DNA from: a virus
IMG/VR virus record: IMGVR_UViG_3300042691_039251
Span: 1 to 64,000 of that record
Strand: one strand, 5' to 3'
DNA: 64,000 nt
The notes beneath the pieces were generated by a model. The model did not search any database. It was given only the letters and a program-made list of their open reading frames with translations, and had not been told where the DNA came from. Each line of letters starts with the position of its first letter. Within the stretch, counting starts at the first letter, position 1. Positions 1-64,000 of this stretch are shown here, in pieces. A program made the position numbers and the translations under genes.

Positions 1-2
1 GT

Positions 3-596
3 GGAACTTCAGGAACGAGTGGAAACAGTGGATCCAGTGGAACTTCAGGAACGAGTGGAAACAGTGGATCTTCGGGTACGAGCGGAAACAGTGGATCTTC
101 GGGTACGAGCGGAAACAGTGGATCCAGTGGAACTTCAGGAACGAGTGGATCTAGCGGAACTTCAGGTACACAGGGACCACAGGGGCCGCAAGGTCCAGGC
201 GGAGTCAGTGGAACTACCGATTACATTGCGAAGTTTACGGGAACTACGACTCTTGGAAACAGTAGCATGAGCCAATCGAGCAATAACATCACTGTCAATT
301 CAGGAAACATGACTGCAACTGCATTCTTCGAGAGTTCGGATGAGAGATTAAAAACTATCACATCAAGATCTATCTCGAGTGACGGCATCGATACTCTAAC
401 GTTCTTCCACAGCAGCGATCCAAGCCGAGAGAGAATCGGTTATTCTGCACAGGAAGTCAAGAGAGTCTTACCGAACGCAGTGACTGTAGATGAGAAAGGA
501 TTCATGAAAGTCGATTATAAAGACGTTCAAGCTTGGAAGATTCAAGAGCTCACTAAGAGAATTGAGGAACTTGAAAAATTGATAACACGAGGATGA
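3..596 (+). CDS. Collagen-like tail fibre protein, 3' part (5'-truncated), with C-terminal peptidase S74 chaperone
   Basis: The frame from base 3 reads [12 protein letters not shown]...[23 protein letters not shown] and runs in frame into track ORF 267..596 (SDERLK...IGYSAQEV...VDY). Track ORF 1..270 is the wrong frame. Confidence 0.85.
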   Translation, partial: GTSGTSGNSGSSGTSGTSGNSGSSGTSGNSGSSGTSGNSGSSGTSGTSGSSGTSGTQGPQGPQGPGGVSGTTDYIAKFTGTTTLGNSSMSQSSNNITVNSGNMTATAFFESSDERLKTITSRSISSDGIDTLTFFHSSDPSRERIGYSAQEVKRVLPNAVTVDEKGFMKVDYKDVQAWKIQELTKRIEELEKLITRG

Positions 597-820
597 TAAC
601 GTATTATGAACACAAGTACTCTCTTTACAAGATAAATGAGGACGCAAATCCGATAACTGTAGAGACGATCTGTAACGGACCAGGTTTTTATCATATCCAG
701 AAAATTACAAACAGGAAAATTGTAGATAGTATTCTTCTGGCTAAAGATCAATGGGCTGCCAGCAACTCCGAGACTTACGAAGCAGAGAGAGCATACGTCT
801 TAGAAATAATACAATCTTAA
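593..820 (+). CDS. Hypothetical protein
   Basis: ATGA overlap with the fibre gene; 75 aa. Confidence 0.65.
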   Translation: MITYYEHKYSLYKINEDANPITVETICNGPGFYHIQKITNRKIVDSILLAKDQWAASNSETYEAERAYVLEIIQS

Positions 821-821
821 G

Positions 822-1700
822 ATGGCGAGTTGGAGCACGTCCGGTAATAATCAAGGCATACCTAACAATACTGCATTGAATGCGATCTCGAGTAACATAT
901 TTACTGCGAAGACAACGATACCTGATAACGGACAGCTGTTGACTAAATCTAGAGCAAATCAATATCTCTATATTGATACATCCGTTGCTGGGTATGCATC
1001 TAAAACTGCCAATCAAATTGTGGTGAAAAGCAATCTCGTAGGCACGATCTCTCCTCTACCAGCTTTCTATAGCTCTTCCAGCTGTGTCGATGCATGCAAC
1101 AGCGGCTCTTCAACCACCGTTTATACTAATAATCTTGCGTTGAACGGAACTCTCTTTTCTAATCAACAGCTCACTACGCCTGCATCAGTCGGTTATTATT
1201 CAATAGGAGGAGATTGCTACCATCAAACACCGGTTCCCGTAACTGGGTTATCTTGGTCCACCACAGTAAGCAATCCCTGCAATCCTACGCCTTGGGAAAT
1301 AACCAACTCCAATTACACTATCAAATACTACGTGTCTGACTCCGTAAACTGTGGAGGAACCTGCGGTTCTACCCAATCCGGTACAGCCACCGCAACAATA
1401 ACTGTTGGTGGATCTAACGTAAATATGGGTCTAGCCTTTGAGGGTATCGGTGAATTACAAGCTGCAGATTATGAGCTAATAACATTTACGCTAGATGGCG
1501 TAGAAGTGGCTGATGCTCACGCAGCAGGCGGCGGACTGCAGTGCGCAATGGGACCTGTCGTACAGAATTTTACTGTGGCGCCTCCTTACTTTTTAGCAGC
1601 TAACACTGTTCATACCCTTCTGATTGGATTTACCACCAACGACAACCTGTATCACGTAGGTTCATATTATGAAGTTGATTTATCTTTTACAATAGCATAA
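822..1700 (+). CDS. Putative virion-associated protein (S/T/N/G-rich, Cys-containing)
   Basis: 292 aa, beta-rich composition, follows a fibre gene. Confidence 0.6.
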   Translation: MASWSTSGNNQGIPNNTALNAISSNIFTAKTTIPDNGQLLTKSRANQYLYIDTSVAGYASKTANQIVVKSNLVGTISPLPAFYSSSSCVDACNSGSSTTVYTNNLALNGTLFSNQQLTTPASVGYYSIGGDCYHQTPVPVTGLSWSTTVSNPCNPTPWEITNSNYTIKYYVSDSVNCGGTCGSTQSGTATATITVGGSNVNMGLAFEGIGELQAADYELITFTLDGVEVADAHAAGGGLQCAMGPVVQNFTVAPPYFLAANTVHTLLIGFTTNDNLYHVGSYYEVDLSFTIA

Positions 1701-1712
1701 TAAATTGACACT

Positions 1713-2087
1713 ATGCCCATAACATCAGTCATCTCATGTTCAGCTGCTCCAGCTGCTGATATATTTGTTCAGAATAGCTCTTTAGACATTTCCATCACGG
1801 GAGTGTTCGTAGATGGCATTCCCGTAACATATTCGAGCGGCACTAATTTTCCAGTCACTGCAGGCAGCAACGGTAATTTTATTACTTCTCAGACGGGTTT
1901 TGGGAAGACTGTCTCAATATCATACAGCACAAGCATATCAGGCCAAAGTATATACTTCTACGATTCTAGTTTTTTCGGTACCTGCGAGAACGCAGCTTTT
2001 GGTGGAGGCTCTTTTTCAGTGTTCGGTGCTTACATAGACTTCTCTACTGCCTCTACAGTACAAGCTTCAGATGGAGTGTGCTTCTAA
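1713..2087 (+). CDS. Putative virion-associated protein
   Basis: 124 aa, S/G/T/F-rich, beta-type composition. Confidence 0.55.
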   Translation: MPITSVISCSAAPAADIFVQNSSLDISITGVFVDGIPVTYSSGTNFPVTAGSNGNFITSQTGFGKTVSISYSTSISGQSIYFYDSSFFGTCENAAFGGGSFSVFGAYIDFSTASTVQASDGVCF

Positions 2088-2107
2088 AACATTCTAGAAA
2101 ACTTCTC

Positions 2108-2115
2108 TATAAATA
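2108..2115 (+). promoter_or_regulatory. TATAAATA late-promoter-like element
   Basis: Exact match to the T4 late promoter consensus, intergenic; related GATAAATA/GATAGATA elements recur in the window. Confidence 0.55.
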
Positions 2116-2133
2116 ACAAGCCTTTTCTCCGGC

Positions 2134-2192
2134 TGTTAGTCTTGGGTCTCATGGCCCTTGAGTAGCCCTCAAAAGCTACAAAAAGATTAGCA
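2134..2192 (+). promoter_or_regulatory. Candidate structured 5' leader RNA (three-way junction)
   Basis: 10-bp outer stem 2134-2143/2183-2192 enclosing hairpins GGGTC/GGCCC and GTAGC/GCTAC. Confidence 0.45.
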
Positions 2193-2210
2193 AAACAAAA
2201 ACAAAAAGGT

Positions 2211-2972
2211 ATGTACTACACAAACAATCCAATGTGCACTGCACACATCTCTGTCAACAAGAACAGAGTCAAAAACTACAACAAGGGTTCAGAGAATTCG
2301 GTCTATCTTCGTGACGGGCAGAACTTCGAAATCGAGCTCTTCAATCCCAAACAAAACCAAGTCTTAGCGAAGGTTCTCATCAACGGGAAACACGTCTCTA
2401 ATTCAGGCATCATCCTAAGACCTGGACAGAGAATCTTTCTCGAGAGGTTCATCGATGAGCCCAGAAAGCTCAAATTCTCAACCTATGAGGTCACTGACAA
2501 TTCACAGGTGAGAAGAGCAATTGAGAACAACGGAGACGTGGAGATCCAGTTCTACGACGAGTGGATTCCTACGACTTATTGGTACAATTCTAACGGTCAG
2601 CCGTATCAGGGACTCAATTTCACCACTACCGGAAACGTCGGCATCGGTTGTTCTAGTCCTAATTCCACTCTGACCGTCACCGGTACCACGAGCACCAGCA
2701 CTGCTTACTACACTAACACTGCTGTAGCCGGTTCGTTCACTAATTCTATTGAGACCGGGCAGGTTGAAAAAGGATCAGTTTCCAGCCAGCATTTTTCTAC
2801 TGCCTATGGAAATTTCAGCTATTATGCATCTCAGACAGAGAAAATCAAGATCTATCCAGCAAGTCTGAAGCCTGCTGAAATGACCGAAGTGAGAAACTAC
2901 TGCACCAACTGCGGAACTCGAGCAAAAAAATCAGCGTGGAAATTCTGTCCTAATTGTGGACAGAAGATCTAA
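2211..2972 (+). CDS. Hypothetical phage protein with C-terminal zinc ribbon
   Basis: 253 aa; CTNC...CPNCG at the C-terminus. Confidence 0.8.
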   Translation: MYYTNNPMCTAHISVNKNRVKNYNKGSENSVYLRDGQNFEIELFNPKQNQVLAKVLINGKHVSNSGIILRPGQRIFLERFIDEPRKLKFSTYEVTDNSQVRRAIENNGDVEIQFYDEWIPTTYWYNSNGQPYQGLNFTTTGNVGIGCSSPNSTLTVTGTTSTSTAYYTNTAVAGSFTNSIETGQVEKGSVSSQHFSTAYGNFSYYASQTEKIKIYPASLKPAEMTEVRNYCTNCGTRAKKSAWKFCPNCGQKI

Positions 2973-3002
2973 AATCTAACGGTCGAAGGAGAAAAGGCCT
3001 GG

Positions 3003-3037
3003 AAAGTTTTCCCGTTTGGGAAAACTTTTCTATTTTT
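3003..3037 (+). terminator. Intrinsic terminator-like hairpin
   Basis: AAAGTTTTCCC-GTTT-GGGAAAACTTT followed by TCTATTTTT, just after the 2972 stop. Confidence 0.5.
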
Positions 3038-3043
3038 ACATAT

Positions 3044-3328
3044 ATGATAAATGACATCTCTTTTAGAAGATTTTTACATCTAAGACAAAGTCTCTTCGAT
3101 GTTCTCCAAGAATGGGGACCATGCACTGACAAAGATGGTACTGCAGAGATCAGAGTGATCTTTGAAGGCCTCGGAGCAATTGATGGAGCCTCTTTCAATC
3201 CCTATCAAAAGACTCAATTTGAGATCACGATAGTTGGTGAAAGCCATGACGGACTCTGTTTCAGAGGAGAGAATTTTGAGAATTTGCTTGATCAATTAGA
3301 AGAGAGCATAAATAAAATGAAGAAATGA
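3044..3328 (+). CDS. Hypothetical protein
   Basis: Start moved to in-frame ATG 3044, after the hairpin; ATGA overlap with next gene. Confidence 0.65.
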   Translation: MINDISFRRFLHLRQSLFDVLQEWGPCTDKDGTAEIRVIFEGLGAIDGASFNPYQKTQFEITIVGESHDGLCFRGENFENLLDQLEESINKMKK

Positions 3329-3921
3329 AAGTAAACGTAGGTGAGAGTTTTTTTGAGTCTCTGAGAAAATTACAGAGATATGAAGCTTGGCACAATAGAA
3401 TGTGGCGAGCACTCACACGAGATTTTTGGACTTTTTTGAAGAACGTTTGGAAGTTCAGACAGGAGCTCTGGAGCCACCGCTGGTGGGACTATAGCTTTAC
3501 TCTACAGATGATCCGTAGAAGCCTCATTATCATGGAAAAGGACATGCACCGTGGAATGGAGGTAAGAGAGACCAGAGAGAAGAAGATAGAAAAGATGCAG
3601 AGAGCAATTCAAATCCTCGATAACATCATCGAAAGCCGGTACATTGACATGGCTGAAGAACAATTAGGGCCTCTCTACCGTACAGAATTAGATTTTGCTC
3701 CGGTCGAAGGCAGTCCAGATCTTTTTCAAATAGTAGACAATGAAACTCCTGAAGAAAAAAGTCACAACAGTAAAGTCTACGAAAGATCGGTGGAAATTGA
3801 GAACCAAGAGTGGAAAGAGCTATGGGAGATTTTTCAGGGACAAGACTATGATAAATTTAATAAAGATATCGACTGGACAGAACAATTCGACGGTTCTGGA
3901 TTAAAAGGTTGGTGGGACTAA
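3325..3921 (+). CDS. Hypothetical phage protein (Trp-rich; WWDY...GWWD)
   Basis: 198 aa ORF in operon context. Confidence 0.75.
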   Translation: MKVNVGESFFESLRKLQRYEAWHNRMWRALTRDFWTFLKNVWKFRQELWSHRWWDYSFTLQMIRRSLIIMEKDMHRGMEVRETREKKIEKMQRAIQILDNIIESRYIDMAEEQLGPLYRTELDFAPVEGSPDLFQIVDNETPEEKSHNSKVYERSVEIENQEWKELWEIFQGQDYDKFNKDIDWTEQFDGSGLKGWWD

Positions 3922-3933
3922 TAAAGATAGGAT

Positions 3934-4266
3934 ATGAATAAAAAAATGATTAGAGAATCTGACTTAGAAAAATTAGAAGAAGCTGCACAGCGAGGATCAG
4001 AAGAGATCATCGAACTTTCCAAACGACACTTTTGGAACAATTTGATCATAATTGGATTCAGCTTATATGCTGTTCTCTATTCTATCTTCACAGCTTATCC
4101 CAGGAGAGAAATGATCTGGGTCGCAATGATAGCAGTTCTCATAGCATCTGGAGAAAGATTCTACATACAACGCAAAATTAAAAAGAAGATCGTTGATCTC
4201 ACGACATTTTCGATGATCATAGATTTTTTAAAAAGAAGAAGAAATGAAAGTTCTTACAATAGGTGA
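3934..4266 (+). CDS. Hypothetical membrane protein
   Basis: Two hydrophobic segments. Confidence 0.7.
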   Translation: MNKKMIRESDLEKLEEAAQRGSEEIIELSKRHFWNNLIIIGFSLYAVLYSIFTAYPRREMIWVAMIAVLIASGERFYIQRKIKKKIVDLTTFSMIIDFLKRRRNESSYNR

Positions 4267-5056
4267 CATTCACGGAGACGACTGGTGGAAATCTGTAATT
4301 TTTGGAGCAGAACTCTTATACAGTTCCTTTAGAGAAAACAACAACATCAGCCACGATAATTTCAAATTCATCAAAGATGGTTTGGAAGTAGTCTTTGTCG
4401 GAGATTATGTCGATTCACATCACATTCCCAACCACGAAGTTCTCGAAAACTTGAGAGACATCGTTCATCTGGCTCGAAGTTTTCCAGATAGAGTGACACT
4501 CCTTTTAGGGAACCATGATATTCAATACATTGATACCAAGTATCGTTGCAGCGGATTCAGGGCTGAGCTTCTCCATGATTATAAAGAAATCTTTGAGACA
4601 AATAGAGACATCTTCAAACCTGCTTTCATGTTCGGCAACTATCTGGTCAGCCACGCAGGAGTCACTCAACGCCTCTGGAATATCTGCGAGAAGAAATTGA
4701 GAGAATCAAAACACCTCTACGACTATAACGATCCTGAAAAAACTATCGCGGATCACCTTAACTTTCTCTTTGAGATTAGATTTGAACCACTCTTCTACGC
4801 AGGGTGGGCTCGAGGCGGAATCTCTTCCACTCCAGGGATCTTCTGGGCTGATCAGAGAGAACTCATCGCAGATCCTCTTGCTGGATATTCCCAGATAGTA
4901 GGCCACACCCGCCAAAAAGAAAAGAATACTGTAGCCATTGAAGGTGGACATACTCTCCACTTTATCGATGTAGGTTCTAGAGATTCACACGACATTTTCG
5001 ACGTTGACACAAAAACAAAAGTCAGCAATCCTTCAACTAGAGGAATGAAGTATTAG
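4244..5056 (+). CDS. Metallophosphoesterase (calcineurin-like)
   Basis: GDIHG, GDYVD, GNHD, SHAG and GHT motifs. Confidence 0.9.
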   Translation: MKVLTIGDIHGDDWWKSVIFGAELLYSSFRENNNISHDNFKFIKDGLEVVFVGDYVDSHHIPNHEVLENLRDIVHLARSFPDRVTLLLGNHDIQYIDTKYRCSGFRAELLHDYKEIFETNRDIFKPAFMFGNYLVSHAGVTQRLWNICEKKLRESKHLYDYNDPEKTIADHLNFLFEIRFEPLFYAGWARGGISSTPGIFWADQRELIADPLAGYSQIVGHTRQKEKNTVAIEGGHTLHFIDVGSRDSHDIFDVDTKTKVSNPSTRGMKY

Positions 5057-5087
5057 AAACTTTTCTCAATCTTCTTATAGAAGATAT

Positions 5088-7013
5088 ATGAGAATAGCTT
5101 TCATCACTCCACATCTATCTACTGGAGGAATGCCTGAATATGTGCGGAGAAGCATTGAACTGATTGACAGGAAAGATCACGAAATCCTGTTGATTGAGAT
5201 GCGGACCGAGAAGATCCTAGATGCAGTCCGAAAGAGAGTCCTCGATCTCGAGGGCATACGCCTCTTTTCTGCTGAGAAGAGCACAATCAAAGCAATCGAG
5301 GAAATAGAACTCTTTGATCCTGAAGTGATCCATTTCACGGAACCTTCAGAGCAGACGATGGATCCTACGTATCTCGATCGGATCTATTGCACCGAAAGAA
5401 AGTGGAAGATCTTTGAGACCTGTCACGATTCTTCGTACCCTCTACCCTCTAAAAAATTCATGCCTGATAAGTTCTTGTTAGTCAGTCCTTTTCAGGTAAA
5501 GATGCTACAGTCTTTAGGGATTCCAGCTGAGCTCATCCAATACGACGTTCCAACTCTTGAAAAAAGGGATCGCGCTGAGACTCTTCAAAAATTGGGACTC
5601 GATCCTCAGAAGAAACACATCTTTCAATTTGGCATCTTTTCTCCCAGAAAAAATCAGAGTGAGACTGTGGAGATTGCTTCTCTGATGTTAGAAGAACCAG
5701 TTCAATTCCATTTTGTAGGAAACACTGCTGACAGCTATTCTTTCTATTGGAACCCCATCTTGGACAAGCTCCCTAAAAATTGTACATTTTGGGGTGAGCA
5801 TAAAGACGTCCAGCAATTCTATTCTATTGCAGATCTCGTCATCTTTCCTTCTATTGAGATCATAGACGATAAAGAGACTAATCCGTTAGTGATCAAAGAG
5901 ACAATTGCTTATGAGATACCTCTCCTCGTAAAAGACACTCCTGTCTATTTAGGAATGTATCCTGAAGGAGATCTAGTCTACCACATGAAATCAAGCAATG
6001 TCGAAAATGCAAAGCTCATCTCAGAAATTCTTAATTTTGAACAAAAACCAAATATGATAACTCTCAGCTTTAACGGCAAGGACAACACCCTCGAAGTCAC
6101 TTCTAAAAATCCCATCGGAAAAGCAGTGGTGGCAGTCAAGGACATAGACTCAGAAGTTCCAATCTATTCTTTTGACGTAAACTTTGAAAACCCAGGCTCT
6201 GCTTGGTGGTGCAAACCTATTCCCATCAACCACTACGATTTTCAGAACAATCCCAATTTCACAGGCTTCTTAGTACAGGTCTACTCAGAGGATAAAAAAG
6301 AGCTCTTAGGTGAGGCTACTCACATCATTAAAGAACACCAGGTCAAGAGGAGAATTCCAGGGATCGATAATTTCGAGCCGCTCTTCATCAATTATGAACA
6401 ATTTTTCGTGGATCGAATCTACGACGGATTCTTCTCTGGAGAGAGGATGGAAAAAATCATAGACGTAGGAGCCAACGTAGGACTCTTCACTCAGTGGGCT
6501 TTAGACCGTTTCGGAAGAGATTCTAAAGTCTTGGCATTCGAACCTCATCCTGGAGCAATAACAGCTTTTAAGAAGATACATGGAGACAAAGAAAATGTTG
6601 AATTGATTGAAGGTGCTGCTGCTCACTTTGAAGGCTCTTTGGAACTAGGCATTGATCCAAACAATTCTACGGTGTCTTCGATCAGCAAGAAAGAAAACGT
6701 CATCAAAGTTCCTGCATTTAAGATTTTGAATGAGATGAAGAAGAGAGGCTGGCTTTCAGCCGATCTTCTCAAAATAGACATTGAGGGCGCAGAATATGAT
6801 CTCATTGATGAGATGGAAGAATTTCCTTTTGAGAATCTCTTGATAGAATTCCACGACACCAAGCAAGATTGCGGACACTGTGCAGCCAACAAATTAAAAG
6901 AGAAACTAGAAACATTCGGCTACAAAGTCGATATGAGAAAAGAGGATACGAGATTTAGAGCTTCATCAGCAGACGTGAAGGGAGTCATCATCGCAAAACA
7001 AACTGGAAAATGA
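5088..7013 (+). CDS. GT4-like glycosyltransferase fused to FkbM-family methyltransferase
   Basis: N-terminal HLSTGGMP, PRKNQ, ETNPLVIKE; C-terminal IDVGANVG, AFEP, KIDIEGAE, IEFH. Confidence 0.85.
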   Translation: MRIAFITPHLSTGGMPEYVRRSIELIDRKDHEILLIEMRTEKILDAVRKRVLDLEGIRLFSAEKSTIKAIEEIELFDPEVIHFTEPSEQTMDPTYLDRIYCTERKWKIFETCHDSSYPLPSKKFMPDKFLLVSPFQVKMLQSLGIPAELIQYDVPTLEKRDRAETLQKLGLDPQKKHIFQFGIFSPRKNQSETVEIASLMLEEPVQFHFVGNTADSYSFYWNPILDKLPKNCTFWGEHKDVQQFYSIADLVIFPSIEIIDDKETNPLVIKETIAYEIPLLVKDTPVYLGMYPEGDLVYHMKSSNVENAKLISEILNFEQKPNMITLSFNGKDNTLEVTSKNPIGKAVVAVKDIDSEVPIYSFDVNFENPGSAWWCKPIPINHYDFQNNPNFTGFLVQVYSEDKKELLGEATHIIKEHQVKRRIPGIDNFEPLFINYEQFFVDRIYDGFFSGERMEKIIDVGANVGLFTQWALDRFGRDSKVLAFEPHPGAITAFKKIHGDKENVELIEGAAAHFEGSLELGIDPNNSTVSSISKKENVIKVPAFKILNEMKKRGWLSADLLKIDIEGAEYDLIDEMEEFPFENLLIEFHDTKQDCGHCAANKLKEKLETFGYKVDMRKEDTRFRASSADVKGVIIAKQTGK

Positions 7014-8107
7014 AAGAGATATTTTTAATTGACGCATATCTAAATACTGAAAAGAGCAAAATAGTCTTCAGAGAATCAATGACCCGGGTGAAAGAAGCCG
7101 GCTTTAAGATATGTCTGATCACAAATCTTCGCCCTGACGCAGACATTTTAAGTTTTGTCGATTACTGTTTTTTCGAAGACGAGAACAGAATCTTCTCTAC
7201 TGAATTTGAAGAGTACCCTAACATCATGATCACGGCACGTAGAAATGGCGTGACTCTTATTTCTGAATCTGATCACAAACAAAAACACTCTCTATCAGTT
7301 CACGTCAATCTGTACAGAGGAATGGAGATTCTCAAGTCTCTGGGTTACACTCATTTCTATAGAATGGAATATGATGGCCTCATCGATCCCAATGAATATC
7401 AGAAAGTCAGAGATCTTCCAAAGACGTTAGAAGGAAAGAGAGCTCTTTTCTATCGTGATAAAAAGAACATGCACATCTTCTACCACCTCTGGTTCGCTGA
7501 GATTGAATGGATGCTTGAAGCAATGACTCCGATTAGAACTGAAGAAGATTTTGTAAAGAGAGTAACGGAACTTGCAGGTAAGAAGAAGTTTCTTCCCGCT
7601 GAAGAATATCTCTCTTTGGATTTAGCTCATCGATACGATGAGGTTCTGCTTTTAGATACTGTTGATAACAGCATCAACTTTGAATTTCCTCTATCTAGAT
7701 GGAATAACGTGATCAGCGATCACACCAATGAGAAATTTAAGAAAGGCTTCTACGGAGGAATCTTTAGAATCGGTAGGGAGACTGAACAAGGAGTCCATAT
7801 CAGAGGAGATAAAGGTGCTGTCGTAGCTTGGAACCTAAACAGCCCTGATAGCAATTGGACAGAGGTAATCTTCTACAATAAAGAAGGCGGAGTTGACAGC
7901 AGTCTTAAGCTCGAACTCGAACAGGGAGAAGGCTGGAAGGCACAGTTCTTTGAATTTACCGAAGACTGCGAAGTTGAGGTCAGGCTGAGCAATGGTGAAA
8001 ATTATGCATTCTTGCTCTGTAAGAATTTTTTGAAGAAAACAAGAGACACAATATATTTGAATGAAGATAGCTCAGATCAACCCGGGTCTTCTCCCGATCC
8101 CGCCTAA
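7010..8107 (+). CDS. Hypothetical protein, possibly GT-A-like
   Basis: 365 aa, ATGA-coupled inside the GT operon; MEYD acidic motif. Confidence 0.7.
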   Translation: MKEIFLIDAYLNTEKSKIVFRESMTRVKEAGFKICLITNLRPDADILSFVDYCFFEDENRIFSTEFEEYPNIMITARRNGVTLISESDHKQKHSLSVHVNLYRGMEILKSLGYTHFYRMEYDGLIDPNEYQKVRDLPKTLEGKRALFYRDKKNMHIFYHLWFAEIEWMLEAMTPIRTEEDFVKRVTELAGKKKFLPAEEYLSLDLAHRYDEVLLLDTVDNSINFEFPLSRWNNVISDHTNEKFKKGFYGGIFRIGRETEQGVHIRGDKGAVVAWNLNSPDSNWTEVIFYNKEGGVDSSLKLELEQGEGWKAQFFEFTEDCEVEVRLSNGENYAFLLCKNFLKKTRDTIYLNEDSSDQPGSSPDPA

Positions 8108-10379
8108 CGGTTGGGGCGCAGTAGAAAAGATCATTTGGGAATACACTCAAGTCCTCAGAAACGCCGGCCACCAAGTCGACATTAAGTATTTGAACGAGAT
8201 ACATCCGGGAGAATACGATGTCGTACATGTTCACATGGCTAATCTCGCTCTCGAGCTAAAAGAAAAAGGCATCCCTTATTTCTTTTCGATGCACGACCAT
8301 CATGCTTATTGGTGGGGTAAGGAGTCTGGCTGCTTCCAGAACAACTTGGCTGCGATAGAAGGTTCAGTCCTTTCTTTCGTCCACGCTCAATTCTTGGTCG
8401 GCTATTTCGGTAGCTCTAAAGCAGTCTATTTAGAACACGGAGTCAACATAAAAGAGTACGCCTTTGTAGAAAGAGAAAGAAGAGAGAAAAAGCTTCTCTG
8501 TCTTGCTAACAATGGATTGATCAATGATCAAAGTCATGACAGAAAAGGATTCAGGTTCGCGATCGAAGCTGCTCGAAAATTGAATCTACCGATCACTGTA
8601 GCTGGACCTCAGAACAATAAGAAATTCTTTGATGCAAATCCTGATCTTCTCCAATACGGAAGGCTAAAAATACTTTACGATCTCGATCAAAAAGAATCGG
8701 TAGAGCTCTTTCAAGACCACGACATCTTTCTACATCCTTCTGAGCTCGAGGCAGGGCATCCAAATTTAACACTGTTAGAAGCAGCAGCGACAGGAATGCC
8801 TATCGTAGGTTGCATGGAATCTCCTATGGAAGGCTTGATTCTTGCTTCTCGCAATTCAGACGAATTTGCTTCTAAGATCAGAGAAGCTGTTGATGAATAT
8901 CCTCTATTGACCAGGCTCTCTCGAGAAAATGCAGAATATCATTCTTGGGAAGTCGTCTGCTCTAAAATGCTCGAACACTACGAAGACTCTTTAGGGTGGA
9001 AGATGGGAGAAAAGTTGATCAAGACTTATGAAAGTACTCCGATCAAAGAAAGGAGAGAAAAAAGCTCTGATCAATTAATAGTCAAATTTGGGTTGAGACC
9101 TGACTACATCAAGATCAACACAGAGGTAGGAATTCCTGGAGCTGGAATTGCAGTTCTCTACAAAGACAAGGGTCAAGTAGTTCACTATGTCGATCACGGA
9201 AAAGAATCTCGTAAGTGGTCAGCTTACTCTCATCAAGGAACATGGAGAGAATGGGAGATAGTTTTCAAGAACGGATCTGAAATCTTGAAAACTTTTAAGA
9301 TGGATCTTCGAGGAAAGTTGGTAGGTCTTTCTGGTGATTTTGATATTGTAGGTCTTCTATCTTTTGTCCAAGAGAAAGGATGCGTACCGATCATCATCGA
9401 TAAGTTACCGAATGAAAAGAAAATTCTTCTCAGAGAGCACGGGATTGCTTTTTCAGAAAGGAGCACCAAATTAGATTATTGGTTCAGCTGGGAGACTATC
9501 AAAAACTGGAGAGAAAAAAGAGAATTAGATGTCTCGGTTTCACAAAAAACTCTAATACATCTTAGAAGCAGAGCTCTAGGAGATACGATAGCATTCGTAG
9601 AATCTTGTAGAGATTGGAGAGAAAAGCACGATATCAAGCCGACAGTTGCAATCAACCCGGCTTTCATTGAACTTTTCAAAGGGCACGACTTAGACTTTAT
9701 CGATCAGAACAGTTTGAATCCATCTCTCTATTCTGACATCATCTTATCAGACTATCATTTTGATACTGAGCTGCAATACGGATTCCAACGAGATCTAGGA
9801 TTAGAATTGAAGAAGAGAAGACCGAAGATCGATTTCAGTCCTAAAGAAAGACCTATCAAAGGAAAATACATCTGTTTCAGCACTCATTCCACAGCTCAAT
9901 GTAAATACTGGAACTATCCTGACGGTTGGGAAATTCTCTGTAAGATGTTGAGAAGAGTAGGCATCACTCCAGTCTGCATCGACAGACACGAATCTTTCGG
10001 AATAGAAGGCCACTGGAATCCAGTACCTAAGTCTTCAGTGAAGAGGTTAGGAATGAACTTCAACGACATGATGAATCACCTCCACCACGCTGAAATCTAC
10101 GTCGGTCTCGGTAGTGGCCATTCTTGGTTGGCACATTCTTTAGGAAAAGAGACTGTGATGATCATAGGACCTACTTCGGGAGAATATGAAGAAGACAATT
10201 ACAAGATTCAAAATACTAACGTCTGCCACGGATGTTTCAACAAACCTCATTTGCACGCCTTCGATCCAGGAGATTGGATGTGGTGTCCTATAAATAAAGG
10301 CACCGAACGCCAACATGAGTGCACAAAGACAATCACTCCTGAAGAAGTGTACGAACAAATAATGGAACTTGTATGTTAG
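8061..10379 (+). CDS. GT4 domain fused to Aah/TibC-like (BAHT) protein O-heptosyltransferase domain
   Basis: N-terminal PPNGWGAVE and EAGHPNLTLLEA (GT4). C-terminal ALGDTI, STAQCKYWN, GLGSGHSWLA and iron-finger C-x2-C-x16-C-x11-C (CHGC..WMWCP..HECTKTI). Confidence 0.8.
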   Translation: MKIAQINPGLLPIPPNGWGAVEKIIWEYTQVLRNAGHQVDIKYLNEIHPGEYDVVHVHMANLALELKEKGIPYFFSMHDHHAYWWGKESGCFQNNLAAIEGSVLSFVHAQFLVGYFGSSKAVYLEHGVNIKEYAFVERERREKKLLCLANNGLINDQSHDRKGFRFAIEAARKLNLPITVAGPQNNKKFFDANPDLLQYGRLKILYDLDQKESVELFQDHDIFLHPSELEAGHPNLTLLEAAATGMPIVGCMESPMEGLILASRNSDEFASKIREAVDEYPLLTRLSRENAEYHSWEVVCSKMLEHYEDSLGWKMGEKLIKTYESTPIKERREKSSDQLIVKFGLRPDYIKINTEVGIPGAGIAVLYKDKGQVVHYVDHGKESRKWSAYSHQGTWREWEIVFKNGSEILKTFKMDLRGKLVGLSGDFDIVGLLSFVQEKGCVPIIIDKLPNEKKILLREHGIAFSERSTKLDYWFSWETIKNWREKRELDVSVSQKTLIHLRSRALGDTIAFVESCRDWREKHDIKPTVAINPAFIELFKGHDLDFIDQNSLNPSLYSDIILSDYHFDTELQYGFQRDLGLELKKRRPKIDFSPKERPIKGKYICFSTHSTAQCKYWNYPDGWEILCKMLRRVGITPVCIDRHESFGIEGHWNPVPKSSVKRLGMNFNDMMNHLHHAEIYVGLGSGHSWLAHSLGKETVMIIGPTSGEYEEDNYKIQNTNVCHGCFNKPHLHAFDPGDWMWCPINKGTERQHECTKTITPEEVYEQIMELVC

Positions 10380-11077
10380 ACAGCTGTATAGTCATCCCAT
10401 CTAGATGGGGATCTCAGAGGTTTCCAGGGAAGCCCTTGATACCGATAGTTGGAAAGACTATGGTGAAGAGAGTTCTCGAGAGAGCTGTACAAAGTTCTGC
10501 TGATGCAGTAATTGTTGCTACCGATGACGAGAGAATCTTTGATGAGTGTGAGGGCTATTCTATGATGACAGGAGATCTCCCTAACGGGACTGCTAGAGTG
10601 ATTGAAGCAGCAAAAAGGATCTCAGCCAGAGTCTACGTTAATCTGCAAGGAGACGAACCTCTGGCATCTCCAGAAGATTTGAATAAGTTGATCCAGAAAT
10701 GCCAGCAGATGCCTGGAGTCCATACTCTAATGACACGCATCTCTGAGGATGAATTACCTAATATGAACGTGGTCAAGGTCTTCTGTGATGACGAGAATGA
10801 ATGCTGGCTCTTTACAAGATCAGCCAAGAATTTCGGCTGCTACAAACACATTGGGATCTACGCATTTGATAGAGAGACTTTAAAGAAGATAGAAAATCTA
10901 AATCCTACACCGAACTCTCTAGCAGAAGCCCTCGAGCAGATAACCTGGCTCGACCACGAAATTCCCATCTATGCCTGGTACACCACCAACAGATACCAAG
11001 CTGTAGATTCTTTCGAAGACGTACAAAAAGTGATAGAAATACTAAATGAAGATAGCCTGCATAATCCCAACGTATAA
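10373..11077 (+). CDS. kdsB: CMP-Kdo synthetase-like cytidylyltransferase
   Basis: IPSRWGSQRFPGKPL, VATDDERI, NLQGDEP, HIGIYAF, LEQ. Confidence 0.85.
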   Translation: MLDSCIVIPSRWGSQRFPGKPLIPIVGKTMVKRVLERAVQSSADAVIVATDDERIFDECEGYSMMTGDLPNGTARVIEAAKRISARVYVNLQGDEPLASPEDLNKLIQKCQQMPGVHTLMTRISEDELPNMNVVKVFCDDENECWLFTRSAKNFGCYKHIGIYAFDRETLKKIENLNPTPNSLAEALEQITWLDHEIPIYAWYTTNRYQAVDSFEDVQKVIEILNEDSLHNPNV

Positions 11078-11729
11078 CTTCCTCTCGGGAGTAAAACGGA
11101 TCTCACATTGGATCTCGACAGAGTACCACCACCTCGCTGCTGAACACAGAGCAGTAGTGGTAGATGACCACTCAGATTCGAACAATGTGAAAGAATTTAA
11201 TAGACTAGGAAGTCTCGAGAATTTCACGGTGCTTCCTTCTAGAGGGATGCGAAGCCTCAGAGATTCTATCCTGACCGGATACGATCACGTTAAAGACTGG
11301 AAGCCTGATGTGATCCACATCATCGAAACAGATGCAATGCCGCAGACAGCTACGCTCCAAGCAATGCTCAGAGTTTATAGAGAAGCTCGTGGCAATGTCG
11401 GATCAGTCAGCCCGATTTATACTTGGGGAGGAAAGAACTGCTACCCTACTCACAAACACTGGTTTTCTGATCAACCTGCAAGAGAGCATTTTTCAACTGG
11501 CCCTGTCAGAGAACCGGGAGCCTGCGGAGTACCTTTTCTCTTTAGCATTTGGCGCCCAGAGCTCTTCGAGCTCATGAGAGATGAGAAGTTACCGCCCTTA
11601 GGACATTTAGATTCTGAGTTCGGTAGAGTAGTCCACGAAGCAGGTTACCGCCACCTCAGAGTAACTAACTACACGATCGAACATTGGATGGGCGGTCGTA
11701 ATTCAGACGCACTAAAACTATCAAAATAA
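11046..11729 (+). CDS. GT2-like glycosyltransferase
   Basis: IIPTYN, VVDDHS, IETD motifs. Confidence 0.7.
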   Translation: MKIACIIPTYNFLSGVKRISHWISTEYHHLAAEHRAVVVDDHSDSNNVKEFNRLGSLENFTVLPSRGMRSLRDSILTGYDHVKDWKPDVIHIIETDAMPQTATLQAMLRVYREARGNVGSVSPIYTWGGKNCYPTHKHWFSDQPAREHFSTGPVREPGACGVPFLFSIWRPELFELMRDEKLPPLGHLDSEFGRVVHEAGYRHLRVTNYTIEHWMGGRNSDALKLSK

Positions 11730-12214
11730 TGGGACTAGACATTTTTGCAATTGAAAAAGCTGCTCGAATAGCCGACTACGAAGAAAAGATAGAACTCTTA
11801 GAAGTAGACGAAGAACAGGTGGTAAGAGTGAAAGTCAACGAGGCTTTCAAATCTCATGATCACATCACAGACGGGATCTACAGATGGGAAGGCAGAACTG
11901 CGGAGTTCGGATCTGCTTATGGAACTTACGGCGGATTCAGAAGCGCTCTCTGTCTCTTGGCTCACGGCGTCTTTCCCCCGATCGTCTGGAACAACCCAGA
12001 CCTCTATGAAGGCGGTGATTTTTATGAGCTGATCAATTTTTCAGACTGCGAGGGGGCCATCGGACCCACTACTGCAGGAAAGCTTTTGACCGATTTTAAG
12101 AAGCACAGAGAAAGATATTTCGAACAGAACAACGAGTGGGACTGCGAGAGATACGATGATTGGATCGAGGCCTTAGACATAGCTTCTAATGACGGTCTCA
12201 TCATCTTTTGCTGA
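11729..12214 (+). CDS. Hypothetical phage protein (MGLDI...FSDCEG)
   Basis: 161 aa, TAATG coupling. Confidence 0.75.
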   Translation: MGLDIFAIEKAARIADYEEKIELLEVDEEQVVRVKVNEAFKSHDHITDGIYRWEGRTAEFGSAYGTYGGFRSALCLLAHGVFPPIVWNNPDLYEGGDFYELINFSDCEGAIGPTTAGKLLTDFKKHRERYFEQNNEWDCERYDDWIEALDIASNDGLIIFC

Positions 12215-12230
12215 TTCCTTTTCTCTCGTG

Positions 12231-12238
12231 GATAAATA
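12231..12238 (+). promoter_or_regulatory. GATAAATA late-promoter-like element
   Basis: Intergenic, just before ATG 12243; same 8-mer at 14216, 30177 and 47673. Confidence 0.5.
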
Positions 12239-12242
12239 ACCC

Positions 12243-12770
12243 ATGGAGAAGATAGTCGGTAGTTTTCAGAGTTTTAAGAGCATCGGAGATAAGAGAAAAG
12301 AGGTCGAGTCTCTAGTCAACGGCGATAAGCCGGTAGATTTTAAGGGACACGATTTTGAAAGATACGTCTCTTCGATGATCCTCTTCTTTGAATCTTTGGG
12401 ATTCGTCCTCAAGCCTTATCCGACAATTGAATTCTCTGACGAGAAGAAATACGATAACGAACTTCTCGGATATACCGGACACTATTTCTTCGATCAAAAA
12501 CACATCGTCCTCTACACTGAAGGCCGACATGTGAAAGACATTATGAGAAGCTTGGCTCACGAGCTCGTCCACCACAACCAATTCATGAGAGGCATCACTC
12601 TCGATAACGTCGATCAGATGAAGCTCAGCGATCCTGCATGGTCTGAGAAAGAAGAATTCTTAAAACACTTGGAAGACTATTCATATCTCGAAGGCGATGC
12701 CTATCTCAGAGGCAACATGCTCTTCAGAACCTGGACAGATGCCATCAAGCAAGGACTGATAAAACTATGA
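12243..12770 (+). CDS. Zinc metallopeptidase-like protein
   Basis: LAHELVHHNQ (HExxH) and downstream EGDAY. Confidence 0.75.
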   Translation: MEKIVGSFQSFKSIGDKRKEVESLVNGDKPVDFKGHDFERYVSSMILFFESLGFVLKPYPTIEFSDEKKYDNELLGYTGHYFFDQKHIVLYTEGRHVKDIMRSLAHELVHHNQFMRGITLDNVDQMKLSDPAWSEKEEFLKHLEDYSYLEGDAYLRGNMLFRTWTDAIKQGLIKL

Positions 12771-13366
12771 GAAGAGAGCTCTTCAAAGCATATTACGGAC
12801 GTTACACTTTCGACGTCGATAAAGCCTATGATTTGATCAAACAGGGCAAGATAAAAGCTGATGTGATAGATCTCAATTCAAGGATCGCTCAAAGCCTGAT
12901 CTTTTTCACAGGTGTTCACGATGATCACGTCGGAACAAAGGATTCTGCATCAGGAGACATTGACGGACTTATGGTCAAGTTCTCTGACCCGGAACACCCT
13001 GACGACACAATGATCATTGACGGCAACCACAGAATCAATGCAAAAATCAGAGCTTCTCGTCCTACTGTGAAGCTCCTCTACATCAAAAATCCTGGTGACA
13101 CTAAAAAGTTTCTTACTATCGATAGAAAGAAGCCGAAAGATCTCTTTCCGGAAGAAGATGCCGTCATGGAGAAGCTCGTGAAGACCTTCGAAGAATTTGT
13201 GAACGAGAAGAAAGAGTCTCCCTATTCAGAAGAGACTCTAAAGAAATACAAAGAAGAGCACGAGAAAGGAAAGAAAATCCCTTTTGCAATAGAGAGAAGT
13301 CTCAAAGCTCAAGGAATGATACCTCGAGTAGATGGGACCACTCGAAAATCAGACATGTACAAATGA
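12767..13366 (+). CDS. ParB/Srx-like domain protein
   Basis: IIDGNHR motif; internal MEKLVKTFEEFVNE segment. Confidence 0.6.
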   Translation: MRRELFKAYYGRYTFDVDKAYDLIKQGKIKADVIDLNSRIAQSLIFFTGVHDDHVGTKDSASGDIDGLMVKFSDPEHPDDTMIIDGNHRINAKIRASRPTVKLLYIKNPGDTKKFLTIDRKKPKDLFPEEDAVMEKLVKTFEEFVNEKKESPYSEETLKKYKEEHEKGKKIPFAIERSLKAQGMIPRVDGTTRKSDMYK

Positions 13367-14217
13367 AGAAAATCACGCTGATCTTTTTCCTGCTCTTGTC
13401 AGGAATTTCTTATTCTCAAGAGAGACAACAGAAAGAAGCTGTTAGAAGCCAGCAGAGCTCTCAGCCAACAAGACAATACATCCCTCAAGAGAGACAACAG
13501 AAAGAAATTGTTAGAGAACAAGCTAACAGATCTTCTCAAAGACCAATTGTCACCGACCCTCGAGGCAGAGGCAATGTCTTCCATCCTGGATGGGATGACT
13601 GGGGCTGGGGATGGAACAGATGGAACAGATGGGGTGCACCCATCGGATATAATTTCTGGACTCCAGGCTTCTACTATGACCCTTGGGGCTACCGCAATCC
13701 CACACGAATCTATCACTACAATGACAACCGAAGAGATACGGTCAGAGGCAAAGCAACAAGGGTTTCATTCGGAGTCCAAGGTTCAACGGGTGGACAGGTT
13801 GGAGCTTTCCTGACTCTTGGTAACCGAGGATACTTCATAGCTGAATATAACCAGATCTTTCAGAGAGACGAGTCTCTCTTTTATCCAGACCTCACGATGG
13901 ACAAAGTTCTTCCTTGGAACGATCAGAAGCTCGAAGACATACAAAAAGGCAACATAGTCTATCTCGGTTTCGGAAAGAAGATCTCAAGGACTGGGCTTCA
14001 CGCATCAATGGGTTTCGGCAGAGCAGAAAAAAGATACCAATTCTTCGATGAGCTCTTCATACTTTCCAACAATGGCAAGTATTCAGTCAGAGAATTCAAT
14101 GAGAACTTTTTCACTGTAAAGATCGGAGCATTGCACGATTTTGGCAGAGGAACTTTGAAAGTCGATTATGATCCCATCAGAAAACAAGCTTTCTTTGGAG
14201 CAGGTGTCAATTTTTGA
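13363..14217 (+). CDS. Signal-peptide protein, probable outer-membrane beta-barrel
   Basis: MKKITLIFFLLLSGISYS signal peptide, amphipathic strands, terminal GAGVNF. Confidence 0.6.
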   Translation: MKKITLIFFLLLSGISYSQERQQKEAVRSQQSSQPTRQYIPQERQQKEIVREQANRSSQRPIVTDPRGRGNVFHPGWDDWGWGWNRWNRWGAPIGYNFWTPGFYYDPWGYRNPTRIYHYNDNRRDTVRGKATRVSFGVQGSTGGQVGAFLTLGNRGYFIAEYNQIFQRDESLFYPDLTMDKVLPWNDQKLEDIQKGNIVYLGFGKKISRTGLHASMGFGRAEKRYQFFDELFILSNNGKYSVREFNENFFTVKIGALHDFGRGTLKVDYDPIRKQAFFGAGVNF

Positions 14218-14239
14218 TAAATAACAAAATATAGAATAG

Positions 14240-14533
14240 ATGAAACACGTTAAATTATTTGAAGAATTTGACAGAGTGGAAGAGGCTCACGAAGATCTTC
14301 AAAACTACATGTTCTTCAGCAACTTAGAATCCATCAAGCGTAAATGCGAATCTATCCTCGCGATGGACTTCAAAGCTATCGATGAACTCCTCAATGCAGG
14401 AGGCCACGACTGGGCTGCAGATCACATTACGGTAGCCAAAGAAAACATCGATCAGGTAGAAAATTTCTTAGTCGGTCAATTCAAGGACGCTCACCAAGCA
14501 GAGCCTGAATTACCTGAGGTTCCTACGACATAA
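14240..14533 (+). CDS. Hypothetical protein, possible internal head protein
   Basis: MKHVKLFEEF N-terminus; preceded by GATAAATA at 14216. Confidence 0.7.
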   Translation: MKHVKLFEEFDRVEEAHEDLQNYMFFSNLESIKRKCESILAMDFKAIDELLNAGGHDWAADHITVAKENIDQVENFLVGQFKDAHQAEPELPEVPTT

Positions 14534-14551
14534 GAAAAACTTAAAACATTT

Positions 14552-14577
14552 AAAACCCGCTTCGGCGGGTTTTTTTT
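14552..14577 (+). terminator. Rho-independent terminator
   Basis: AAAACCCGC-TTCG-GCGGGTTTT plus T-run. Confidence 0.9.
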
Positions 14578-14603
14578 GTGAAACTTTTTGATTCTTTCCT
14601 TAT

Positions 14604-14819
14604 ATGATTAAAAACCTTCTCATGGAATACTCTATCAGCACTAGAAGAGGAGATGAGCTGGGATTCTTCATCGGACACAATCTAGAAGGATTGAAAAAGA
14701 TGATAGAATTCTTGGGGCACGAGATCAAAGAAATAAAAACAGATGGGACACCAGATCAAACCGGAAGTAACCTGTGGATGCAAAGTACCGAAAGGTTGGG
14801 GCGAGGAGCTGATAATTGA
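14604..14819 (+). CDS. Hypothetical protein
   Basis: 71 aa, follows a promoter-like motif; 77-nt overlap with next gene. Confidence 0.45.
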   Translation: MIKNLLMEYSISTRRGDELGFFIGHNLEGLKKMIEFLGHEIKEIKTDGTPDQTGSNLWMQSTERLGRGADN

Positions 14820-15123
14820 GAACAATGAGCTCTACTGCGGTAAGCTCTTGATCTTCAAGCAGGGCTGTAAATTCTCAATGCACTACCACATGGAGAAAGA
14901 TGAGACTTGGTACGTCGACAAGGGAGAATTCATCTACCGATGGATCGACACTGAGACAGCCGAAGTTAATGAGACCAATCTAAAAGTAGGAGATGTGGTA
15001 AGACAACGTCCAGGCCAACCTCACCAATTAGAAGCTCTAACTGATGGAGTCATATTTGAAGTATCAACTGAACACAAAGACGAAGATTCTTACAGAGTAT
15101 GGAAAGGGAACTCGCAACAATGA
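14743..15123 (+). CDS. Cupin-domain protein (sugar isomerase-like)
   Basis: VPKGWGEE, SMHYHMEKDETW, PGQPH, EVST. Confidence 0.8.
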   Translation: MGHQIKPEVTCGCKVPKGWGEELIIENNELYCGKLLIFKQGCKFSMHYHMEKDETWYVDKGEFIYRWIDTETAEVNETNLKVGDVVRQRPGQPHQLEALTDGVIFEVSTEHKDEDSYRVWKGNSQQ

Positions 15124-15527
15124 AAGTTTGGGTGAATGGGACGTTTGACGTCTTTCACCCAGGACATCTGGCTCTGCTTAAATATGCAGCGAGAAAAGGA
15201 GAAGTCCACGTCGGAATAGACTCTGATCTTAGAGTGAAAGAACTCAAAGGACCTAATAGGCCCGTCTTTAGCCAAGAGCAGAGAAAAGAGATGCTTGAAT
15301 CTCTCAAGTTCGTAGAGAAAGTCTACATCTTTTACACTGACCACGATCTCGAGAGGATCATGACTGAAGTAGATCCTACGCTGATGGTCATCGGATCAGA
15401 CTATGAGAACAAGAAGATCATCGGCAGACACATCCCTCGCGGAATCTTGTTTTTTAACAGGATCAAGGGCATCTCTTCCTCTGAGATTTTGAACTACACA
15501 TGGAACAACAGCGACAAACCCGAATGA
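15120..15527 (+). CDS. HldE/RfaE domain II-like nucleotidyltransferase (ADP-heptose synthesis)
   Basis: NGTFDVFHPGH, GIDSD, KGPNRP, GSDY, GISSS; start at ATG 15120 (ATGA overlap). Confidence 0.8.
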   Translation: MKVWVNGTFDVFHPGHLALLKYAARKGEVHVGIDSDLRVKELKGPNRPVFSQEQRKEMLESLKFVEKVYIFYTDHDLERIMTEVDPTLMVIGSDYENKKIIGRHIPRGILFFNRIKGISSSEILNYTWNNSDKPE

Positions 15528-16363
15528 AGATCACTATAATCGGAGAAAAATGCATAGACGAATTTGTCTACGGTGATTGCACTCGGTTGAATCCCGAAGC
15601 GCCAACTCCTGTCTTTATTGAGAATTACCGAAAGATAAATTTAGGGATGGCCAGTAACGTAGCTGAGAATCTCGTTAGTCTCGGTGGGATCGAAATCGTT
15701 AGAAGACACCAACGAGTAGAGATCAGAAAGACCCGTTTTGTCGATGAGACTTCTAATTATATCTTGCTCAGAGCTGATTCTGAGAAAAACGTGGATCGGA
15801 TTGAGATTGACAAAGAACTCATAGAACACATCACGACATCTGACCTTCTCGTGGTCTCTGACTACGATAAAGGTTACCTACATCCAGAAGATTTGAAGGT
15901 CGTAGCGAGCTTCGCAAAGGCCTCAGTGATAGACACGAAGAAGCCTATCCAAGATATCTGGGCTCAAGAATTTGACTTCATTAAGATGAATTCTAAAGAG
16001 TGGAGCAACTCCGCTCACGAAAACAAAGAGAGATACTTAGAGAAAGCAATAATCACGCAGGGGAAAAATGGTGCAGTCTGGAATGGAAAGTCTTACAAGG
16101 GTGTGGAAGCAGAAGTGATGGACGTGGCCGGAGCAGGAGATTCATTCTTAGCTGGATTTGCTCACAGATGGATCAATTCAGCAGGTGATGTCGAATCTGC
16201 GATAGCTTTTGGAAATGAAATTGCAGCTCTCGTGGTCAAACGACGAGGAGTGGTGAATAAAATTGGAGAGGTGGCAGAGCGGTCGAACGCGGCGGTCTTG
16301 AAAACCGTTGACTGTAACAGGTCCGGGGGTTCGAATCCCTCCCTCTCCGCACTGGTTCCGTAG
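15524..16363 (+). CDS. HldE/RfaE domain I-like PfkB kinase (heptose-7-P kinase)
   Basis: RLNPEAPTPV, GMASNV, SDYDKG, DVAGAGDSF; the 3' end reads through tRNA-Ser. Confidence 0.8.
   Translation: MKITIIGEKCIDEFVYGDCTRLNPEAPTPVFIENYRKINLGMASNVAENLVSLGGIEIVRRHQRVEIRKTRFVDETSNYILLRADSEKNVDRIEIDKELIEHITTSDLLVVSDYDKGYLHPEDLKVVASFAKASVIDTKKPIQDIWAQEFDFIKMNSKEWSNSAHENKERYLEKAIITQGKNGAVWNGKSYKGVEAEVMDVAGAGDSFLAGFAHRWINSAGDVESAIAFGNEIAALVVKRRGVVNKIGEVAERSNAAVLKTVDCNRSGGSNPSLSALVP
16265..16349 (+). tRNA. tRNA-Ser(TGA)
   Basis: GGAGAGG/CCTCTCC acceptor stem, GCGGT-CT TGA AA-ACCGT anticodon arm, long variable arm, GGTTCGAATCC. Confidence 0.95.
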
Positions 16364-16426
16364 CTCAGTGGATAGAGCAACTGCCTTCTAAGCAGTAGGT
16401 CATTGGTTCGAATCCAATCGGGATCA
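16354..16426 (+). tRNA. tRNA-Arg(TCT)
   Basis: GGTTCCG/CGGGATC acceptor stem, ACTGC-CT TCT AA-GCAGT anticodon arm, GGTTCGAATCC. Confidence 0.95.
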
Positions 16427-16430
16427 CAGG

Positions 16431-16514
16431 TCGTAACTAGGGTCGAGCCACATTTTGCCACGGTTACGAGTAGGCTCAGGAGGATCAGAGGTGGCCGTGA
16501 CTACCCTGAGCCAC
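16431..16514 (+). ncRNA. Candidate structured RNA downstream of tRNA-Arg
   Basis: Stems TCGTAAC/GTTACGA and GGCTCAGG/CCTGAGCC; loop complementarity GCCAC/GTGGC; GC-rich intergenic stretch. Confidence 0.4.
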
Positions 16515-16535
16515 TATATTTAGAGAGAACACTAT

Positions 16536-17114
16536 ATGAAAATAATCTTCTTAGATAACGACGGAGTCATTTGTCTCGGCAGCAACTGGGGATCACGCCA
16601 CAAGAAACAGAGAGAATGGGGAAGAAAAATGTCCATGTCGATCAGAGAGCTTCCCGTTGAATGCCGCTTTGATAATTTCGATAAGAAAGCAATCAAGGTC
16701 CTCAATTCAATCATCGAAGAGAGCGGAGCTGAAATTGTGGTGAGCTCAGATTGGAGGAATTGGGCAAACTTAGAGGAGCTGGGTGAGTACTATGCTTCTC
16801 AGGGAATCTCGAAGAAGCCTGTCGGAGTGACCAAGAAGATACAGGAGTTCGATACCCCGGAAGACTTTCCTTGGCACCGGGCCTGGGAACTTGAGCAGAC
16901 GAGAATCTTAGAGATCCAACAATACCTCAAGGACCACCCTGAGATCACACATTGGGTCGCAGTGGACGATTTGAGAATGGGAAAGACGGGACTTGATTAT
17001 TCTGTAGAGTACAACCACCCTTGGGGATTGGAAAACTTCGTGAACACTCCGCTGAGCACTGAAGGCATCAAACAGAGCGGAATCAAAGAGAAGATACTTA
17101 ACTACTTACAATAA
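16536..17114 (+). CDS. HAD-family protein (Swiss-Army-Knife RNA repair-like)
   Basis: IFLDNDGV, VVSSDWR, WVAVDD. Confidence 0.8.
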   Translation: MKIIFLDNDGVICLGSNWGSRHKKQREWGRKMSMSIRELPVECRFDNFDKKAIKVLNSIIEESGAEIVVSSDWRNWANLEELGEYYASQGISKKPVGVTKKIQEFDTPEDFPWHRAWELEQTRILEIQQYLKDHPEITHWVAVDDLRMGKTGLDYSVEYNHPWGLENFVNTPLSTEGIKQSGIKEKILNYLQ

Positions 17115-17662
17115 TGACTGACTATTCTGATAGAGACATTGAAGTCTTATTTGATGCTCTAGAAAACCCACCTTCACCGAATTCAGCTCTGCAGGAAGCT
17201 GCTCAAGCTTACTTAGCAATGACCGCAAAAACGATCTCTATAGCTAGTGGATATTTTAATCCTGTTCACAAAGGCCACCTCGAACTCTTTGAAAGAGCAA
17301 AGATGATTTCAGACATTCTCGTCGTCATCGTCAACAACGACCACCAAAGAGAGCTGAAGGGATCTAAAAAATTCCAGGACGAAGAAGAGAGGCTCCTGAT
17401 CATCGGGTCTCTACGTACAGTCAATCACGCTGAGCTTTCGATTGACGAAGACAGAAGCGTAAGACAAAGTCTTGAGATGGTCTATCACAAATACAAAGAG
17501 ATCTATCTTAATCCTAATCTCAAATTCCTCTTTGTCAACGGTGGAGATCAGTTCTCGAATAACGTAGCCGAGAAGGAAATCTGTGACAGATTAGGAATCG
17601 AAATGGTCGATAGCATGGGAGGAAAAATTCAATCTAGTTCCTCTCTTCTAAATAACCTCTAA
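17114..17662 (+). CDS. HxGH cytidylyl/adenylyltransferase with N-terminal DUF1778-like peptide
   Basis: SGYFNPVHKGH, VNND, NGGD, KIQSSS; N-terminal SDRDIEVLFDALENPPSPNSAL. Confidence 0.75.
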   Translation: MTDYSDRDIEVLFDALENPPSPNSALQEAAQAYLAMTAKTISIASGYFNPVHKGHLELFERAKMISDILVVIVNNDHQRELKGSKKFQDEEERLLIIGSLRTVNHAELSIDEDRSVRQSLEMVYHKYKEIYLNPNLKFLFVNGGDQFSNNVAEKEICDRLGIEMVDSMGGKIQSSSSLLNNL

Positions 17663-17728
17663 AAACTTTTTGGAAACTTCTGAGCATGCGCTTAGTGAAA
17701 CTTATCGATCTTCTGGCATAAAATAAAC

Positions 17729-18037
17729 ATGCCAACACCTAAAATCAAAAAAATCATTAAGGAATACGGAGATGCTACCGCGTATGAGATCTGGGAAGGT
17801 ATTAGAGACAATTTCATTTTTGGATTCTTAGGAGCAACTCTCGTCGTCTTTATTTCAACTCGAGTCGACGCTGCAGTATTCATCGGTTACATCAGCTACT
17901 ATTATTTCATGGGAAGAATAGTCAACCGGCCCAAGTACGTGACTTCTCTCGGAAAAATGATCGTCTTTCCAATACCTTCTGCTCTCGGAGCTTTTACGGG
18001 TTATAAAGTCGCTTATCTCATTCCGCAATTATTATGA
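17729..18037 (+). CDS. Hypothetical membrane protein
   Basis: Several hydrophobic segments. Confidence 0.7.
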   Translation: MPTPKIKKIIKEYGDATAYEIWEGIRDNFIFGFLGATLVVFISTRVDAAVFIGYISYYYFMGRIVNRPKYVTSLGKMIVFPIPSALGAFTGYKVAYLIPQLL

Positions 18038-19872
18038 GTCTACGGAGCAAAGAACTGAAAGCAGTATGGGTCCTCGAGAACGCGAAAAAAGATCGGAATT
18101 TCCACCTGCAGGAGATAGAGCTTCTTTATATTGTGGCTTCTGTCCTTCAGTGGAAAAAGCTCAACCCAAAAGTTCCTACTCATCTCATCTGCACGCCTGA
18201 GGTCTACCAGAGCTTTTGTGATCTGGATCTCGTTTATCTCTGGGACCACATCGATCTAGATGTTTTGAAAGAGAAGGATGAAATAGACAGGAAACCGTTT
18301 TGGGCCTGTTCGAAGATCAAAGCAATGCGAAAGATTTCAGCACCTTTCGTAATGATGGACAATGATCTCTTTCTCACTCGAGCAAATGTAATGACAGAGG
18401 AAGACTATAAAAATTACGGTGTCGTGGTTCACTATAAAGAACACGGTCCCGGTTACTATCTCCTCTCTACAGATCCTACGCTATCAGATCTTCCCGGGCT
18501 TTACCCGCCTGATGCTAACGGAGACTCTTTCAACGTCTCATTCCTTTACATCAGAGATGACGATTTTCGTCAGAAATATGCTGACACTGCTTACTCTTGG
18601 ATGACTCAGCTATCAGATGGAAGAGAAAAGATCCACGGAGGTCACATGATCTTCTGTGAGCAGAAACTGCTTTATGACATGACGAAACGCGAAGGCGTGT
18701 CAGTTAAAGCAATAGTTCCTGATCTTTTCGATTGCACAAAAAACTCTTTTAAGACTTCCAGCGAGATCCAATCTTATCTGAACCACTTGGGTCCTAAGAA
18801 AAGAGGAGTTCGAGGTAATCCAGACCTTTTGATCAAATTGAAAAGTGATGTACTTTTTGTCTTAAAGGACTATTCTAATCTAAAACATATTTTCATCGCT
18901 CTGAAGAGAAACGATGAATTAATGGTAAAGAATGACGGTAAATTTTACTTGAGCTCCAAGCTGAATCCTTACATAGAGCCTTCACCTCTGAAACATCAAA
19001 ACCGAAAAGAGAATAAGATATGTGTCATCTATGCACTTTGGGAAGAGGGAAAGTATCTGTCGTATCTCAAATACTCTCTCATGGCTCTGATCACTTCTAC
19101 TGATGTCAGAGAAAGAGCAGATATCCTCATCATAGTGAGCGAAAATCTATATCATGCAGCGGTCCATTGTTTTAGCGGAATCTTATCCGAAGACTCTTTC
19201 GTAGTCGTGAAAGGCTTTAAAACTCCCAAATATGCTCTCCCCAACCACCCTAGAGTTCAGAAATACGACTATTTTATGATGCTTGATTCTGATGCTTTTT
19301 TTGTTGGATATCGCTCTATCTTCAAAGAGATAGAAGAGTTCTATTCTGATGAGTCTAACATAAATAGCATTTTCATGCACAAGGACCGCCCGAACGGTTT
19401 TCACGAATGGGGTTCCAAAGACGTCTTTTGGAGCCGTAAAAGAAATCTTTGCAATTCTATCGATGACGAAGAATATGAAAAAATCTTCGTAAAAAGAATG
19501 GGCTCTCAACGATTTGAAGAAATGATGCGAGCTGAATTTTGGTGGGTTTCTTGCATCATGATTTATACTAAAAAACATTTCAGAGAAGACAGTTACCACT
19601 CATTTGTGATGGAACAACTTTGGAATAATCAATGGTGTGATGAGACTGTCTTTATCTCATATTCTCACATGATGGGTTATTCCATCAATCTCATAAATAA
19701 TTTCTTCGAATGTTACGATGTTTGGTCTCGAAAAAATGAGAGTCTGACTCTCTATCATCCGATAGTCGGCGGTAACACCACCGCGTATTCTAACGAAGAG
19801 ATGATCGCAGACATTCAGACGAGATATGACGCAGCTGTAAAGAAAGAAACATTACTAGGAAAAAAGATATAA
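18034..19872 (+). CDS. Two-domain putative GT-A glycosyltransferase (DUF6734-like domain plus second DxD domain)
   Basis: FWACSKI...PFVMMDNDLF...FCEQ and MMLDSD...CDETVF; paralogous to 29234 and 28316. Confidence 0.65.
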   Translation: MSLRSKELKAVWVLENAKKDRNFHLQEIELLYIVASVLQWKKLNPKVPTHLICTPEVYQSFCDLDLVYLWDHIDLDVLKEKDEIDRKPFWACSKIKAMRKISAPFVMMDNDLFLTRANVMTEEDYKNYGVVVHYKEHGPGYYLLSTDPTLSDLPGLYPPDANGDSFNVSFLYIRDDDFRQKYADTAYSWMTQLSDGREKIHGGHMIFCEQKLLYDMTKREGVSVKAIVPDLFDCTKNSFKTSSEIQSYLNHLGPKKRGVRGNPDLLIKLKSDVLFVLKDYSNLKHIFIALKRNDELMVKNDGKFYLSSKLNPYIEPSPLKHQNRKENKICVIYALWEEGKYLSYLKYSLMALITSTDVRERADILIIVSENLYHAAVHCFSGILSEDSFVVVKGFKTPKYALPNHPRVQKYDYFMMLDSDAFFVGYRSIFKEIEEFYSDESNINSIFMHKDRPNGFHEWGSKDVFWSRKRNLCNSIDDEEYEKIFVKRMGSQRFEEMMRAEFWWVSCIMIYTKKHFREDSYHSFVMEQLWNNQWCDETVFISYSHMMGYSINLINNFFECYDVWSRKNESLTLYHPIVGGNTTAYSNEEMIADIQTRYDAAVKKETLLGKKI

Positions 19873-19886
19873 AAAGAAAAAGAAAC

Positions 19887-21089
19887 ATGGAAGACATACG
19901 TTGGGGATCTATCATTCCCCTCATCGGAGGAATGACAGTAGGAAATAAGACGGCAGCAGGAAATGATCCTAGCGTCATCGTATCATATCCTGCTTTCGGC
20001 GACAATGATCAGCATTGTCGAAATTATTTTCAAGACACGCCTTATATTACGATAGATGCAGCAACCAACGTCGCAGAATCTGACATCAAGAGCTACGGTA
20101 AAATAGACTTTATGAGCACCGTCTGTCCCTGCGCCGGACTGTCTCAATTAAATTCAGCTAAGAACACGAGCAAAGGTCGAGGCAGCGATGCTGCTCAGAA
20201 CGAATGGATGTATAAAAGCGCATCTTTTGTTCTTGAACAGGTAAAGCCAAAAGTCTTCTGGGGAGAAAACGCTCCCGGACTTTATGGAAAGACCGGAGAA
20301 GGTGTGGTTGATCGTCTTCGCAGAATCGGTGAGGAGAACGGCTATTCTTTTTCAATGGTGAAGACAGACACTTTTCTCCACGGGATTCCTCAGCACCGCC
20401 ACCGCACTTTCTACTTTTTCTGGGAAGGCCAAAGAGCACCAATCCTCTCATGGTACCGTAAAGAAGCTCCTCTCCTTGCGGACTATTTAGATCAAGTTCC
20501 TAAAGATGCCAAAGACATGGATCGATATTTTGGAATGGGTCCCGCAGAAACAGATCCCTGGTTCAGGTTTGCTGCTTCTGAAGGTTTTACGCCAAAAGAT
20601 CTCGTGAACTCGCCTAGAGGTTACAAATCAGTGTTTGATTTTGTCCAAGACGGAAGAATCGATACAGCTATAACTTGGGCTGATGCCAACGAGGAAAAGA
20701 AAATGTCCAACTTTTTGCAGAGAGCAAAGAAGAAGCTAGAAGCCGGAGAAGGTCTCTGGGTCGACACTCCGATACTCTTTAGAGAAGCCACGAACTCTTT
20801 GATCGGAAGATACACTTCGATAGTCCATCCTACGGAACCTCGAGGCATCACAGTTCGAGAAGCTATGTGGTTGATGGGACTTCCTCATGATTTTGAGCTG
20901 AACACTACCAACGTCAATCACATCTGCCAGAACGTTCCGACGACCACAGCTGCTGATTGGACGAGAGAAGTGATCAAGTTCATCAGAGGTGAAGTAAAAG
21001 AATGGGGAGGCCATTTCGTGAAACAGAACAACATGACTCAGAAGATTGACATCTCTGAGAAAAAAGTAAAAGTCAACAGCGTGATATGA
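19887..21089 (+). CDS. C5 cytosine DNA methyltransferase (atypical motif I)
   Basis: CPCAGLS (PC), GENAPGL (ENV-like), PQHRHRTF (QxRxR), REAMWLMGLPHDF; SIIPLIGGM replaces FxGxGG. Confidence 0.8.
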   Translation: MEDIRWGSIIPLIGGMTVGNKTAAGNDPSVIVSYPAFGDNDQHCRNYFQDTPYITIDAATNVAESDIKSYGKIDFMSTVCPCAGLSQLNSAKNTSKGRGSDAAQNEWMYKSASFVLEQVKPKVFWGENAPGLYGKTGEGVVDRLRRIGEENGYSFSMVKTDTFLHGIPQHRHRTFYFFWEGQRAPILSWYRKEAPLLADYLDQVPKDAKDMDRYFGMGPAETDPWFRFAASEGFTPKDLVNSPRGYKSVFDFVQDGRIDTAITWADANEEKKMSNFLQRAKKKLEAGEGLWVDTPILFREATNSLIGRYTSIVHPTEPRGITVREAMWLMGLPHDFELNTTNVNHICQNVPTTTAADWTREVIKFIRGEVKEWGGHFVKQNNMTQKIDISEKKVKVNSVI

Positions 21090-22030
21090 AGTGCATCTAT
21101 GTAAACTGGAGCCAGCCTTTTCTAAGAAAAGAAAAGCTCAGAGGCCACGGTTTCAAGATCTTCAAAGACCTCGACAAATCAGAATACTTCAAACCAGTCT
21201 ACGAGATCCTATTCACGATACTCTCTGTCGCTTATTGGAAGAAATACAACGGTACCGCAAAGCTCTACACTGACAAAGTCGGAGAAGAGTATTACAGAAA
21301 GATCGGAATCTTAGATCTCTGGGACGAAGTCGACACTCAAAAGCTTGAAGAATTTAATCAGCTAGGAATAGAAGGCGGTGTCTTCTGGACTTCAGCAAAA
21401 TCATACTGCATCGCCAAGGAAGAAGGACCTTTCGTCTTTTCAGACTTGGACTTCATCGTGAGGCAAAAGGTTCCTGATTATTTTTATTCAACTCAAGTCT
21501 CAATACCGCATTGGGAGATCCCACGAGGATACTATTACCCCAGCGAAAAAGATCTCGAGTCTCTCACTCACTGGAAACCCTTCGAAGGATTTTCACAGAG
21601 GATGTTAGTCCCTAACACATCTTTCCTCTACTTGGATTCAAAAGAGCTCCAAGATCTCTATTGGCAGAGACACTATGAAATAGTGAACACCGAGAACGAA
21701 GTTCCTGAATGGGTCTGGCTTCTTTCTGATCAGGGAGTCTTCGGACAATCTATCAGGTCTTTAGATCTAAAAACGACTTCTCTCACTGACAAGATATTTT
21801 TATCAGAGAATGAAGGTTGGGGTAGAGGCGGAGAAGGTTGGGCCGATATGTGGCTCTTTCCACCCGGTGCAGACATGGAGAAAGAAAAAGTCGAGTGGGA
21901 ACACGTCTGGCTGGCCAAGGTGGCTTATACATTCAACGAAGAGTTCAAGCAGAACGAGATCAAGCGCTACATTGCTGAGATCGATGGAGTCTTTCCAGAG
22001 CTCTCACATAAAATAGAATCCATCAGATGA
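21086..22030 (+). CDS. DUF6734-like putative GT-A glycosyltransferase
   Basis: KLYTD, FWTSAK, PFVFSDLDF, NTSFL, SDQ. Confidence 0.65.
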   Translation: MKCIYVNWSQPFLRKEKLRGHGFKIFKDLDKSEYFKPVYEILFTILSVAYWKKYNGTAKLYTDKVGEEYYRKIGILDLWDEVDTQKLEEFNQLGIEGGVFWTSAKSYCIAKEEGPFVFSDLDFIVRQKVPDYFYSTQVSIPHWEIPRGYYYPSEKDLESLTHWKPFEGFSQRMLVPNTSFLYLDSKELQDLYWQRHYEIVNTENEVPEWVWLLSDQGVFGQSIRSLDLKTTSLTDKIFLSENEGWGRGGEGWADMWLFPPGADMEKEKVEWEHVWLAKVAYTFNEEFKQNEIKRYIAEIDGVFPELSHKIESIR

Positions 22031-22680
22031 CGGAAGAGCAAAAGACTGCAGCTTTAGAACACTATAAAGAGAAAGGTTGGGCTCGGATAGAGCAGTGCAT
22101 TCCTTCTGATTGGGTCTCGTGGCTTAGAGAACTATTCGTTAGAACGAGAGAAGAGCAGAAGCCTCTGCTGAGACAAGAGAAGCCTTACGGTTCTGGAACT
22201 TATTGGGAAGGCGTAGATTCTCTCTCAATGGTGAACGAAGATCTCTTTAAAATTTACACTAGCGATCTCACCAAAGAAATCTTGAACATCTTCTGTAAAG
22301 AAGCATATTGTTTCATCGAAGAAGCAATCATCAAGATGCCAGGTGAAGATTTTAGATACACTGAACATATTGATAGAGTAGGCGGGACTGATCCTAGGCT
22401 CTTCAACGATCCTCTTTACGATCAAATCACTCTCGCTTGGATCCTCACAGATCTCACAACTGAGAACGGGACTTTAGAAATAAAGGAGGGAGAAGAGTAT
22501 CTGCCAGTCTACCCTAAAGCGGGAGACATCATGGTCTGGAATGATACTCTGTGGCACCGATCAGGGCCTAACCACAGCGAAGAGCCCAGAATTATTTGGA
22601 TCAATTTCTTCACAATGCATCCTATCGGAAGAACCGAGGAGATTAACAAAGACTATTACGACTTAAAAATCATTCCATGA
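22027..22680 (+). CDS. Phytanoyl-CoA dioxygenase-family 2OG-Fe(II) oxygenase
   Basis: HID, ENGTL, AGD, WHRSGPNHSEEPR. Confidence 0.8.
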   Translation: MTEEQKTAALEHYKEKGWARIEQCIPSDWVSWLRELFVRTREEQKPLLRQEKPYGSGTYWEGVDSLSMVNEDLFKIYTSDLTKEILNIFCKEAYCFIEEAIIKMPGEDFRYTEHIDRVGGTDPRLFNDPLYDQITLAWILTDLTTENGTLEIKEGEEYLPVYPKAGDIMVWNDTLWHRSGPNHSEEPRIIWINFFTMHPIGRTEEINKDYYDLKIIP

Positions 22681-23279
22681 CAGGAAGAGAAAAGCTGCCA
22701 TACTTATTGAATAGAGAAGATCTAATCGGAGCCGAGATCGGCGTCGAAGAAGGATTCTTTAGTGAATACTTGCTTAAGACAGGTCTCTTCAGGACTCTGT
22801 ACTCAATTGATCCCTGGCCTAATCGGTTTCCCGGAGTCTTTATCAATGGAGAAGATCTCGTTACGAGCAATAATGAAGAGACTTACACAACAGCTCGAGA
22901 AAAACTTGAAAAATACGAGGCCTCTGAAATCATCCGAAAGAGTTCAGAAGAAGCTTCAAAGGCTTTTGAGGACGAGAGCCTCGACTTTGTCTTTTTAGAC
23001 GGAGACCACACCTACGAAGGCGTAAAGCTCGATCTCCAATGTTGGTATGACAAAGTAAAGAAAGGCGGAATTTTTTCAGGCCACGATTACATGGATTATG
23101 TGATGAATTGTGGAGGCGGCATCACCTCACATTTCGGAGTAAGGAGAGCCGTAGACGAGTTCTTCTCAGAAAAAGGCATACAAGTCTTTACTGTCGAGGA
23201 AATGGAAAGAGAGAGGCTGCAGTGGATTGAGAACTACGAGAGCTTCCCAACTTGGTACAGCTGGTACATAATAAAATAA
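22677..23279 (+). CDS. Class I SAM-dependent methyltransferase
   Basis: AEIGVEEG, IDPW, DFVFLDGDHTYEGV, GHDY. Confidence 0.85.
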   Translation: MTGREKLPYLLNREDLIGAEIGVEEGFFSEYLLKTGLFRTLYSIDPWPNRFPGVFINGEDLVTSNNEETYTTAREKLEKYEASEIIRKSSEEASKAFEDESLDFVFLDGDHTYEGVKLDLQCWYDKVKKGGIFSGHDYMDYVMNCGGGITSHFGVRRAVDEFFSEKGIQVFTVEEMERERLQWIENYESFPTWYSWYIIK

Positions 23280-23283
23280 AGAT

Positions 23284-24006
23284 ATGAATTTCAAAGACCC
23301 ACTGCTGAAATCAGATAAAGACGACGTCTATTACTTAGCACCGATTCCTGTCTACATGAAGCAGTTCGATGATCACGACTTTCACGACAGAGTCTATAAT
23401 TTCGGCTTTGAGACCCTCAATCCAGCTCAGAAGCTGATGGGACAGGAACTACCTGAACGCTACGACGAAGAGAGGCAGAGCACTTATCAACCTTGGAGCG
23501 ATTCTGAGGTGGCAGAAAGATGGGTCGAGAACACCGAGTACAATCCAATCGGAAGCCGATACTCAGTTCCGCCCAACGATTTTTTAAAGACTAATAATCC
23601 AGACGTAGCAGTGATTAGACAGAGAATTTTTGATGGATTCAGCCATCTGTTGAATTCTATCGAAGTTCCTCACGACATTACTCAAGCAAAGATCACTGAG
23701 AGCTGGATGCAATACTATGACCCTTATGCCGGTCGCGGCCATCAGGCTCACAATCACTGCAGGTGGCATCCTTCAGAAGAACCCATGGTCGGATTTTCTG
23801 GCGGTTACTACCTCTCTGACGGCGATCCGATCAAAGACCATCCTTATAGTGGAGTCTTTTGTTTTCACATTAGAGGAATGTCTCATTTCATCAGACCAAA
23901 GAAAGGGCTCTTGGTGATTTGGCCTTATGACATCGTCCACTCAGTCAAACCATTTTACGGAAAAACACACAGATGCGTGATCAATTTCAACATACAACTC
24001 CCATAA
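23284..24006 (+). CDS. Putative 2OG-Fe(II) oxygenase
   Basis: SW, HNH, SGGYY, PKKGLLVIWP, HSVKP, RCVINFN. Confidence 0.75.
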   Translation: MNFKDPLLKSDKDDVYYLAPIPVYMKQFDDHDFHDRVYNFGFETLNPAQKLMGQELPERYDEERQSTYQPWSDSEVAERWVENTEYNPIGSRYSVPPNDFLKTNNPDVAVIRQRIFDGFSHLLNSIEVPHDITQAKITESWMQYYDPYAGRGHQAHNHCRWHPSEEPMVGFSGGYYLSDGDPIKDHPYSGVFCFHIRGMSHFIRPKKGLLVIWPYDIVHSVKPFYGKTHRCVINFNIQLP

Positions 24007-24785
24007 AAGTAGTCCGAGCTTTTTGGGGAGAGAACAAAGACATCTGGGCAGAGATACCGAGCTCGCCTGAATGGGACGAGATCGTCTATGTCTGGGGAGA
24101 AGAGAACGAGAAGAGGTTGAAATCGATGGGATATGAGACAAAGCTCATGTGCACCACGATGACTGAACCGAAGTACAGCACGATCTATGATCACTTTGCT
24201 CATAAATTAGATACTTACGTCGCGGCTGAGGAAGATTGGGGAGAATTTCTCTTTCTCGATTGGGACGTAAAGATCATCAAAGAGATAGATGAGCGGTTCT
24301 GGGATCTCGTGAGGACCAAACCTCTTCAGTGTCCGGTTTACGGTTATCCGAAAGAATATGAGAGAAAGATATGGGAGCACATAGAAGCAAACCCTCAGAA
24401 AAAATGGGTACAAGAGCTCGATCCGAACACAGGTGACTGGGTTAAAGTCCAAAATGAGCAGCTCGAAAAATACAATTGGAATTGGGAAGACCTCCAGCTC
24501 GTTCCTAATGTCTGCTTCTTCTACTCTTCTTACACAGGAGTTCCGAAAAAGCTGAGAAAGATCTACGAAAATCAAGGTGTAAAAACGTGCATTGAAGAGT
24601 TTGCAGTGTGGATCTGGGCTGATTGTTCTCTCGATGAATTCATCGAAGAACACGAACCTTTTGTGATCAGAGGGAGAGAAGATGATCTCTGCCACTTTGA
24701 CCTCGCAGAGGAAGAGACTATGAAGAGGATTAACGCTTACGTGAATACAAAAATCAAAAAAGAAATTTATCTGAAGCATCTATGA
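23973..24785 (+). CDS. Putative DxD glycosyltransferase-like protein
   Basis: FLFLDWD, VPNVCFFY, IEE; start position uncertain. Confidence 0.55.
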   Translation: MRDQFQHTTPIKVVRAFWGENKDIWAEIPSSPEWDEIVYVWGEENEKRLKSMGYETKLMCTTMTEPKYSTIYDHFAHKLDTYVAAEEDWGEFLFLDWDVKIIKEIDERFWDLVRTKPLQCPVYGYPKEYERKIWEHIEANPQKKWVQELDPNTGDWVKVQNEQLEKYNWNWEDLQLVPNVCFFYSSYTGVPKKLRKIYENQGVKTCIEEFAVWIWADCSLDEFIEEHEPFVIRGREDDLCHFDLAEEETMKRINAYVNTKIKKEIYLKHL

Positions 24786-25372
24786 TCACTCGAGTAATTA
24801 CGCTGGGCGGAGAAAGGATGAAATCTTTTCAAGAAAGAATGGGACCTAAAATCCCTTTTGAATTTTTCAAAGGCTTTACGCCGGACTACATTTCCGACAT
24901 TGAACCCATGTTTGAAAAGAGCAACATATATGAATATGCTCACGAAAGGAATCCAAGAGCAGTTATCGCCTGTGCTAAGAGCCACCTTTGGCTCTGGGAA
25001 ATGTGTATCCGCTTAGATGAGGAAATTTTGATACTCGAAGATGATGTGACTTTTAGCGATGATTTTGCAGAAGAAGCGTTTAACGTTTTCATCTATAACT
25101 TAAACGATTATGAGTACGATGTCTTCTTTTTTGACGGAGATTGGGGAGAGAAGTACATAGTATCTCAGCCTCATCGCTTTCATTCAGGCTGTGCCTACGT
25201 AATGACTCCTAAGGGAGCTCAAAAGATTTTGGACAAGCTTGAAGCTGAGGGCTTCGATGAAGCGATCGATTGGGAGATCTTAAATTCACAAAACTACGGA
25301 GTGAGAGCTCTCGCTTTTGAAAGAGCGATCCTCGTTCCATCAGCTGACGAAAAATCGACTTTGAAGATATGA
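24782..25372 (+). CDS. GT25-family glycosyltransferase
   Basis: ACAKSHLWLW, ILEDDV, AYVMTPKGAQKIL, IDW. Confidence 0.8.
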   Translation: MITRVITLGGERMKSFQERMGPKIPFEFFKGFTPDYISDIEPMFEKSNIYEYAHERNPRAVIACAKSHLWLWEMCIRLDEEILILEDDVTFSDDFAEEAFNVFIYNLNDYEYDVFFFDGDWGEKYIVSQPHRFHSGCAYVMTPKGAQKILDKLEAEGFDEAIDWEILNSQNYGVRALAFERAILVPSADEKSTLKI

Positions 25373-25929
25373 TAAAATTGCACGACGACATTTTCCTTTT
25401 TGAAAAGATCTTGACCGAAGAAATAATTGAAGAGGGCCTGAAGATCGTATCAGGAGAATCTAAACAGAGCTACGGGATAGAAGAGGGTTCTCATTTCTTC
25501 AATCTGATAAATGATCTCTGGTTCAAAAAGATCGAAGATCCTCTGCACGAAGAATACTTTCGTCTCGTTCCTCTGCCTGCTGAGACTATCAAAGCTTTGA
25601 GAGAATTCACGAAGACTGATTGGAGAGATCTCTTCTTTCTCAGATACTATCCCGAAAACACTCAAGAGCTGAGCACCTACGTCCACGCTGATTTTTCGAC
25701 TTGGACTTTCAGCGCCTGCTTCGTCAATTCTGAAGAGTATGAGGGAGGCTCGCTCTGTTTTCCTAGACAAGGAGTAAAGAAGAAATTAGACAGAGGAGAT
25801 GTAGTAGTCTTTCCAGGTGGTCTGACTCACCTCCACTACACTGAGAACATTCAAGAGGGAGAGAGAATAGTCTTAGTCGGACAATCAATGCCTTATAAAC
25901 AAGACCACAGATTGGGAAAACCTCTCTGA
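25369..25929 (+). CDS. 2OG-Fe(II) oxygenase, prolyl/lysyl hydroxylase-like
   Basis: HADFSTWT, YEGGSL, FPGGLTHLH, GER. Confidence 0.8.
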   Translation: MIKLHDDIFLFEKILTEEIIEEGLKIVSGESKQSYGIEEGSHFFNLINDLWFKKIEDPLHEEYFRLVPLPAETIKALREFTKTDWRDLFFLRYYPENTQELSTYVHADFSTWTFSACFVNSEEYEGGSLCFPRQGVKKKLDRGDVVVFPGGLTHLHYTENIQEGERIVLVGQSMPYKQDHRLGKPL

Positions 25930-25959
25930 AACATTTGATCTTTTCACGATAAGAGAAAT

Positions 25960-26832
25960 ATGAAAAAATTAGTAGTAGCTCGAAGCTGGAGAGAATTTAA
26001 GACTCAACAGGCTGCAGCAGTATATAGCCTCTATGAGGTCTTTAAAGATTATGACGTGCACCTCCACTTGGTCATCAACGATCACAAGAACGAGGCTCTC
26101 ATAGAAGCATTACGCAAGAAAATGCCGAACTGGAAGATCAACATTTACGATAACCTCTTCTTCGACGAATATGCACTTCTTCGAGGAGCAACTCCTGACC
26201 AAATAGCAGAATTTCCGAAATGGATGTGGATCTACCATCTGCTCCTCTATCATTTTCTGTGGCATTCTCATCGGGAAGACTATGTGCTCACCTACGATGA
26301 CGACATCTTCTTCAGAGAAAGGCCGGAAGAAGTCTGTCACAAAGTGAATAATAAGATACCTTTTTGCATGGCAGATCAACATTCTGATTCTGACAAGCCG
26401 CTGATGGGAAAACTCGTACTACACTTCGGTAACTGGATCCACGATGAGTATTATGCCTGCTGGGGATCAACTTGGTCATCTAACAGCGGTTTCATGGGAT
26501 TGGCCAACAGGGCCATCTTTGAAAATTTCAGCTCACCTGAAGATTTCAGAAAAATGTTGGACATGTTTGAGTACCGGGTTTACCGCCACGAAGACGACAA
26601 CACTGATTGGAAAGACTACCGAATTCTCCTCCAAGAGCAGTCTTTTCTGGGGATTTTAAACAGAGCTTTCAGCAATAGAAAACACGCGGTTCTCATTCCA
26701 GAATACGGTTACTCGATCAATGATCACAGCATTTCTAAAGTCCACCACTATGTGGCGAAAGCAAAGCTCGCTCCTGAATTTCAACAAAGGATCAAATCTA
26801 AATACGAAGAACTCTTAAAATTTTTACAATGA
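25960..26832 (+). CDS. Putative GT-A glycosyltransferase
   Basis: TYDDD, NSGFM, EQSFL, HHY. Confidence 0.6.
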   Translation: MKKLVVARSWREFKTQQAAAVYSLYEVFKDYDVHLHLVINDHKNEALIEALRKKMPNWKINIYDNLFFDEYALLRGATPDQIAEFPKWMWIYHLLLYHFLWHSHREDYVLTYDDDIFFRERPEEVCHKVNNKIPFCMADQHSDSDKPLMGKLVLHFGNWIHDEYYACWGSTWSSNSGFMGLANRAIFENFSSPEDFRKMLDMFEYRVYRHEDDNTDWKDYRILLQEQSFLGILNRAFSNRKHAVLIPEYGYSINDHSISKVHHYVAKAKLAPEFQQRIKSKYEELLKFLQ

Positions 26833-27266
26833 AAATAGGAATCACATGCAGCACTTTTGATCTGCTCCACGCCGGGCACGTCATCATGTTAGAAGAATCT
26901 AAGAAACACTGTGACTATCTGATCTGCGCTCTCCAAGTCGACCCCTCGATGGCCAAGCGGACAGATGGCGTAAAGAAGAACCCACCCGTCCAATCTCTAG
27001 TCGAACGGTATCTGCAATTGGACGCAGTGAAATGGGTCGACAAGATCATTCCCTACACTACTGAACAGGAGCTCGAGGAGATTTTCATGTCTCTACCAAT
27101 CAATGTGAGGATCATCGGAGAAGAGTACAGAGAAAAGAACTACACTGCTCGTGAGATCTGTGAGAGAAGAGGGATAGAGATCATCTATAATAAGAGAGAG
27201 CACAACTACTCTTCTTCAGACCTCCGCAGAAGAACGGCCGCAGCTGAACAGAGTAAAAATATATAG
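26829..27266 (+). CDS. Glycerol-3-phosphate cytidylyltransferase (TagD)-like protein
   Basis: STFDLLHAGH, LQVDPS, GEEY, REHNYSSS. Confidence 0.8.
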   Translation: MKIGITCSTFDLLHAGHVIMLEESKKHCDYLICALQVDPSMAKRTDGVKKNPPVQSLVERYLQLDAVKWVDKIIPYTTEQELEEIFMSLPINVRIIGEEYREKNYTAREICERRGIEIIYNKREHNYSSSDLRRRTAAAEQSKNI

Positions 27267-27285
27267 ACTAGAAAATCAAGAATCT

Positions 27286-27825
27286 ATGGCAATTCAAATA
27301 AATGCAAGTCTAACCTCTAGAAATAAAGGAGAGCTCACTGCAGCAGTAGTGAAGATTGAGAGCTATCGAATCAACAAGTTTGCCGGTTTGTACGAGTGTA
27401 CAATAGCAATGTTTAAGGACCTTGAAGACGCAGCTAATTCCAAGCCTCTTTACAAAGAGGACATTTTCTGCGATATGTCGCAGAGAAGAGTCATGCCGAA
27501 TCCAGTATCTCCACAACTGATCTACAACGGAGAAGAAGTCGAGTACCCGACTTACATCACTTTTGAGATGTATACTCCTGTCGAAATAGTGGAAGAATAT
27601 GTAGAAGACGAGGTCCAGACAGAAACTTACAATACTTTCGATGAAGAGGGTAATGTAGTCCAATCTACGAGAGAAATCACAGTACCTGTGACAAAGACTC
27701 GAACAGTGACTAAGAACAAGATTGATATCGAGCTCATTGATGGCGATCCTTACGGCTGGGCATACAATAAATTAAAAGAGGCTCTAGGAGAAATCTTCGG
27801 AGCAGAAAATCTAACAGACTGCTAA
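27286..27825 (+). CDS. Hypothetical protein, possible tail/fibre accessory
   Basis: 179 aa; C-terminal AYNKLKEALGEIFGAENL. Confidence 0.65.
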   Translation: MAIQINASLTSRNKGELTAAVVKIESYRINKFAGLYECTIAMFKDLEDAANSKPLYKEDIFCDMSQRRVMPNPVSPQLIYNGEEVEYPTYITFEMYTPVEIVEEYVEDEVQTETYNTFDEEGNVVQSTREITVPVTKTRTVTKNKIDIELIDGDPYGWAYNKLKEALGEIFGAENLTDC

Positions 27826-28316
27826 TGACTGTAGTATCACCTCCTTCTAGTAACACTAACGTCGGAAACGCCGGAGCTGGTGGTAGCACCACGGAGATCT
27901 CAGCGATCGCCTGGGCCACCTCGAGCATCAGCATCAACAACACTCAAGTGAACAGGCTCTACCCAGCGATCTCGTCTGGGACTCAGAGACCTTTTAGCTG
28001 GTTCCACGGCAAGAGCTTCAGGGTGATCAGGCTCGTCTATAATGGCTATCCTTCTGGATACGGTTATACTAACATGACATATCCTTTCAGCTCCTCAGCT
28101 ACGCCCTATCCTACTCTAGATTACTCTTACCGATATGATACTTACAGCTACATCACCTTCCAAGCATTCGCTACATATCCGTACACTTTCAGTGCTTGGG
28201 CTCTAGGGTCTTCATCAGCTCCTACTTCAGAGATAACTTCTGCGAATCCGGTGAGCATTTACGTGGCTGATTGGCCTTCGACGGGATATTTTTACATCTG
28301 GGCTAAATTCGTCTAA
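27825..28316 (+). CDS. Putative virion-associated protein (S/Y/T-rich)
   Basis: 163 aa, TAATG coupling on both sides. Confidence 0.6.
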   Translation: MTVVSPPSSNTNVGNAGAGGSTTEISAIAWATSSISINNTQVNRLYPAISSGTQRPFSWFHGKSFRVIRLVYNGYPSGYGYTNMTYPFSSSATPYPTLDYSYRYDTYSYITFQAFATYPYTFSAWALGSSSAPTSEITSANPVSIYVADWPSTGYFYIWAKFV

Positions 28317-29230
28317 TGAAATTTCATCTAAGTTCGAATTTAGATCCTTGGATAGGATATTCTCTTCTCAAACACTACAACTGCTCAGACCACCGCTCTT
28401 GCGTCGTCTATTCTCTCTGGGGAGATCGTGGGTACATAACTTACCTCAAGTACTCTCTCATGTCTTTGATCTCATCTACTGACGTCAGCGACAGAGCAGA
28501 TATTTTAATTTTCGTGAGCAGCGATCTCTACGAAGAAACGGTAGATTGTCTAAACGGAATAATCGGCAAAGACTGTTTTGTGAGAGTAGAGAGCTCTCAA
28601 AAATATCTCATTCATACTCATCCTTCCACTCAGAAGTACGATAATTTTCTCATGCTTGACACTGATTCTTTTTTCTTGGGACGAGACACGATATTCGAGA
28701 AGATGGAAAAGTTTTATGCAAACCCTGAGAACTCAAAGACGATGTTCATGGTCAAAGACTTTATCGATTCTAAGACTGCTTTCTGGACGAGAAAGTCGAG
28801 CCACTGTGAAGCACCTTCTCTAGAGAGATATGAATCTTTTTACAAAAAGTCAATCGGTGAAGAGGAGTTCGAGAAGATGATGAAAAAGAACTGGTGGGTT
28901 TCTTACGCAGTGGCCTACAGCAAAGAGCACTTCAAAGAAGAGGGTTACTCTTCGTACGCAGCCGAAAATTTTCAAATGGGCCAAGGATGTGATGAGACAG
29001 TCTTCCTGACTTGGGCTCACAAAAATTCATATGATCTGCGTGGCATTGAAAAGTTCTTTCCCTGCTACGATCAGTACATATCATCTGGAGAGTCAGTATC
29101 AGATTTTTTTACAGAGCAGAACATTGCGGCTCTCTATCATCCACTAGTCGGAGAAAATGCTTTGAACATTTGTAACGTCTTTCTTTTAGCCGAGATAGAG
29201 AAGAAGCACGAAGCACTTTTAGAACATTAG
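28316..29230 (+). CDS. Putative GT-like protein, paralogue of the C-terminal half of 18034
   Basis: YLKYSLM, RADILI, LMLDTD, WWVS, CDETVF, LYHP shared. Confidence 0.7.
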   Translation: MKFHLSSNLDPWIGYSLLKHYNCSDHRSCVVYSLWGDRGYITYLKYSLMSLISSTDVSDRADILIFVSSDLYEETVDCLNGIIGKDCFVRVESSQKYLIHTHPSTQKYDNFLMLDTDSFFLGRDTIFEKMEKFYANPENSKTMFMVKDFIDSKTAFWTRKSSHCEAPSLERYESFYKKSIGEEEFEKMMKKNWWVSYAVAYSKEHFKEEGYSSYAAENFQMGQGCDETVFLTWAHKNSYDLRGIEKFFPCYDQYISSGESVSDFFTEQNIAALYHPLVGENALNICNVFLLAEIEKKHEALLEH

Positions 29231-29233
29231 AAC

Positions 29234-30046
29234 ATGAAAGCAGTATGGGTCCTAGAAAATTTCAAGGGCGAGTTCTCGATGCCATCGATAGAGCTCAGAG
29301 TCTTCATCACCTCGGTGGTCCAGTGGAAGAGGTTCTATCCTAATTTTGAGACTGTTCTTTTTTGTACTCAAGACGTCTACCAATACCTCAAATCTTTAGA
29401 CGCGGATTCCCTTTGGGATCAAATAGACACTGACATTCTAGAAACTGAAGATTCAGTCGACAGAAAAAGGTTCTGGACCGCAGGAAAATACAAAGTCATG
29501 AGGGGCCTCGATGCTCCTTTCGTCCTCATGGACTGCGATCTCTTTCTCACTCAGAAGATAGATGAATCCACATTCGAGAACGATCTCGTGGTCTGCCATC
29601 CAGAGAATGCTGAATTCTACCACTACTTCTGGCAGAAAGAGCACGTCTTCGAAAGCGTAGGAATCGAGAGGCTCCCAGAAGATCCAGAAGGAAAAGCCTG
29701 GAACGTGAGCTTCTTCTATGTAAAAGATCAGAGCTTCAAGGATCTCTATTTAGAGACAGCTTGGGACTGGATGGAGAGGCTTTCAAAATACGAAGGAGAT
29801 GAAGAGTGGCAGAACGGCTACATGCTCTACTGCGAACAGAAGCTCCTCTACGATCTATCTCTGAGATCTGGGATCAAGACTCATTATCTGAAAAGCGGAA
29901 TCTCTGATGAAAACCCGATTCACCTCGGAGAAGAAAAGAGGAGAGAAGACCTCAAAACGACTCACCTTCCCTTCCGAGAACACCAAGCTCGAGAGGCTGT
30001 GATCGGATCAGGATTCGAGGCGAAGATAAATGAAATAGTAGGTTGA
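29234..30046 (+). CDS. DUF6734-like putative GT, paralogue of the N-terminal half of 18034
   Basis: KAVWVLEN, QWK, APFVLMDCDLFL, NVSF, CEQKLLYD shared. Confidence 0.7.
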   Translation: MKAVWVLENFKGEFSMPSIELRVFITSVVQWKRFYPNFETVLFCTQDVYQYLKSLDADSLWDQIDTDILETEDSVDRKRFWTAGKYKVMRGLDAPFVLMDCDLFLTQKIDESTFENDLVVCHPENAEFYHYFWQKEHVFESVGIERLPEDPEGKAWNVSFFYVKDQSFKDLYLETAWDWMERLSKYEGDEEWQNGYMLYCEQKLLYDLSLRSGIKTHYLKSGISDENPIHLGEEKRREDLKTTHLPFREHQAREAVIGSGFEAKINEIVG

Positions 30047-30184
30047 TTGGAAAGCCTTACACCTTCATAAAAGGGGCACTTAAGTTGGAATGTAAGCGAG
30101 GAGACTGAATGAAGTCAAAGAAATGCCAATCGTAAAAGCAGATGTCCACGCACCCATCTTCTGCTTTCCTCCTTTTGATAAATA

Positions 30185-30216
30185 ATGCCCGATTCACAGT
30201 CGGGCATCTATTTTTT
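30185..30216 (+). terminator. Rho-independent terminator-like hairpin
   Basis: ATGCCCGATT-CAC-AGTCGGGCAT followed by CTATTTTTT. Confidence 0.7.
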
Positions 30217-30270
30217 CCACTCAGTTTTCCGTTTCGAAAAAAATTACTAGATATGCATACAATAGCATTT

Positions 30271-30429
30271 ATGAAAGCTCTGTTTGAGAAATGGAAAGCA
30301 AAAAAGAAGAATCGTCCGCTGAAAGTCGACGTCATGGATCCCGAGGAGTACTATCTCGGAGGAGAAGCCATGATCGGTCCCGAGATCCTCAAGGAAAGAA
30401 AATTGAAACAAAAAAGAAAAAAGCTATAA
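30271..30429 (+). CDS. Small basic hypothetical protein
   Basis: MKALFEKWK..., 3' part of track ORF 30142..30429; start uncertain. Confidence 0.45.
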   Translation: MKALFEKWKAKKKNRPLKVDVMDPEEYYLGGEAMIGPEILKERKLKQKRKKL

Positions 30430-30441
30430 AAATAAGACTTT

Positions 30442-30525
30442 GGCCTGGTGGAGAAATTGGTAGACTCGCCATCTTGAGGGGGTGGTTCCAGCAATGGAGT
30501 GAGGGTTCGAATCCCTCCCAGGTCA
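30442..30525 (+). tRNA. tRNA-Leu(GAG)
   Basis: GGCCTGG/CCAGGTC acceptor stem, CCATC-TT GAG GG-GGTGG anticodon arm, variable arm, T-loop. Confidence 0.9.
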
Positions 30526-30530
30526 CAGAT

Positions 30531-30606
30531 CGTAGGGTAGAGCAGATGGTAGCTTGCGAGGCTCATAACCTCGAGGTCGTGGGTTCGAGTCCCACCCCTG
30601 CAACCA
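30531..30606 (+). tRNA. tRNA-Met(CAT), initiator-like
   Basis: C1:A72 mismatch, CGAGG-CT CAT AA-CCTCG anticodon arm, encoded CCA. Confidence 0.9.
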
Positions 30607-30607
30607 A

Positions 30608-30681
30608 GGTCTTGTAGCTCAGTTGGTTAGAGCGCTTCCTTGACATGGAAGAGGTCACCGGTTCGAATCCAGTCGAGATCA
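30608..30681 (+). tRNA. tRNA-Val(GAC)
   Basis: GGTCTTG/CGAGATC acceptor stem, CTTCC-TT GAC AT-GGAAG anticodon arm; one T-stem mismatch. Confidence 0.9.
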
Positions 30682-30703
30682 CATTTTATTCCTTGAAAAA
30701 CCG

Positions 30704-30730
30704 AGTCCCGATTTCTATCGGGGCTTTTTT
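30704..30730 (+). terminator. Rho-independent terminator after the tRNA cluster
   Basis: AGTCCCGAT-TTCT-ATCGGGGCT plus T-run. Confidence 0.85.
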
Positions 30731-30817
30731 CGTAGAAGTAAACTTTTCGTACCCTTTGCATATAACTTGCATGAAACATTTTTCTTTTCATCTTCTTTTT
30801 TCTAAAATTGTTCAAGA

Positions 30818-31228
30818 ATGAGGAAGATCAGCCTAAAATATAGATTGAGGAAGTTCAGAGTCAGATTTAGAAGAGTCTGGGACTTCGCTACTCTGAACAG
30901 CAAGCGGTACCGCTTGGACGGTGACATTGATCTAGCAGTGAAAATTGTGATCAAGATGATGGTCAAAGAGGGATGTGAGATCAGGTACTCACAGATGCAG
31001 GGATTCTTCCACCTCAATAGGGGTCACCTCTACGCTAAAATTTCTGAATCCACTGTCACCATCATCAATGGAAAATATGCTTATGAGCTCATGCTTCCGC
31101 CTCAAATAGGATACGACCTCTATTCTCGGATCAAAGCGACAAATGAGAGGCAGCTGCTTAGAGCTGAAAGAGAACACCGAGAGAGGATAGAAAAGTCACT
31201 GCAGGGGATTTATGAAAGCTTAGACTAA
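30818..31228 (+). CDS. Hypothetical protein
   Basis: 136 aa ORF. Confidence 0.7.
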   Translation: MRKISLKYRLRKFRVRFRRVWDFATLNSKRYRLDGDIDLAVKIVIKMMVKEGCEIRYSQMQGFFHLNRGHLYAKISESTVTIINGKYAYELMLPPQIGYDLYSRIKATNERQLLRAEREHRERIEKSLQGIYESLD

Positions 31229-31239
31229 CAAATTGAAAT

Positions 31240-31443
31240 ATGAAAAATTCAGAAGAAACTAAAGTCTATCACAAACAGATGATTGAGATGGCTGAGGAAT
31301 CAAAAAAATTCATCAAAATTCCAGCAGATCAGATACTCAAAGAAGAGGATAATGAGAAGCTGGGAGCGTGGATCAGAGCCCAGATGATGAAGAAGATTTC
31401 AGACTGTAACGCACACATCGATCACGTCAAAAGTTTACAATAA
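31240..31443 (+). CDS. Hypothetical protein
   Basis: 67 aa, operon spacing. Confidence 0.6.
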   Translation: MKNSEETKVYHKQMIEMAEESKKFIKIPADQILKEEDNEKLGAWIRAQMMKKISDCNAHIDHVKSLQ

Positions 31444-31454
31444 AAACCAACCAC

Positions 31455-31709
31455 ATGTCAGATTATCAAGAAAGGCCGAACCGTAGTAGAGACGAATTCA
31501 GCAGAGAATTCGATCGAAGAGACGACACAGTTTCTCTCAGAGAACAGTTGAAAAAATGGGGGACGCCGGAAGAAAAGAAAATGATCGCTGAGATCGAGAG
31601 AAAAGAAGAAATTGCAAGAGAAAAGAAGAGACAGTACCGAGGAGACGAGCCTGAAAAACTCAACATCGTACCTGACTTTTCAAAGCACGACGTTAAGAGA
31701 GATTGGTAA
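31455..31709 (+). CDS. Hypothetical protein
   Basis: 84 aa, highly charged. Confidence 0.6.
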   Translation: MSDYQERPNRSRDEFSREFDRRDDTVSLREQLKKWGTPEEKKMIAEIERKEEIAREKKRQYRGDEPEKLNIVPDFSKHDVKRDW

Positions 31710-31731
31710 CTAAATTTTAAGAACAAACAAT

Positions 31732-31974
31732 ATGGCGTACATTGACGTAGAAGTAGAAGACACCATCGACATCTCGGTGCGGAAATTTTTCAGAGAGATG
31801 AGCGATTCAGAAAAAGATGAAATGAGAAACCTCCTCGGAGTGAAAAAGCCGATGGAACCCTCTTTCATCGATGACGATTTCGATCGAGAAGTAACAAAAT
31901 TGGCTGGTAATCGTTGGAGACTCACCATCGAAGACGAGGAAACAGTATTAAAAATAGCGAAGAAAATCGTATGA
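31732..31974 (+). CDS. Hypothetical protein
   Basis: 80 aa, ATGA overlap with next gene. Confidence 0.65.
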   Translation: MAYIDVEVEDTIDISVRKFFREMSDSEKDEMRNLLGVKKPMEPSFIDDDFDREVTKLAGNRWRLTIEDEETVLKIAKKIV

Positions 31975-32996
31975 TAGGACTCACCGGGATCCACTCCTTC
32001 GTCACAGATCCGAAGAAAGATGTGAACCATCCCAAAAAGTATTTGGAGCACGTGCTCCTCACTCAGCTTCTCAGCGCATGGTGTTGGAAACAGACCAACG
32101 GTCCGATCCACCTCTACACGACTCCGGCAGATGCTGAATTTCTCGAAAGCATGAAGATGCTCGACATCTACGACCACGTAGATACAGAGGTCCTCTCTTC
32201 AGTGGACGACATTCCTTGGGACGAGTTTGGTCCGGCTTGTAAGATGAAGGTTGCATCATCGCAGAAGAAATTTCCTTTTGCGACTATCGACAATGATCTC
32301 ATCTTCAGGACTCCTCTCGAACCACACCTCCTCAATTCAGATCTCACTTTTCTCCACCGAGAAGTCTTCCTCCACCGGAACTATCCTCCGCTGGAATACC
32401 TGGGGAAGAGAGAAGGTTATGAATTTCCCTCTTTTCTCTCGAAGCAGGTCGATCCGATCAATGTCGGTTTCGTCATCTGGACCAATCCCCAACTCCTCAG
32501 AGACTATTGGTCCTACGCTCACGATTACATGAGGGAGAACCGCGGCGAGAGCATCCAACCTGAATGGGCAGTTCCAGGACTTCCTAAGTTTTGGAAGAGC
32601 CTCTTCGTCGAACAACGGATGCTGCCGGCTCTCATCGAGAGGGACAATTACCAGGTGGTCTCACTCTTCCCACTCAGATACTCTGGAGACATTGATGTCT
32701 GGGTCGATAGGAAGGGAGAAAAGAAAGACTTTGAAAAAGAGCAGCAGGAAACCGGAATCGACTTCTACCACATGTGGGGCGAAAAGAACGTCTACTATAA
32801 TTTGAATCCGCCTTTCTGCGGAGGTAACCAGATCAGGACTCTGTACAGGTTGCTTCAGACTGCTGATGAGACGAAAGACGATCAAGTCCTAGCTGCAGTC
32901 GATGAGATCGTGCTCTTCACGATCCAAAAGACTCACGCAATGGGGCTCGAAGATTTTTATGAGCTGAGAACATCAATAAGATACTTGTTAAAATGA
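31971..32996 (+). CDS. DUF6734-like putative GT-A glycosyltransferase
   Basis: HLYT, PFATIDNDLIF, NVGF, FVEQRML, HMWG; start moved to ATG 31971. Confidence 0.65.
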   Translation: MIGLTGIHSFVTDPKKDVNHPKKYLEHVLLTQLLSAWCWKQTNGPIHLYTTPADAEFLESMKMLDIYDHVDTEVLSSVDDIPWDEFGPACKMKVASSQKKFPFATIDNDLIFRTPLEPHLLNSDLTFLHREVFLHRNYPPLEYLGKREGYEFPSFLSKQVDPINVGFVIWTNPQLLRDYWSYAHDYMRENRGESIQPEWAVPGLPKFWKSLFVEQRMLPALIERDNYQVVSLFPLRYSGDIDVWVDRKGEKKDFEKEQQETGIDFYHMWGEKNVYYNLNPPFCGGNQIRTLYRLLQTADETKDDQVLAAVDEIVLFTIQKTHAMGLEDFYELRTSIRYLLK

Positions 32997-33760
32997 AAAT
33001 AATTACTCACACGAGCAGGACAGACAAAGAGTGGAGCTCCCTCTGCATCGAGTCCCAAAAAGAATTTGCTGAAAAGAGAGGAATCGAACACCGAGTCTAT
33101 GAGAACCTCGACATCGACGGTAGATCAAGCGGATGGGCTCGCTTTAGAGCAATGCAGGGAATGCTCATCGGCACTCCTGTCGGCGAAGGCATCGTCTGGA
33201 TGGATTCGGATCTCATGGTGATGAACCACGATTTTGATCTAGCAGCGATGGTAAGTGAATTTGAAGCTGACAAGCACACTGTGGCCTGTGCCTTTGCAGT
33301 CGGAGGCTCATTGGACCTCAGCCTCATCTTTTTTAAGAACGTGATCGATGCGAGAGTGCTCTTCGATTTTGGTTGGGATGTGGGCAAATCTGAAGCACAG
33401 GGAGAAAGAAGAGACAAGCTTTCATTTGAGCTCATGAACATCCTCTCTCCCAGAAGAATCCAATTTGTCAATCCGACAGGGCTCCTCTCTCACTGGTACC
33501 CAAAATCACCCATCGGTTTCTACAACCACCGAATCGACAGCGAAGAAGGAAAGCTCGGGCTCTTCACGATGAAAAAGCCGAAAGAGATGCTCGAGGGTTT
33601 CAACGACCTCTACGTTCCAGGGACCTTTGCAGTCCACCTCAGAGAGAAGGGACCAAGCCTCCTCCAAGTCTCAAAAGAGTTCAAACGTTACCGAGAAGGT
33701 TTCATGGAAAGCGTCATTGAATCGAGATCTCTGGCGAGAGATTTGGGACCTAAACAATAA
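32993..33760 (+). CDS. GT34 (GMA12/MNN10)-like glycosyltransferase
   Basis: RSSGWAR, VWMDSDLMVMN, YVPGTFAVH. Confidence 0.6.
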   Translation: MKIITHTSRTDKEWSSLCIESQKEFAEKRGIEHRVYENLDIDGRSSGWARFRAMQGMLIGTPVGEGIVWMDSDLMVMNHDFDLAAMVSEFEADKHTVACAFAVGGSLDLSLIFFKNVIDARVLFDFGWDVGKSEAQGERRDKLSFELMNILSPRRIQFVNPTGLLSHWYPKSPIGFYNHRIDSEEGKLGLFTMKKPKEMLEGFNDLYVPGTFAVHLREKGPSLLQVSKEFKRYREGFMESVIESRSLARDLGPKQ

Positions 33761-33768
33761 CATTCTAC

Positions 33769-35505
33769 ATGGTAGTAATATATGTGACCAGAAATCTGGA
33801 CCAATACCAGAAGACATTAGATTACACGAGAAGCACTTTCGTTGAAGGTATTAAGTACCTAATTATCCCGCCGACAGAGGCTAGAGGCGAGGTTTTATTT
33901 CAAGATGCAAGGATCGAATCTCCCAGCACAGCTGACAAGGGTCTACAGGAGATTCTGTACGAAACTGTCTTATCTTTGGCTGAAGATGAGATTCTCTTCG
34001 TTCCAGAAGGCAGGTTCGTCTCACCTGAATTTTTTAATAGAAGCATTTCGAGGACTCTCTTCTACGAAGAAGAAGGAGATTCTTGGGGAGCTCTGGTGGA
34101 AAAAGGAGAGCTCTTCCCTACTGGGAAAAGACACTTCGATTGGATCAATCTCCAGAGCCTTGATCTTCCCAGAGAAGACTTTTCTCTCTTTCCTAGGATT
34201 GAGTCTCTTCAGAAAAAAGCTGCTCTGCCCAGGATCCTGGTCTTTGGTGACGAGAACGTGCAGTTGAAAAGCATACCTACGCCAGGAAGTTACGAGTCAG
34301 ATGAGCTCGAAGTCTTTTCTGCTTATACTTCAAAAAACGCAAAGAAGCTCATTTCTGAGCTCGATCCTGACGTGATCCTCACGCTGGGAGAATCCTACAA
34401 GCTCTACCCTGAGCTCGAAAAGATGCCCTCTTGGCTGAAGCACCGCTGGATCCACGAGAACAAATTGAACGAGACGACCGGGCAGAGATGTTACGAGCAC
34501 GCTCTTCACATAATGACTCAAAAGGCAGATGAGTATCCTCTGATCAGCATCATCACGCCTGTCAGAAACATCGGTGAGAAATTGAGACAGACTTATGAGT
34601 CTGTAGCGGCTCAGACTTGGTGGAACTGGGAATGGATCCTCGTCAACGACGGAGACGACGAGATCACTGATCAAATAGCAAGAGAAATCTCAGCACAAGA
34701 GCCTAGAGTGAAATACTACGACATCAAGCCTCGATCTCAAAACAGAGTCGGTGAAGCGAAGTTCAGAGCCTTTTCTCTTTCTGAAGGAGATTTCTTGGTC
34801 GAGCTCGATCACGATGATATGTTGACTCCCGAGGCAATAGAACTCGTGGCTCTCGCTTTTGAAAAATACCCCAACGCTGGCTTCTGCTACTCTAACTATG
34901 CCGAGGTTGACGTCAATTTTAACGACCTCTCTTACGGTGGAGATTCCTTTGCTTACGGATACGGTCTCTACACGAGCTTTCACAGAGAAGGGAAATACCA
35001 CACCGAGCAGCACACACCTCACATCAACCCAGTCTCGATCAGGAGCAATGTGGCAATGCCTAACCACCTCAGAGCTTGGAGGAGATCGACTTATTTTGAG
35101 ATCGGAGGCCACAGCCGCAGAATGTCAGTGATGGACGACTTGGACATCATCATCAGAACATTCCTCAAGACTGAGATCGTGAAGATCGATTGGATGTGTT
35201 ATTGGCAGTTCTATTTTGGTCTCTTCTACAACGAGAGCTCGACTACTAACACGCAGAACCTAGTCCGAATGGACATTCAGAGAAGAGCGAGAACTCTCTG
35301 TAACATTTACAACGAGAGGATCAGGGATAGATTTGAGAAGGATTTCGACCTCATCGATTGGGCCTACGAACAGAATCCTAGTGATCCGAGAAACATTTCA
35401 CCGGTCCACGGATCGGGAGAGAACAGAGTGAACTACGTTCTCGATAGAGAGACCATCGAGAAACACCTTTACTATAGAGGGCTGAAGAGCGTTTATAAAA
35501 GCTAG
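33769..35505 (+). CDS. GT2-family glycosyltransferase with N-terminal extension
   Basis: ISIITP, WEWILVNDG, VELDHDD, PNHLRAW, MDDLD. Confidence 0.85.
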   Translation: MVVIYVTRNLDQYQKTLDYTRSTFVEGIKYLIIPPTEARGEVLFQDARIESPSTADKGLQEILYETVLSLAEDEILFVPEGRFVSPEFFNRSISRTLFYEEEGDSWGALVEKGELFPTGKRHFDWINLQSLDLPREDFSLFPRIESLQKKAALPRILVFGDENVQLKSIPTPGSYESDELEVFSAYTSKNAKKLISELDPDVILTLGESYKLYPELEKMPSWLKHRWIHENKLNETTGQRCYEHALHIMTQKADEYPLISIITPVRNIGEKLRQTYESVAAQTWWNWEWILVNDGDDEITDQIAREISAQEPRVKYYDIKPRSQNRVGEAKFRAFSLSEGDFLVELDHDDMLTPEAIELVALAFEKYPNAGFCYSNYAEVDVNFNDLSYGGDSFAYGYGLYTSFHREGKYHTEQHTPHINPVSIRSNVAMPNHLRAWRRSTYFEIGGHSRRMSVMDDLDIIIRTFLKTEIVKIDWMCYWQFYFGLFYNESSTTNTQNLVRMDIQRRARTLCNIYNERIRDRFEKDFDLIDWAYEQNPSDPRNISPVHGSGENRVNYVLDRETIEKHLYYRGLKSVYKS

Positions 35506-35891
35506 AGTCTTCCCTGAGAATTTACTGAGAGACAATCATTACGATCGATCATCATCCAATGACCGCCGATAAGACCGAAAATATCGAGGTGGTCTTTTAC
35601 TGTCTCAAGATCAAAGCACTTACAAGAATAAATGTCGAATTGAAAGAGATATGGGTGAACGCTGTCCCAGATGTGGATGCTAGCGTGAGAAGTGGCCAAA
35701 GTCACTGTCCCAGTAAGACCTTCGTTGCCAGGAGCGTCGACGTAGACGGACGTAGGACCGCCGACGACTTCCATGTTTACTTTATGGACGAGGTCTATGA
35801 ACCATTGGTTAAGTACTGAAGTCTCACGTGGAGGGTTTTGAAAGTAACCCTTGATGAGGAGATGCTGATGGAAGGGCACAAATGTGTCCAT
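35502..35891 (-). CDS. speD: S-adenosylmethionine decarboxylase proenzyme-like
   Basis: HQHLLI, GNEGLTG, LATSHASIHIW (self-cleavage site), DIYSCK; start set to ATG 35891. Confidence 0.8.
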   Translation of the reverse strand: MDTFVPFHQHLLIKGYFQNPPRETSVLNQWFIDLVHKVNMEVVGGPTSVYVDAPGNEGLTGTVTLATSHASIHIWDSVHPYLFQFDIYSCKCFDLETVKDHLDIFGLIGGHWMMIDRNDCLSVNSQGRL

Positions 35892-36001
35892 TAGATGTCT
35901 TATTTGTTTATATTTAATGAGAAATTGCAAAGAAAATGACATCTTGAGATTTTATTTTCTCTTTTCAGCAAAGATTTCTATCTTTAGAAAACTTTAGAAA
36001 C

Positions 36002-36259
36002 ATGACACTAGAAGAATTAAAAGAACTACCTGCACACACGGTGTTCGCAACCGGAATCTCTAACAGCCCAAGGCTCCACAAAGATCAGGTCCGTTGGGTT
36101 GCGAAGAGAGGCTATATTCACGACTGGGCAGTCTATTACTCAACTGCTGATAAAACGGTCGAAGAAATTACGAAGTGGGGCAGCAAAATCCACTCCTTGG
36201 ATCTAGTTAAAGAACTCGTGGTTTGCGATGAGCCAATGATTAAAATGTACAGACAATGA
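36002..36259 (+). CDS. Hypothetical phage protein
   Basis: 85 aa; RWVAKRGYIHDWAVY. Confidence 0.7.
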   Translation: MTLEELKELPAHTVFATGISNSPRLHKDQVRWVAKRGYIHDWAVYYSTADKTVEEITKWGSKIHSLDLVKELVVCDEPMIKMYRQ

Positions 36260-36522
36260 AAAAAGCACTAGAGAGAGTCGGGATCTTTTTTCTTTTCGTA
36301 ATCTTCCTTGTTTTTCTAGGCGGATTCTATCTAGGAACGAGATACACAGACAACAAAATCGGCGTTGATTCTCTGCAACACAAAGTCGACAGCCTCCACG
36401 ACGAGAACTTTATAATTGGAGTCGAACTAATGAGATGGGAATCCACGATCGATTGGTACCGAGAAGCAAATCCCAAAGAGGCCAAAAGGCTCGAAGATTG
36501 GAGATCACAAAACACTGAATAA
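36256..36522 (+). CDS. Hypothetical membrane-anchored protein
   Basis: N-terminal transmembrane helix. Confidence 0.65.
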   Translation: MKKALERVGIFFLFVIFLVFLGGFYLGTRYTDNKIGVDSLQHKVDSLHDENFIIGVELMRWESTIDWYREANPKEAKRLEDWRSQNTE

Positions 36523-37016
36523 TGACTACAAAAGAGATCATAGCTAAATATCCTAAGATCTTCCAGCCGTATGAAGGCAATCCAGAAAATGTGAACTGGT
36601 ACGGAGTACCAAAAGGCTGGCTCTGGGTGATCGACTCTCTCTGCGCATCGATCCAGAACTATTGCGATTCATCCATCTCAAAGATGAATCCCGATTACGT
36701 AGAAGGGTCTGTCTACGATAAAGAAGACACAAAGACTCACAGATACTTACAGATTCCTCGAGAACAGGTGGTCTGCGTTCAGATGAAAGAAAAGTTCGGA
36801 GGGTTGAGGTTCTACACTGACGGACACAACGAGACAGTCGAGGGAATGATCAGAATGGCTGAGCAGATCTGTTCAGAAACTTGTGAGACTTGTGAGACTC
36901 GTGAAGGCGTAGGCTACACTCGAGGTTGGATCACGGTCCGTTGCAGAGCTTGTGCCGAGGAGGCCGGAAAAGAATGGGTAAGCACTGAAGATTGGAAAGC
37001 AAAAATAAAGATATGA
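36522..37016 (+). CDS. Hypothetical phage protein with Cys motifs
   Basis: GW...QMKEKFGGLRFY, CETC, CRAC. Confidence 0.75.
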   Translation: MTTKEIIAKYPKIFQPYEGNPENVNWYGVPKGWLWVIDSLCASIQNYCDSSISKMNPDYVEGSVYDKEDTKTHRYLQIPREQVVCVQMKEKFGGLRFYTDGHNETVEGMIRMAEQICSETCETCETREGVGYTRGWITVRCRACAEEAGKEWVSTEDWKAKIKI

Positions 37017-37492
37017 CAAAGACGAAGAAAAAGAAAGAAGAGAAGAAAGAGCTCAGCCCGAAAGAGATCGCTTGGAGCGTCTTTCTAGAAGACTACGATG
37101 ATCCTGAGATCGAGAAGCGGTACGAGGGTTTCATCAAGAATTTAGAATGGAAGAAGAAGAGACACGACGATCTCGTCGGACCCCTCGATGAGACGATCGA
37201 AGAATATGAGGCATTAGGAGAGATCCTCTCAGGTCTGGTGAAACAGGGTCACTTTAGCTATGAGAATGACACTCTCATACCTAAGTTGAAAGAGCTCGAG
37301 AAAAAGGCTGATGAGATGAGGGTTGAGATCATGGGATTGAAAGCAGACTTTAACAAAGAACACACGCTGATCAAGAAATACGAGGACGCTGCAGAGAACA
37401 AGCTCTTCTACCACTGGAGGTATTTGAAAGCGTTCGATCCCGAAGTTCCAGTCTGGACAGAGTTCAGAGCAAAATGGTCTAAAATCTTTTAA
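37013..37492 (+). CDS. Hypothetical coiled-coil protein
   Basis: Start moved to ATG 37013 (ATGA overlap). Confidence 0.65.
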   Translation: MTKTKKKKEEKKELSPKEIAWSVFLEDYDDPEIEKRYEGFIKNLEWKKKRHDDLVGPLDETIEEYEALGEILSGLVKQGHFSYENDTLIPKLKELEKKADEMRVEIMGLKADFNKEHTLIKKYEDAAENKLFYHWRYLKAFDPEVPVWTEFRAKWSKIF

Positions 37493-37540
37493 AAAGTTTC
37501 AAAAAAGTTTCATTTTATTTTTTATGTCGTGTTTTTTTAT

Positions 37541-37548
37541 TAAATTTG
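37541..37548 (+). promoter_or_regulatory. Bacteroidota sigma70-type -7 element (TAAATTTG)
   Basis: Matches TAnnTTTG in an AT-rich intergenic gap about 25 nt before ATG 37573. Confidence 0.55.
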
Positions 37549-37572
37549 TATATCACAAAACAATAACACCAC

Positions 37573-37758
37573 ATGGCAACATTCAAGCTAAGACAGGACT
37601 ACTATGGCAACAAGGACTATGGTAAACGCGCATTCTACCTTCTCGATGAGAACGGTAACCAAACACACGATTTCGTCTTTATCGACGAAGTTGATGAATG
37701 GGCGGATTCGATGAGATCGGAAGGACACACAGTTGAAATCGAATACTCAGAAGAATAA
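37573..37758 (+). CDS. Small hypothetical (early-type) protein
   Basis: 61 aa, after a putative host-type promoter. Confidence 0.65.
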   Translation: MATFKLRQDYYGNKDYGKRAFYLLDENGNQTHDFVFIDEVDEWADSMRSEGHTVEIEYSEE

Positions 37759-37765
37759 CTAACAC

Positions 37766-37792
37766 GGGGTGGTGGACAACCACCCCATTTTT
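37766..37792 (+). terminator. Hairpin / weak terminator
   Basis: GGGGTGGT-GGACA-ACCACCCC followed by ATTTTT. Confidence 0.6.
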
Positions 37793-37813
37793 CAATCTAA
37801 AACTCACACCACC

Positions 37814-38104
37814 ATGTCAAGAGGAACAGACTTTAAAATCATCACACTCTCCAACAGAGAAACAGACGAAGAAGTAGACGTTTACGTACGTTACAGCTGG
37901 TACTATGCACCAGGCGTCCACACGATGCCTAACGGAGATCCCGGTTATCCCGACGAAAGCGAAATCGAGATCAAGGACTTCCACCTCAGCGAAGCACCTA
38001 ACGATCCCATTCCCGATTGGGTCGACGAAGGAATGATAGAAGAAGCAATCTGGGAAGCCGGAGATGTCTTCACACAAGACTCAGATTACGATTTTGACTA
38101 CTAA
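37814..38104 (+). CDS. Acidic hypothetical protein
   Basis: Start moved to ATG 37814; NGDPGYPDE motif. Confidence 0.7.
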   Translation: MSRGTDFKIITLSNRETDEEVDVYVRYSWYYAPGVHTMPNGDPGYPDESEIEIKDFHLSEAPNDPIPDWVDEGMIEEAIWEAGDVFTQDSDYDFDY

Positions 38105-38116
38105 ACGCTCATTCAG

Positions 38117-38452
38117 ATGAATATCGAAATACTTTCAAACTCTTCAGCAGCTAACGGAACATCTTTTCACGGTCAGATGTTCTATGCTACACCGCAGCAG
38201 CTCACCGACATCTTCGGTCCAGCTGAATACATCTACAATGACGGGGAGGGCAAAGTCAACTTTGAATGGACTTTGAACTTGGTCGATCCAGAAACCGAAA
38301 CTGAAAAGCCCTTCACCATCTACGACTGGAAAGAGTACAGAAGGCTTTCAATGGACGAAAAGATAGAATGGCACGTCGGAGCACACGACAGCTACACAGG
38401 TCTTCTCGCTCGAATTGCTATCATTGATGCACTAACTCCAAACGCTTCCTGA
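38117..38452 (+). CDS. Hypothetical phage protein
   Basis: GTSFHG, GKVNFEW, TIYDWK, WHVG. Confidence 0.75.
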   Translation: MNIEILSNSSAANGTSFHGQMFYATPQQLTDIFGPAEYIYNDGEGKVNFEWTLNLVDPETETEKPFTIYDWKEYRRLSMDEKIEWHVGAHDSYTGLLARIAIIDALTPNAS

Positions 38453-38499
38453 TCTAACTCTTTTCTCCAAAGATAGATATGCCAAAGCAATAATTAGTT

Positions 38500-41400
38500 T
38501 TGGCCGGATATCGCATTACCAACACCTCAGGCATCGCTCTCAATACAGATAACGAGGGCATCAGCATTCCCACCACGAACAATGTGGCCGGGCTGAGGAC
38601 GACCGGAGTACCAACCGGTTCAATCATCTTCAACACTGCTGATAGCCAGTTCTACGGTTTCAACGGAACGAGCTGGGTGAGGACGAGCACCTCTGGGACC
38701 TCGGGTTCTGCAGGGACTGCAGGTTCGAGCGGAACAAGCGGAACCTCAGGTTCTAGCGGAACTGCTGGGACTTCGGGTTCTAGCGGAACTGCCGGAACTT
38801 CGGGCATTGAGGGCCCACAAGGCATCCAGGGTCCACAGGGACCTCAAGGGCCTATCGGACCACAAGGAATCCAAGGACCTATTGGTCCACAGGGATTCCA
38901 AGGACCAGGAGGCACGAGTGGATCAAGCGGAACTGCTGGGACTTCGGGTTCGAGCGGAACTGCTGGGACGAGCGGTACTAGTGGAATACAAGGACCTCAG
39001 GGTCAGACTGGACCGCAGGGTCAGACTGGACCTCAGGGAAATACTGGACCTCAAGGCAACCAAGGTCCCATCGGACCGCAAGGCGTACAAGGACCGGGCG
39101 GAACAAGCGGTACTAGCGGAAATAGCGGAACTTCAGGAACCAGCGGTGGACAGGGTCCACAAGGTCCACAGGGACCAATCGGGCCTCAAGGCTTACAGGG
39201 ACCACAAGGTGCCCAAGGACCTATTGGACCACAGGGAAATCAAGGACCAGGAGGAAGCAGTGGAACCAGCGGCGGACAGGGGCCTGGTGGATCTTCAGGA
39301 ACAAGCGGAACAAGCGGAGCTCAAGGTCCACAAGGAGCCCAAGGGCCGATAGGACCGGGCACTGTCAGTGGAACTACTAATTACGTTTCTAAATTTACTA
39401 ATAGCACTTCTTTAGGAAATTCCATCATATACGATGACGGCAGCAGTGTAGGCATCAATGTGATTCCTACAGCACCTTTACATCTCTACAAGGCTTCGAA
39501 CGCCTTTATGCAGATACAGTCAGCAGGTGGTAGTTATTCCTATTTAGAACTCGCTACACCATCAAGCGGAAGCGGCTACATCATCAAAAATCTAACCACA
39601 GGAAACAGTGCTCTGAATAAGAGTTTATATCTGTGGAATGCCGATGGAGCAGTTCAATTCGTCCCTAGCGGTGTAATAGGAAATGCAACCACGGTCGATA
39701 CAAGCGGCAACTTGGGAGTAAAAGTGATTCCAAGCGCATGGAGCCAGTTCTCCGTTTTGCAGCTAGGAGGAAGCACTTATGCTGGTGTTGCATCAAGTAA
39801 CACTTACATCAACCTATCAACCAACGTATACTATGATGGCAGTAATTTCAAGTACATAACAAACGGCGTATCTACACGGTATCAACAATCGAGCGGAGAA
39901 CACTATTGGTATACCGCGCCATCGGGAACTGCAGGCGCAACGGCGTCTCATGTTCAGTTTATGGTGTTAGATGATAGCGGTAATCTAGGCCTAGGCTCTG
40001 GCACAAACCCTGCAAACTGGGCAAGCGGAACAGAGAGCGTTTTACAGATAAAGAACGGTGCAGTTTACGGATATCAAAATTATGAAGTTGGCCTAACAGC
40101 AAACACATACTATAATGCTGGGTGGAAATACATCGAAACACAAACTGCTGCAATGATTTATATTGCAGGCAGCATGGATTTCAGAGTAGCAGCAGCGGGC
40201 ACTGCGGGGACGGCGATCACCTGGACATCACCATTGGGCATAGCTATTACAGGGGAAGTTTCATTTACAGCTATTTCAAGATCTTGGTCTTATTCAGCAC
40301 CTTCTACAACCTACAAAAATATAGATTGGGGAGGTGGTGGAGCACTATTCAGAGATTCTTATGATTCTTACCTAACGTCAAACACATATTATAGCACAGC
40401 AGGATGGAAAGCTAAATATACACATAGTGGTGGTATTGGTACGTGGAGAATGTTAGGAGGTGATGTTGCTTGGCATACGTATGATGGTTCTGTAACAGCA
40501 GGAACTGTGTATAGTATGACTGATAAGTTTTTTATATCTAAATCAGGTAACGTAGGAATAGGAGAGGCTGTTGATACGTTTCCTAACGGAGATTCACTGC
40601 TCATTAAAAATAGCGGTGTTTGGAATGTCACCATCGGTTTGCAAAATACAGGAACGGGCGGCAGAAAGTGGAACATATTCAGTACAAACGACACATTTAG
40701 CCAAGGCGGCGGAAAGCTGCTGTTCTATCACGCTACATCTAGTAGCAATCCAATGTTGATTGATGGTTCAGATAGAGTTTGCATAAATACCATTACTGCG
40801 AGCAGCACCTATGGAACATTGACGGTAGCCGGTGTAGGTATAACGATAGCTAATGACGGTAATGCCAAACTGCAAATAGGCAGATATTCATCAGGCGTGC
40901 CTAACTCTTATATTAAATTAGGAACAAGTTCCAATAGTCTTCGCATCACAAACAATAATGACACTGCTGATGTATTTACGATAGAAAATGGAGGTAACGT
41001 TGGAATTGGTACTACTTCGCCTGCATGTAGACTGCATATAGAAAGTGCATCGGCGTCTTATGGACAATTTAGAATTACAAGCACGAGCAACAATACAGGA
41101 GAAGCTAGCATAAATTTCGGTAGAACAGACCAGGCCATAGATAGTAGATGGACTGTTGGCCAAGGCGTAGCTAGCATAGGAGACAGTTTTGGATTTTATA
41201 CAGGCGGTAGCCCCAAAGTAGTTATCAACACTAGCGGTGATGTTGGAATTGGTGCCACTCTACCTGGATCTAAACTAGACGTTAGAGCAGGATCAAACTA
41301 TCCACTAATTTTAGATTCTACTCAACAATATCTGTTAGGTTTATATAGAGACGGAACGGCAGAATGGTGGTTAGCTGTTAGTGGAGGCGATTTGAAAATT

Positions 41401-42846
41401 CATGAAAATGGAGTAGGAGATCAAATCATTTTTAAAGCTGGAGGCAATGTAGGGATTGGGGTATCTCCAAACACTAAATTAGACGTAAATGGAACGGGAT
41501 TATTCAGAGGTAGAGTAACACTGGGAGCAGGCATTACTACTGGTCAAACTTACGGTCAACTGAATGTTTGGGATACAGCATCAGGGAGCGGGTCAAGCCG
41601 TATGGCTGATTTTACCAATGGCACAGATGCTAACATGAACTTTTATGTTAGTCAAATTGGTGCCACTACTAAATACGCTGAGATTGCAAGCTATTCTACG
41701 CTTCCTTTAGTATTGAACAAAACATCAGGCGGTAATGTTGGAATTAACATTTATGACCCTGCACATAAATTAACCGTTCAGAATGGAGATATTGCAATAG
41801 GTAATGGTAACCAAACATCAGGTGACTTCTCTCAAGCTCAGGCTTTACATTTTCTGAACGAAACGACAACTCCTTTAGCTACCATCAAAGCCGTACGTGT
41901 CAATTGGGCTCAAGGACAAACAGATTTAACGTTCTCAACTTACAACTCAGGAATGAGTGAAAAGGTGAGAATTGCATATAACGGAGCTGTCGGTATTGGA
42001 ACAACAAATTTAACAGGCTTAACGGGTAGTTGTCTATACATTAGAGCAACCTCATCCAACGTAGGTCAATCAGCAATTTCCATTCAAGATTACTTAGCTA
42101 GAAATCGCTGGGTGATTAACGGCCAAGACGGCGCAGACAATTTTTCTTTAAACATTTACTCTGCACCGAGTGCAAGCAATGACTTTACTCGAAGATTAAG
42201 AATCGGCCAAGACGGCGTATTCTCATTCGGCGGCACAGACACAACTTACAGATACAATTTTGAAGCAGGCTCGGTCTACATTCCAGGTGGTCAGGGTGGC
42301 AACGTAAGCACAGCTTACACTTCTTGGAACCAGCTCGTATTCGGTGATCAATACTCTGACGTAGCACGTGGCCCTAACAAAATAGTCACTTATGGTAGAG
42401 GCGGCGGTTGGGTCGCAGGTATCGGAATACATAACGACACTCAAGCTTATTACGCCGGAGGCACTCACAAATTCTACAAGTTCGATGGTACTACAGCTAC
42501 TCTCAATCTGAGCCTCGACGGCAGCGGAAACTTAGTAGCCACGGGAGACGTTACAGCCTACTCAGACATCAGGCTCAAGGAGAACATCGACACTATAAGC
42601 TCGGCCTTGGAGAAGACTCTCCGTCTCAGAGGAGTCTACTACAATAAAATAGGAGAGGAAAAAAGAAGTCTCGGAGTCATTGCTCAAGAAGTCGAGGAAG
42701 TCATTCCTGAAGTCGTCTCTGAGCTCGAAGGATATAAGGGTGTCTCTTATGGAAACATGGTCGGTCTCCTCATCGAGGCCGTAAAAGAGCTGAACAAGAA
42801 AATTGAAGCACAAGACGAATTGATCAAATCTCTCTTAGATAGATAA
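38500..42846 (+). CDS. Collagen-like tail fibre paralogue 1 with S74 chaperone
   Basis: TTG start, shared 65-aa head, 74 G-X-Y triplets (38695-39360), GNVGIG linkers, SDIRLK...GVIAQEV...[11 protein letters not shown]. Confidence 0.9.
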
Positions 42847-42848
42847 GC

Positions 42849-42920
42849 CAAAGCAAATCTAGTTTTGGCCGGATACCGCATATCGAACACATCGGGCATT
42901 GCCCTTTCCACTGACAACGA
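42849..42920 (+). repeat. 72-bp direct repeat spanning a fibre gene start (copy 1)
   Basis: Identical to 57483-57554. Confidence 0.85.
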
Positions 42921-45900
42921 GGGGATCTCAATTCCTACCACGAACAACGTGGCTGGACTCAGAGCCTCGGGTGTCCCTACAGGATCGCTGATCTTCAGCA
43001 CCACAGATAACCAACTCTACTCTTTCAACGGAACGAGCTGGGTCAGAGCCTCTACCTCTGGATCCAGCGGAACTGCAGGAACTTCAGGTTCTTCAGGAAC
43101 CGCAGGAACATCGGGTTCTAGCGGAACTGCTGGAACATCAGGTTCTAGTGGAACCTCTGGTCTACAGGGTCCAGCCGGGCCGCAGGGAGCTCAGGGACCG
43201 CAAGGCGCGACTGGGCCTCAAGGTGCTCAAGGTCCGCAAGGGATCCAAGGTCCACAAGGAGTCCAAGGTCCGAGCGGTAGCAGTGGAACCAGTGGTACAT
43301 CAGGTTCTAGCGGAACTGCAGGAACTTCAGGTTCTAGCGGAACTGCAGGAACGAGTGGAACTAGCGGCTCTTCGGGCACAGCCGGAACTAGCGGTTCTGC
43401 TGGAACTGCGGGTACTAGTGGAACTCCGGGAACGAGCGGAACGAGCGGAGGACAGGGAGGTCTAGGACCTCAAGGTCCACAGGGACCTATCGGACCGGGC
43501 GGACCTCAGGGAAATACTGGACCTCAGGGACCACAAGGGCCACAGGGAAATGCCGGATCGAGCGGTACGAGCGGTACCACCGGAACTTCAGGAACTAGCG
43601 GTGGTCAGGGCCCTCAAGGCAACCAGGGTCCTCAAGGAGCTCAAGGTCCACAGGGTAACACCGGTCCACAGGGTCCACAGGGACCACAAGGGCCGGGTGG
43701 CGGGCAAGGACCTGGCGGTTCTTCAGGAACAAGTGGAACTTCAGCAGCTTCGGCTATCACTAACAACACAAACAACTATGTTGTTACTGCAACAGGAGAT
43801 GGAACTACTCCTTTTAACGGTGAGGCTAATCTACAATTCAATGGATCAATTTTAACAGTAGAAGGTAATCTCCAGCAAAAGGGCAAGATCTACTACACTT
43901 ACGATTGGTTACAAGAAAAGGATTTTGGATATGGGGGTGGCTATAAAACTTTAGCTATTGGGAGTTTATCTTCTTCTAATGTGTTTAGTTTAGCCTTCGG
44001 GGTAGACGTGAGCGGTAACCCTAGCGGATCTTTTTCAGGTTACGGCAGCGAATACTTTTGGAGAAGCGCAGGTTCTTTCAAAACTCCGAATTCATCTAAT
44101 AACGGTTACAATCAGCTATTTGAATGGAATAGCAGCGGAGGAATGACTTTTAATCAAGCCGCTGAATTTATAGGAACGGTAACAGTCGGTTCTCCTTTGT
44201 CTGTAAAAAGTACAACTCCTTACATTCAATGGATAAATGCTTCTTCGACGAGATTAGCGTACATCCAACATAACGCCACAAACTTAGTTTACAATGCAGA
44301 TACCGGAGTTCACGTATTTAATCAAAATGTAGATATTAATGGTTCAACACTAACACTTACGCCTGCTGCATATAGTGGTAATTATAAATCATTATTTGCC
44401 ACTATGAGCAGTGCTCAAGGTGTGTTACAATTAGGTAACAACGGAGCAAACTACATCGTTGCGGGCAACAGCTTTGCAGGTGGGCAAATGCTTTTTTATG
44501 TTAATGCCACTTCAAGTTTTCTAAGTTCTGTAAATGGAACATTGGCTCTAACACTCTCCTCTAACGCAGCGGCTACCTTTAGTTCAGCTCTTACTGTTAT
44601 TAGCACGGGTAATTTTGGTGGAGGTACTTTAAACGGAGCAGCTTTTATAATTAAAGGAGCAAATAGCACACCTGCTACAAGCGGCACTACGACAGGTGCT
44701 GTATTAAGACTTTCAAGCGGAACAGGACTTTATAATGTTCTTGATTTTGGAACAAATGAAGCATTAGATTATTCTTGGATTCAATCAACAAGAGCAAATA
44801 GTTTAGGTACTTACGACTACCTAGCAATACAGCCTAACGGTGGTAATTTACTTGTAGGTACAACTGCTAATTCAACATTTAAACTTGATGTAAATGGCAC
44901 GGCTAGGGTGAGTGGTGTGGCTACGTTTAGTAGCAGAGTAAATGTAAATGGGGCATCAGATGATGCGGATATTGCACTGCAAACAGTTGCGCCAAGTGGG
45001 GCAGGCAAATATATTTATGTTGGTAGAGATTCTTCAGCTCAATGGAGATTCTCTGTTGCTTCAAGTGGAGATACTCAAATAGGAGCACCTCAATCAGGAG
45101 CAACATATAAACTACTTACATTAAGTAGTAGTGGGAATAACTTAGATACAGGAACAGTACTCAGACTTATTGGTAACTCTGCCCTTGATTTGGTTGACAT
45201 TTCTGTAAATGATACAACTACAAGAATTTACCATCAGGAAAATGCAGCAGACGCAGCAAACGGGTATGGCAAAATTCAGTTCAGAACCAACGCAACTGCA
45301 AATGGAAGTTCCCCGACAAGAGGAGGCTTTCAATTTACTATCGGTTCAACAGATGCTTTATTCATTAATTCAATAGGTCAGGCCACATTTACTACAACGT
45401 CAGGGAGTGGCATAACAATTACCACGAACGATGTCACTACTTTAAAAATGACTAGTTCAGCCGGTACTACTAAGAATTGGGGATTTGCTACAACGAATTT
45501 AGCTGCTAGTGATTTTGGAATTTATCAATCTAATGCAGCAGGAGGAGATCCTATAAGCGCAGGAGCTGCTAAGTTGTATTTTAACGGAAACGGTGCAGCT
45601 ACATTTAGCTCATCAATTACCGTCGGTGTAATACCTGCATTGAACCCCTCAGGGTTTGGATATGACCCCAATGGATATAAAACACTAATTCTTGGGCCAA
45701 CAAATCCAACAGGTTATCAGACTCTCTGTATAGGCGTTGATGTAAGTGGCATCGCAAGCGGAGCTTTCAGCGGAGCCGGCGGAGAGATCGTCTGGAAGAA
45801 TGTCTGTACCTGGATCACTCCAAACGCCGCAAATACTTCGTATAATACTCTTCTCAGTTGGAATAGCAGCGGTCAGTTTACTTTTAATCAAATATCATAT

Positions 45901-47691
45901 TTTAGCGGAGGGTTAACTTCTCTCGGTTCGTTTGCAATAGGAGATTATACTCAAGGTACAAATACATTAACGTTCGCAGCATCTGCTAACGGTATCGCTA
46001 AGATAAACTTCTATGATTCTAATAACACTGAAGGGCTATATCTAAGAACAGATGGTGAGCAGTACGGAGGTACAATGACTCTTGGTGCAAGATGGGATGA
46101 TGATGAGGCAAAGATTGTTTTCAAGATGTACCAAGTGTCAGCAGGTGCATCTTATAATGCAAGAGTTGGTATTGGTACAGGAGCAATTAATCCTCTTTCA
46201 ATGCTTCACGTTTGTGAAACAGATGGAGGTAATTATTTAGGTTCGTTAAGAGTTGGTGGGGCGTCAGGCTTTGGTATAGTTATGGACTATACACAATCAG
46301 CTGCTACTACAGGAACGATGTATGTTTCTCCGGGTTATACATCAAATGACACTTTATTTAAGTTGGGTGCTGCAAGTGGTAATACTAATCAGTTAGTATT
46401 AAGAGGAAATGGTAGAATTGGTATAGGAACAGATGCACCAAGTAGCAAACTACAAGTAGGATTAGATGAAACCGCTTTTATTTCTATAGCTAACGGGGGT
46501 TCTGCTAACGTAACAAGTGGGATTAATTGGCTCTATGGAAGCGGACAAACTAATGGGGGTGGTATAGAAATGGGGGCTCCTTCAGCTGATAACTTTTATA
46601 TGATTTTCAAAACAAGAAATTCAGGAAGTACTGCTGAGCGAATGAGATTAACGAATGATGGAAATTTAGCAATTGGAGTAACCTCAGCCCCGGGCAGATT
46701 GACTGTTGATTATACATCTTACTCGTCAGCACAAACGCCATTGTATGTTGGTAATACAGGATTTACTGCTTGGAATAGACAATCTTACGATACGTTTGTT
46801 TTACAACAAGATGATGTTACATCATTTAGAATGGTTGAGAAGAATGGTGAAGCAACAACCAATGACCAAGTATTGACATTAAGCATTGGTGATGGTTTAG
46901 GCGTCATTGCAACATCGGCACAACCATTAGGATTCTATGTAAACGGAAGTCCATCAGGCTTAGCTTATCAAGGTTTATCAGGAACGCAGGTCTTGAGATT
47001 AAATACAACCGGCAATGCTCAGTTTTATGGAGCATTAGACGTTGCAAGTACTATTAGTACAAGCGGTTCTATCGTTTCAACAGTAGGCGGAACTTCTGAA
47101 CTTAGATTAAGAGGAGGCGGATATGGTGGAAGTTATAACACTTCACTTAGGTCTTTGGCAGGTGCGATAGGAGTTTTGCAATTTGGTAATAACGGAGGTA
47201 ACTACATTTTAGCAGGTAACACAAATACGGGCGGTCTTTTAGAATTTAGAGTAAACTGTAATTCTGAAAGTATTACATCAGGTTCAAAGGTGTTAACTCT
47301 AAACGCCAATGCAACTGCTAATTTTGAAAGTACGCTAACAGCCGGTGGTGACATCGTAGCATACTCAGATAGAAGATTAAAGACCAACGTTCAACCAATC
47401 AAAAACGCTTTAGATAAGACCCTATCTCTTCAAGGTATCACTTACAATAGAACCGATGCAGATGCTGACAAATCGACAAAAATAGGTTTTATTGCTCAAG
47501 ACGTTCTCGATGTTTTACCTGAAGTAGTCACTCATGATCTCAATTCTGATATTTACGGAGTCTCTTACGGCAATGTCACAGCTCTTCTCGTAGAAGCGAT
47601 CAAGGAGCTCTCAGCACAGAACAAAAAACTTGAAGAAAAGAACAGAGAATTTGAAACTATTCTCAATTCTTTGATAAATAGACAAAAATAA
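42865..47691 (+). CDS. Collagen-like tail fibre paralogue 2 with S74 chaperone
   Basis: TTG start, 76 G-X-Y triplets (43060-43743), SDRRLK...GFIAQDV. Confidence 0.9.
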
Positions 47692-47700
47692 AGCAGTAAC

Positions 47701-48045
47701 ATGCCAGCAATGACACAAGGAAACAACATGAAAGTAATCCAGCCAATTTTGGCTTGGTACAACGGAACTGAAACAGAAGGCACAGTCCTTTCTTTACAGT
47801 GCAACAGCGACAACCTCTTCAACCAGGCGAGCTTCAACTACAGCATCTTCTCTACTTCTGAGCCTACGACCGGCCAAGAGTACGGTTATCTCCAAGCGAC
47901 TCTAGTCCAAGGTTACCTCACAATGACCGGCGCAGAGTACGAAGCTTGGCAGACTAACGACTACGCTTTTGAATGGGCAGCTGGAAAATTGAACCTCACT
48001 ATTGTAGGTCCTTACGTTCCACCTTCTCCTAATCCAATGATCTAA
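47701..48045 (+). CDS. Hypothetical protein, possible fibre accessory
   Basis: 114 aa, between fibre genes, preceded by GATAAATA at 47673. Confidence 0.7.
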   Translation: MPAMTQGNNMKVIQPILAWYNGTETEGTVLSLQCNSDNLFNQASFNYSIFSTSEPTTGQEYGYLQATLVQGYLTMTGAEYEAWQTNDYAFEWAAGKLNLTIVGPYVPPSPNPMI

Positions 48046-48078
48046 GCTTAGATAGATAGCCAAAGAAAAAGATAAACT

Positions 48079-51000
48079 TTGGCCGGCTATAAGATTACGA
48101 ACACCTCGGGAATCGGCCTCAACACCGACAACGAGGGAGTTTCAATTCCAACAACATCCAATCCTGCTAACTTGAGGACGACTGGAGTTCCTACGGGCTC
48201 CATCGTCTTCAACACAGCAAATAACCAGTTCTACGGCTTCAACGGTACGAGTTGGGTCATAGCTTCTACTTCGGGGACCTCCGGTTCGACCGGCACTTCA
48301 GGAACCTCGGGAACTTCCAGCACTTCAGGCACAAGCGGTTCTACAGGAACGAGCGGAACTTCGGGTTCGAGTGGTACTTCAGGGACCAGCGGAACGAGCG
48401 GCTCTTCTGGGACGAGTGGGACTTCTGGGTCTAGTGGGACTAGTGGAACCTCGGGTTCTAGCGGAACTTCAGGAACGAGCGGAACCGCGGGAACGAGCGG
48501 AACCACTGGGACGAGTGGATCTAGCGGAACTGCAGGGACGAGCGGAACTACAGGAACGAGCGGAACGAGTGGACCACAGGGCCCTCAAGGACCAATCGGA
48601 CCACAAGGTGCAATCGGACCACAAGGCGCGACTGGGCCTCAAGGACCTCTGGGACCACAGGGACCGCAGGGACCGCAGGGAGTACAAGGACCTAGCGGAA
48701 CGAGCGGAACTTCAGGCGCTCAAGGGCCTGGAGGATCATCGGGAACTAGTGGAACTGCGGGAACCAGCGGAACCAGCCCCGCCAGCCAGGTCACAGGTTC
48801 TGGAACAGAAGGTCAAATTGCATATTGGTCTTCATCATCAGCTATCACAGGAGAGAGCGGTTTGACATGGAACGCAGCTAGCGATACATTGTCAGTTTTT
48901 GGTTGGGTCGATTCTTACAGAAGATTCAGACTGTATTTTAACGACATTCAAACTCTCGCCGCTGAGCTCTATGAAGATGGAGCATCAACTAACGGTGGTA
49001 CTTTAACTCTTTACGGCAAAGCGAGCGGAACCGTCGACACCGTTATTTCTGCTGCTCCAACTAAGCTGAACTACATCAACAATGCTGCCAACCTTATGGT
49101 CGGTTGGAACACTGATCAAGGCGTTAAATTTGCAGCTAATGGAAGCGGACTTTTTAGCGGAGATCTACAAGTAGGTAGCTCCAATGTTACGAGCGTTAGC
49201 CTTAGAATCACGAGGAATAATGCTACTATCCCTGCAGATGCTAACTATTTTGTGGCTTCAGCCAACACTCCTAACCATTCTTGGATCGAAGGCGGTTATT
49301 TTACAGGAGAATTGGCGGGAGTTATTACCGCACCCAATTCAGGCTACCCATATTTTGAAAATTGGGCAGGCCAGGGCAGCGCAACATCTAAATCTTTCGG
49401 TTTTGTAAATAAGACGAGCGGTACGTTCATAAGTACAGATTTTTTATACACTCTCAGTTTATTGAGGACTGGCCAGGTCAGATTTAATCAATATGGTTCA
49501 GGAACCTTCACCGGAACTGTAGCTTATAACCTCGCGGTCGATTCAAGCGGTAATGTCATTGAAACTGCAGGCGGTGTAGTTGATGGAAGCGGCACAGCTA
49601 ACAGATTAGCAAAATGGAGTGATTCTAACACTCTAACAAACGCAAACGTCACAGACGACGGAAGCACAGTCAGAATAAACACTCTTCCTCTACTCTCTGA
49701 TTCCAGGTTAGCAGTAGGAACTGCCGGTGGTGATCAGACTTACGCATCAATCTTCATCGGTGGAGCTATCACTAGCGGAACAAATCAATATGCACTATTA
49801 TGTGATCCTCAGCTGGCTGGTACTGGAGACAATTATGCTCTTTTTGCAAATGCGAGAATTAAAGCAAATACGGCCGTAACTAACGCCTTTGGTGTTTATA
49901 TCCCTTCAGCTGAAAAGCTATCGGGTGCCACTATAGCTAACAACTACGCTCTTTACATAGCCAATCAGACTAGTGGTAGCAGCACTAACTATTCGATCTA
50001 TTCATCAGGTGGCTTGAATTATTTCGGTGGAATTGTAGGAATAGGAGCAACACCAGTCAGCGGTATTTCTCTCTACATAAAAGGAAATGGTGTAGACAGC
50101 CCTCTATTAAAAATGCAGGGCCTTGCGAACACCACTGCAATGCTCGGAGACACTACTACAGGAACCACTGATGTGGGTAATCTGTGGTTGTATAACGAAG
50201 GAACACTACGCATCAGATTAGACTCAGATACAGCAGGCACATCTTATATTAACGCCGGAAATTTTGTAGTAGGTTCATCATCAGGTAGCGGTTACAAAGT
50301 AGAATTTTTCGGAGGTCACGAAGACATTCTAAGAATACACAATACGACAACTACTGGAGATTCTCTCATTGCTTTCACTAATGCAGATGGAACTTTAGGA
50401 AGAATACAGGCTGTAGATGGTGGGGGCTTCGTCGTAGACACACCGGGAATTGATAGAACTAATTTTCTGATCGGCTTAAATTCGACAACGATACCAAATA
50501 ATGCAGCAGGCCGTGGCAATCTTGTGGTAAACGGCTCTTCGAGCTCGATAATGCAGATGACTGTAGACGGTATCGAAAAAGGTTATGTGTATCATAACGG
50601 AGTCAACATGGAACTCTGGAACACTGCAGATGGAGATATTGCTGTAGGTGCTAACAATACGCAAATAGCTGCTTTCAAGGCAGCCACAAGCGGCCAAAGA
50701 AATTTTGTGGTAGGCGGTTCCACTGCTCTCTCAGCAGCTTCAAACAGAGGTAACATAACCATCAACGGAGCTTCTAACTCTATACTCGCATTCGGCGTAA
50801 ACAATGTGTTAAAAGGCTATCTGTACAATAACGGTACCAGCTTCTACATGAACATGGGAGCTGGTGACATGATATTTGAAGGAGATACAGCGACTCCTTT
50901 AACTTTGAACCAGAACGGTTTTGTTGGAGTCAGAACAACTCCTCTCTATCAATTTTCAGTCAACGGTTCTACTGGTGGAATAGACTTTGAGACGAACAAT

Positions 51001-53241
51001 AACTCGACTTCAGCAACGAGCATACTTTATACTGTAAGAGAAACTGGAGTATCGAGAACTATTACGACAGGCGGTTACACGTACGGATCTTCCAATCCGC
51101 TGACGATGGTTCTCACTCAAAACTCTAACACTCCGATTGGAATGTATTATTCAGCAGACAACGCTGAAGGTGCAGGCTTAAAAGGTTACAAGTCTAGAGG
51201 TACTGTCGCAGCTCCGGTTTCGGTGAACAGCGGTGATACCATCTTCTCAATGGAAGGTTGGGCTTTTCATGGTGCAGGTCCTAACCAAGCAAAATTCGGT
51301 GCAGGCATAAGATTTGTGAAAGATGATACTTTCGGTACTGCAAATACTTTTGCTCCACAAAGAACTGAGTTTTACAATGCAGTCAATACAACTACGGTGC
51401 AGACCAACGTAGTCATTTTTCCTAACGGAAATACTTCCATTGGGTCTACCTCATATTTCAGTACGTATAAATTGTATGTGGGTGGCATGATCGCTTCGAG
51501 CACCGGATTTTTACTCGACAGCGGACAGTACACCGGCGTAGCCGGAGTGCCTTATGCAGGTATGTTCATGACAGAATCTGCTTCTTCAGATGGATTCGGA
51601 GCTCTTCTTTTAGCAGCGAGAACTGATGCAGCTAGGCCGATCATCTTTGGAACGTACAACGGATCTGCCATGGGGGAAAGAGCGAGAATCACCGCGACAG
51701 GAACCCTCCTGGTTAATGCCACTAACGCAGACATTGGTGGATCGGTGACTGGGATTGCATTATCTTCAGGTAACAAGGTGCTCGTCTCAGACAACACTAC
51801 CGGAATTGGATCCTTCCTTTTCTACGGGGACAGAAGAGGGACTGGTAATACTGGAGCAATTTACATGTTGGCTAGAGGCGGATTCTATAAAGCATCCATC
51901 GGAGTTCTAGGCGTAGACTCGACGACTGATGATGGAGGAATTACTTTTAACACTATAAGCGGTAACTCCACTGCTACAGAAAGGATGAGAGTCACTCCTA
52001 GCGGAGTAGGAATTAACACCGGCTACGCTCCAGATAATCCTCTCGAAGTTTTCGGTGCAGATAGCGGAATCAAGATAAGCTCGGCCGTAGCAAATAGACC
52101 TCAGTTGAGATTTGAATGTGGAACTACCGAGAACATGGTCCTCTCAGCCAACTCTTCTTATGGAGCGATCGGAGATTCTTCTTCCGCCGACAGATACATG
52201 ATCTTCAGAAGTGGTAATGTGGGGATAGGCGCTAGCGCTTCAAACCCTGCAGTAAAGCTGGATATAGTTGACAGTACTTCAGCAGTGAGAGCTCGAGTAA
52301 AAAACATAGATGGTGCAGGCTCAGCGGGGTTAATTCTTAATCCTGAGGGAGGTGGCGCAGGCTCAACCGGGGATGCTACTGTCTTCTTCGACATGAATAA
52401 CACTGCATGGGTCGCAGGAGTAGATAAAACTGATAGCTCCAAATTTAAGATAGCTAATGATGTTTACGGGGATTTTAGAGATTTTAATTACTTAACTATT
52501 CAGACTAACGGCTTAATAGGGATAAGCACTACTGCACCTGGGGAATATCTCACTATCGGAAGAAATGACGCTAGTGACGGAAACGCATACTCTTTAGCGA
52601 TACTCAGATCAGGTACATCAGCCGCTCCAGGAACTTGGAAGTCTACACCGGCTATCAGAATCGAAGACATTTCAGGTGACGGTCCGAGCTCTTTTTCTAC
52701 AACATCAGGACTACTTCAGATCAATACGGGTAGAATCGCAGACGCTGACACTTATGCTAATAACGCTCTGATGATCAACTGCGTCAACGACAACGGCCCG
52801 GCTTTTGTAGTCACTGCTAAGAGACGAGTTGGTGTGGTCCAGAACCAACCTTCTTATGCGTTGGATGTCACCGGTGAAATCAGAGCAACTGGAGACATCA
52901 TCGCTTACTCTGATATGAGAATGAAGAAAGACGTCCAGACTCTAGAATCTGCTCTGGACAAAGTCTCTAAGCTCCGAGGTGTCAGCTACCGAATGAAAAA
53001 TTCCGATAAAGACGATCTCAAAATCGGAGTCATCGCACAGGAAGTCCAGCAGGTCATTCCAGAAGTCGTCAGCGAAGACGATAACGGAAATCTTTCAGTG
53101 GCTTACGGTAACATGGTCGGACTTCTCATCGAAGCAGTAAAAGAGCTCTCCACGCAGAATAAGGAACAACAAGGAGAGATAGATAGTCTAAAGAGACAGT
53201 TAGCATCTGTCCTCCAAAGAACTATCGATGGCCGGATATAG
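48079..53241 (+). CDS. Collagen-like tail fibre paralogue 3 with S74 chaperone
   Basis: TTG start, 56 triplets (48274-48777, one STS), SDMRMK...GVIAQEV. Confidence 0.9.
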
Positions 53242-56200
53242 AATATCAAATACTTCAGGAATTGCTCTCTCCACAGATAATGAGGGCATATCCTTTCCCA
53301 CAGTCAGCAACGTGAACCAGCTGAGGACTTCAGGAGTCCCGACCGGTTCTGTCGTCTATAACACTGGGGACAATCAGCTCTACGCATTTAACGGAACAAG
53401 TTGGATCCGGGCCTCAACTTCAGGAACTTCGGGCTCGGCTGGCACTGCTGGGAGCTCAGGCACCAATGGGACTTCAGGAACCTCGGGTTCTAGCGGAACT
53501 AGCGGTACCTCGGGTTCTAGCGGAACCAGCGGGACTTCTGGAACGAGCGGTTCCAGCGGAACGAGCGGAACTTCAGGCAGCAGCGGAACCGGTGGAACTA
53601 GCGGTACTTCGGGATCTTCTGGAACCAGTGGGACTAGTGGATCCTCAGGGACGAGCGGGACCAGTGGAACGAGCGGGACCAGTGGAACGAGCGGCTCATC
53701 CGGGACTGCAGGGACATCAGGTTCTAGTGGAACAGCAGGAACTAGCGGTACAAGCGGCATAGCAGGGCCACAAGGTCCACAGGGGCCGATCGGACCTCAA
53801 GGAGTCCAAGGTCCACAAGGTCCACAGGGGCCGCAAGGTCCACAGGGTGGTGGAGGATCTGCAGGAACGAGCGGAACTAGCGGAGGGCAAGGGCCTCAAG
53901 GGCCTCAAGGTCCTATTGGACCGCAAGGTAATACTGGGCCGCAGGGTCCACAGGGACCTAATGGAACTTCGGGAACTAGTGGAGGGCAAGGGCCCGGTGG
54001 AACGAGTGGAACGAGTGGAAACAGCGGGACTTCAGGTACGAGTGGATCAGGTACGAGCGGTACGAGCGGTACTTCCGCAGCCTCAGCAATTACTAATAAC
54101 GTCAATAATTACGTCGTCACTGCGACTGGAAACGGTAGTACGCCTTTTAATGGTGAAGCCAATCTCCAGTTCGACGGGAGTGTTTTAGGAGTCAACGGAG
54201 GGATCGGTGACACGGGAAACGGCAGAATAGTTAAGCCCGGAGGAGCCTATTATCAGACTAGCTCTTCTTCGGTAACAGGAGCTATCAAGATCAAGCTCCC
54301 AATTGCGAAGAACAATTCTTCGACGATGCTAATGTTTACTGTCAGAGTCTATCAATATACTACTGGCTATTCTCATGAGTTCATCATCGGAGGCTACAAT
54401 TACGTCTTGGGAGATTGGTATAACATCTTTGCGATCAACACTACCGACATTGGAAGCAATTATACTGTCAGATTCGGCCGAGACGGTACGAGTGATTGCG
54501 TCTGGATCGGAGAAACTAACAGCAGTTGGACTTATCCTCAGGTCTTCGTTACTGATATGCAAGGCGGTTATAGCAACTACGATGATGTCTGGGCTACCGG
54601 ATGGAGCGTCTCTTTCGCGACTTCCTTCGACACAGTAGAACAGAGTCGGACTGCAGCCTACGTCCTCAACAGTTCGAACTCTCCTTACGCTTACAATATG
54701 AACCAGAACGTGAGGACTACAGACAGTCCTACGTTCAACACAGTTAATTTAAGCTCTTCTCTGACGATCAACTATCCTATCTACTCTTACTGGGCTATCG
54801 GTCCTTCCGATAACGTGAGAACCGGCATCGGACAATATGACACGACCGCGATGGAGGCTGGAGTCGGAGGTCAATTTGTTCTAGGTTACAAATACACTTC
54901 AGCCGGAGATTATACAGAGGGCGCGATCATCAAGATGTACAAGCTGAATGGGACCTCTGGAGATTACAGCTCAGGCTTAAAATTCCAAGTCAGGGTCTCA
55001 GGAGACAGCTTGAGCACTAAAATGACCCTCGATCCCTATGGAAGGCTAGGAATCGGGACTACGACACCCGATAAGCAGCTCACAGTCTACAATTCAACTG
55101 CCGGTAATGATAACAGCGGCATCAGAATCGATAGAAGTGCAACCGATAGAGAAGCCAATCTTCAGTTCAGCACAGCTGGCAGCAATAAATGGTGGTTCCA
55201 GCTGGACAATAATAGCACCAATAATTTTTATCTCTATCAAGATACAGCTGGATTTGTTCAAACTTGGTTACCTGACGGCAAGGTAGGAATCGGAATCACG
55301 CCTAGCTATAAATTTCACGTCAAAGGTGGAAATGAAGTAGGCTCTAGATTCATAGTCACAGGGACTTATGCACCGATACAGTTCAGCGGAGACGATTCGA
55401 CGACTATTGGAGCTCTAAACGCATATTCAAGCATAATTGCTTTCGGCCGGGGTACTTCTACAGGAATAGAAGCTGACATCGCAGTCCAATCTACGACTGG
55501 GCGCGTTGCGGTAGGAACTACTACATTCGACGCAGGTAAGAGAATAAACATTAGCGGAGCGTGGGCTGCCACTGTCACAGCTGACGGAGCCAATTCAGCA
55601 GACAGGTGTTGGATCAGAGATACCGCCAGCGGAGCTTATTTGGATTTTGTAGTATACTCAGCTGGAGGTTCGCCCTATAGCGATTCGATGGGAATGTTTG
55701 TCAGAGGTGGTAAGGATGCTTTGATCATGGCAAACGATGCTAACATTAGATTCGTCACCGCTGGCTACTCTGAGAGGATGAGAGTTCTCAATAACGGTAA
55801 CGTATTGATAGGCACCACGGGTGACGGAGGTTACAAGTTAGATGTAATGGGATCGATAAGATCTTTAGCTGAAAACTCCCTTCTTGTTTCAATGTCATCT
55901 AATGCAGCTAACGACGCAGTTGTTGCTTCTAGGTGGACTTCCGGCGTAGGAATGGAGATGAGATACCATCCCAATTCGGCTGTGGCATTCTTACAAAACA
56001 CATATCAAGTCACATCAGGACAAGAATTCGGAGACATTCGTTTCAGGCAGAACGTCGGAGGCACTATGGTCACCAGAATGATGATCAAAGCAGATGGCGG
56101 TAATGTCGGCATAGGAACGACACCTAGCTATAGATTGCACGTCGACGGCGGAGCTTCAGGAAATCCTCTCTTCGTAAAAGGCGGAACTTCTGGTTGGGTT

Positions 56201-57481
56201 ATTTTTGAAAGAAATGGAAAACAGCTTTATCTGAATGCAAACTATTCGGATCTCAATTTATATGCTCAAGTTTCTCCCCTATCATCTCATAATATGGGAT
56301 TGTCACTTTCTGCCAGAGAAGTCGTTGAAGATCTCTATCTAAACACTTCAGGCAATGTAGGAGTAGGTACAGGTTCACCTGATAGAAAGCTACATGTTTA
56401 TACTGGAGCTCCAACCGGTGCTACAGGCTCATCAGCCAATAGTGCAATACTAATAGACAGTAACGGTAACCAATACTTAGAATTCAGGACGAGATCAGAC
56501 AGTACCGGTATTATGCAAGGTCTGCTCTTCACCGACAACGGTAGAAACGGGTTCATGGGCTTCAAAGAATATACGGCCGCTGCTGCCAACACTTACGGAG
56601 AATCTATTCAGTTCGCAATCCAAGATTTTTCAGGTTCTGATGCAGGTAGTGGATTTTGGTGGGGTACTACGACAGATGCAGCCAACGGTATCACGACCCC
56701 GAGAATGTTCCTCAGAAGCAACGGTAACCTCAATCTGGGATATAGCACCGATCAGGGTTATAGACTCGCCGTGAGCGGTACAACTTATATCTCTAGCAGT
56801 TTCTCGGTCAACACCGCTTCTTATTCCACTACCTTTGGCGACGCTGGAAGTTCTTTAATTAAAGGTTACTCTTCGGACGGTTACACTGCAGCTTTCTACG
56901 GGCCGATTGGTACTAATCTCACGAATCCTTTTAGAGGAGGGCTTGTCATGGCAGACACGACTGCCCTCGCTGCTAACGTCGGAGGCCAGATCGCTTTAGG
57001 TTACAAGTACGATGGCAACGAGATCACTACAGGTGCCATCATTAAGCAGTACAAAGAGAACGGTAGCAGTGGGCACTACGGATCAGGTCTTTATATTATG
57101 GTCAGAAACACTGGGGAAGAAATAAATGTCAAATTCAACCTCAATCCTTCAGGTTCTCTCACAGTCAAAGGTGATCTCATCGCTTATGGATCCCCTTCAG
57201 ATGCTCGTCTTAAGAACATCAAAGAGAAGATCCAAGATCCGATCGGCATCTTGAAGAAGATCAACGGCTACCGATTTGATTGGAAGAAAGAAGATCTCGT
57301 ACTCAAGCTCAAAGAAGACATAGGAGTCATCGCTCAAGAAGTCCAAGAAGTTCTCCCGGAGCTCGTGAGGCTGAATAATGACGGCTACTATTCAGTGAGA
57401 GAAAAGGGACTCATCCCGATTCTCATCGAAGCGATCAAAGAACTCAATCAGAGAATTGAAGATCTCGAAAGAGATAGATAA
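53228..57481 (+). CDS. Collagen-like tail fibre paralogue 4 with S74 chaperone
   Basis: ATG start, about 72 triplets (53423-54076), SDARLK...GVIAQEV. Confidence 0.9.
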
Positions 57482-57482
57482 G

Positions 57483-57554
57483 CAAAGCAAATCTAGTTTT
57501 GGCCGGATACCGCATATCGAACACATCGGGCATTGCCCTTTCCACTGACAACGA
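57483..57554 (+). repeat. 72-bp direct repeat (copy 2)
   Basis: Identical to 42849-42920; 57473-57518 is also identical to 61304-61349. Confidence 0.85.
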
Positions 57555-60312
57555 AGGAATCAGCATTCCTACCGCGAACGGGACTTCTGGTCTCAAGACC
57601 GCGGGCGTTCCTACGGGATCTCTCATATTTAGCACGAGTGACAACCAGCTCTACTCTTTCAACGGAACGAGCTGGGTCCGAGCTTCCACCTCAGGCAGCG
57701 CAGGAACTAGCGGTTCCTCAGGCAGCGCAGGAACTAGCGGTTCTTCGGGAACTGCTGGAACTTCAGGCTCTAGCGGAACAGCTGGGACCAGTGGATCTAG
57801 CGGAACCTCGGGAACTGCAGGAACTAGTGGAACCACCGGTCCGATCGGTCCTCAAGGGCCACAGGGACCTAACGGCCCACAGGGTTTTACGGGTCCACAA
57901 GGTGCAATCGGGCCGCAGGGAAACTCTGGACCGCAAGGAACTGGAGGCTCTAGCGGAACAGCTGGGACCAGTGGATCAAGCGGAACAGCCGGAACTAGTG
58001 GATCTAGCGGAACAGCTGGAACTAGCGGTACGAGTGGTACGAGCGGAGCTCAAGGGCCGCAGGGCAACCAGGGGCCGATCGGGCCACAGGGTTCGACTGG
58101 GCCTCAAGGAGCTCAAGGGCCACAGGGATTCCAAGGACCGAGCGGATCTAGTGGAACTAGTGGGGTTTCAGGTGCGTCAGGTACTAGTGGAACGTCTGGA
58201 ACTTCTGGTTCTTCAGGAAATAGCGGGACTTCTGGGTCATCAGGGACAAGCGGAACATCAGGCTCTAGTGGAACAGCAGGAACTAGCGGTATTCAGGGAC
58301 CTCAAGGTCCTATCGGACCACAGGGCAACACAGGTCCTCAGGGTCCTCAAGGCCCTCAGGGTCCTCAAGGCCCTCAGGGGCCAGGTGGTGGACAAGGACC
58401 TAGCGGCTCATCAGGGACAAGTGGTGTTTCAGGCGCATCAGGAACCAGCGGTACTAGTGGAACGAGTGGTGGACAGGGCCCAGGTGGTTCAAGCGGAACC
58501 TCGGGAACTAGCGGAAACAGCGGAACTTCCGGGTCATCAGGAACATCTCCAGATGCTGCTTTATACGTAGCAAAGGCCGGTGATACGATGACTGGCCAAT
58601 TGATTATAGGTGCAGGCGGTATTGGGATGCAGAGAACGCAGAACAATAACGGAATTTGGTTCAATTCAGGCTCTGATACAAATCATATTTTATGGAATGA
58701 CTACTATGGAGGGCCAACAACAAGAACGGGTTCACCTGGCGGTTTTGATGGAATAAAATGGAATACGTATAGAGGCATTCACATTAGAGGTGGAGCAGCA
58801 GGAGCTTATAATTGTATCGTAGTAACGAATAGTTCAGGAGCTGAAAACGATCACACTGTTTCTTTGTATGCTGCAAATGTGCTTAGGCTTCAGACAACAA
58901 CGAGTGGAGTTAACATTTCGGGTAATCTTGTAAATACAGGGACAGTTACAGCAACATCTACGGGAGTAGATGGCACTTTTGCAAACGCTTTTATTGCACA
59001 GTATTCGGGTAATAATGCCGAAACGAATGCTATCCAAACGGCTGTTTCTTCTGCAGCTACACAGAGTGGATTTAGGTTTCAAGTAAGCGATGGCGGAGGC
59101 TCTTCGGCAAGAACGAGTGTAGTTGATTTTTTACGAGATAGGGCTAATTTCTATACTCGGCTTCAGGCAATCGGTGCTGCCGTACAAACTGAAGGTTTAT
59201 TAAATATAAGCAACACCTACGCTAGCGGAGGTGTTTATTATCCCGCAGCAAAATTCAGAAACACTCGAGGAGACCACAGTTACGGAATCGTATCTGAATT
59301 TTCAACTGGTTCCACAGGTGGTGACAGGGCTACAGTTTTATTTTACAGCGATTCAGCTGCTCACAGCTGGCAAGTAGGCCAAGTAACAGCAGCCTGGGGA
59401 AATGGAGACTCGTTTGGAATCGGTTATAGAGCTAATAATGCACCGAGCACATTTTCTAATTGGCCAACTAATTACTTTACTATTGCTACTGGAGGCAACG
59501 TAGGTATCGGAGTTACTAATCCCCTGGCTAAACTAGATGTATCGGGCAGCATATATGTAAGAACAGGAAACGCATTATATACAGATTCAATAGCAGGATA
59601 TAGCGTGGGTGTTGTCTCTCTAGCTTCAGCTACTAATTTCTTGGTGCCTTCAGGACGTATTACAATAGGCACAGAAAACACTACAGACGGTAGACTTCAA
59701 GTTAGGGGTGCAGGAGTTGCTGATGCGACAACTACTTATGGTATTATTCTTGATAGAGGGACAAAAATCGCATGGACAAATACTGGAAATGCTAGTACAG
59801 GAGAGTACATATATTCTCAAGCCGACAGCCCCTATGCTGTAACTATACACTCAGGCGGCTATAATGCTCTCGCATGTCCAAACACGAGTCATGTGTATAT
59901 TAACTATGAAGCAGGAACTTGCTCGATAGGCAGCACATCATTCAGCACTTCATATAAACTTTATGTGACAGGCCAAATTTATGCTACTTCTGACATAACG
60001 GCATATTCTGATAGGAGAAAGAAAGAAAACATCACCACCATAGACAATGCTCTCGATAAAGTTTCAGGCTTAAGAGGTGTGTTCTATAACAGAATAGATG
60101 ATGAATCTAAGAAAAGAAATCTCGGTGTCATTGCACAGGAAGTATTAGAAATAGTGCCAGAAGCAGTTTCTTACGCTGAGGATACAGACGAATACGGAGT
60201 GAAATACGGTAACCTGGTCGGACTTCTCATTGAAGCTATCAAGGAACAACAGGCGACGATCGCTTCTCAAGGTGAACGAATAAACAGCTTGGAAAAACTT
60301 TTGAAATCTTAA
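57499..60312 (+). CDS. Collagen-like tail fibre paralogue 5 with S74 chaperone
   Basis: TTG start, 95 triplets (57694-58548), SDRRKK...GVIAQEV. Confidence 0.9.
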   Translation: MAGYRISNTSGIALSTDNEGISIPTANGTSGLKTAGVPTGSLIFSTSDNQLYSFNGTSWVRASTSGSAGTSGSSGSAGTSGSSGTAGTSGSSGTAGTSGSSGTSGTAGTSGTTGPIGPQGPQGPNGPQGFTGPQGAIGPQGNSGPQGTGGSSGTAGTSGSSGTAGTSGSSGTAGTSGTSGTSGAQGPQGNQGPIGPQGSTGPQGAQGPQGFQGPSGSSGTSGVSGASGTSGTSGTSGSSGNSGTSGSSGTSGTSGSSGTAGTSGIQGPQGPIGPQGNTGPQGPQGPQGPQGPQGPGGGQGPSGSSGTSGVSGASGTSGTSGTSGGQGPGGSSGTSGTSGNSGTSGSSGTSPDAALYVAKAGDTMTGQLIIGAGGIGMQRTQNNNGIWFNSGSDTNHILWNDYYGGPTTRTGSPGGFDGIKWNTYRGIHIRGGAAGAYNCIVVTNSSGAENDHTVSLYAANVLRLQTTTSGVNISGNLVNTGTVTATSTGVDGTFANAFIAQYSGNNAETNAIQTAVSSAATQSGFRFQVSDGGGSSARTSVVDFLRDRANFYTRLQAIGAAVQTEGLLNISNTYASGGVYYPAAKFRNTRGDHSYGIVSEFSTGSTGGDRATVLFYSDSAAHSWQVGQVTAAWGNGDSFGIGYRANNAPSTFSNWPTNYFTIATGGNVGIGVTNPLAKLDVSGSIYVRTGNALYTDSIAGYSVGVVSLASATNFLVPSGRITIGTENTTDGRLQVRGAGVADATTTYGIILDRGTKIAWTNTGNASTGEYIYSQADSPYAVTIHSGGYNALACPNTSHVYINYEAGTCSIGSTSFSTSYKLYVTGQIYATSDITAYSDRRKKENITTIDNALDKVSGLRGVFYNRIDDESKKRNLGVIAQEVLEIVPEAVSYAEDTDEYGVKYGNLVGLLIEAIKEQQATIASQGERINSLEKLLKS

Positions 60313-60313
60313 G

Positions 60314-61276
60314 ATGCCTAACAAGATCAAATATAGCACTACAGCTGACAGCAGCCGAGCCTTAAAGAAGGGAAACGTTCTCATCGGTACGAGAGACCTT
60401 GAATACGGACCGACCTCAAGCACTGGTTATTGGAATGGGATCACTCCACCTTCAGCGTACACAGTCTACACCGTGCCTTCCAATGCAAATACGCCCAGCA
60501 TGGTCACGCCTGCAAATGACACTCAGATGATCGCTTATGCAAGAACTCTAGGCGGAAATCCATCCACGATAGGAGACGCTCTAAGCTATGTTGCGGGACT
60601 AACGAATTCTATAGCAGTCAATCGAGACTATGAGGACATTGTTCTCGACAGTCTCGTTTTTGGTTGGGACGCAGGTTTCACAGCTTCTTACCCAAGAGCT
60701 GGAAGCACTGTCTATGATCTAGTAGGATCTTCTAACGGAACAGCAGTCTCTACTTCTTACAACAGTTCTAACGGAGGATCTCTGGCTTCTAGCTCAGGCT
60801 ACATTAACATGGGCTCGCAGAATCTCCAGAGAAACTGGTCTTTAGAAGGCTGGTTCTATATGGTTGATAGTACATCTTTTGGCGTCTTTGGTCAAGGGAC
60901 ACAAGCTCAGAGCGCAGGACTTCACATAATTTACTCTAGCGGATCTCGCGGAATGATCTTTGGTTTATACAGCAACGATAACGATTACATGAATAATTAT
61001 CGTCCGTCAGATAATGTTTGGTACCACTGGGTCTTTACTTACAACAATTCAACATACGACAAACAGTTCTATGCCAACGGAGTCTTACAGACGCCGGGAT
61101 CGAGCGTAGAAACAGTTTATAGCGGTTCAGGCCAATTGAACGTCGGAGCAGCTTACGGCTCACCTTTATCTCTTTATAACGGTAGGATAGCAATCTCTCG
61201 AATGTACAGCAAGGTTCTTTCAGGATCTGAAATTTCTCAAAATTTTAACACTCAGAAATCTCGCTTTGGATATTGA
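60314..61276 (+). CDS. LamG/concanavalin A-like lectin-domain virion protein
   Basis: DAGFTASYP, WSLEGWF, WYHWVFTY, MYSKVLSGSEISQNFN. Confidence 0.8.
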   Translation: MPNKIKYSTTADSSRALKKGNVLIGTRDLEYGPTSSTGYWNGITPPSAYTVYTVPSNANTPSMVTPANDTQMIAYARTLGGNPSTIGDALSYVAGLTNSIAVNRDYEDIVLDSLVFGWDAGFTASYPRAGSTVYDLVGSSNGTAVSTSYNSSNGGSLASSSGYINMGSQNLQRNWSLEGWFYMVDSTSFGVFGQGTQAQSAGLHIIYSSGSRGMIFGLYSNDNDYMNNYRPSDNVWYHWVFTYNNSTYDKQFYANGVLQTPGSSVETVYSGSGQLNVGAAYGSPLSLYNGRIAISRMYSKVLSGSEISQNFNTQKSRFGY

Positions 61277-61329
61277 TCTTTTTCTCGATGAAGATTTCGC
61301 TTAGATAGATAAGCAAAGCAAATCTAGTT

Positions 61330-64000
61330 TTGGCCGGATACCGCATATCAAATACATCTGGGATCGCCCTCTCCACTGATAACGAGGGCATCAGCATTCC
61401 AACCACCGCGAACGTCGCAGGTCTCAGGACCGCAGGAGTCCCAACTGGGTCTCTAGTCTACGCTGTCGCAGATTCTCAGCTCTACGCCTTCAATGGAACG
61501 AGCTGGATCAAAGCCGACACGAGCGGCACGAGTGGAACTTCAGGCTCCAGCGGAACCGCTGGAACTTCGGGAACGAGCGGCTCGTCTGGAACGAGCGGAG
61601 CTACCGGAACGAGCGGTACTTCAGGAATCACCGGACCGCAGGGTCCACAGGGACCGATCGGGCCACAAGGAGTCCAAGGTCCACAAGGTCCACAGGGGCC
61701 GATCGGACCACAGGGATCTCAGGGGCCTAACGGCACTTCAGGGACGACAGGTACGAGCGGATCTAGTGGAACTGCCGGAACTTCAGGCAGCAGCGGAACT
61801 GGTGGAACTAGCGGAACTTCGGGCAGCAGCGGTACTTCAGGGACTAGTGGTTCAAGCGGAACTGCTGGAACATCAGGCGGCATCGGTCCTCAGGGGCCGA
61901 CCGGACCACAGGGAAACCAGGGACCTATCGGAACTGGTGGAACGAGCGGAACTTCAGGCGGAATTGGACCACAGGGACCACAAGGTCCTCTCGGACCTCA
62001 GGGCTCGACTGGGCCGCAAGGTTTACAGGGACCGCAAGGTCTTCAAGGTCCGAACGGCACGAGTGGAACTAGCGGTTCTTCGGGAACAAGCGGGACATCG
62101 GGTTCTAGTGGAACTTCGGGAACTAGTGGATCGAGCGGAACTGCAGGGACGAGCGGAGGGCAGGGACCGAGTGGAACTAGTGGAACGAGCGGAAACAGCG
62201 GTTCTTCAGGCACTAGTGGAACTTCAGGAGGGCAGGGCCCAGGTGGAACTAGCGGAACCTCAGGTACGAGCCCAGCTAGCCAGGTAACAGGTAGCGGAAC
62301 TAGCGGTCAAGTTTCTTTTTGGACTGGAACTAATTCTCAAGCCGGCGATAATAATCTGTTCTGGAATAATACTGATAAGAGATTAGGTATCGGAAAAGCT
62401 GGAGCTGACGCTAGGTTAGAAGTTTACGCTGGTACTAAGCCTCAGATAAGGGCAAATGGTGGTACTGCGATGGGAGGCGGCATCGAATGGTATACTGAGT
62501 TGTCAGGCACAGACAGAAGAAACTGGTCTTTTTTGACTGAAGACGTCATATCTGGTGATTTCAATCTTTTACGGTCATCTTCAGCAGGTGCTGCTCCTTC
62601 TATAGTGACTCTAGCTTTTCAAAGGACAGGATCTGCTGAATTCAAAAGTGATCTACAAACTCTCGGTAAATTAGGAGCCTCAGACAACAACGGACTTTTT
62701 CTGAGAGGCAATTCAGACGTCACACATAAACTATATTACACTTCTACTGGAACAGTTGGCATCATTCTAGAAATCAATAATAATTTTAGGATCAACTATT
62801 ACAACGGAGGATCTCCAAGCACACCTTTTACTTTCAGTACCGGCGGTAATTTAACTGCAACCGGCATTACTACTTCCAATCGTTTTATTTCTAGTGCAAC
62901 AGATAACGGTTCTGGCGAATACTACTTTTTTACTGGGAATGCCGCAGTGAGCAATAACTTGACAATATACGCGTATGCGAATAGTGTGTACACAAACGCA
63001 TACAGCAGCTATCATATCAGAGCTAACAACACAGGAGGATCCGGAGGTTACATATTTCTCCACGGTGGCAGCGTGATGCTGGGGACTGCAGATGCGCCAG
63101 TCCTTCACAGCGGAACTCGGGGTGTCGTTATCAAAGGTTCTGCTCGTGGCATTCTGGAGCTCTGGGATGCTACTTCGGGTAAGTCTGTATTTCAAAATGT
63201 CGGCGGCGATACCTATATTGGACAGCTCGATAAAGGCACCGGAGCAGGCAGCACTTTCTTGCTGGTTAACGGAAACGGTTCAACCGCAGATGTAGCTTTA
63301 ACTCTCACATCAACAGCAGCGGCCACCTTTGCGAGCACTCTTAGAACCAACGGTAACGTTGGAGTAAGAGTGACACCATCATCAGCGAGCGATCAGTATC
63401 TGACGACGGGAGATGCAGGCATAGCTTACTCTAATACGTATTTTGGAACAGGTATGGTTCGTATCGGAGGAGGCTCGGATCACGTAGATAATACAGTTCT
63501 TTCTGTGGCGCCAGGTGTCGTAGTTTTTGATAGACCTGGCATCTCGGGCGGTGCATTGAAGATCACCGGCACCGGACAGATACTGATGGGCACTACCGCA
63601 GCTCTACAGTCTAATGAAAAATTAGCCGTAACTTCAAGCACAAACACTCCAATCATTGCTCAATTCACAGGCGGCAGCACCAGCGGGTGGGCAGCCAAGT
63701 TTTGGAACAACGGCACAACAGGTGACAATCTCATAGCTGAATTTTTAACTGAATCCTCTCTTACGGCCAGAGGATCTATTAGATATGACAGAAGCGGTGA
63801 TAGACTCAATATAGCTGGCGCTGGAAGCGGCTTATATTTCACAGGGACAGCTGCAGCCTTCTACACGACTACGGCCAATGACAACGAAGGCACTCTAAAA
63901 TACGAAAACGGTAATACTGGCACAGGCGGAGCAACGAATGCTCAGTTGCTCGGCAAGTCTAAATTCGGCACTGCTCAGTTCATGGTTTGGGAGAACTACG
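61330..64000 (+). CDS. Collagen-like tail fibre paralogue 6 (3'-truncated; missing from the ORF track)
   Basis: TTG GCC GGA TAC CGC... = [20 protein letters not shown]; 83 triplets (61525-62271); the frame appears open to the window end. Confidence 0.85.

What the first reader, a model, noticed from the sequence alone, without database searches (positions are those of the whole stretch)
8061..16363. Phage-encoded protein O-heptosylation system: Aah/TibC-like heptosyltransferase plus split HldE, with Ser-rich virion fibres as candidate substrate
Seen: the C-terminal domain of 8061..10379 has LGDT, STAQCKYWN, SWLA and a C-x2-C-x16-C-x11-C cluster; 15120 and 15524 encode separate HldE-like adenylyltransferase and kinase domains. 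Known: bacterial autotransporter heptosyltransferases (Aah, TibC) carry this iron-finger and use ADP-heptose, made by HldE, to modify Ser in Gly/Ser repeats. Inference: no autotransporter is present here, and the obvious Ser-rich targets are the hundreds of GTS/GSS triplets in seven fibre genes. The phage may make its own donor and hyper-glycosylate its fibres for folding, receptor binding or shielding. I know of no characterised phage BAHT pathway.
Basis: partly seen in the sequence, partly recalled or inferred. Interest (0 to 1): 0.88.

Follow-up and report, generated by a model that had tools for sequence, protein, structure and literature searches.

The report
Phage TibC-like enzyme for collagen-like fibres
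A large uncultured phage encodes a true relative of TibC, the E. coli enzyme that sugar-coats adhesins, together with heptose-pathway-like genes, and comparison with other phages suggests that it sugar-coats the phage's own serine/threonine-rich collagen-like tail fibres, although no sugar has been observed.

Summary
ORF 8061-10379 (772 aa) ends in a real Aah/TibC-type (BAHT) domain: TIGR04414 E 8.6e-58, PDB TibC E 1.9e-31, model-to-TibC TM 0.88. The catalytic Asp, the phosphate and sugar contacts and all four iron-finger Cys are present. It groups with BAHTs, not with LPS GT9 enzymes.

HldC-like and HldA-like genes are there but score below the curated cut-offs. No gmhA or gmhB is in the 89.7 kb held, and the adenine-contact Arg of TibC is Met here. 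The donor is therefore probably an NDP-heptose, but this is not settled.

The fibre-substrate idea gains comparative support.
- 30 of 85 BAHT-anchored viral loci carry a proline-free Gly-Ser/Thr-Ser/Thr collagen-like gene within 10 kb, 12 of them within 417 bp.
- 0 of 80 control loci from the same phage group do.
- Proteobacterial BAHT genes sit next to AIDA adhesins.

A cupin travels with the viral HldA and HldC genes (50 of 82 loci) and may replace GmhA.

Nothing is shown biochemically. This scan reached the same reading before on other phage DNA. I found no paper on it. Verdict: a new variant of a known kind.

The parts
4244..5056 (+). Calcineurin-like metallophosphoesterase, first gene of a tightly packed block (4244-12214) after a 322-nt gap
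   Evidence: Pfam Metallophos E 2.5e-8; gene spacing. Its role in the pathway is not shown.
5088..7013 (+). GT1-type glycosyltransferase fused to an FkbM methyltransferase; conserved partner of the BAHT gene
   Evidence: Pfam Glycos_transf_1 E 2.7e-11 and Methyltransf_21 E 8e-10. Homologue present in 52 of 85 BAHT-anchored viral loci.
7010..8107 (+). Conserved protein of unknown family. The same module occurs as a domain inside viral multi-domain Aah/TibC-type glycosyltransferases.
   Evidence: No Pfam or NCBIfam hit. Homologue in 19 of 85 loci. Atlas structural neighbours include viral clusters auto-named 'Aah/TibC family' at TM 0.53-0.61, which is a lead only.
8061..10379 (+). 772-aa three-part enzyme: GT4-type domain (aa ~1-310), a beta-rich domain plus alpha/beta insert (aa ~340-487), and a BAHT (TibC/Aah-type) catalytic domain with a 4-Cys finger (aa 493-769 = nt 9537-10367)
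   Evidence: No hydrophobic segment was found (max KD19 1.42), so it is probably soluble.
10373..11077 (+). KdsB-like CMP-sugar (CMP-Kdo type) synthetase
   Evidence: Pfam CTP_transf_3 E 1.7e-37. NCBIfam NF003952 scores 199.9 bits, over its 193-bit cut-off. No KdsA-type gene in the record held.
11046..12214 (+). Two small ORFs (11046-11729 and 11729-12214) of unknown family that end the block
   Evidence: No family hit. Included only because of the tight packing.
14743..15123 (+). Metal-type cupin, mannose-6-P/lyxose-isomerase-like. It is a candidate sugar-phosphate isomerase in the GmhA slot; alternatively it modifies an NDP-heptose.
   Evidence: Pfam Cupin_2 E 7e-8 with weak Lyx_isomer and MannoseP_isomer hits. 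76-91% identical in the 120 best clusters. Within 10 kb of viral HldA genes in 50 of 82 loci, and within 3 kb in 49.
15099..15527 (+). HldC-like nucleotidyltransferase (heptose-1-P adenylyltransferase-like)
   Evidence: TIGR02199 E 4.1e-25, below cut-off. PDB: ECT E 4e-16 and Burkholderia 5x9q E 1.7e-10. It has G-I-S-S-S where the promiscuity hallmark is G-R-S-T-T (PMC11573728, passages).
15500..16363 (+). HldA-like PfkB kinase (heptose-7-P kinase-like). The likely start is 15524. The conserved protein ends where tRNA-Ser (16265-16350) begins, and the ORF reads on through the tRNA gene.
   Evidence: TIGR02198 E 1.4e-30, below cut-off. The best PDB hit is the heptose 7-phosphate kinase 4e84, E 1.9e-11. 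Alignment A3; tRNAs.
38500..42846 (+). Tail-fibre paralogue 1: 65-aa head, 222-aa Gly-X-Y run, distal modules, S74 chaperone
42865..47691 (+). Tail-fibre paralogue 2 (228-aa Gly-X-Y run)
48079..53241 (+). Tail-fibre paralogue 3 (150-aa Gly-X-Y run; Collagen + Peptidase_S74)
53228..57481 (+). Tail-fibre paralogue 4 (210-aa Gly-X-Y run)
57499..60312 (+). Tail-fibre paralogue 5 (285-aa Gly-X-Y run; Collagen + Peptidase_S74)
61330..64000 (+). Tail-fibre paralogue 6. It runs past the window to 65211 of the record.

Best explanation
This is a phage-encoded cytoplasmic protein O-glycosylation cassette. Its most likely acceptors are the Ser/Thr-rich Gly-X-Y (collagen-like) stalks of the phage's own six tail-fibre paralogues. 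The BAHT-type domain of the 772-aa enzyme (catalytic base D508; phosphate and sugar contacts T611, K615, W689; a Cys4 finger) would put the first sugar on Ser/Thr hydroxyls of fibre chains before or during trimerisation. The fused GT4 domain, the neighbouring GT1-FkbM protein and other transferases would extend and methylate that sugar. The donor is most likely an NDP-heptose. Part of its supply would come from the adjacent cupin, HldC-like and HldA-like trio (isomerase-like, nucleotidyltransferase, kinase), with the missing steps taken from the host or from unsequenced parts of the genome. Shown here: the homology, the fold, the conserved catalytic residues and the conserved linkage to such fibre genes. 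Inferred: the acceptor, the sugar, the order of steps and the benefit (triple-helix stabilisation, shielding or receptor binding).
For: (1) Family. TIGR04414 gives E 8.6e-58 and 7.1e-60 on the DNA. PDB TibC gives E 1.9e-31. The AlphaFold model has pLDDT 91.8 and superposes on TibC with TM 0.88 and rmsd 1.8 A, against WaaC at TM 0.55.
(2) Residues named in the TibC paper (PMC4358343, section 11 and passages): D110, T226, K230 and W305 and the four iron-finger Cys all have identical counterparts here. They are conserved in 155 aligned domains.
(3) Linkage. 30 of 85 BAHT-anchored viral loci (1.29 Mb) hold an ORF with at least 8 Gly-X-Y triplets that are at least 50% Ser/Thr. 0 of 80 loci (1.26 Mb) anchored on an unrelated gene of the same phage group do. 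Fisher p = 1.2e-10.
(4) The linkage survives dereplication: 24 of 65 clusters at 90% identity, 16 of 49 at 70% and 7 of 18 at 50%. 12 of the 30 lie within 417 bp of the BAHT gene, in varied orientations and with varied enzyme architectures.
(5) Whole records. In a 195-kb record the only such gene lies 407 bp from the BAHT gene. In a complete 318-kb genome the only such gene or genes lie about 4 kb away.
(6) Among 82 HldA-anchored loci, such fibres occur in 3 of the 9 that also hold a BAHT and in 0 of the 73 that do not.
(7) Precedent for adjacency. In 3 of 4 proteobacterial loci tested, the gene just downstream of the BAHT gene is an AIDA-type adhesin, the known substrate class.
(8) The Gly-Ser/Thr reading frame is the real one. 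It is the longest frame and includes non-repeat ends, among them an S74 chaperone.
(9) The enzymes have no transmembrane-like segment.
Against: No glycan has been seen on any fibre.
In this window the enzyme block (4244-12214) and the fibres (from 38500) are 26 kb apart. They do not share the GATAGATA box that precedes each fibre gene.
55 of the 85 BAHT loci show no such fibre within 10 kb, although many of these loci are cut by contig ends.
The heptose pathway is incomplete. There is no gmhA or gmhB in the record held, and no gmhA in five related records, two of them complete genomes.
HldA and HldC score below the curated cut-offs.
Two complete BAHT-bearing genomes lack HldA, HldC and the cupin.
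The adenine-contact Arg-286 is Met here.
The hydrophobic thumb tip that builds the TibC dodecamer is not conserved, so the substrate-threading mechanism of TibC may not apply.
The literature usually reads phage glycosyltransferases and rfaE in fibre regions as host-LPS modifiers (PMC7029224, passages).
Loci of related phages are not independent samples.
Confidence: 0.6

Rival explanations
1. Host-envelope remodelling. The cassette (BAHT-like/GT9-like, GT1, GT4, KdsB, heptose genes) modifies the host's LPS core, O-chain or capsule during infection, for example to block superinfection. The fibres would be unrelated neighbours.
For: Heptose and Kdo are typical LPS-core sugars, and a KdsB-like gene overlaps the 3' end of the BAHT gene. 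GT25 'LPS biosynthesis' and many other transferases lie nearby. The pelagimyophage paper reads glycosyltransferases and rfaE in the fibre hypervariable region this way (PMC7029224, passages). Here the enzyme genes are 26 kb from the fibres.
Against: The domain belongs to the protein-glycosylating BAHT branch, with its iron finger, and not to LPS GT9. The specific and repeated adjacency to Gly-Ser/Thr fibre genes is not expected under this reading: 30 of 85 against 0 of 80, and 12 immediate neighbours. No membrane-association segment was seen, which is weak evidence.
Confidence: 0.15
2. The enzyme is a fibre or virion glycosyltransferase as above, but the donor is not ADP-heptose. The viral BAHT clade would use another NDP-sugar or another nucleotide carrier, and the HldA/HldC/cupin trio would serve a different glycan.
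For: The counterpart of TibC Arg-286, which contacts adenine N1, is Met here. It is Arg in 68 of 74 proteobacterial sequences but in only 22 of 81 sequences of the viral clade (PMC4358343, section 11). Only 9 of 82 viral HldA loci hold a BAHT within 10 kb. Two complete BAHT-bearing genomes lack the trio. No gmhA was found.
Against: W305, which contacts heptose O4, and the phosphate contacts are conserved. Where both are present, the trio sits right beside the BAHT gene (L055, L060; 8 of the 9 within 3 kb). The best family and PDB hits of the kinase are heptose-7-P kinases.
Confidence: 0.15
3. The acceptor is a different protein surface: the beta-helix-like GNVGIG distal modules of the fibres, other virion proteins, or a host beta-helical adhesin. 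This would mirror TibC's strand-loop-strand acceptor sites rather than a collagen-like chain.
For: All characterised BAHT substrates are beta-helical autotransporter passengers (PMC4358343, abstract and passages). The window's fibres have long non-collagen distal regions with repeated GNVGIG-type modules.
Against: Across loci, the shared feature of the linked genes is the Gly-Ser/Thr-Ser/Thr tract itself, up to 2,778 residues in one run, with differing ends. No AIDA domain was found in the window fibres scanned.
Confidence: 0.08

Closest known systems
TibC-TibA and Aah-AIDA-I of E. coli (bacterial autotransporter heptosyltransferases, BAHT; TIGR04414; PDB 4rap/4rb4)
   Same: It has the same catalytic GT-B domain (TM 0.88). 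The Asp base, the Thr/Lys phosphate contacts and the Trp sugar contact are the same. It has the same Cys4 finger with nearly the same spacing. The enzyme is soluble. In relatives, the enzyme gene sits next to a long, repetitive, Ser/Thr-rich structural protein.
   Different: The candidate acceptor is a collagen-like Gly-X-Y chain of a virion fibre, not a beta-helical autotransporter. The domain is fused behind a GT4 domain and carries an extra ~70-aa alpha/beta insert. The adenine-contact Arg is Met. The hydrophobic thumb tip of the dodecamer contact is not conserved. The selectivity position Pro-300 (TibC) / Ser-294 (AAH) is Gly. The viral sequences form their own block in the tree, apart from the proteobacterial ones.
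LPS heptosyltransferases WaaC/WaaF (GT9)
   Same: GT-B fold, an ADP-heptose donor and the LGD-type catalytic motif.
   Different: The relation is far weaker: Pfam GT9 E 3e-4, below cut-off, and Foldseek E 5e-9 with TM 0.52-0.61. These enzymes have no iron finger and their acceptor is a lipid.
HldE / HldA + HldC ADP-heptose pathway, and the viral NDP-heptose biosynthetic enzymes reported by Tang et al. 2024 (seen only through two commentaries, PMC11461863 whole text and PMC11573728 passages)
   Same: A PfkB kinase and a cytidylyltransferase-fold enzyme have the two HldE domains as best hits. The commentaries say that viruses have the isomerase, kinase and nucleotidyltransferase but no phosphatase, and that the role in viruses is unsolved.
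   Different: Here the two are separate genes in the reverse order, and the kinase is short (~247 aa). No GmhA-type isomerase was found. Instead a small metal-type cupin accompanies them (50 of 82 viral loci). The STTR5 Arg hallmark of nucleotide promiscuity is absent.
Glycosylated collagen-like surface fibres: BclA of Bacillus anthracis, Mimivirus fibrils/L230, galactosyl-Thr collagen of Riftia; virion glycosylation in mycobacteriophages (all recalled; the last is seen only as a title phrase in the search listing)
   Same: A collagen-like or virion surface protein is glycosylated by dedicated transferases. In Riftia, sugar on Thr of Gly-X-Y is reported to stabilise the triple helix (recalled).
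   Different: None of these uses a BAHT-type enzyme or heptose. The hosts and the enzyme families differ.

Membership tests
BAHT (TIGR04414 hepto_Aah_TibC) | Scores over the curated HMM cut-off (200 bits) | tested here: inconclusive
   196.1 bits and 197.7 bits, E about 1e-58. The match covers model positions 81-373 only, so the shortfall comes from the unmatched N-terminal 80 positions.
BAHT (TIGR04414 hepto_Aah_TibC) | GT-B catalytic domain superposable on TibC and closer to it than to LPS GT9 enzymes | tested here: met
   Foldseek to 4rap gives E 1.5e-23, TMq 0.88 and rmsd 1.8 A. WaaC gives E 5e-9 and TMq 0.55.
BAHT (TIGR04414 hepto_Aah_TibC) | Catalytic base Asp-110 and donor contacts Thr-226, Lys-230 and Trp-305 | tested here: met
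   T611, K615 and W689 come from the alignment with TibC. D508 in LGDT is invariant in 155 of 155 aligned domains. The equivalence of D508 with D110 rests on the family alignment, not on a printed TibC alignment.
BAHT (TIGR04414 hepto_Aah_TibC) | Arg-286 contacting adenine N1 (ADP specificity) | tested here: not met
   The aligned residue is M670. Arg is present in 68 of 74 proteobacterial sequences and in 22 of 81 sequences of the viral clade.
BAHT (TIGR04414 hepto_Aah_TibC) | Four-Cys iron finger | tested here: met
   C722, C725, C742 and C754 align with TibC C339, C342, C358 and C370. Iron binding itself cannot be tested with these tools.
BAHT (TIGR04414 hepto_Aah_TibC) | N-terminal flattened beta-barrel packed on the catalytic domain | tested here: inconclusive
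   The model shows about 8 strands at aa 340-413, followed by an alpha/beta insert. A Trp in this part is nearly invariant in alignment A2, which includes classical-length BAHTs. The longer model did not raise the TM-score to TibC (0.64-0.67, rmsd 9-10 A).
BAHT (TIGR04414 hepto_Aah_TibC) | Beta-hairpin thumb with a hydrophobic tip; dodecameric ring | tested here: inconclusive
   A hairpin is predicted. TibC F265/V266 align with G650/H651, and the V266-aligned tip position is gapped in 34 of the 81 viral-clade sequences. The oligomeric state was not tested.
BAHT (TIGR04414 hepto_Aah_TibC) | Substrate is a neighbouring autotransporter adhesin | tested here: not met
   No AIDA domain in the four window fibre-region proteins scanned; three of them are Collagen + Peptidase_S74. 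Proteobacterial homologues do have AIDA neighbours (3 of 4 tested).
BAHT (TIGR04414 hepto_Aah_TibC) | Transfers heptose from ADP-heptose to protein Ser | not testable with these tools
   This needs an enzyme assay or glycoproteomics.
HldE (bifunctional heptose-7-P kinase / heptose-1-P adenylyltransferase) | Both domains score over the equivalog cut-offs and are fused | tested here: not met
   rfaE_dom_I scores 106.5 of 345 bits and rfaE_dom_II 88.3 of 181.5 bits. They are separate ORFs in the reverse order. They remain the best-hitting families, and the best PDB hit of the kinase is the heptose 7-phosphate kinase 4e84.
Complete ADP-heptose pathway (GmhA, HldA/E, GmhB, HldC/E) | GmhA isomerase and GmhB phosphatase present | tested here: not met
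   No match at E <= 1 in the 89.7-kb record, which is about 30% complete. No gmhA in five related viral records. Absence from the full genome is not shown.
Collagen-like triple-helix proteins (PF01391) with S74 chaperone fibres | Continuous Gly-X-Y register plus a C-terminal Peptidase_S74 domain | tested here: met
   Gly-X-Y runs of 150-285 aa in six genes. Collagen E 5e-24 to 6.5e-36 and Peptidase_S74 E 3e-14 to 5e-17 in the three fibres scanned. Triple-helix formation was not tested.

The most novel reading that the evidence does not exclude
Large aquatic phages stabilise and decorate proline-poor collagen triple helices by dense O-heptosylation of Ser/Thr in Gly-X-Y. They would do so with a viral branch of the TibC/Aah family that has switched its acceptor from beta-helical adhesins to collagen-like chains. 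A viral NDP-heptose route would feed it, in which a small metal cupin replaces GmhA. This would answer the question, stated as open, of why viruses encode heptose-nucleotide enzymes. It would also describe a hydroxyproline-independent, sugar-dependent form of collagen.
Probability: 0.2. Interest if true: 0.85.

Novelty: new variant of a known kind. Interest (0 to 1): 0.7.

Why it matters
BAHTs are known only as partners of proteobacterial virulence adhesins. A large viral branch tied to giant proline-free collagen-like fibres would widen the family's substrate range. It would give a concrete, testable role for virus-encoded heptose-nucleotide enzymes, which commentaries on Tang et al. 2024 call unsolved. 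It would also challenge the habit of reading phage glycosyltransferases near fibre genes as host-LPS modifiers. Glycan-coated fibres would bear on host recognition and on virion stability in lakes and oceans. They would offer a bacterial-type system for making glycosylated collagen-like materials.

Tried and rejected
HAD 16536-17114 as the missing GmhB-type phosphatase: rejected. Its homologues are conserved in at least 266 viral stretches, but none of the 80 fetched loci has HldA, the cupin or a BAHT within 10 kb, and only 2 have an HldC-like gene. Only 4 of 82 HldA loci hold it. Its Pfam family is HAD_SAK_2. A different small HAD (about 106 aa, 'capsule biosynthesis phosphatase' E 4.5e-6) lies near viral HldA in 28 of 82 loci, but it has no homologue in this record.

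STTR5 promiscuity hallmark in the HldC-like protein: I first misread the motif. The second commentary gives (F/L)XXGRSTT, and the window has G-I-S-S-S, so the hallmark is absent.

A shared substrate-binding module among the three enzymes 5088, 7010 and 8061: BLASTP found no significant similarity.

A shared late promoter: GATAGATA occurs 6 times in 66 kb, each time before a fibre gene, and never before the enzyme genes. There is therefore no promoter-level support for co-expression.

An SDR near viral HldA as HldD: GalE-type models score better than the heptose epimerase model, so this is not diagnostic.

A longer model (aa 320-772) to show the TibC beta-barrel: inconclusive.

Reverse co-occurrence (what share of Gly-Ser/Thr fibre genes have a BAHT nearby): not done; see the last paragraph.

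Complex prediction was not used. An enzyme-substrate pair is a poor use of it, and I claim no binding result.

The supplements of the TibC paper and of the Tang et al. paper were not seen. Tang et al. 2024 itself was not read, only two commentaries. Its list of viral enzymes may bear on the cupin question.

Full report
WHAT THE WINDOW IS. The window is the first 64 kb of an 89,678-base IMG/VR virus record that CheckV estimates at about 30% complete. That implies a phage of roughly 300 kb. Nearly all genes are on the + strand. The left half holds many sugar-metabolism genes. These include GT1+FkbM, GT4+BAHT, KdsB-like, three further cytidylyltransferase-fold genes, a PfkB kinase, a cupin, GT25, GT2, a GT34-like gene, four DUF6734 proteins, two 2OG-Fe(II) oxygenases and methyltransferases. 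The right half holds six paralogous fibre genes.

THE OBSERVATION. ORF 8061-10379 encodes 772 aa.
- aa 493-769 match TIGR04414 (autotransporter strand-loop-strand O-heptosyltransferase) at E 8.6e-58 and 196 bits. The cut-off is 200, and only model positions 81-373 are matched.
- aa 579-764 match crystallised TibC at E 1.9e-31.
- A model of aa 480-772, built on a 34-sequence alignment, has pLDDT 91.8. It superposes on TibC at TM 0.88 and rmsd 1.8 A. The LPS enzymes WaaC and WaaF reach only TM 0.52-0.61.
- Pfam GT9 scores only E 3e-4, below its cut-off.

RESIDUES. The TibC paper (PMC4358343; I read section 11 and the passages found) names these residues: Asp-110 as the base; Thr-226 and Lys-230 on the beta-phosphate; Trp-305 on heptose O4; Arg-286 on adenine N1; Pro-300 (Ser-294 in AAH) for D,D versus L,D selectivity; Cys-339/342/358/370 for the iron finger; and Phe-265/Val-266 at the thumb tip.
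- In the printed alignment, T611, K615, W689 and the four Cys are identical to their TibC counterparts.
- Arg-286 aligns with M670, Pro-300 with G684, and F265/V266 with G650/H651.
- In 155 aligned domains, the Asp of LGDT and the Trp are invariant, and the Thr (Ser in a few), the Lys and the four Cys are nearly so.
- The Arg is present in 68 of 74 proteobacterial sequences but in only 22 of 81 sequences of the viral clade.
The catalytic machinery is therefore intact, but the determinant of the ADP carrier is not kept.

ARCHITECTURE. The N-terminal ~310 aa are a GT4/GT1-type domain. A model of aa 320-772 (pLDDT 83.6) shows a beta-rich domain at aa 340-413 and an alpha/beta insert at aa 420-487 ahead of the catalytic domain. 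An alignment that includes classical 380-400-aa BAHTs keeps a nearly invariant Trp in the beta-rich part. The longer model, however, did not fit TibC any better. Whether this part is the TibC beta-barrel therefore stays open. No hydrophobic segment was found in any enzyme of the block.

HOW COMMON THE DOMAIN IS.
- An exhaustive HMMER search of 1.84 billion representatives found 1,118 clusters at E <= 1e-3 and 355 at E <= 1e-30. Most of the best 150 are proteins of 600-2,000 aa, some with 2-4 matched stretches.
- Among 50,697 GenBank phage records, only four match the C-terminal domain: three unannotated huge-phage records and Microcystis phage Mel-JY01, where the gene is labelled FkbM methyltransferase.
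- ESM-Atlas holds all-viral clusters that are automatically named 'Aah/TibC family'.
The label therefore exists in automatic annotation. Searches for papers found nothing on a phage BAHT: 'collagen-like' + phage + heptosyltransferase gave 0 papers; phage + 'autotransporter heptosyltransferase' gave 2 reviews; heptosyltransferase + phage + 'tail fiber' + glycosylat gave 1 unrelated genome paper.

THE TEST OF THE FIBRE HYPOTHESIS. I fetched 85 viral loci anchored on the domain, with up to 10 kb on each side.
- 35 of them hold an ORF with at least 8 consecutive Gly-X-Y triplets. In 30 of them at least half of the X/Y residues are Ser/Thr and Pro is essentially absent.
- The Gly-Ser/Thr frame is the longest of the six frames. 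It carries non-repeat ends, including an S74 chaperone like that of the window's fibres.
- As a control I anchored 80 loci on the HAD gene 16536-17114. This gene is conserved at 58-70% identity in the same phage group and is unrelated to sugars. None of the 80 has such an ORF, and 2 of 80 have Gly-X-Y runs poor in Ser/Thr. Fisher p = 1.2e-10.
- Related phages are not independent samples, so I clustered the enzymes. 24 of 65 clusters at 90% identity, 16 of 49 at 70% and 7 of 18 at 50% keep the neighbour.
- The gap to the enzyme gene is 417 bp or less in 12 of the 30 and under 2 kb in 16. The fibre gene lies on either side and either strand, and the enzymes range from 292 to 1,447 aa.
- Whole records. 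In a 195-kb record the only such gene (3,343 aa) starts 407 bp from the enzyme gene. In a complete 318-kb genome the only such gene or genes lie about 4 kb away, across the record's ends. In a complete 322-kb genome one of three lies 5 kb away.
- Of 80 bacterial-genome loci, 4 have such ORFs. Three of those four fall inside the viral block of a FastTree of 155 domains. That block is separate from a proteobacterial block (midpoint rooted, no outgroup).
- In 3 of 4 proteobacterial loci tested, the gene just downstream of the enzyme gene is an AIDA-type adhesin. In this family the substrate is typically encoded next door, and in phages the gene next door is the Gly-Ser/Thr fibre.
- A GT1+FkbM homologue of 5088-7013 accompanies the domain in 52 of 85 loci, and a homologue of 7010-8107 does so in 19 of 85. 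The conserved unit is therefore a multi-enzyme cassette.

WHAT WEAKENS THE HYPOTHESIS HERE. In this window the cassette is 26 kb from the first fibre gene. The GATAGATA box that precedes each of the six fibre genes (6 of 6 occurrences in 66 kb) is absent from the cassette. 55 of the 85 loci show no fibre within reach, although many of these loci end at contig ends. No experiment exists.

THE DONOR. The ORFs at 15099 and 15500 have the two HldE domains as best NCBIfam hits, but far below the cut-offs. The kinase's best PDB hit is the Burkholderia heptose 7-phosphate kinase. The transferase hits ethanolamine-phosphate cytidylyltransferase slightly better than the Burkholderia 5x9q 'putative cytidylyltransferase' entry.
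- No gmhA or gmhB is found in the record held. No gmhA is found in five related records, two of them complete genomes.
- Anchoring on the kinase gave at least 534 viral stretches. Of the 82 loci fetched, 50 have the cupin of 14743-15123 and 50 have the HldC-like gene, in both cases 49 within 3 kb. 9 have a BAHT, 8 of them within 3 kb. 3 have Gly-Ser/Thr fibres, and all 3 are among the 9 with a BAHT.
- The cupin is 76-91% identical across the 120 best clusters. It has a His-x-His...Glu...His pattern of the metal-cupin kind (read; the motif is recalled). It has weak mannose-6-P and lyxose isomerase hits.
- No GmhA-like family recurs near the viral kinase genes. I therefore infer that the cupin fills the isomerase slot. 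The alternative is an NDP-heptose-modifying enzyme, as the cupins of Campylobacter heptose pathways are (recalled).
- The commentaries on Tang et al. 2024 state that viruses have isomerase, kinase and nucleotidyltransferase but no phosphatase, and that the role in viruses is unsolved (PMC11461863, whole text; PMC11573728, passages).
- Two complete BAHT-bearing genomes lack the trio. The trio is therefore an accessory, and the donor must often come from the host.

COMPARISON AND VERDICT. This works like Aah/TibC: a soluble GT-B enzyme that multiply O-glycosylates a repetitive structural protein. At the domain level it is a member of that family. It departs in the acceptor class, the domain fusion, the loss of the adenine-contact Arg and the degenerate thumb tip. 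I file it as a new variant of a known kind.

This scan has reached the same reading before on other phage DNA: 238 notes hold the search words, and eight follow-ups were shown. That is not independent evidence. What this window adds is the cupin, HldC-like and HldA-like donor module next to the cassette, the clade-wide loss of Arg-286, and fibres that mix Gly-Pro-Gln blocks with Gly-Thr-Ser blocks. Over 448 triplets, X is T 184, P 125, S 67 and Y is S 215, Q 125.

Noticed in passing
window 16265-16363: The HldA-like ORF has no stop codon where its homologues end (about codon 255). It reads 32 more codons through the tRNA-Ser gene (16265-16350) to a stop at 16361-16363. tRNA-Arg follows at 16354-16427. 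Excision of the tRNA would leave a non-stop mRNA.
   Followed up: partly
window 38472, 42838, 48051, 53178, 57473, 61304: GATAGATA occurs exactly six times in the first 66 kb. Each copy lies 26-50 nt before one of the six collagen-fibre genes. This is probably a fibre-specific promoter element.
   Followed up: partly
window 22027-25372: Two 2OG-Fe(II) oxygenases (22027, 23284), a Methyltransf_24 (22677) and a GT25 (24782) lie together. GT25 is the family that includes animal collagen galactosyltransferases (recalled). This is a possible second, hydroxylation-based fibre modification route.
   Followed up: no
window 18034-19872, 21086-22030, 29234-30046, 31914-32996: Four divergent DUF6734 paralogues of unknown function are scattered among the sugar genes.
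   Followed up: no
window 16536-17114: This HAD_SAK_2 protein is conserved at 58-70% identity in at least 266 viral stretches. It is not linked to the sugar genes. It is a useful marker of this phage group.
   Followed up: partly
window 17114-17662 and 26829-27266: Two further cytidylyltransferase-fold genes are present. Homologues of 26829 lie within 3 kb of viral HldA genes in 39 of 82 loci, and homologues of 17114 in 20 of 82. The phmmer hits of the three paralogues overlap, so these counts are not separate families.
   Followed up: partly
L130 (genome contigs, 26.8-kb contig of a MAG labelled uncultured Saprospirales): This is the closest 'bacterial' homologue of the BAHT domain (47% identity). 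It sits on a phage-like contig that also has an HldC-like gene. It is either a mis-binned phage or a host clue. ORFs in the record with Bacteroidota-style signal peptides point the same way.
   Followed up: no
viral HldA-anchored loci L290-L371: Recurrent neighbours of the viral kinase are a GalE-like SDR (36 of 82 loci), a ~106-aa HAD 'capsule biosynthesis phosphatase'-like protein (28 of 82), a 134-aa unknown protein (12 of 82) and a DegT-type aminotransferase (8 of 82). This suggests further heptose tailoring.
   Followed up: partly
IMG/VR contig behind L002, L032 and L314 (238 kb): One phage record holds two separate BAHT-type genes about 50 kb apart, with an HldA-like gene between them.
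   Followed up: no
window 19887-21089: A C-5 cytosine DNA methyltransferase sits between two DUF6734 genes.
   Followed up: no
L005 16197-17030 (548-kb viral contig): A protein made almost wholly of Ser runs lies a few kb from the BAHT cassette, beside LamG-type fibre genes and a Gly-Ser-Ser fibre.
   Followed up: no
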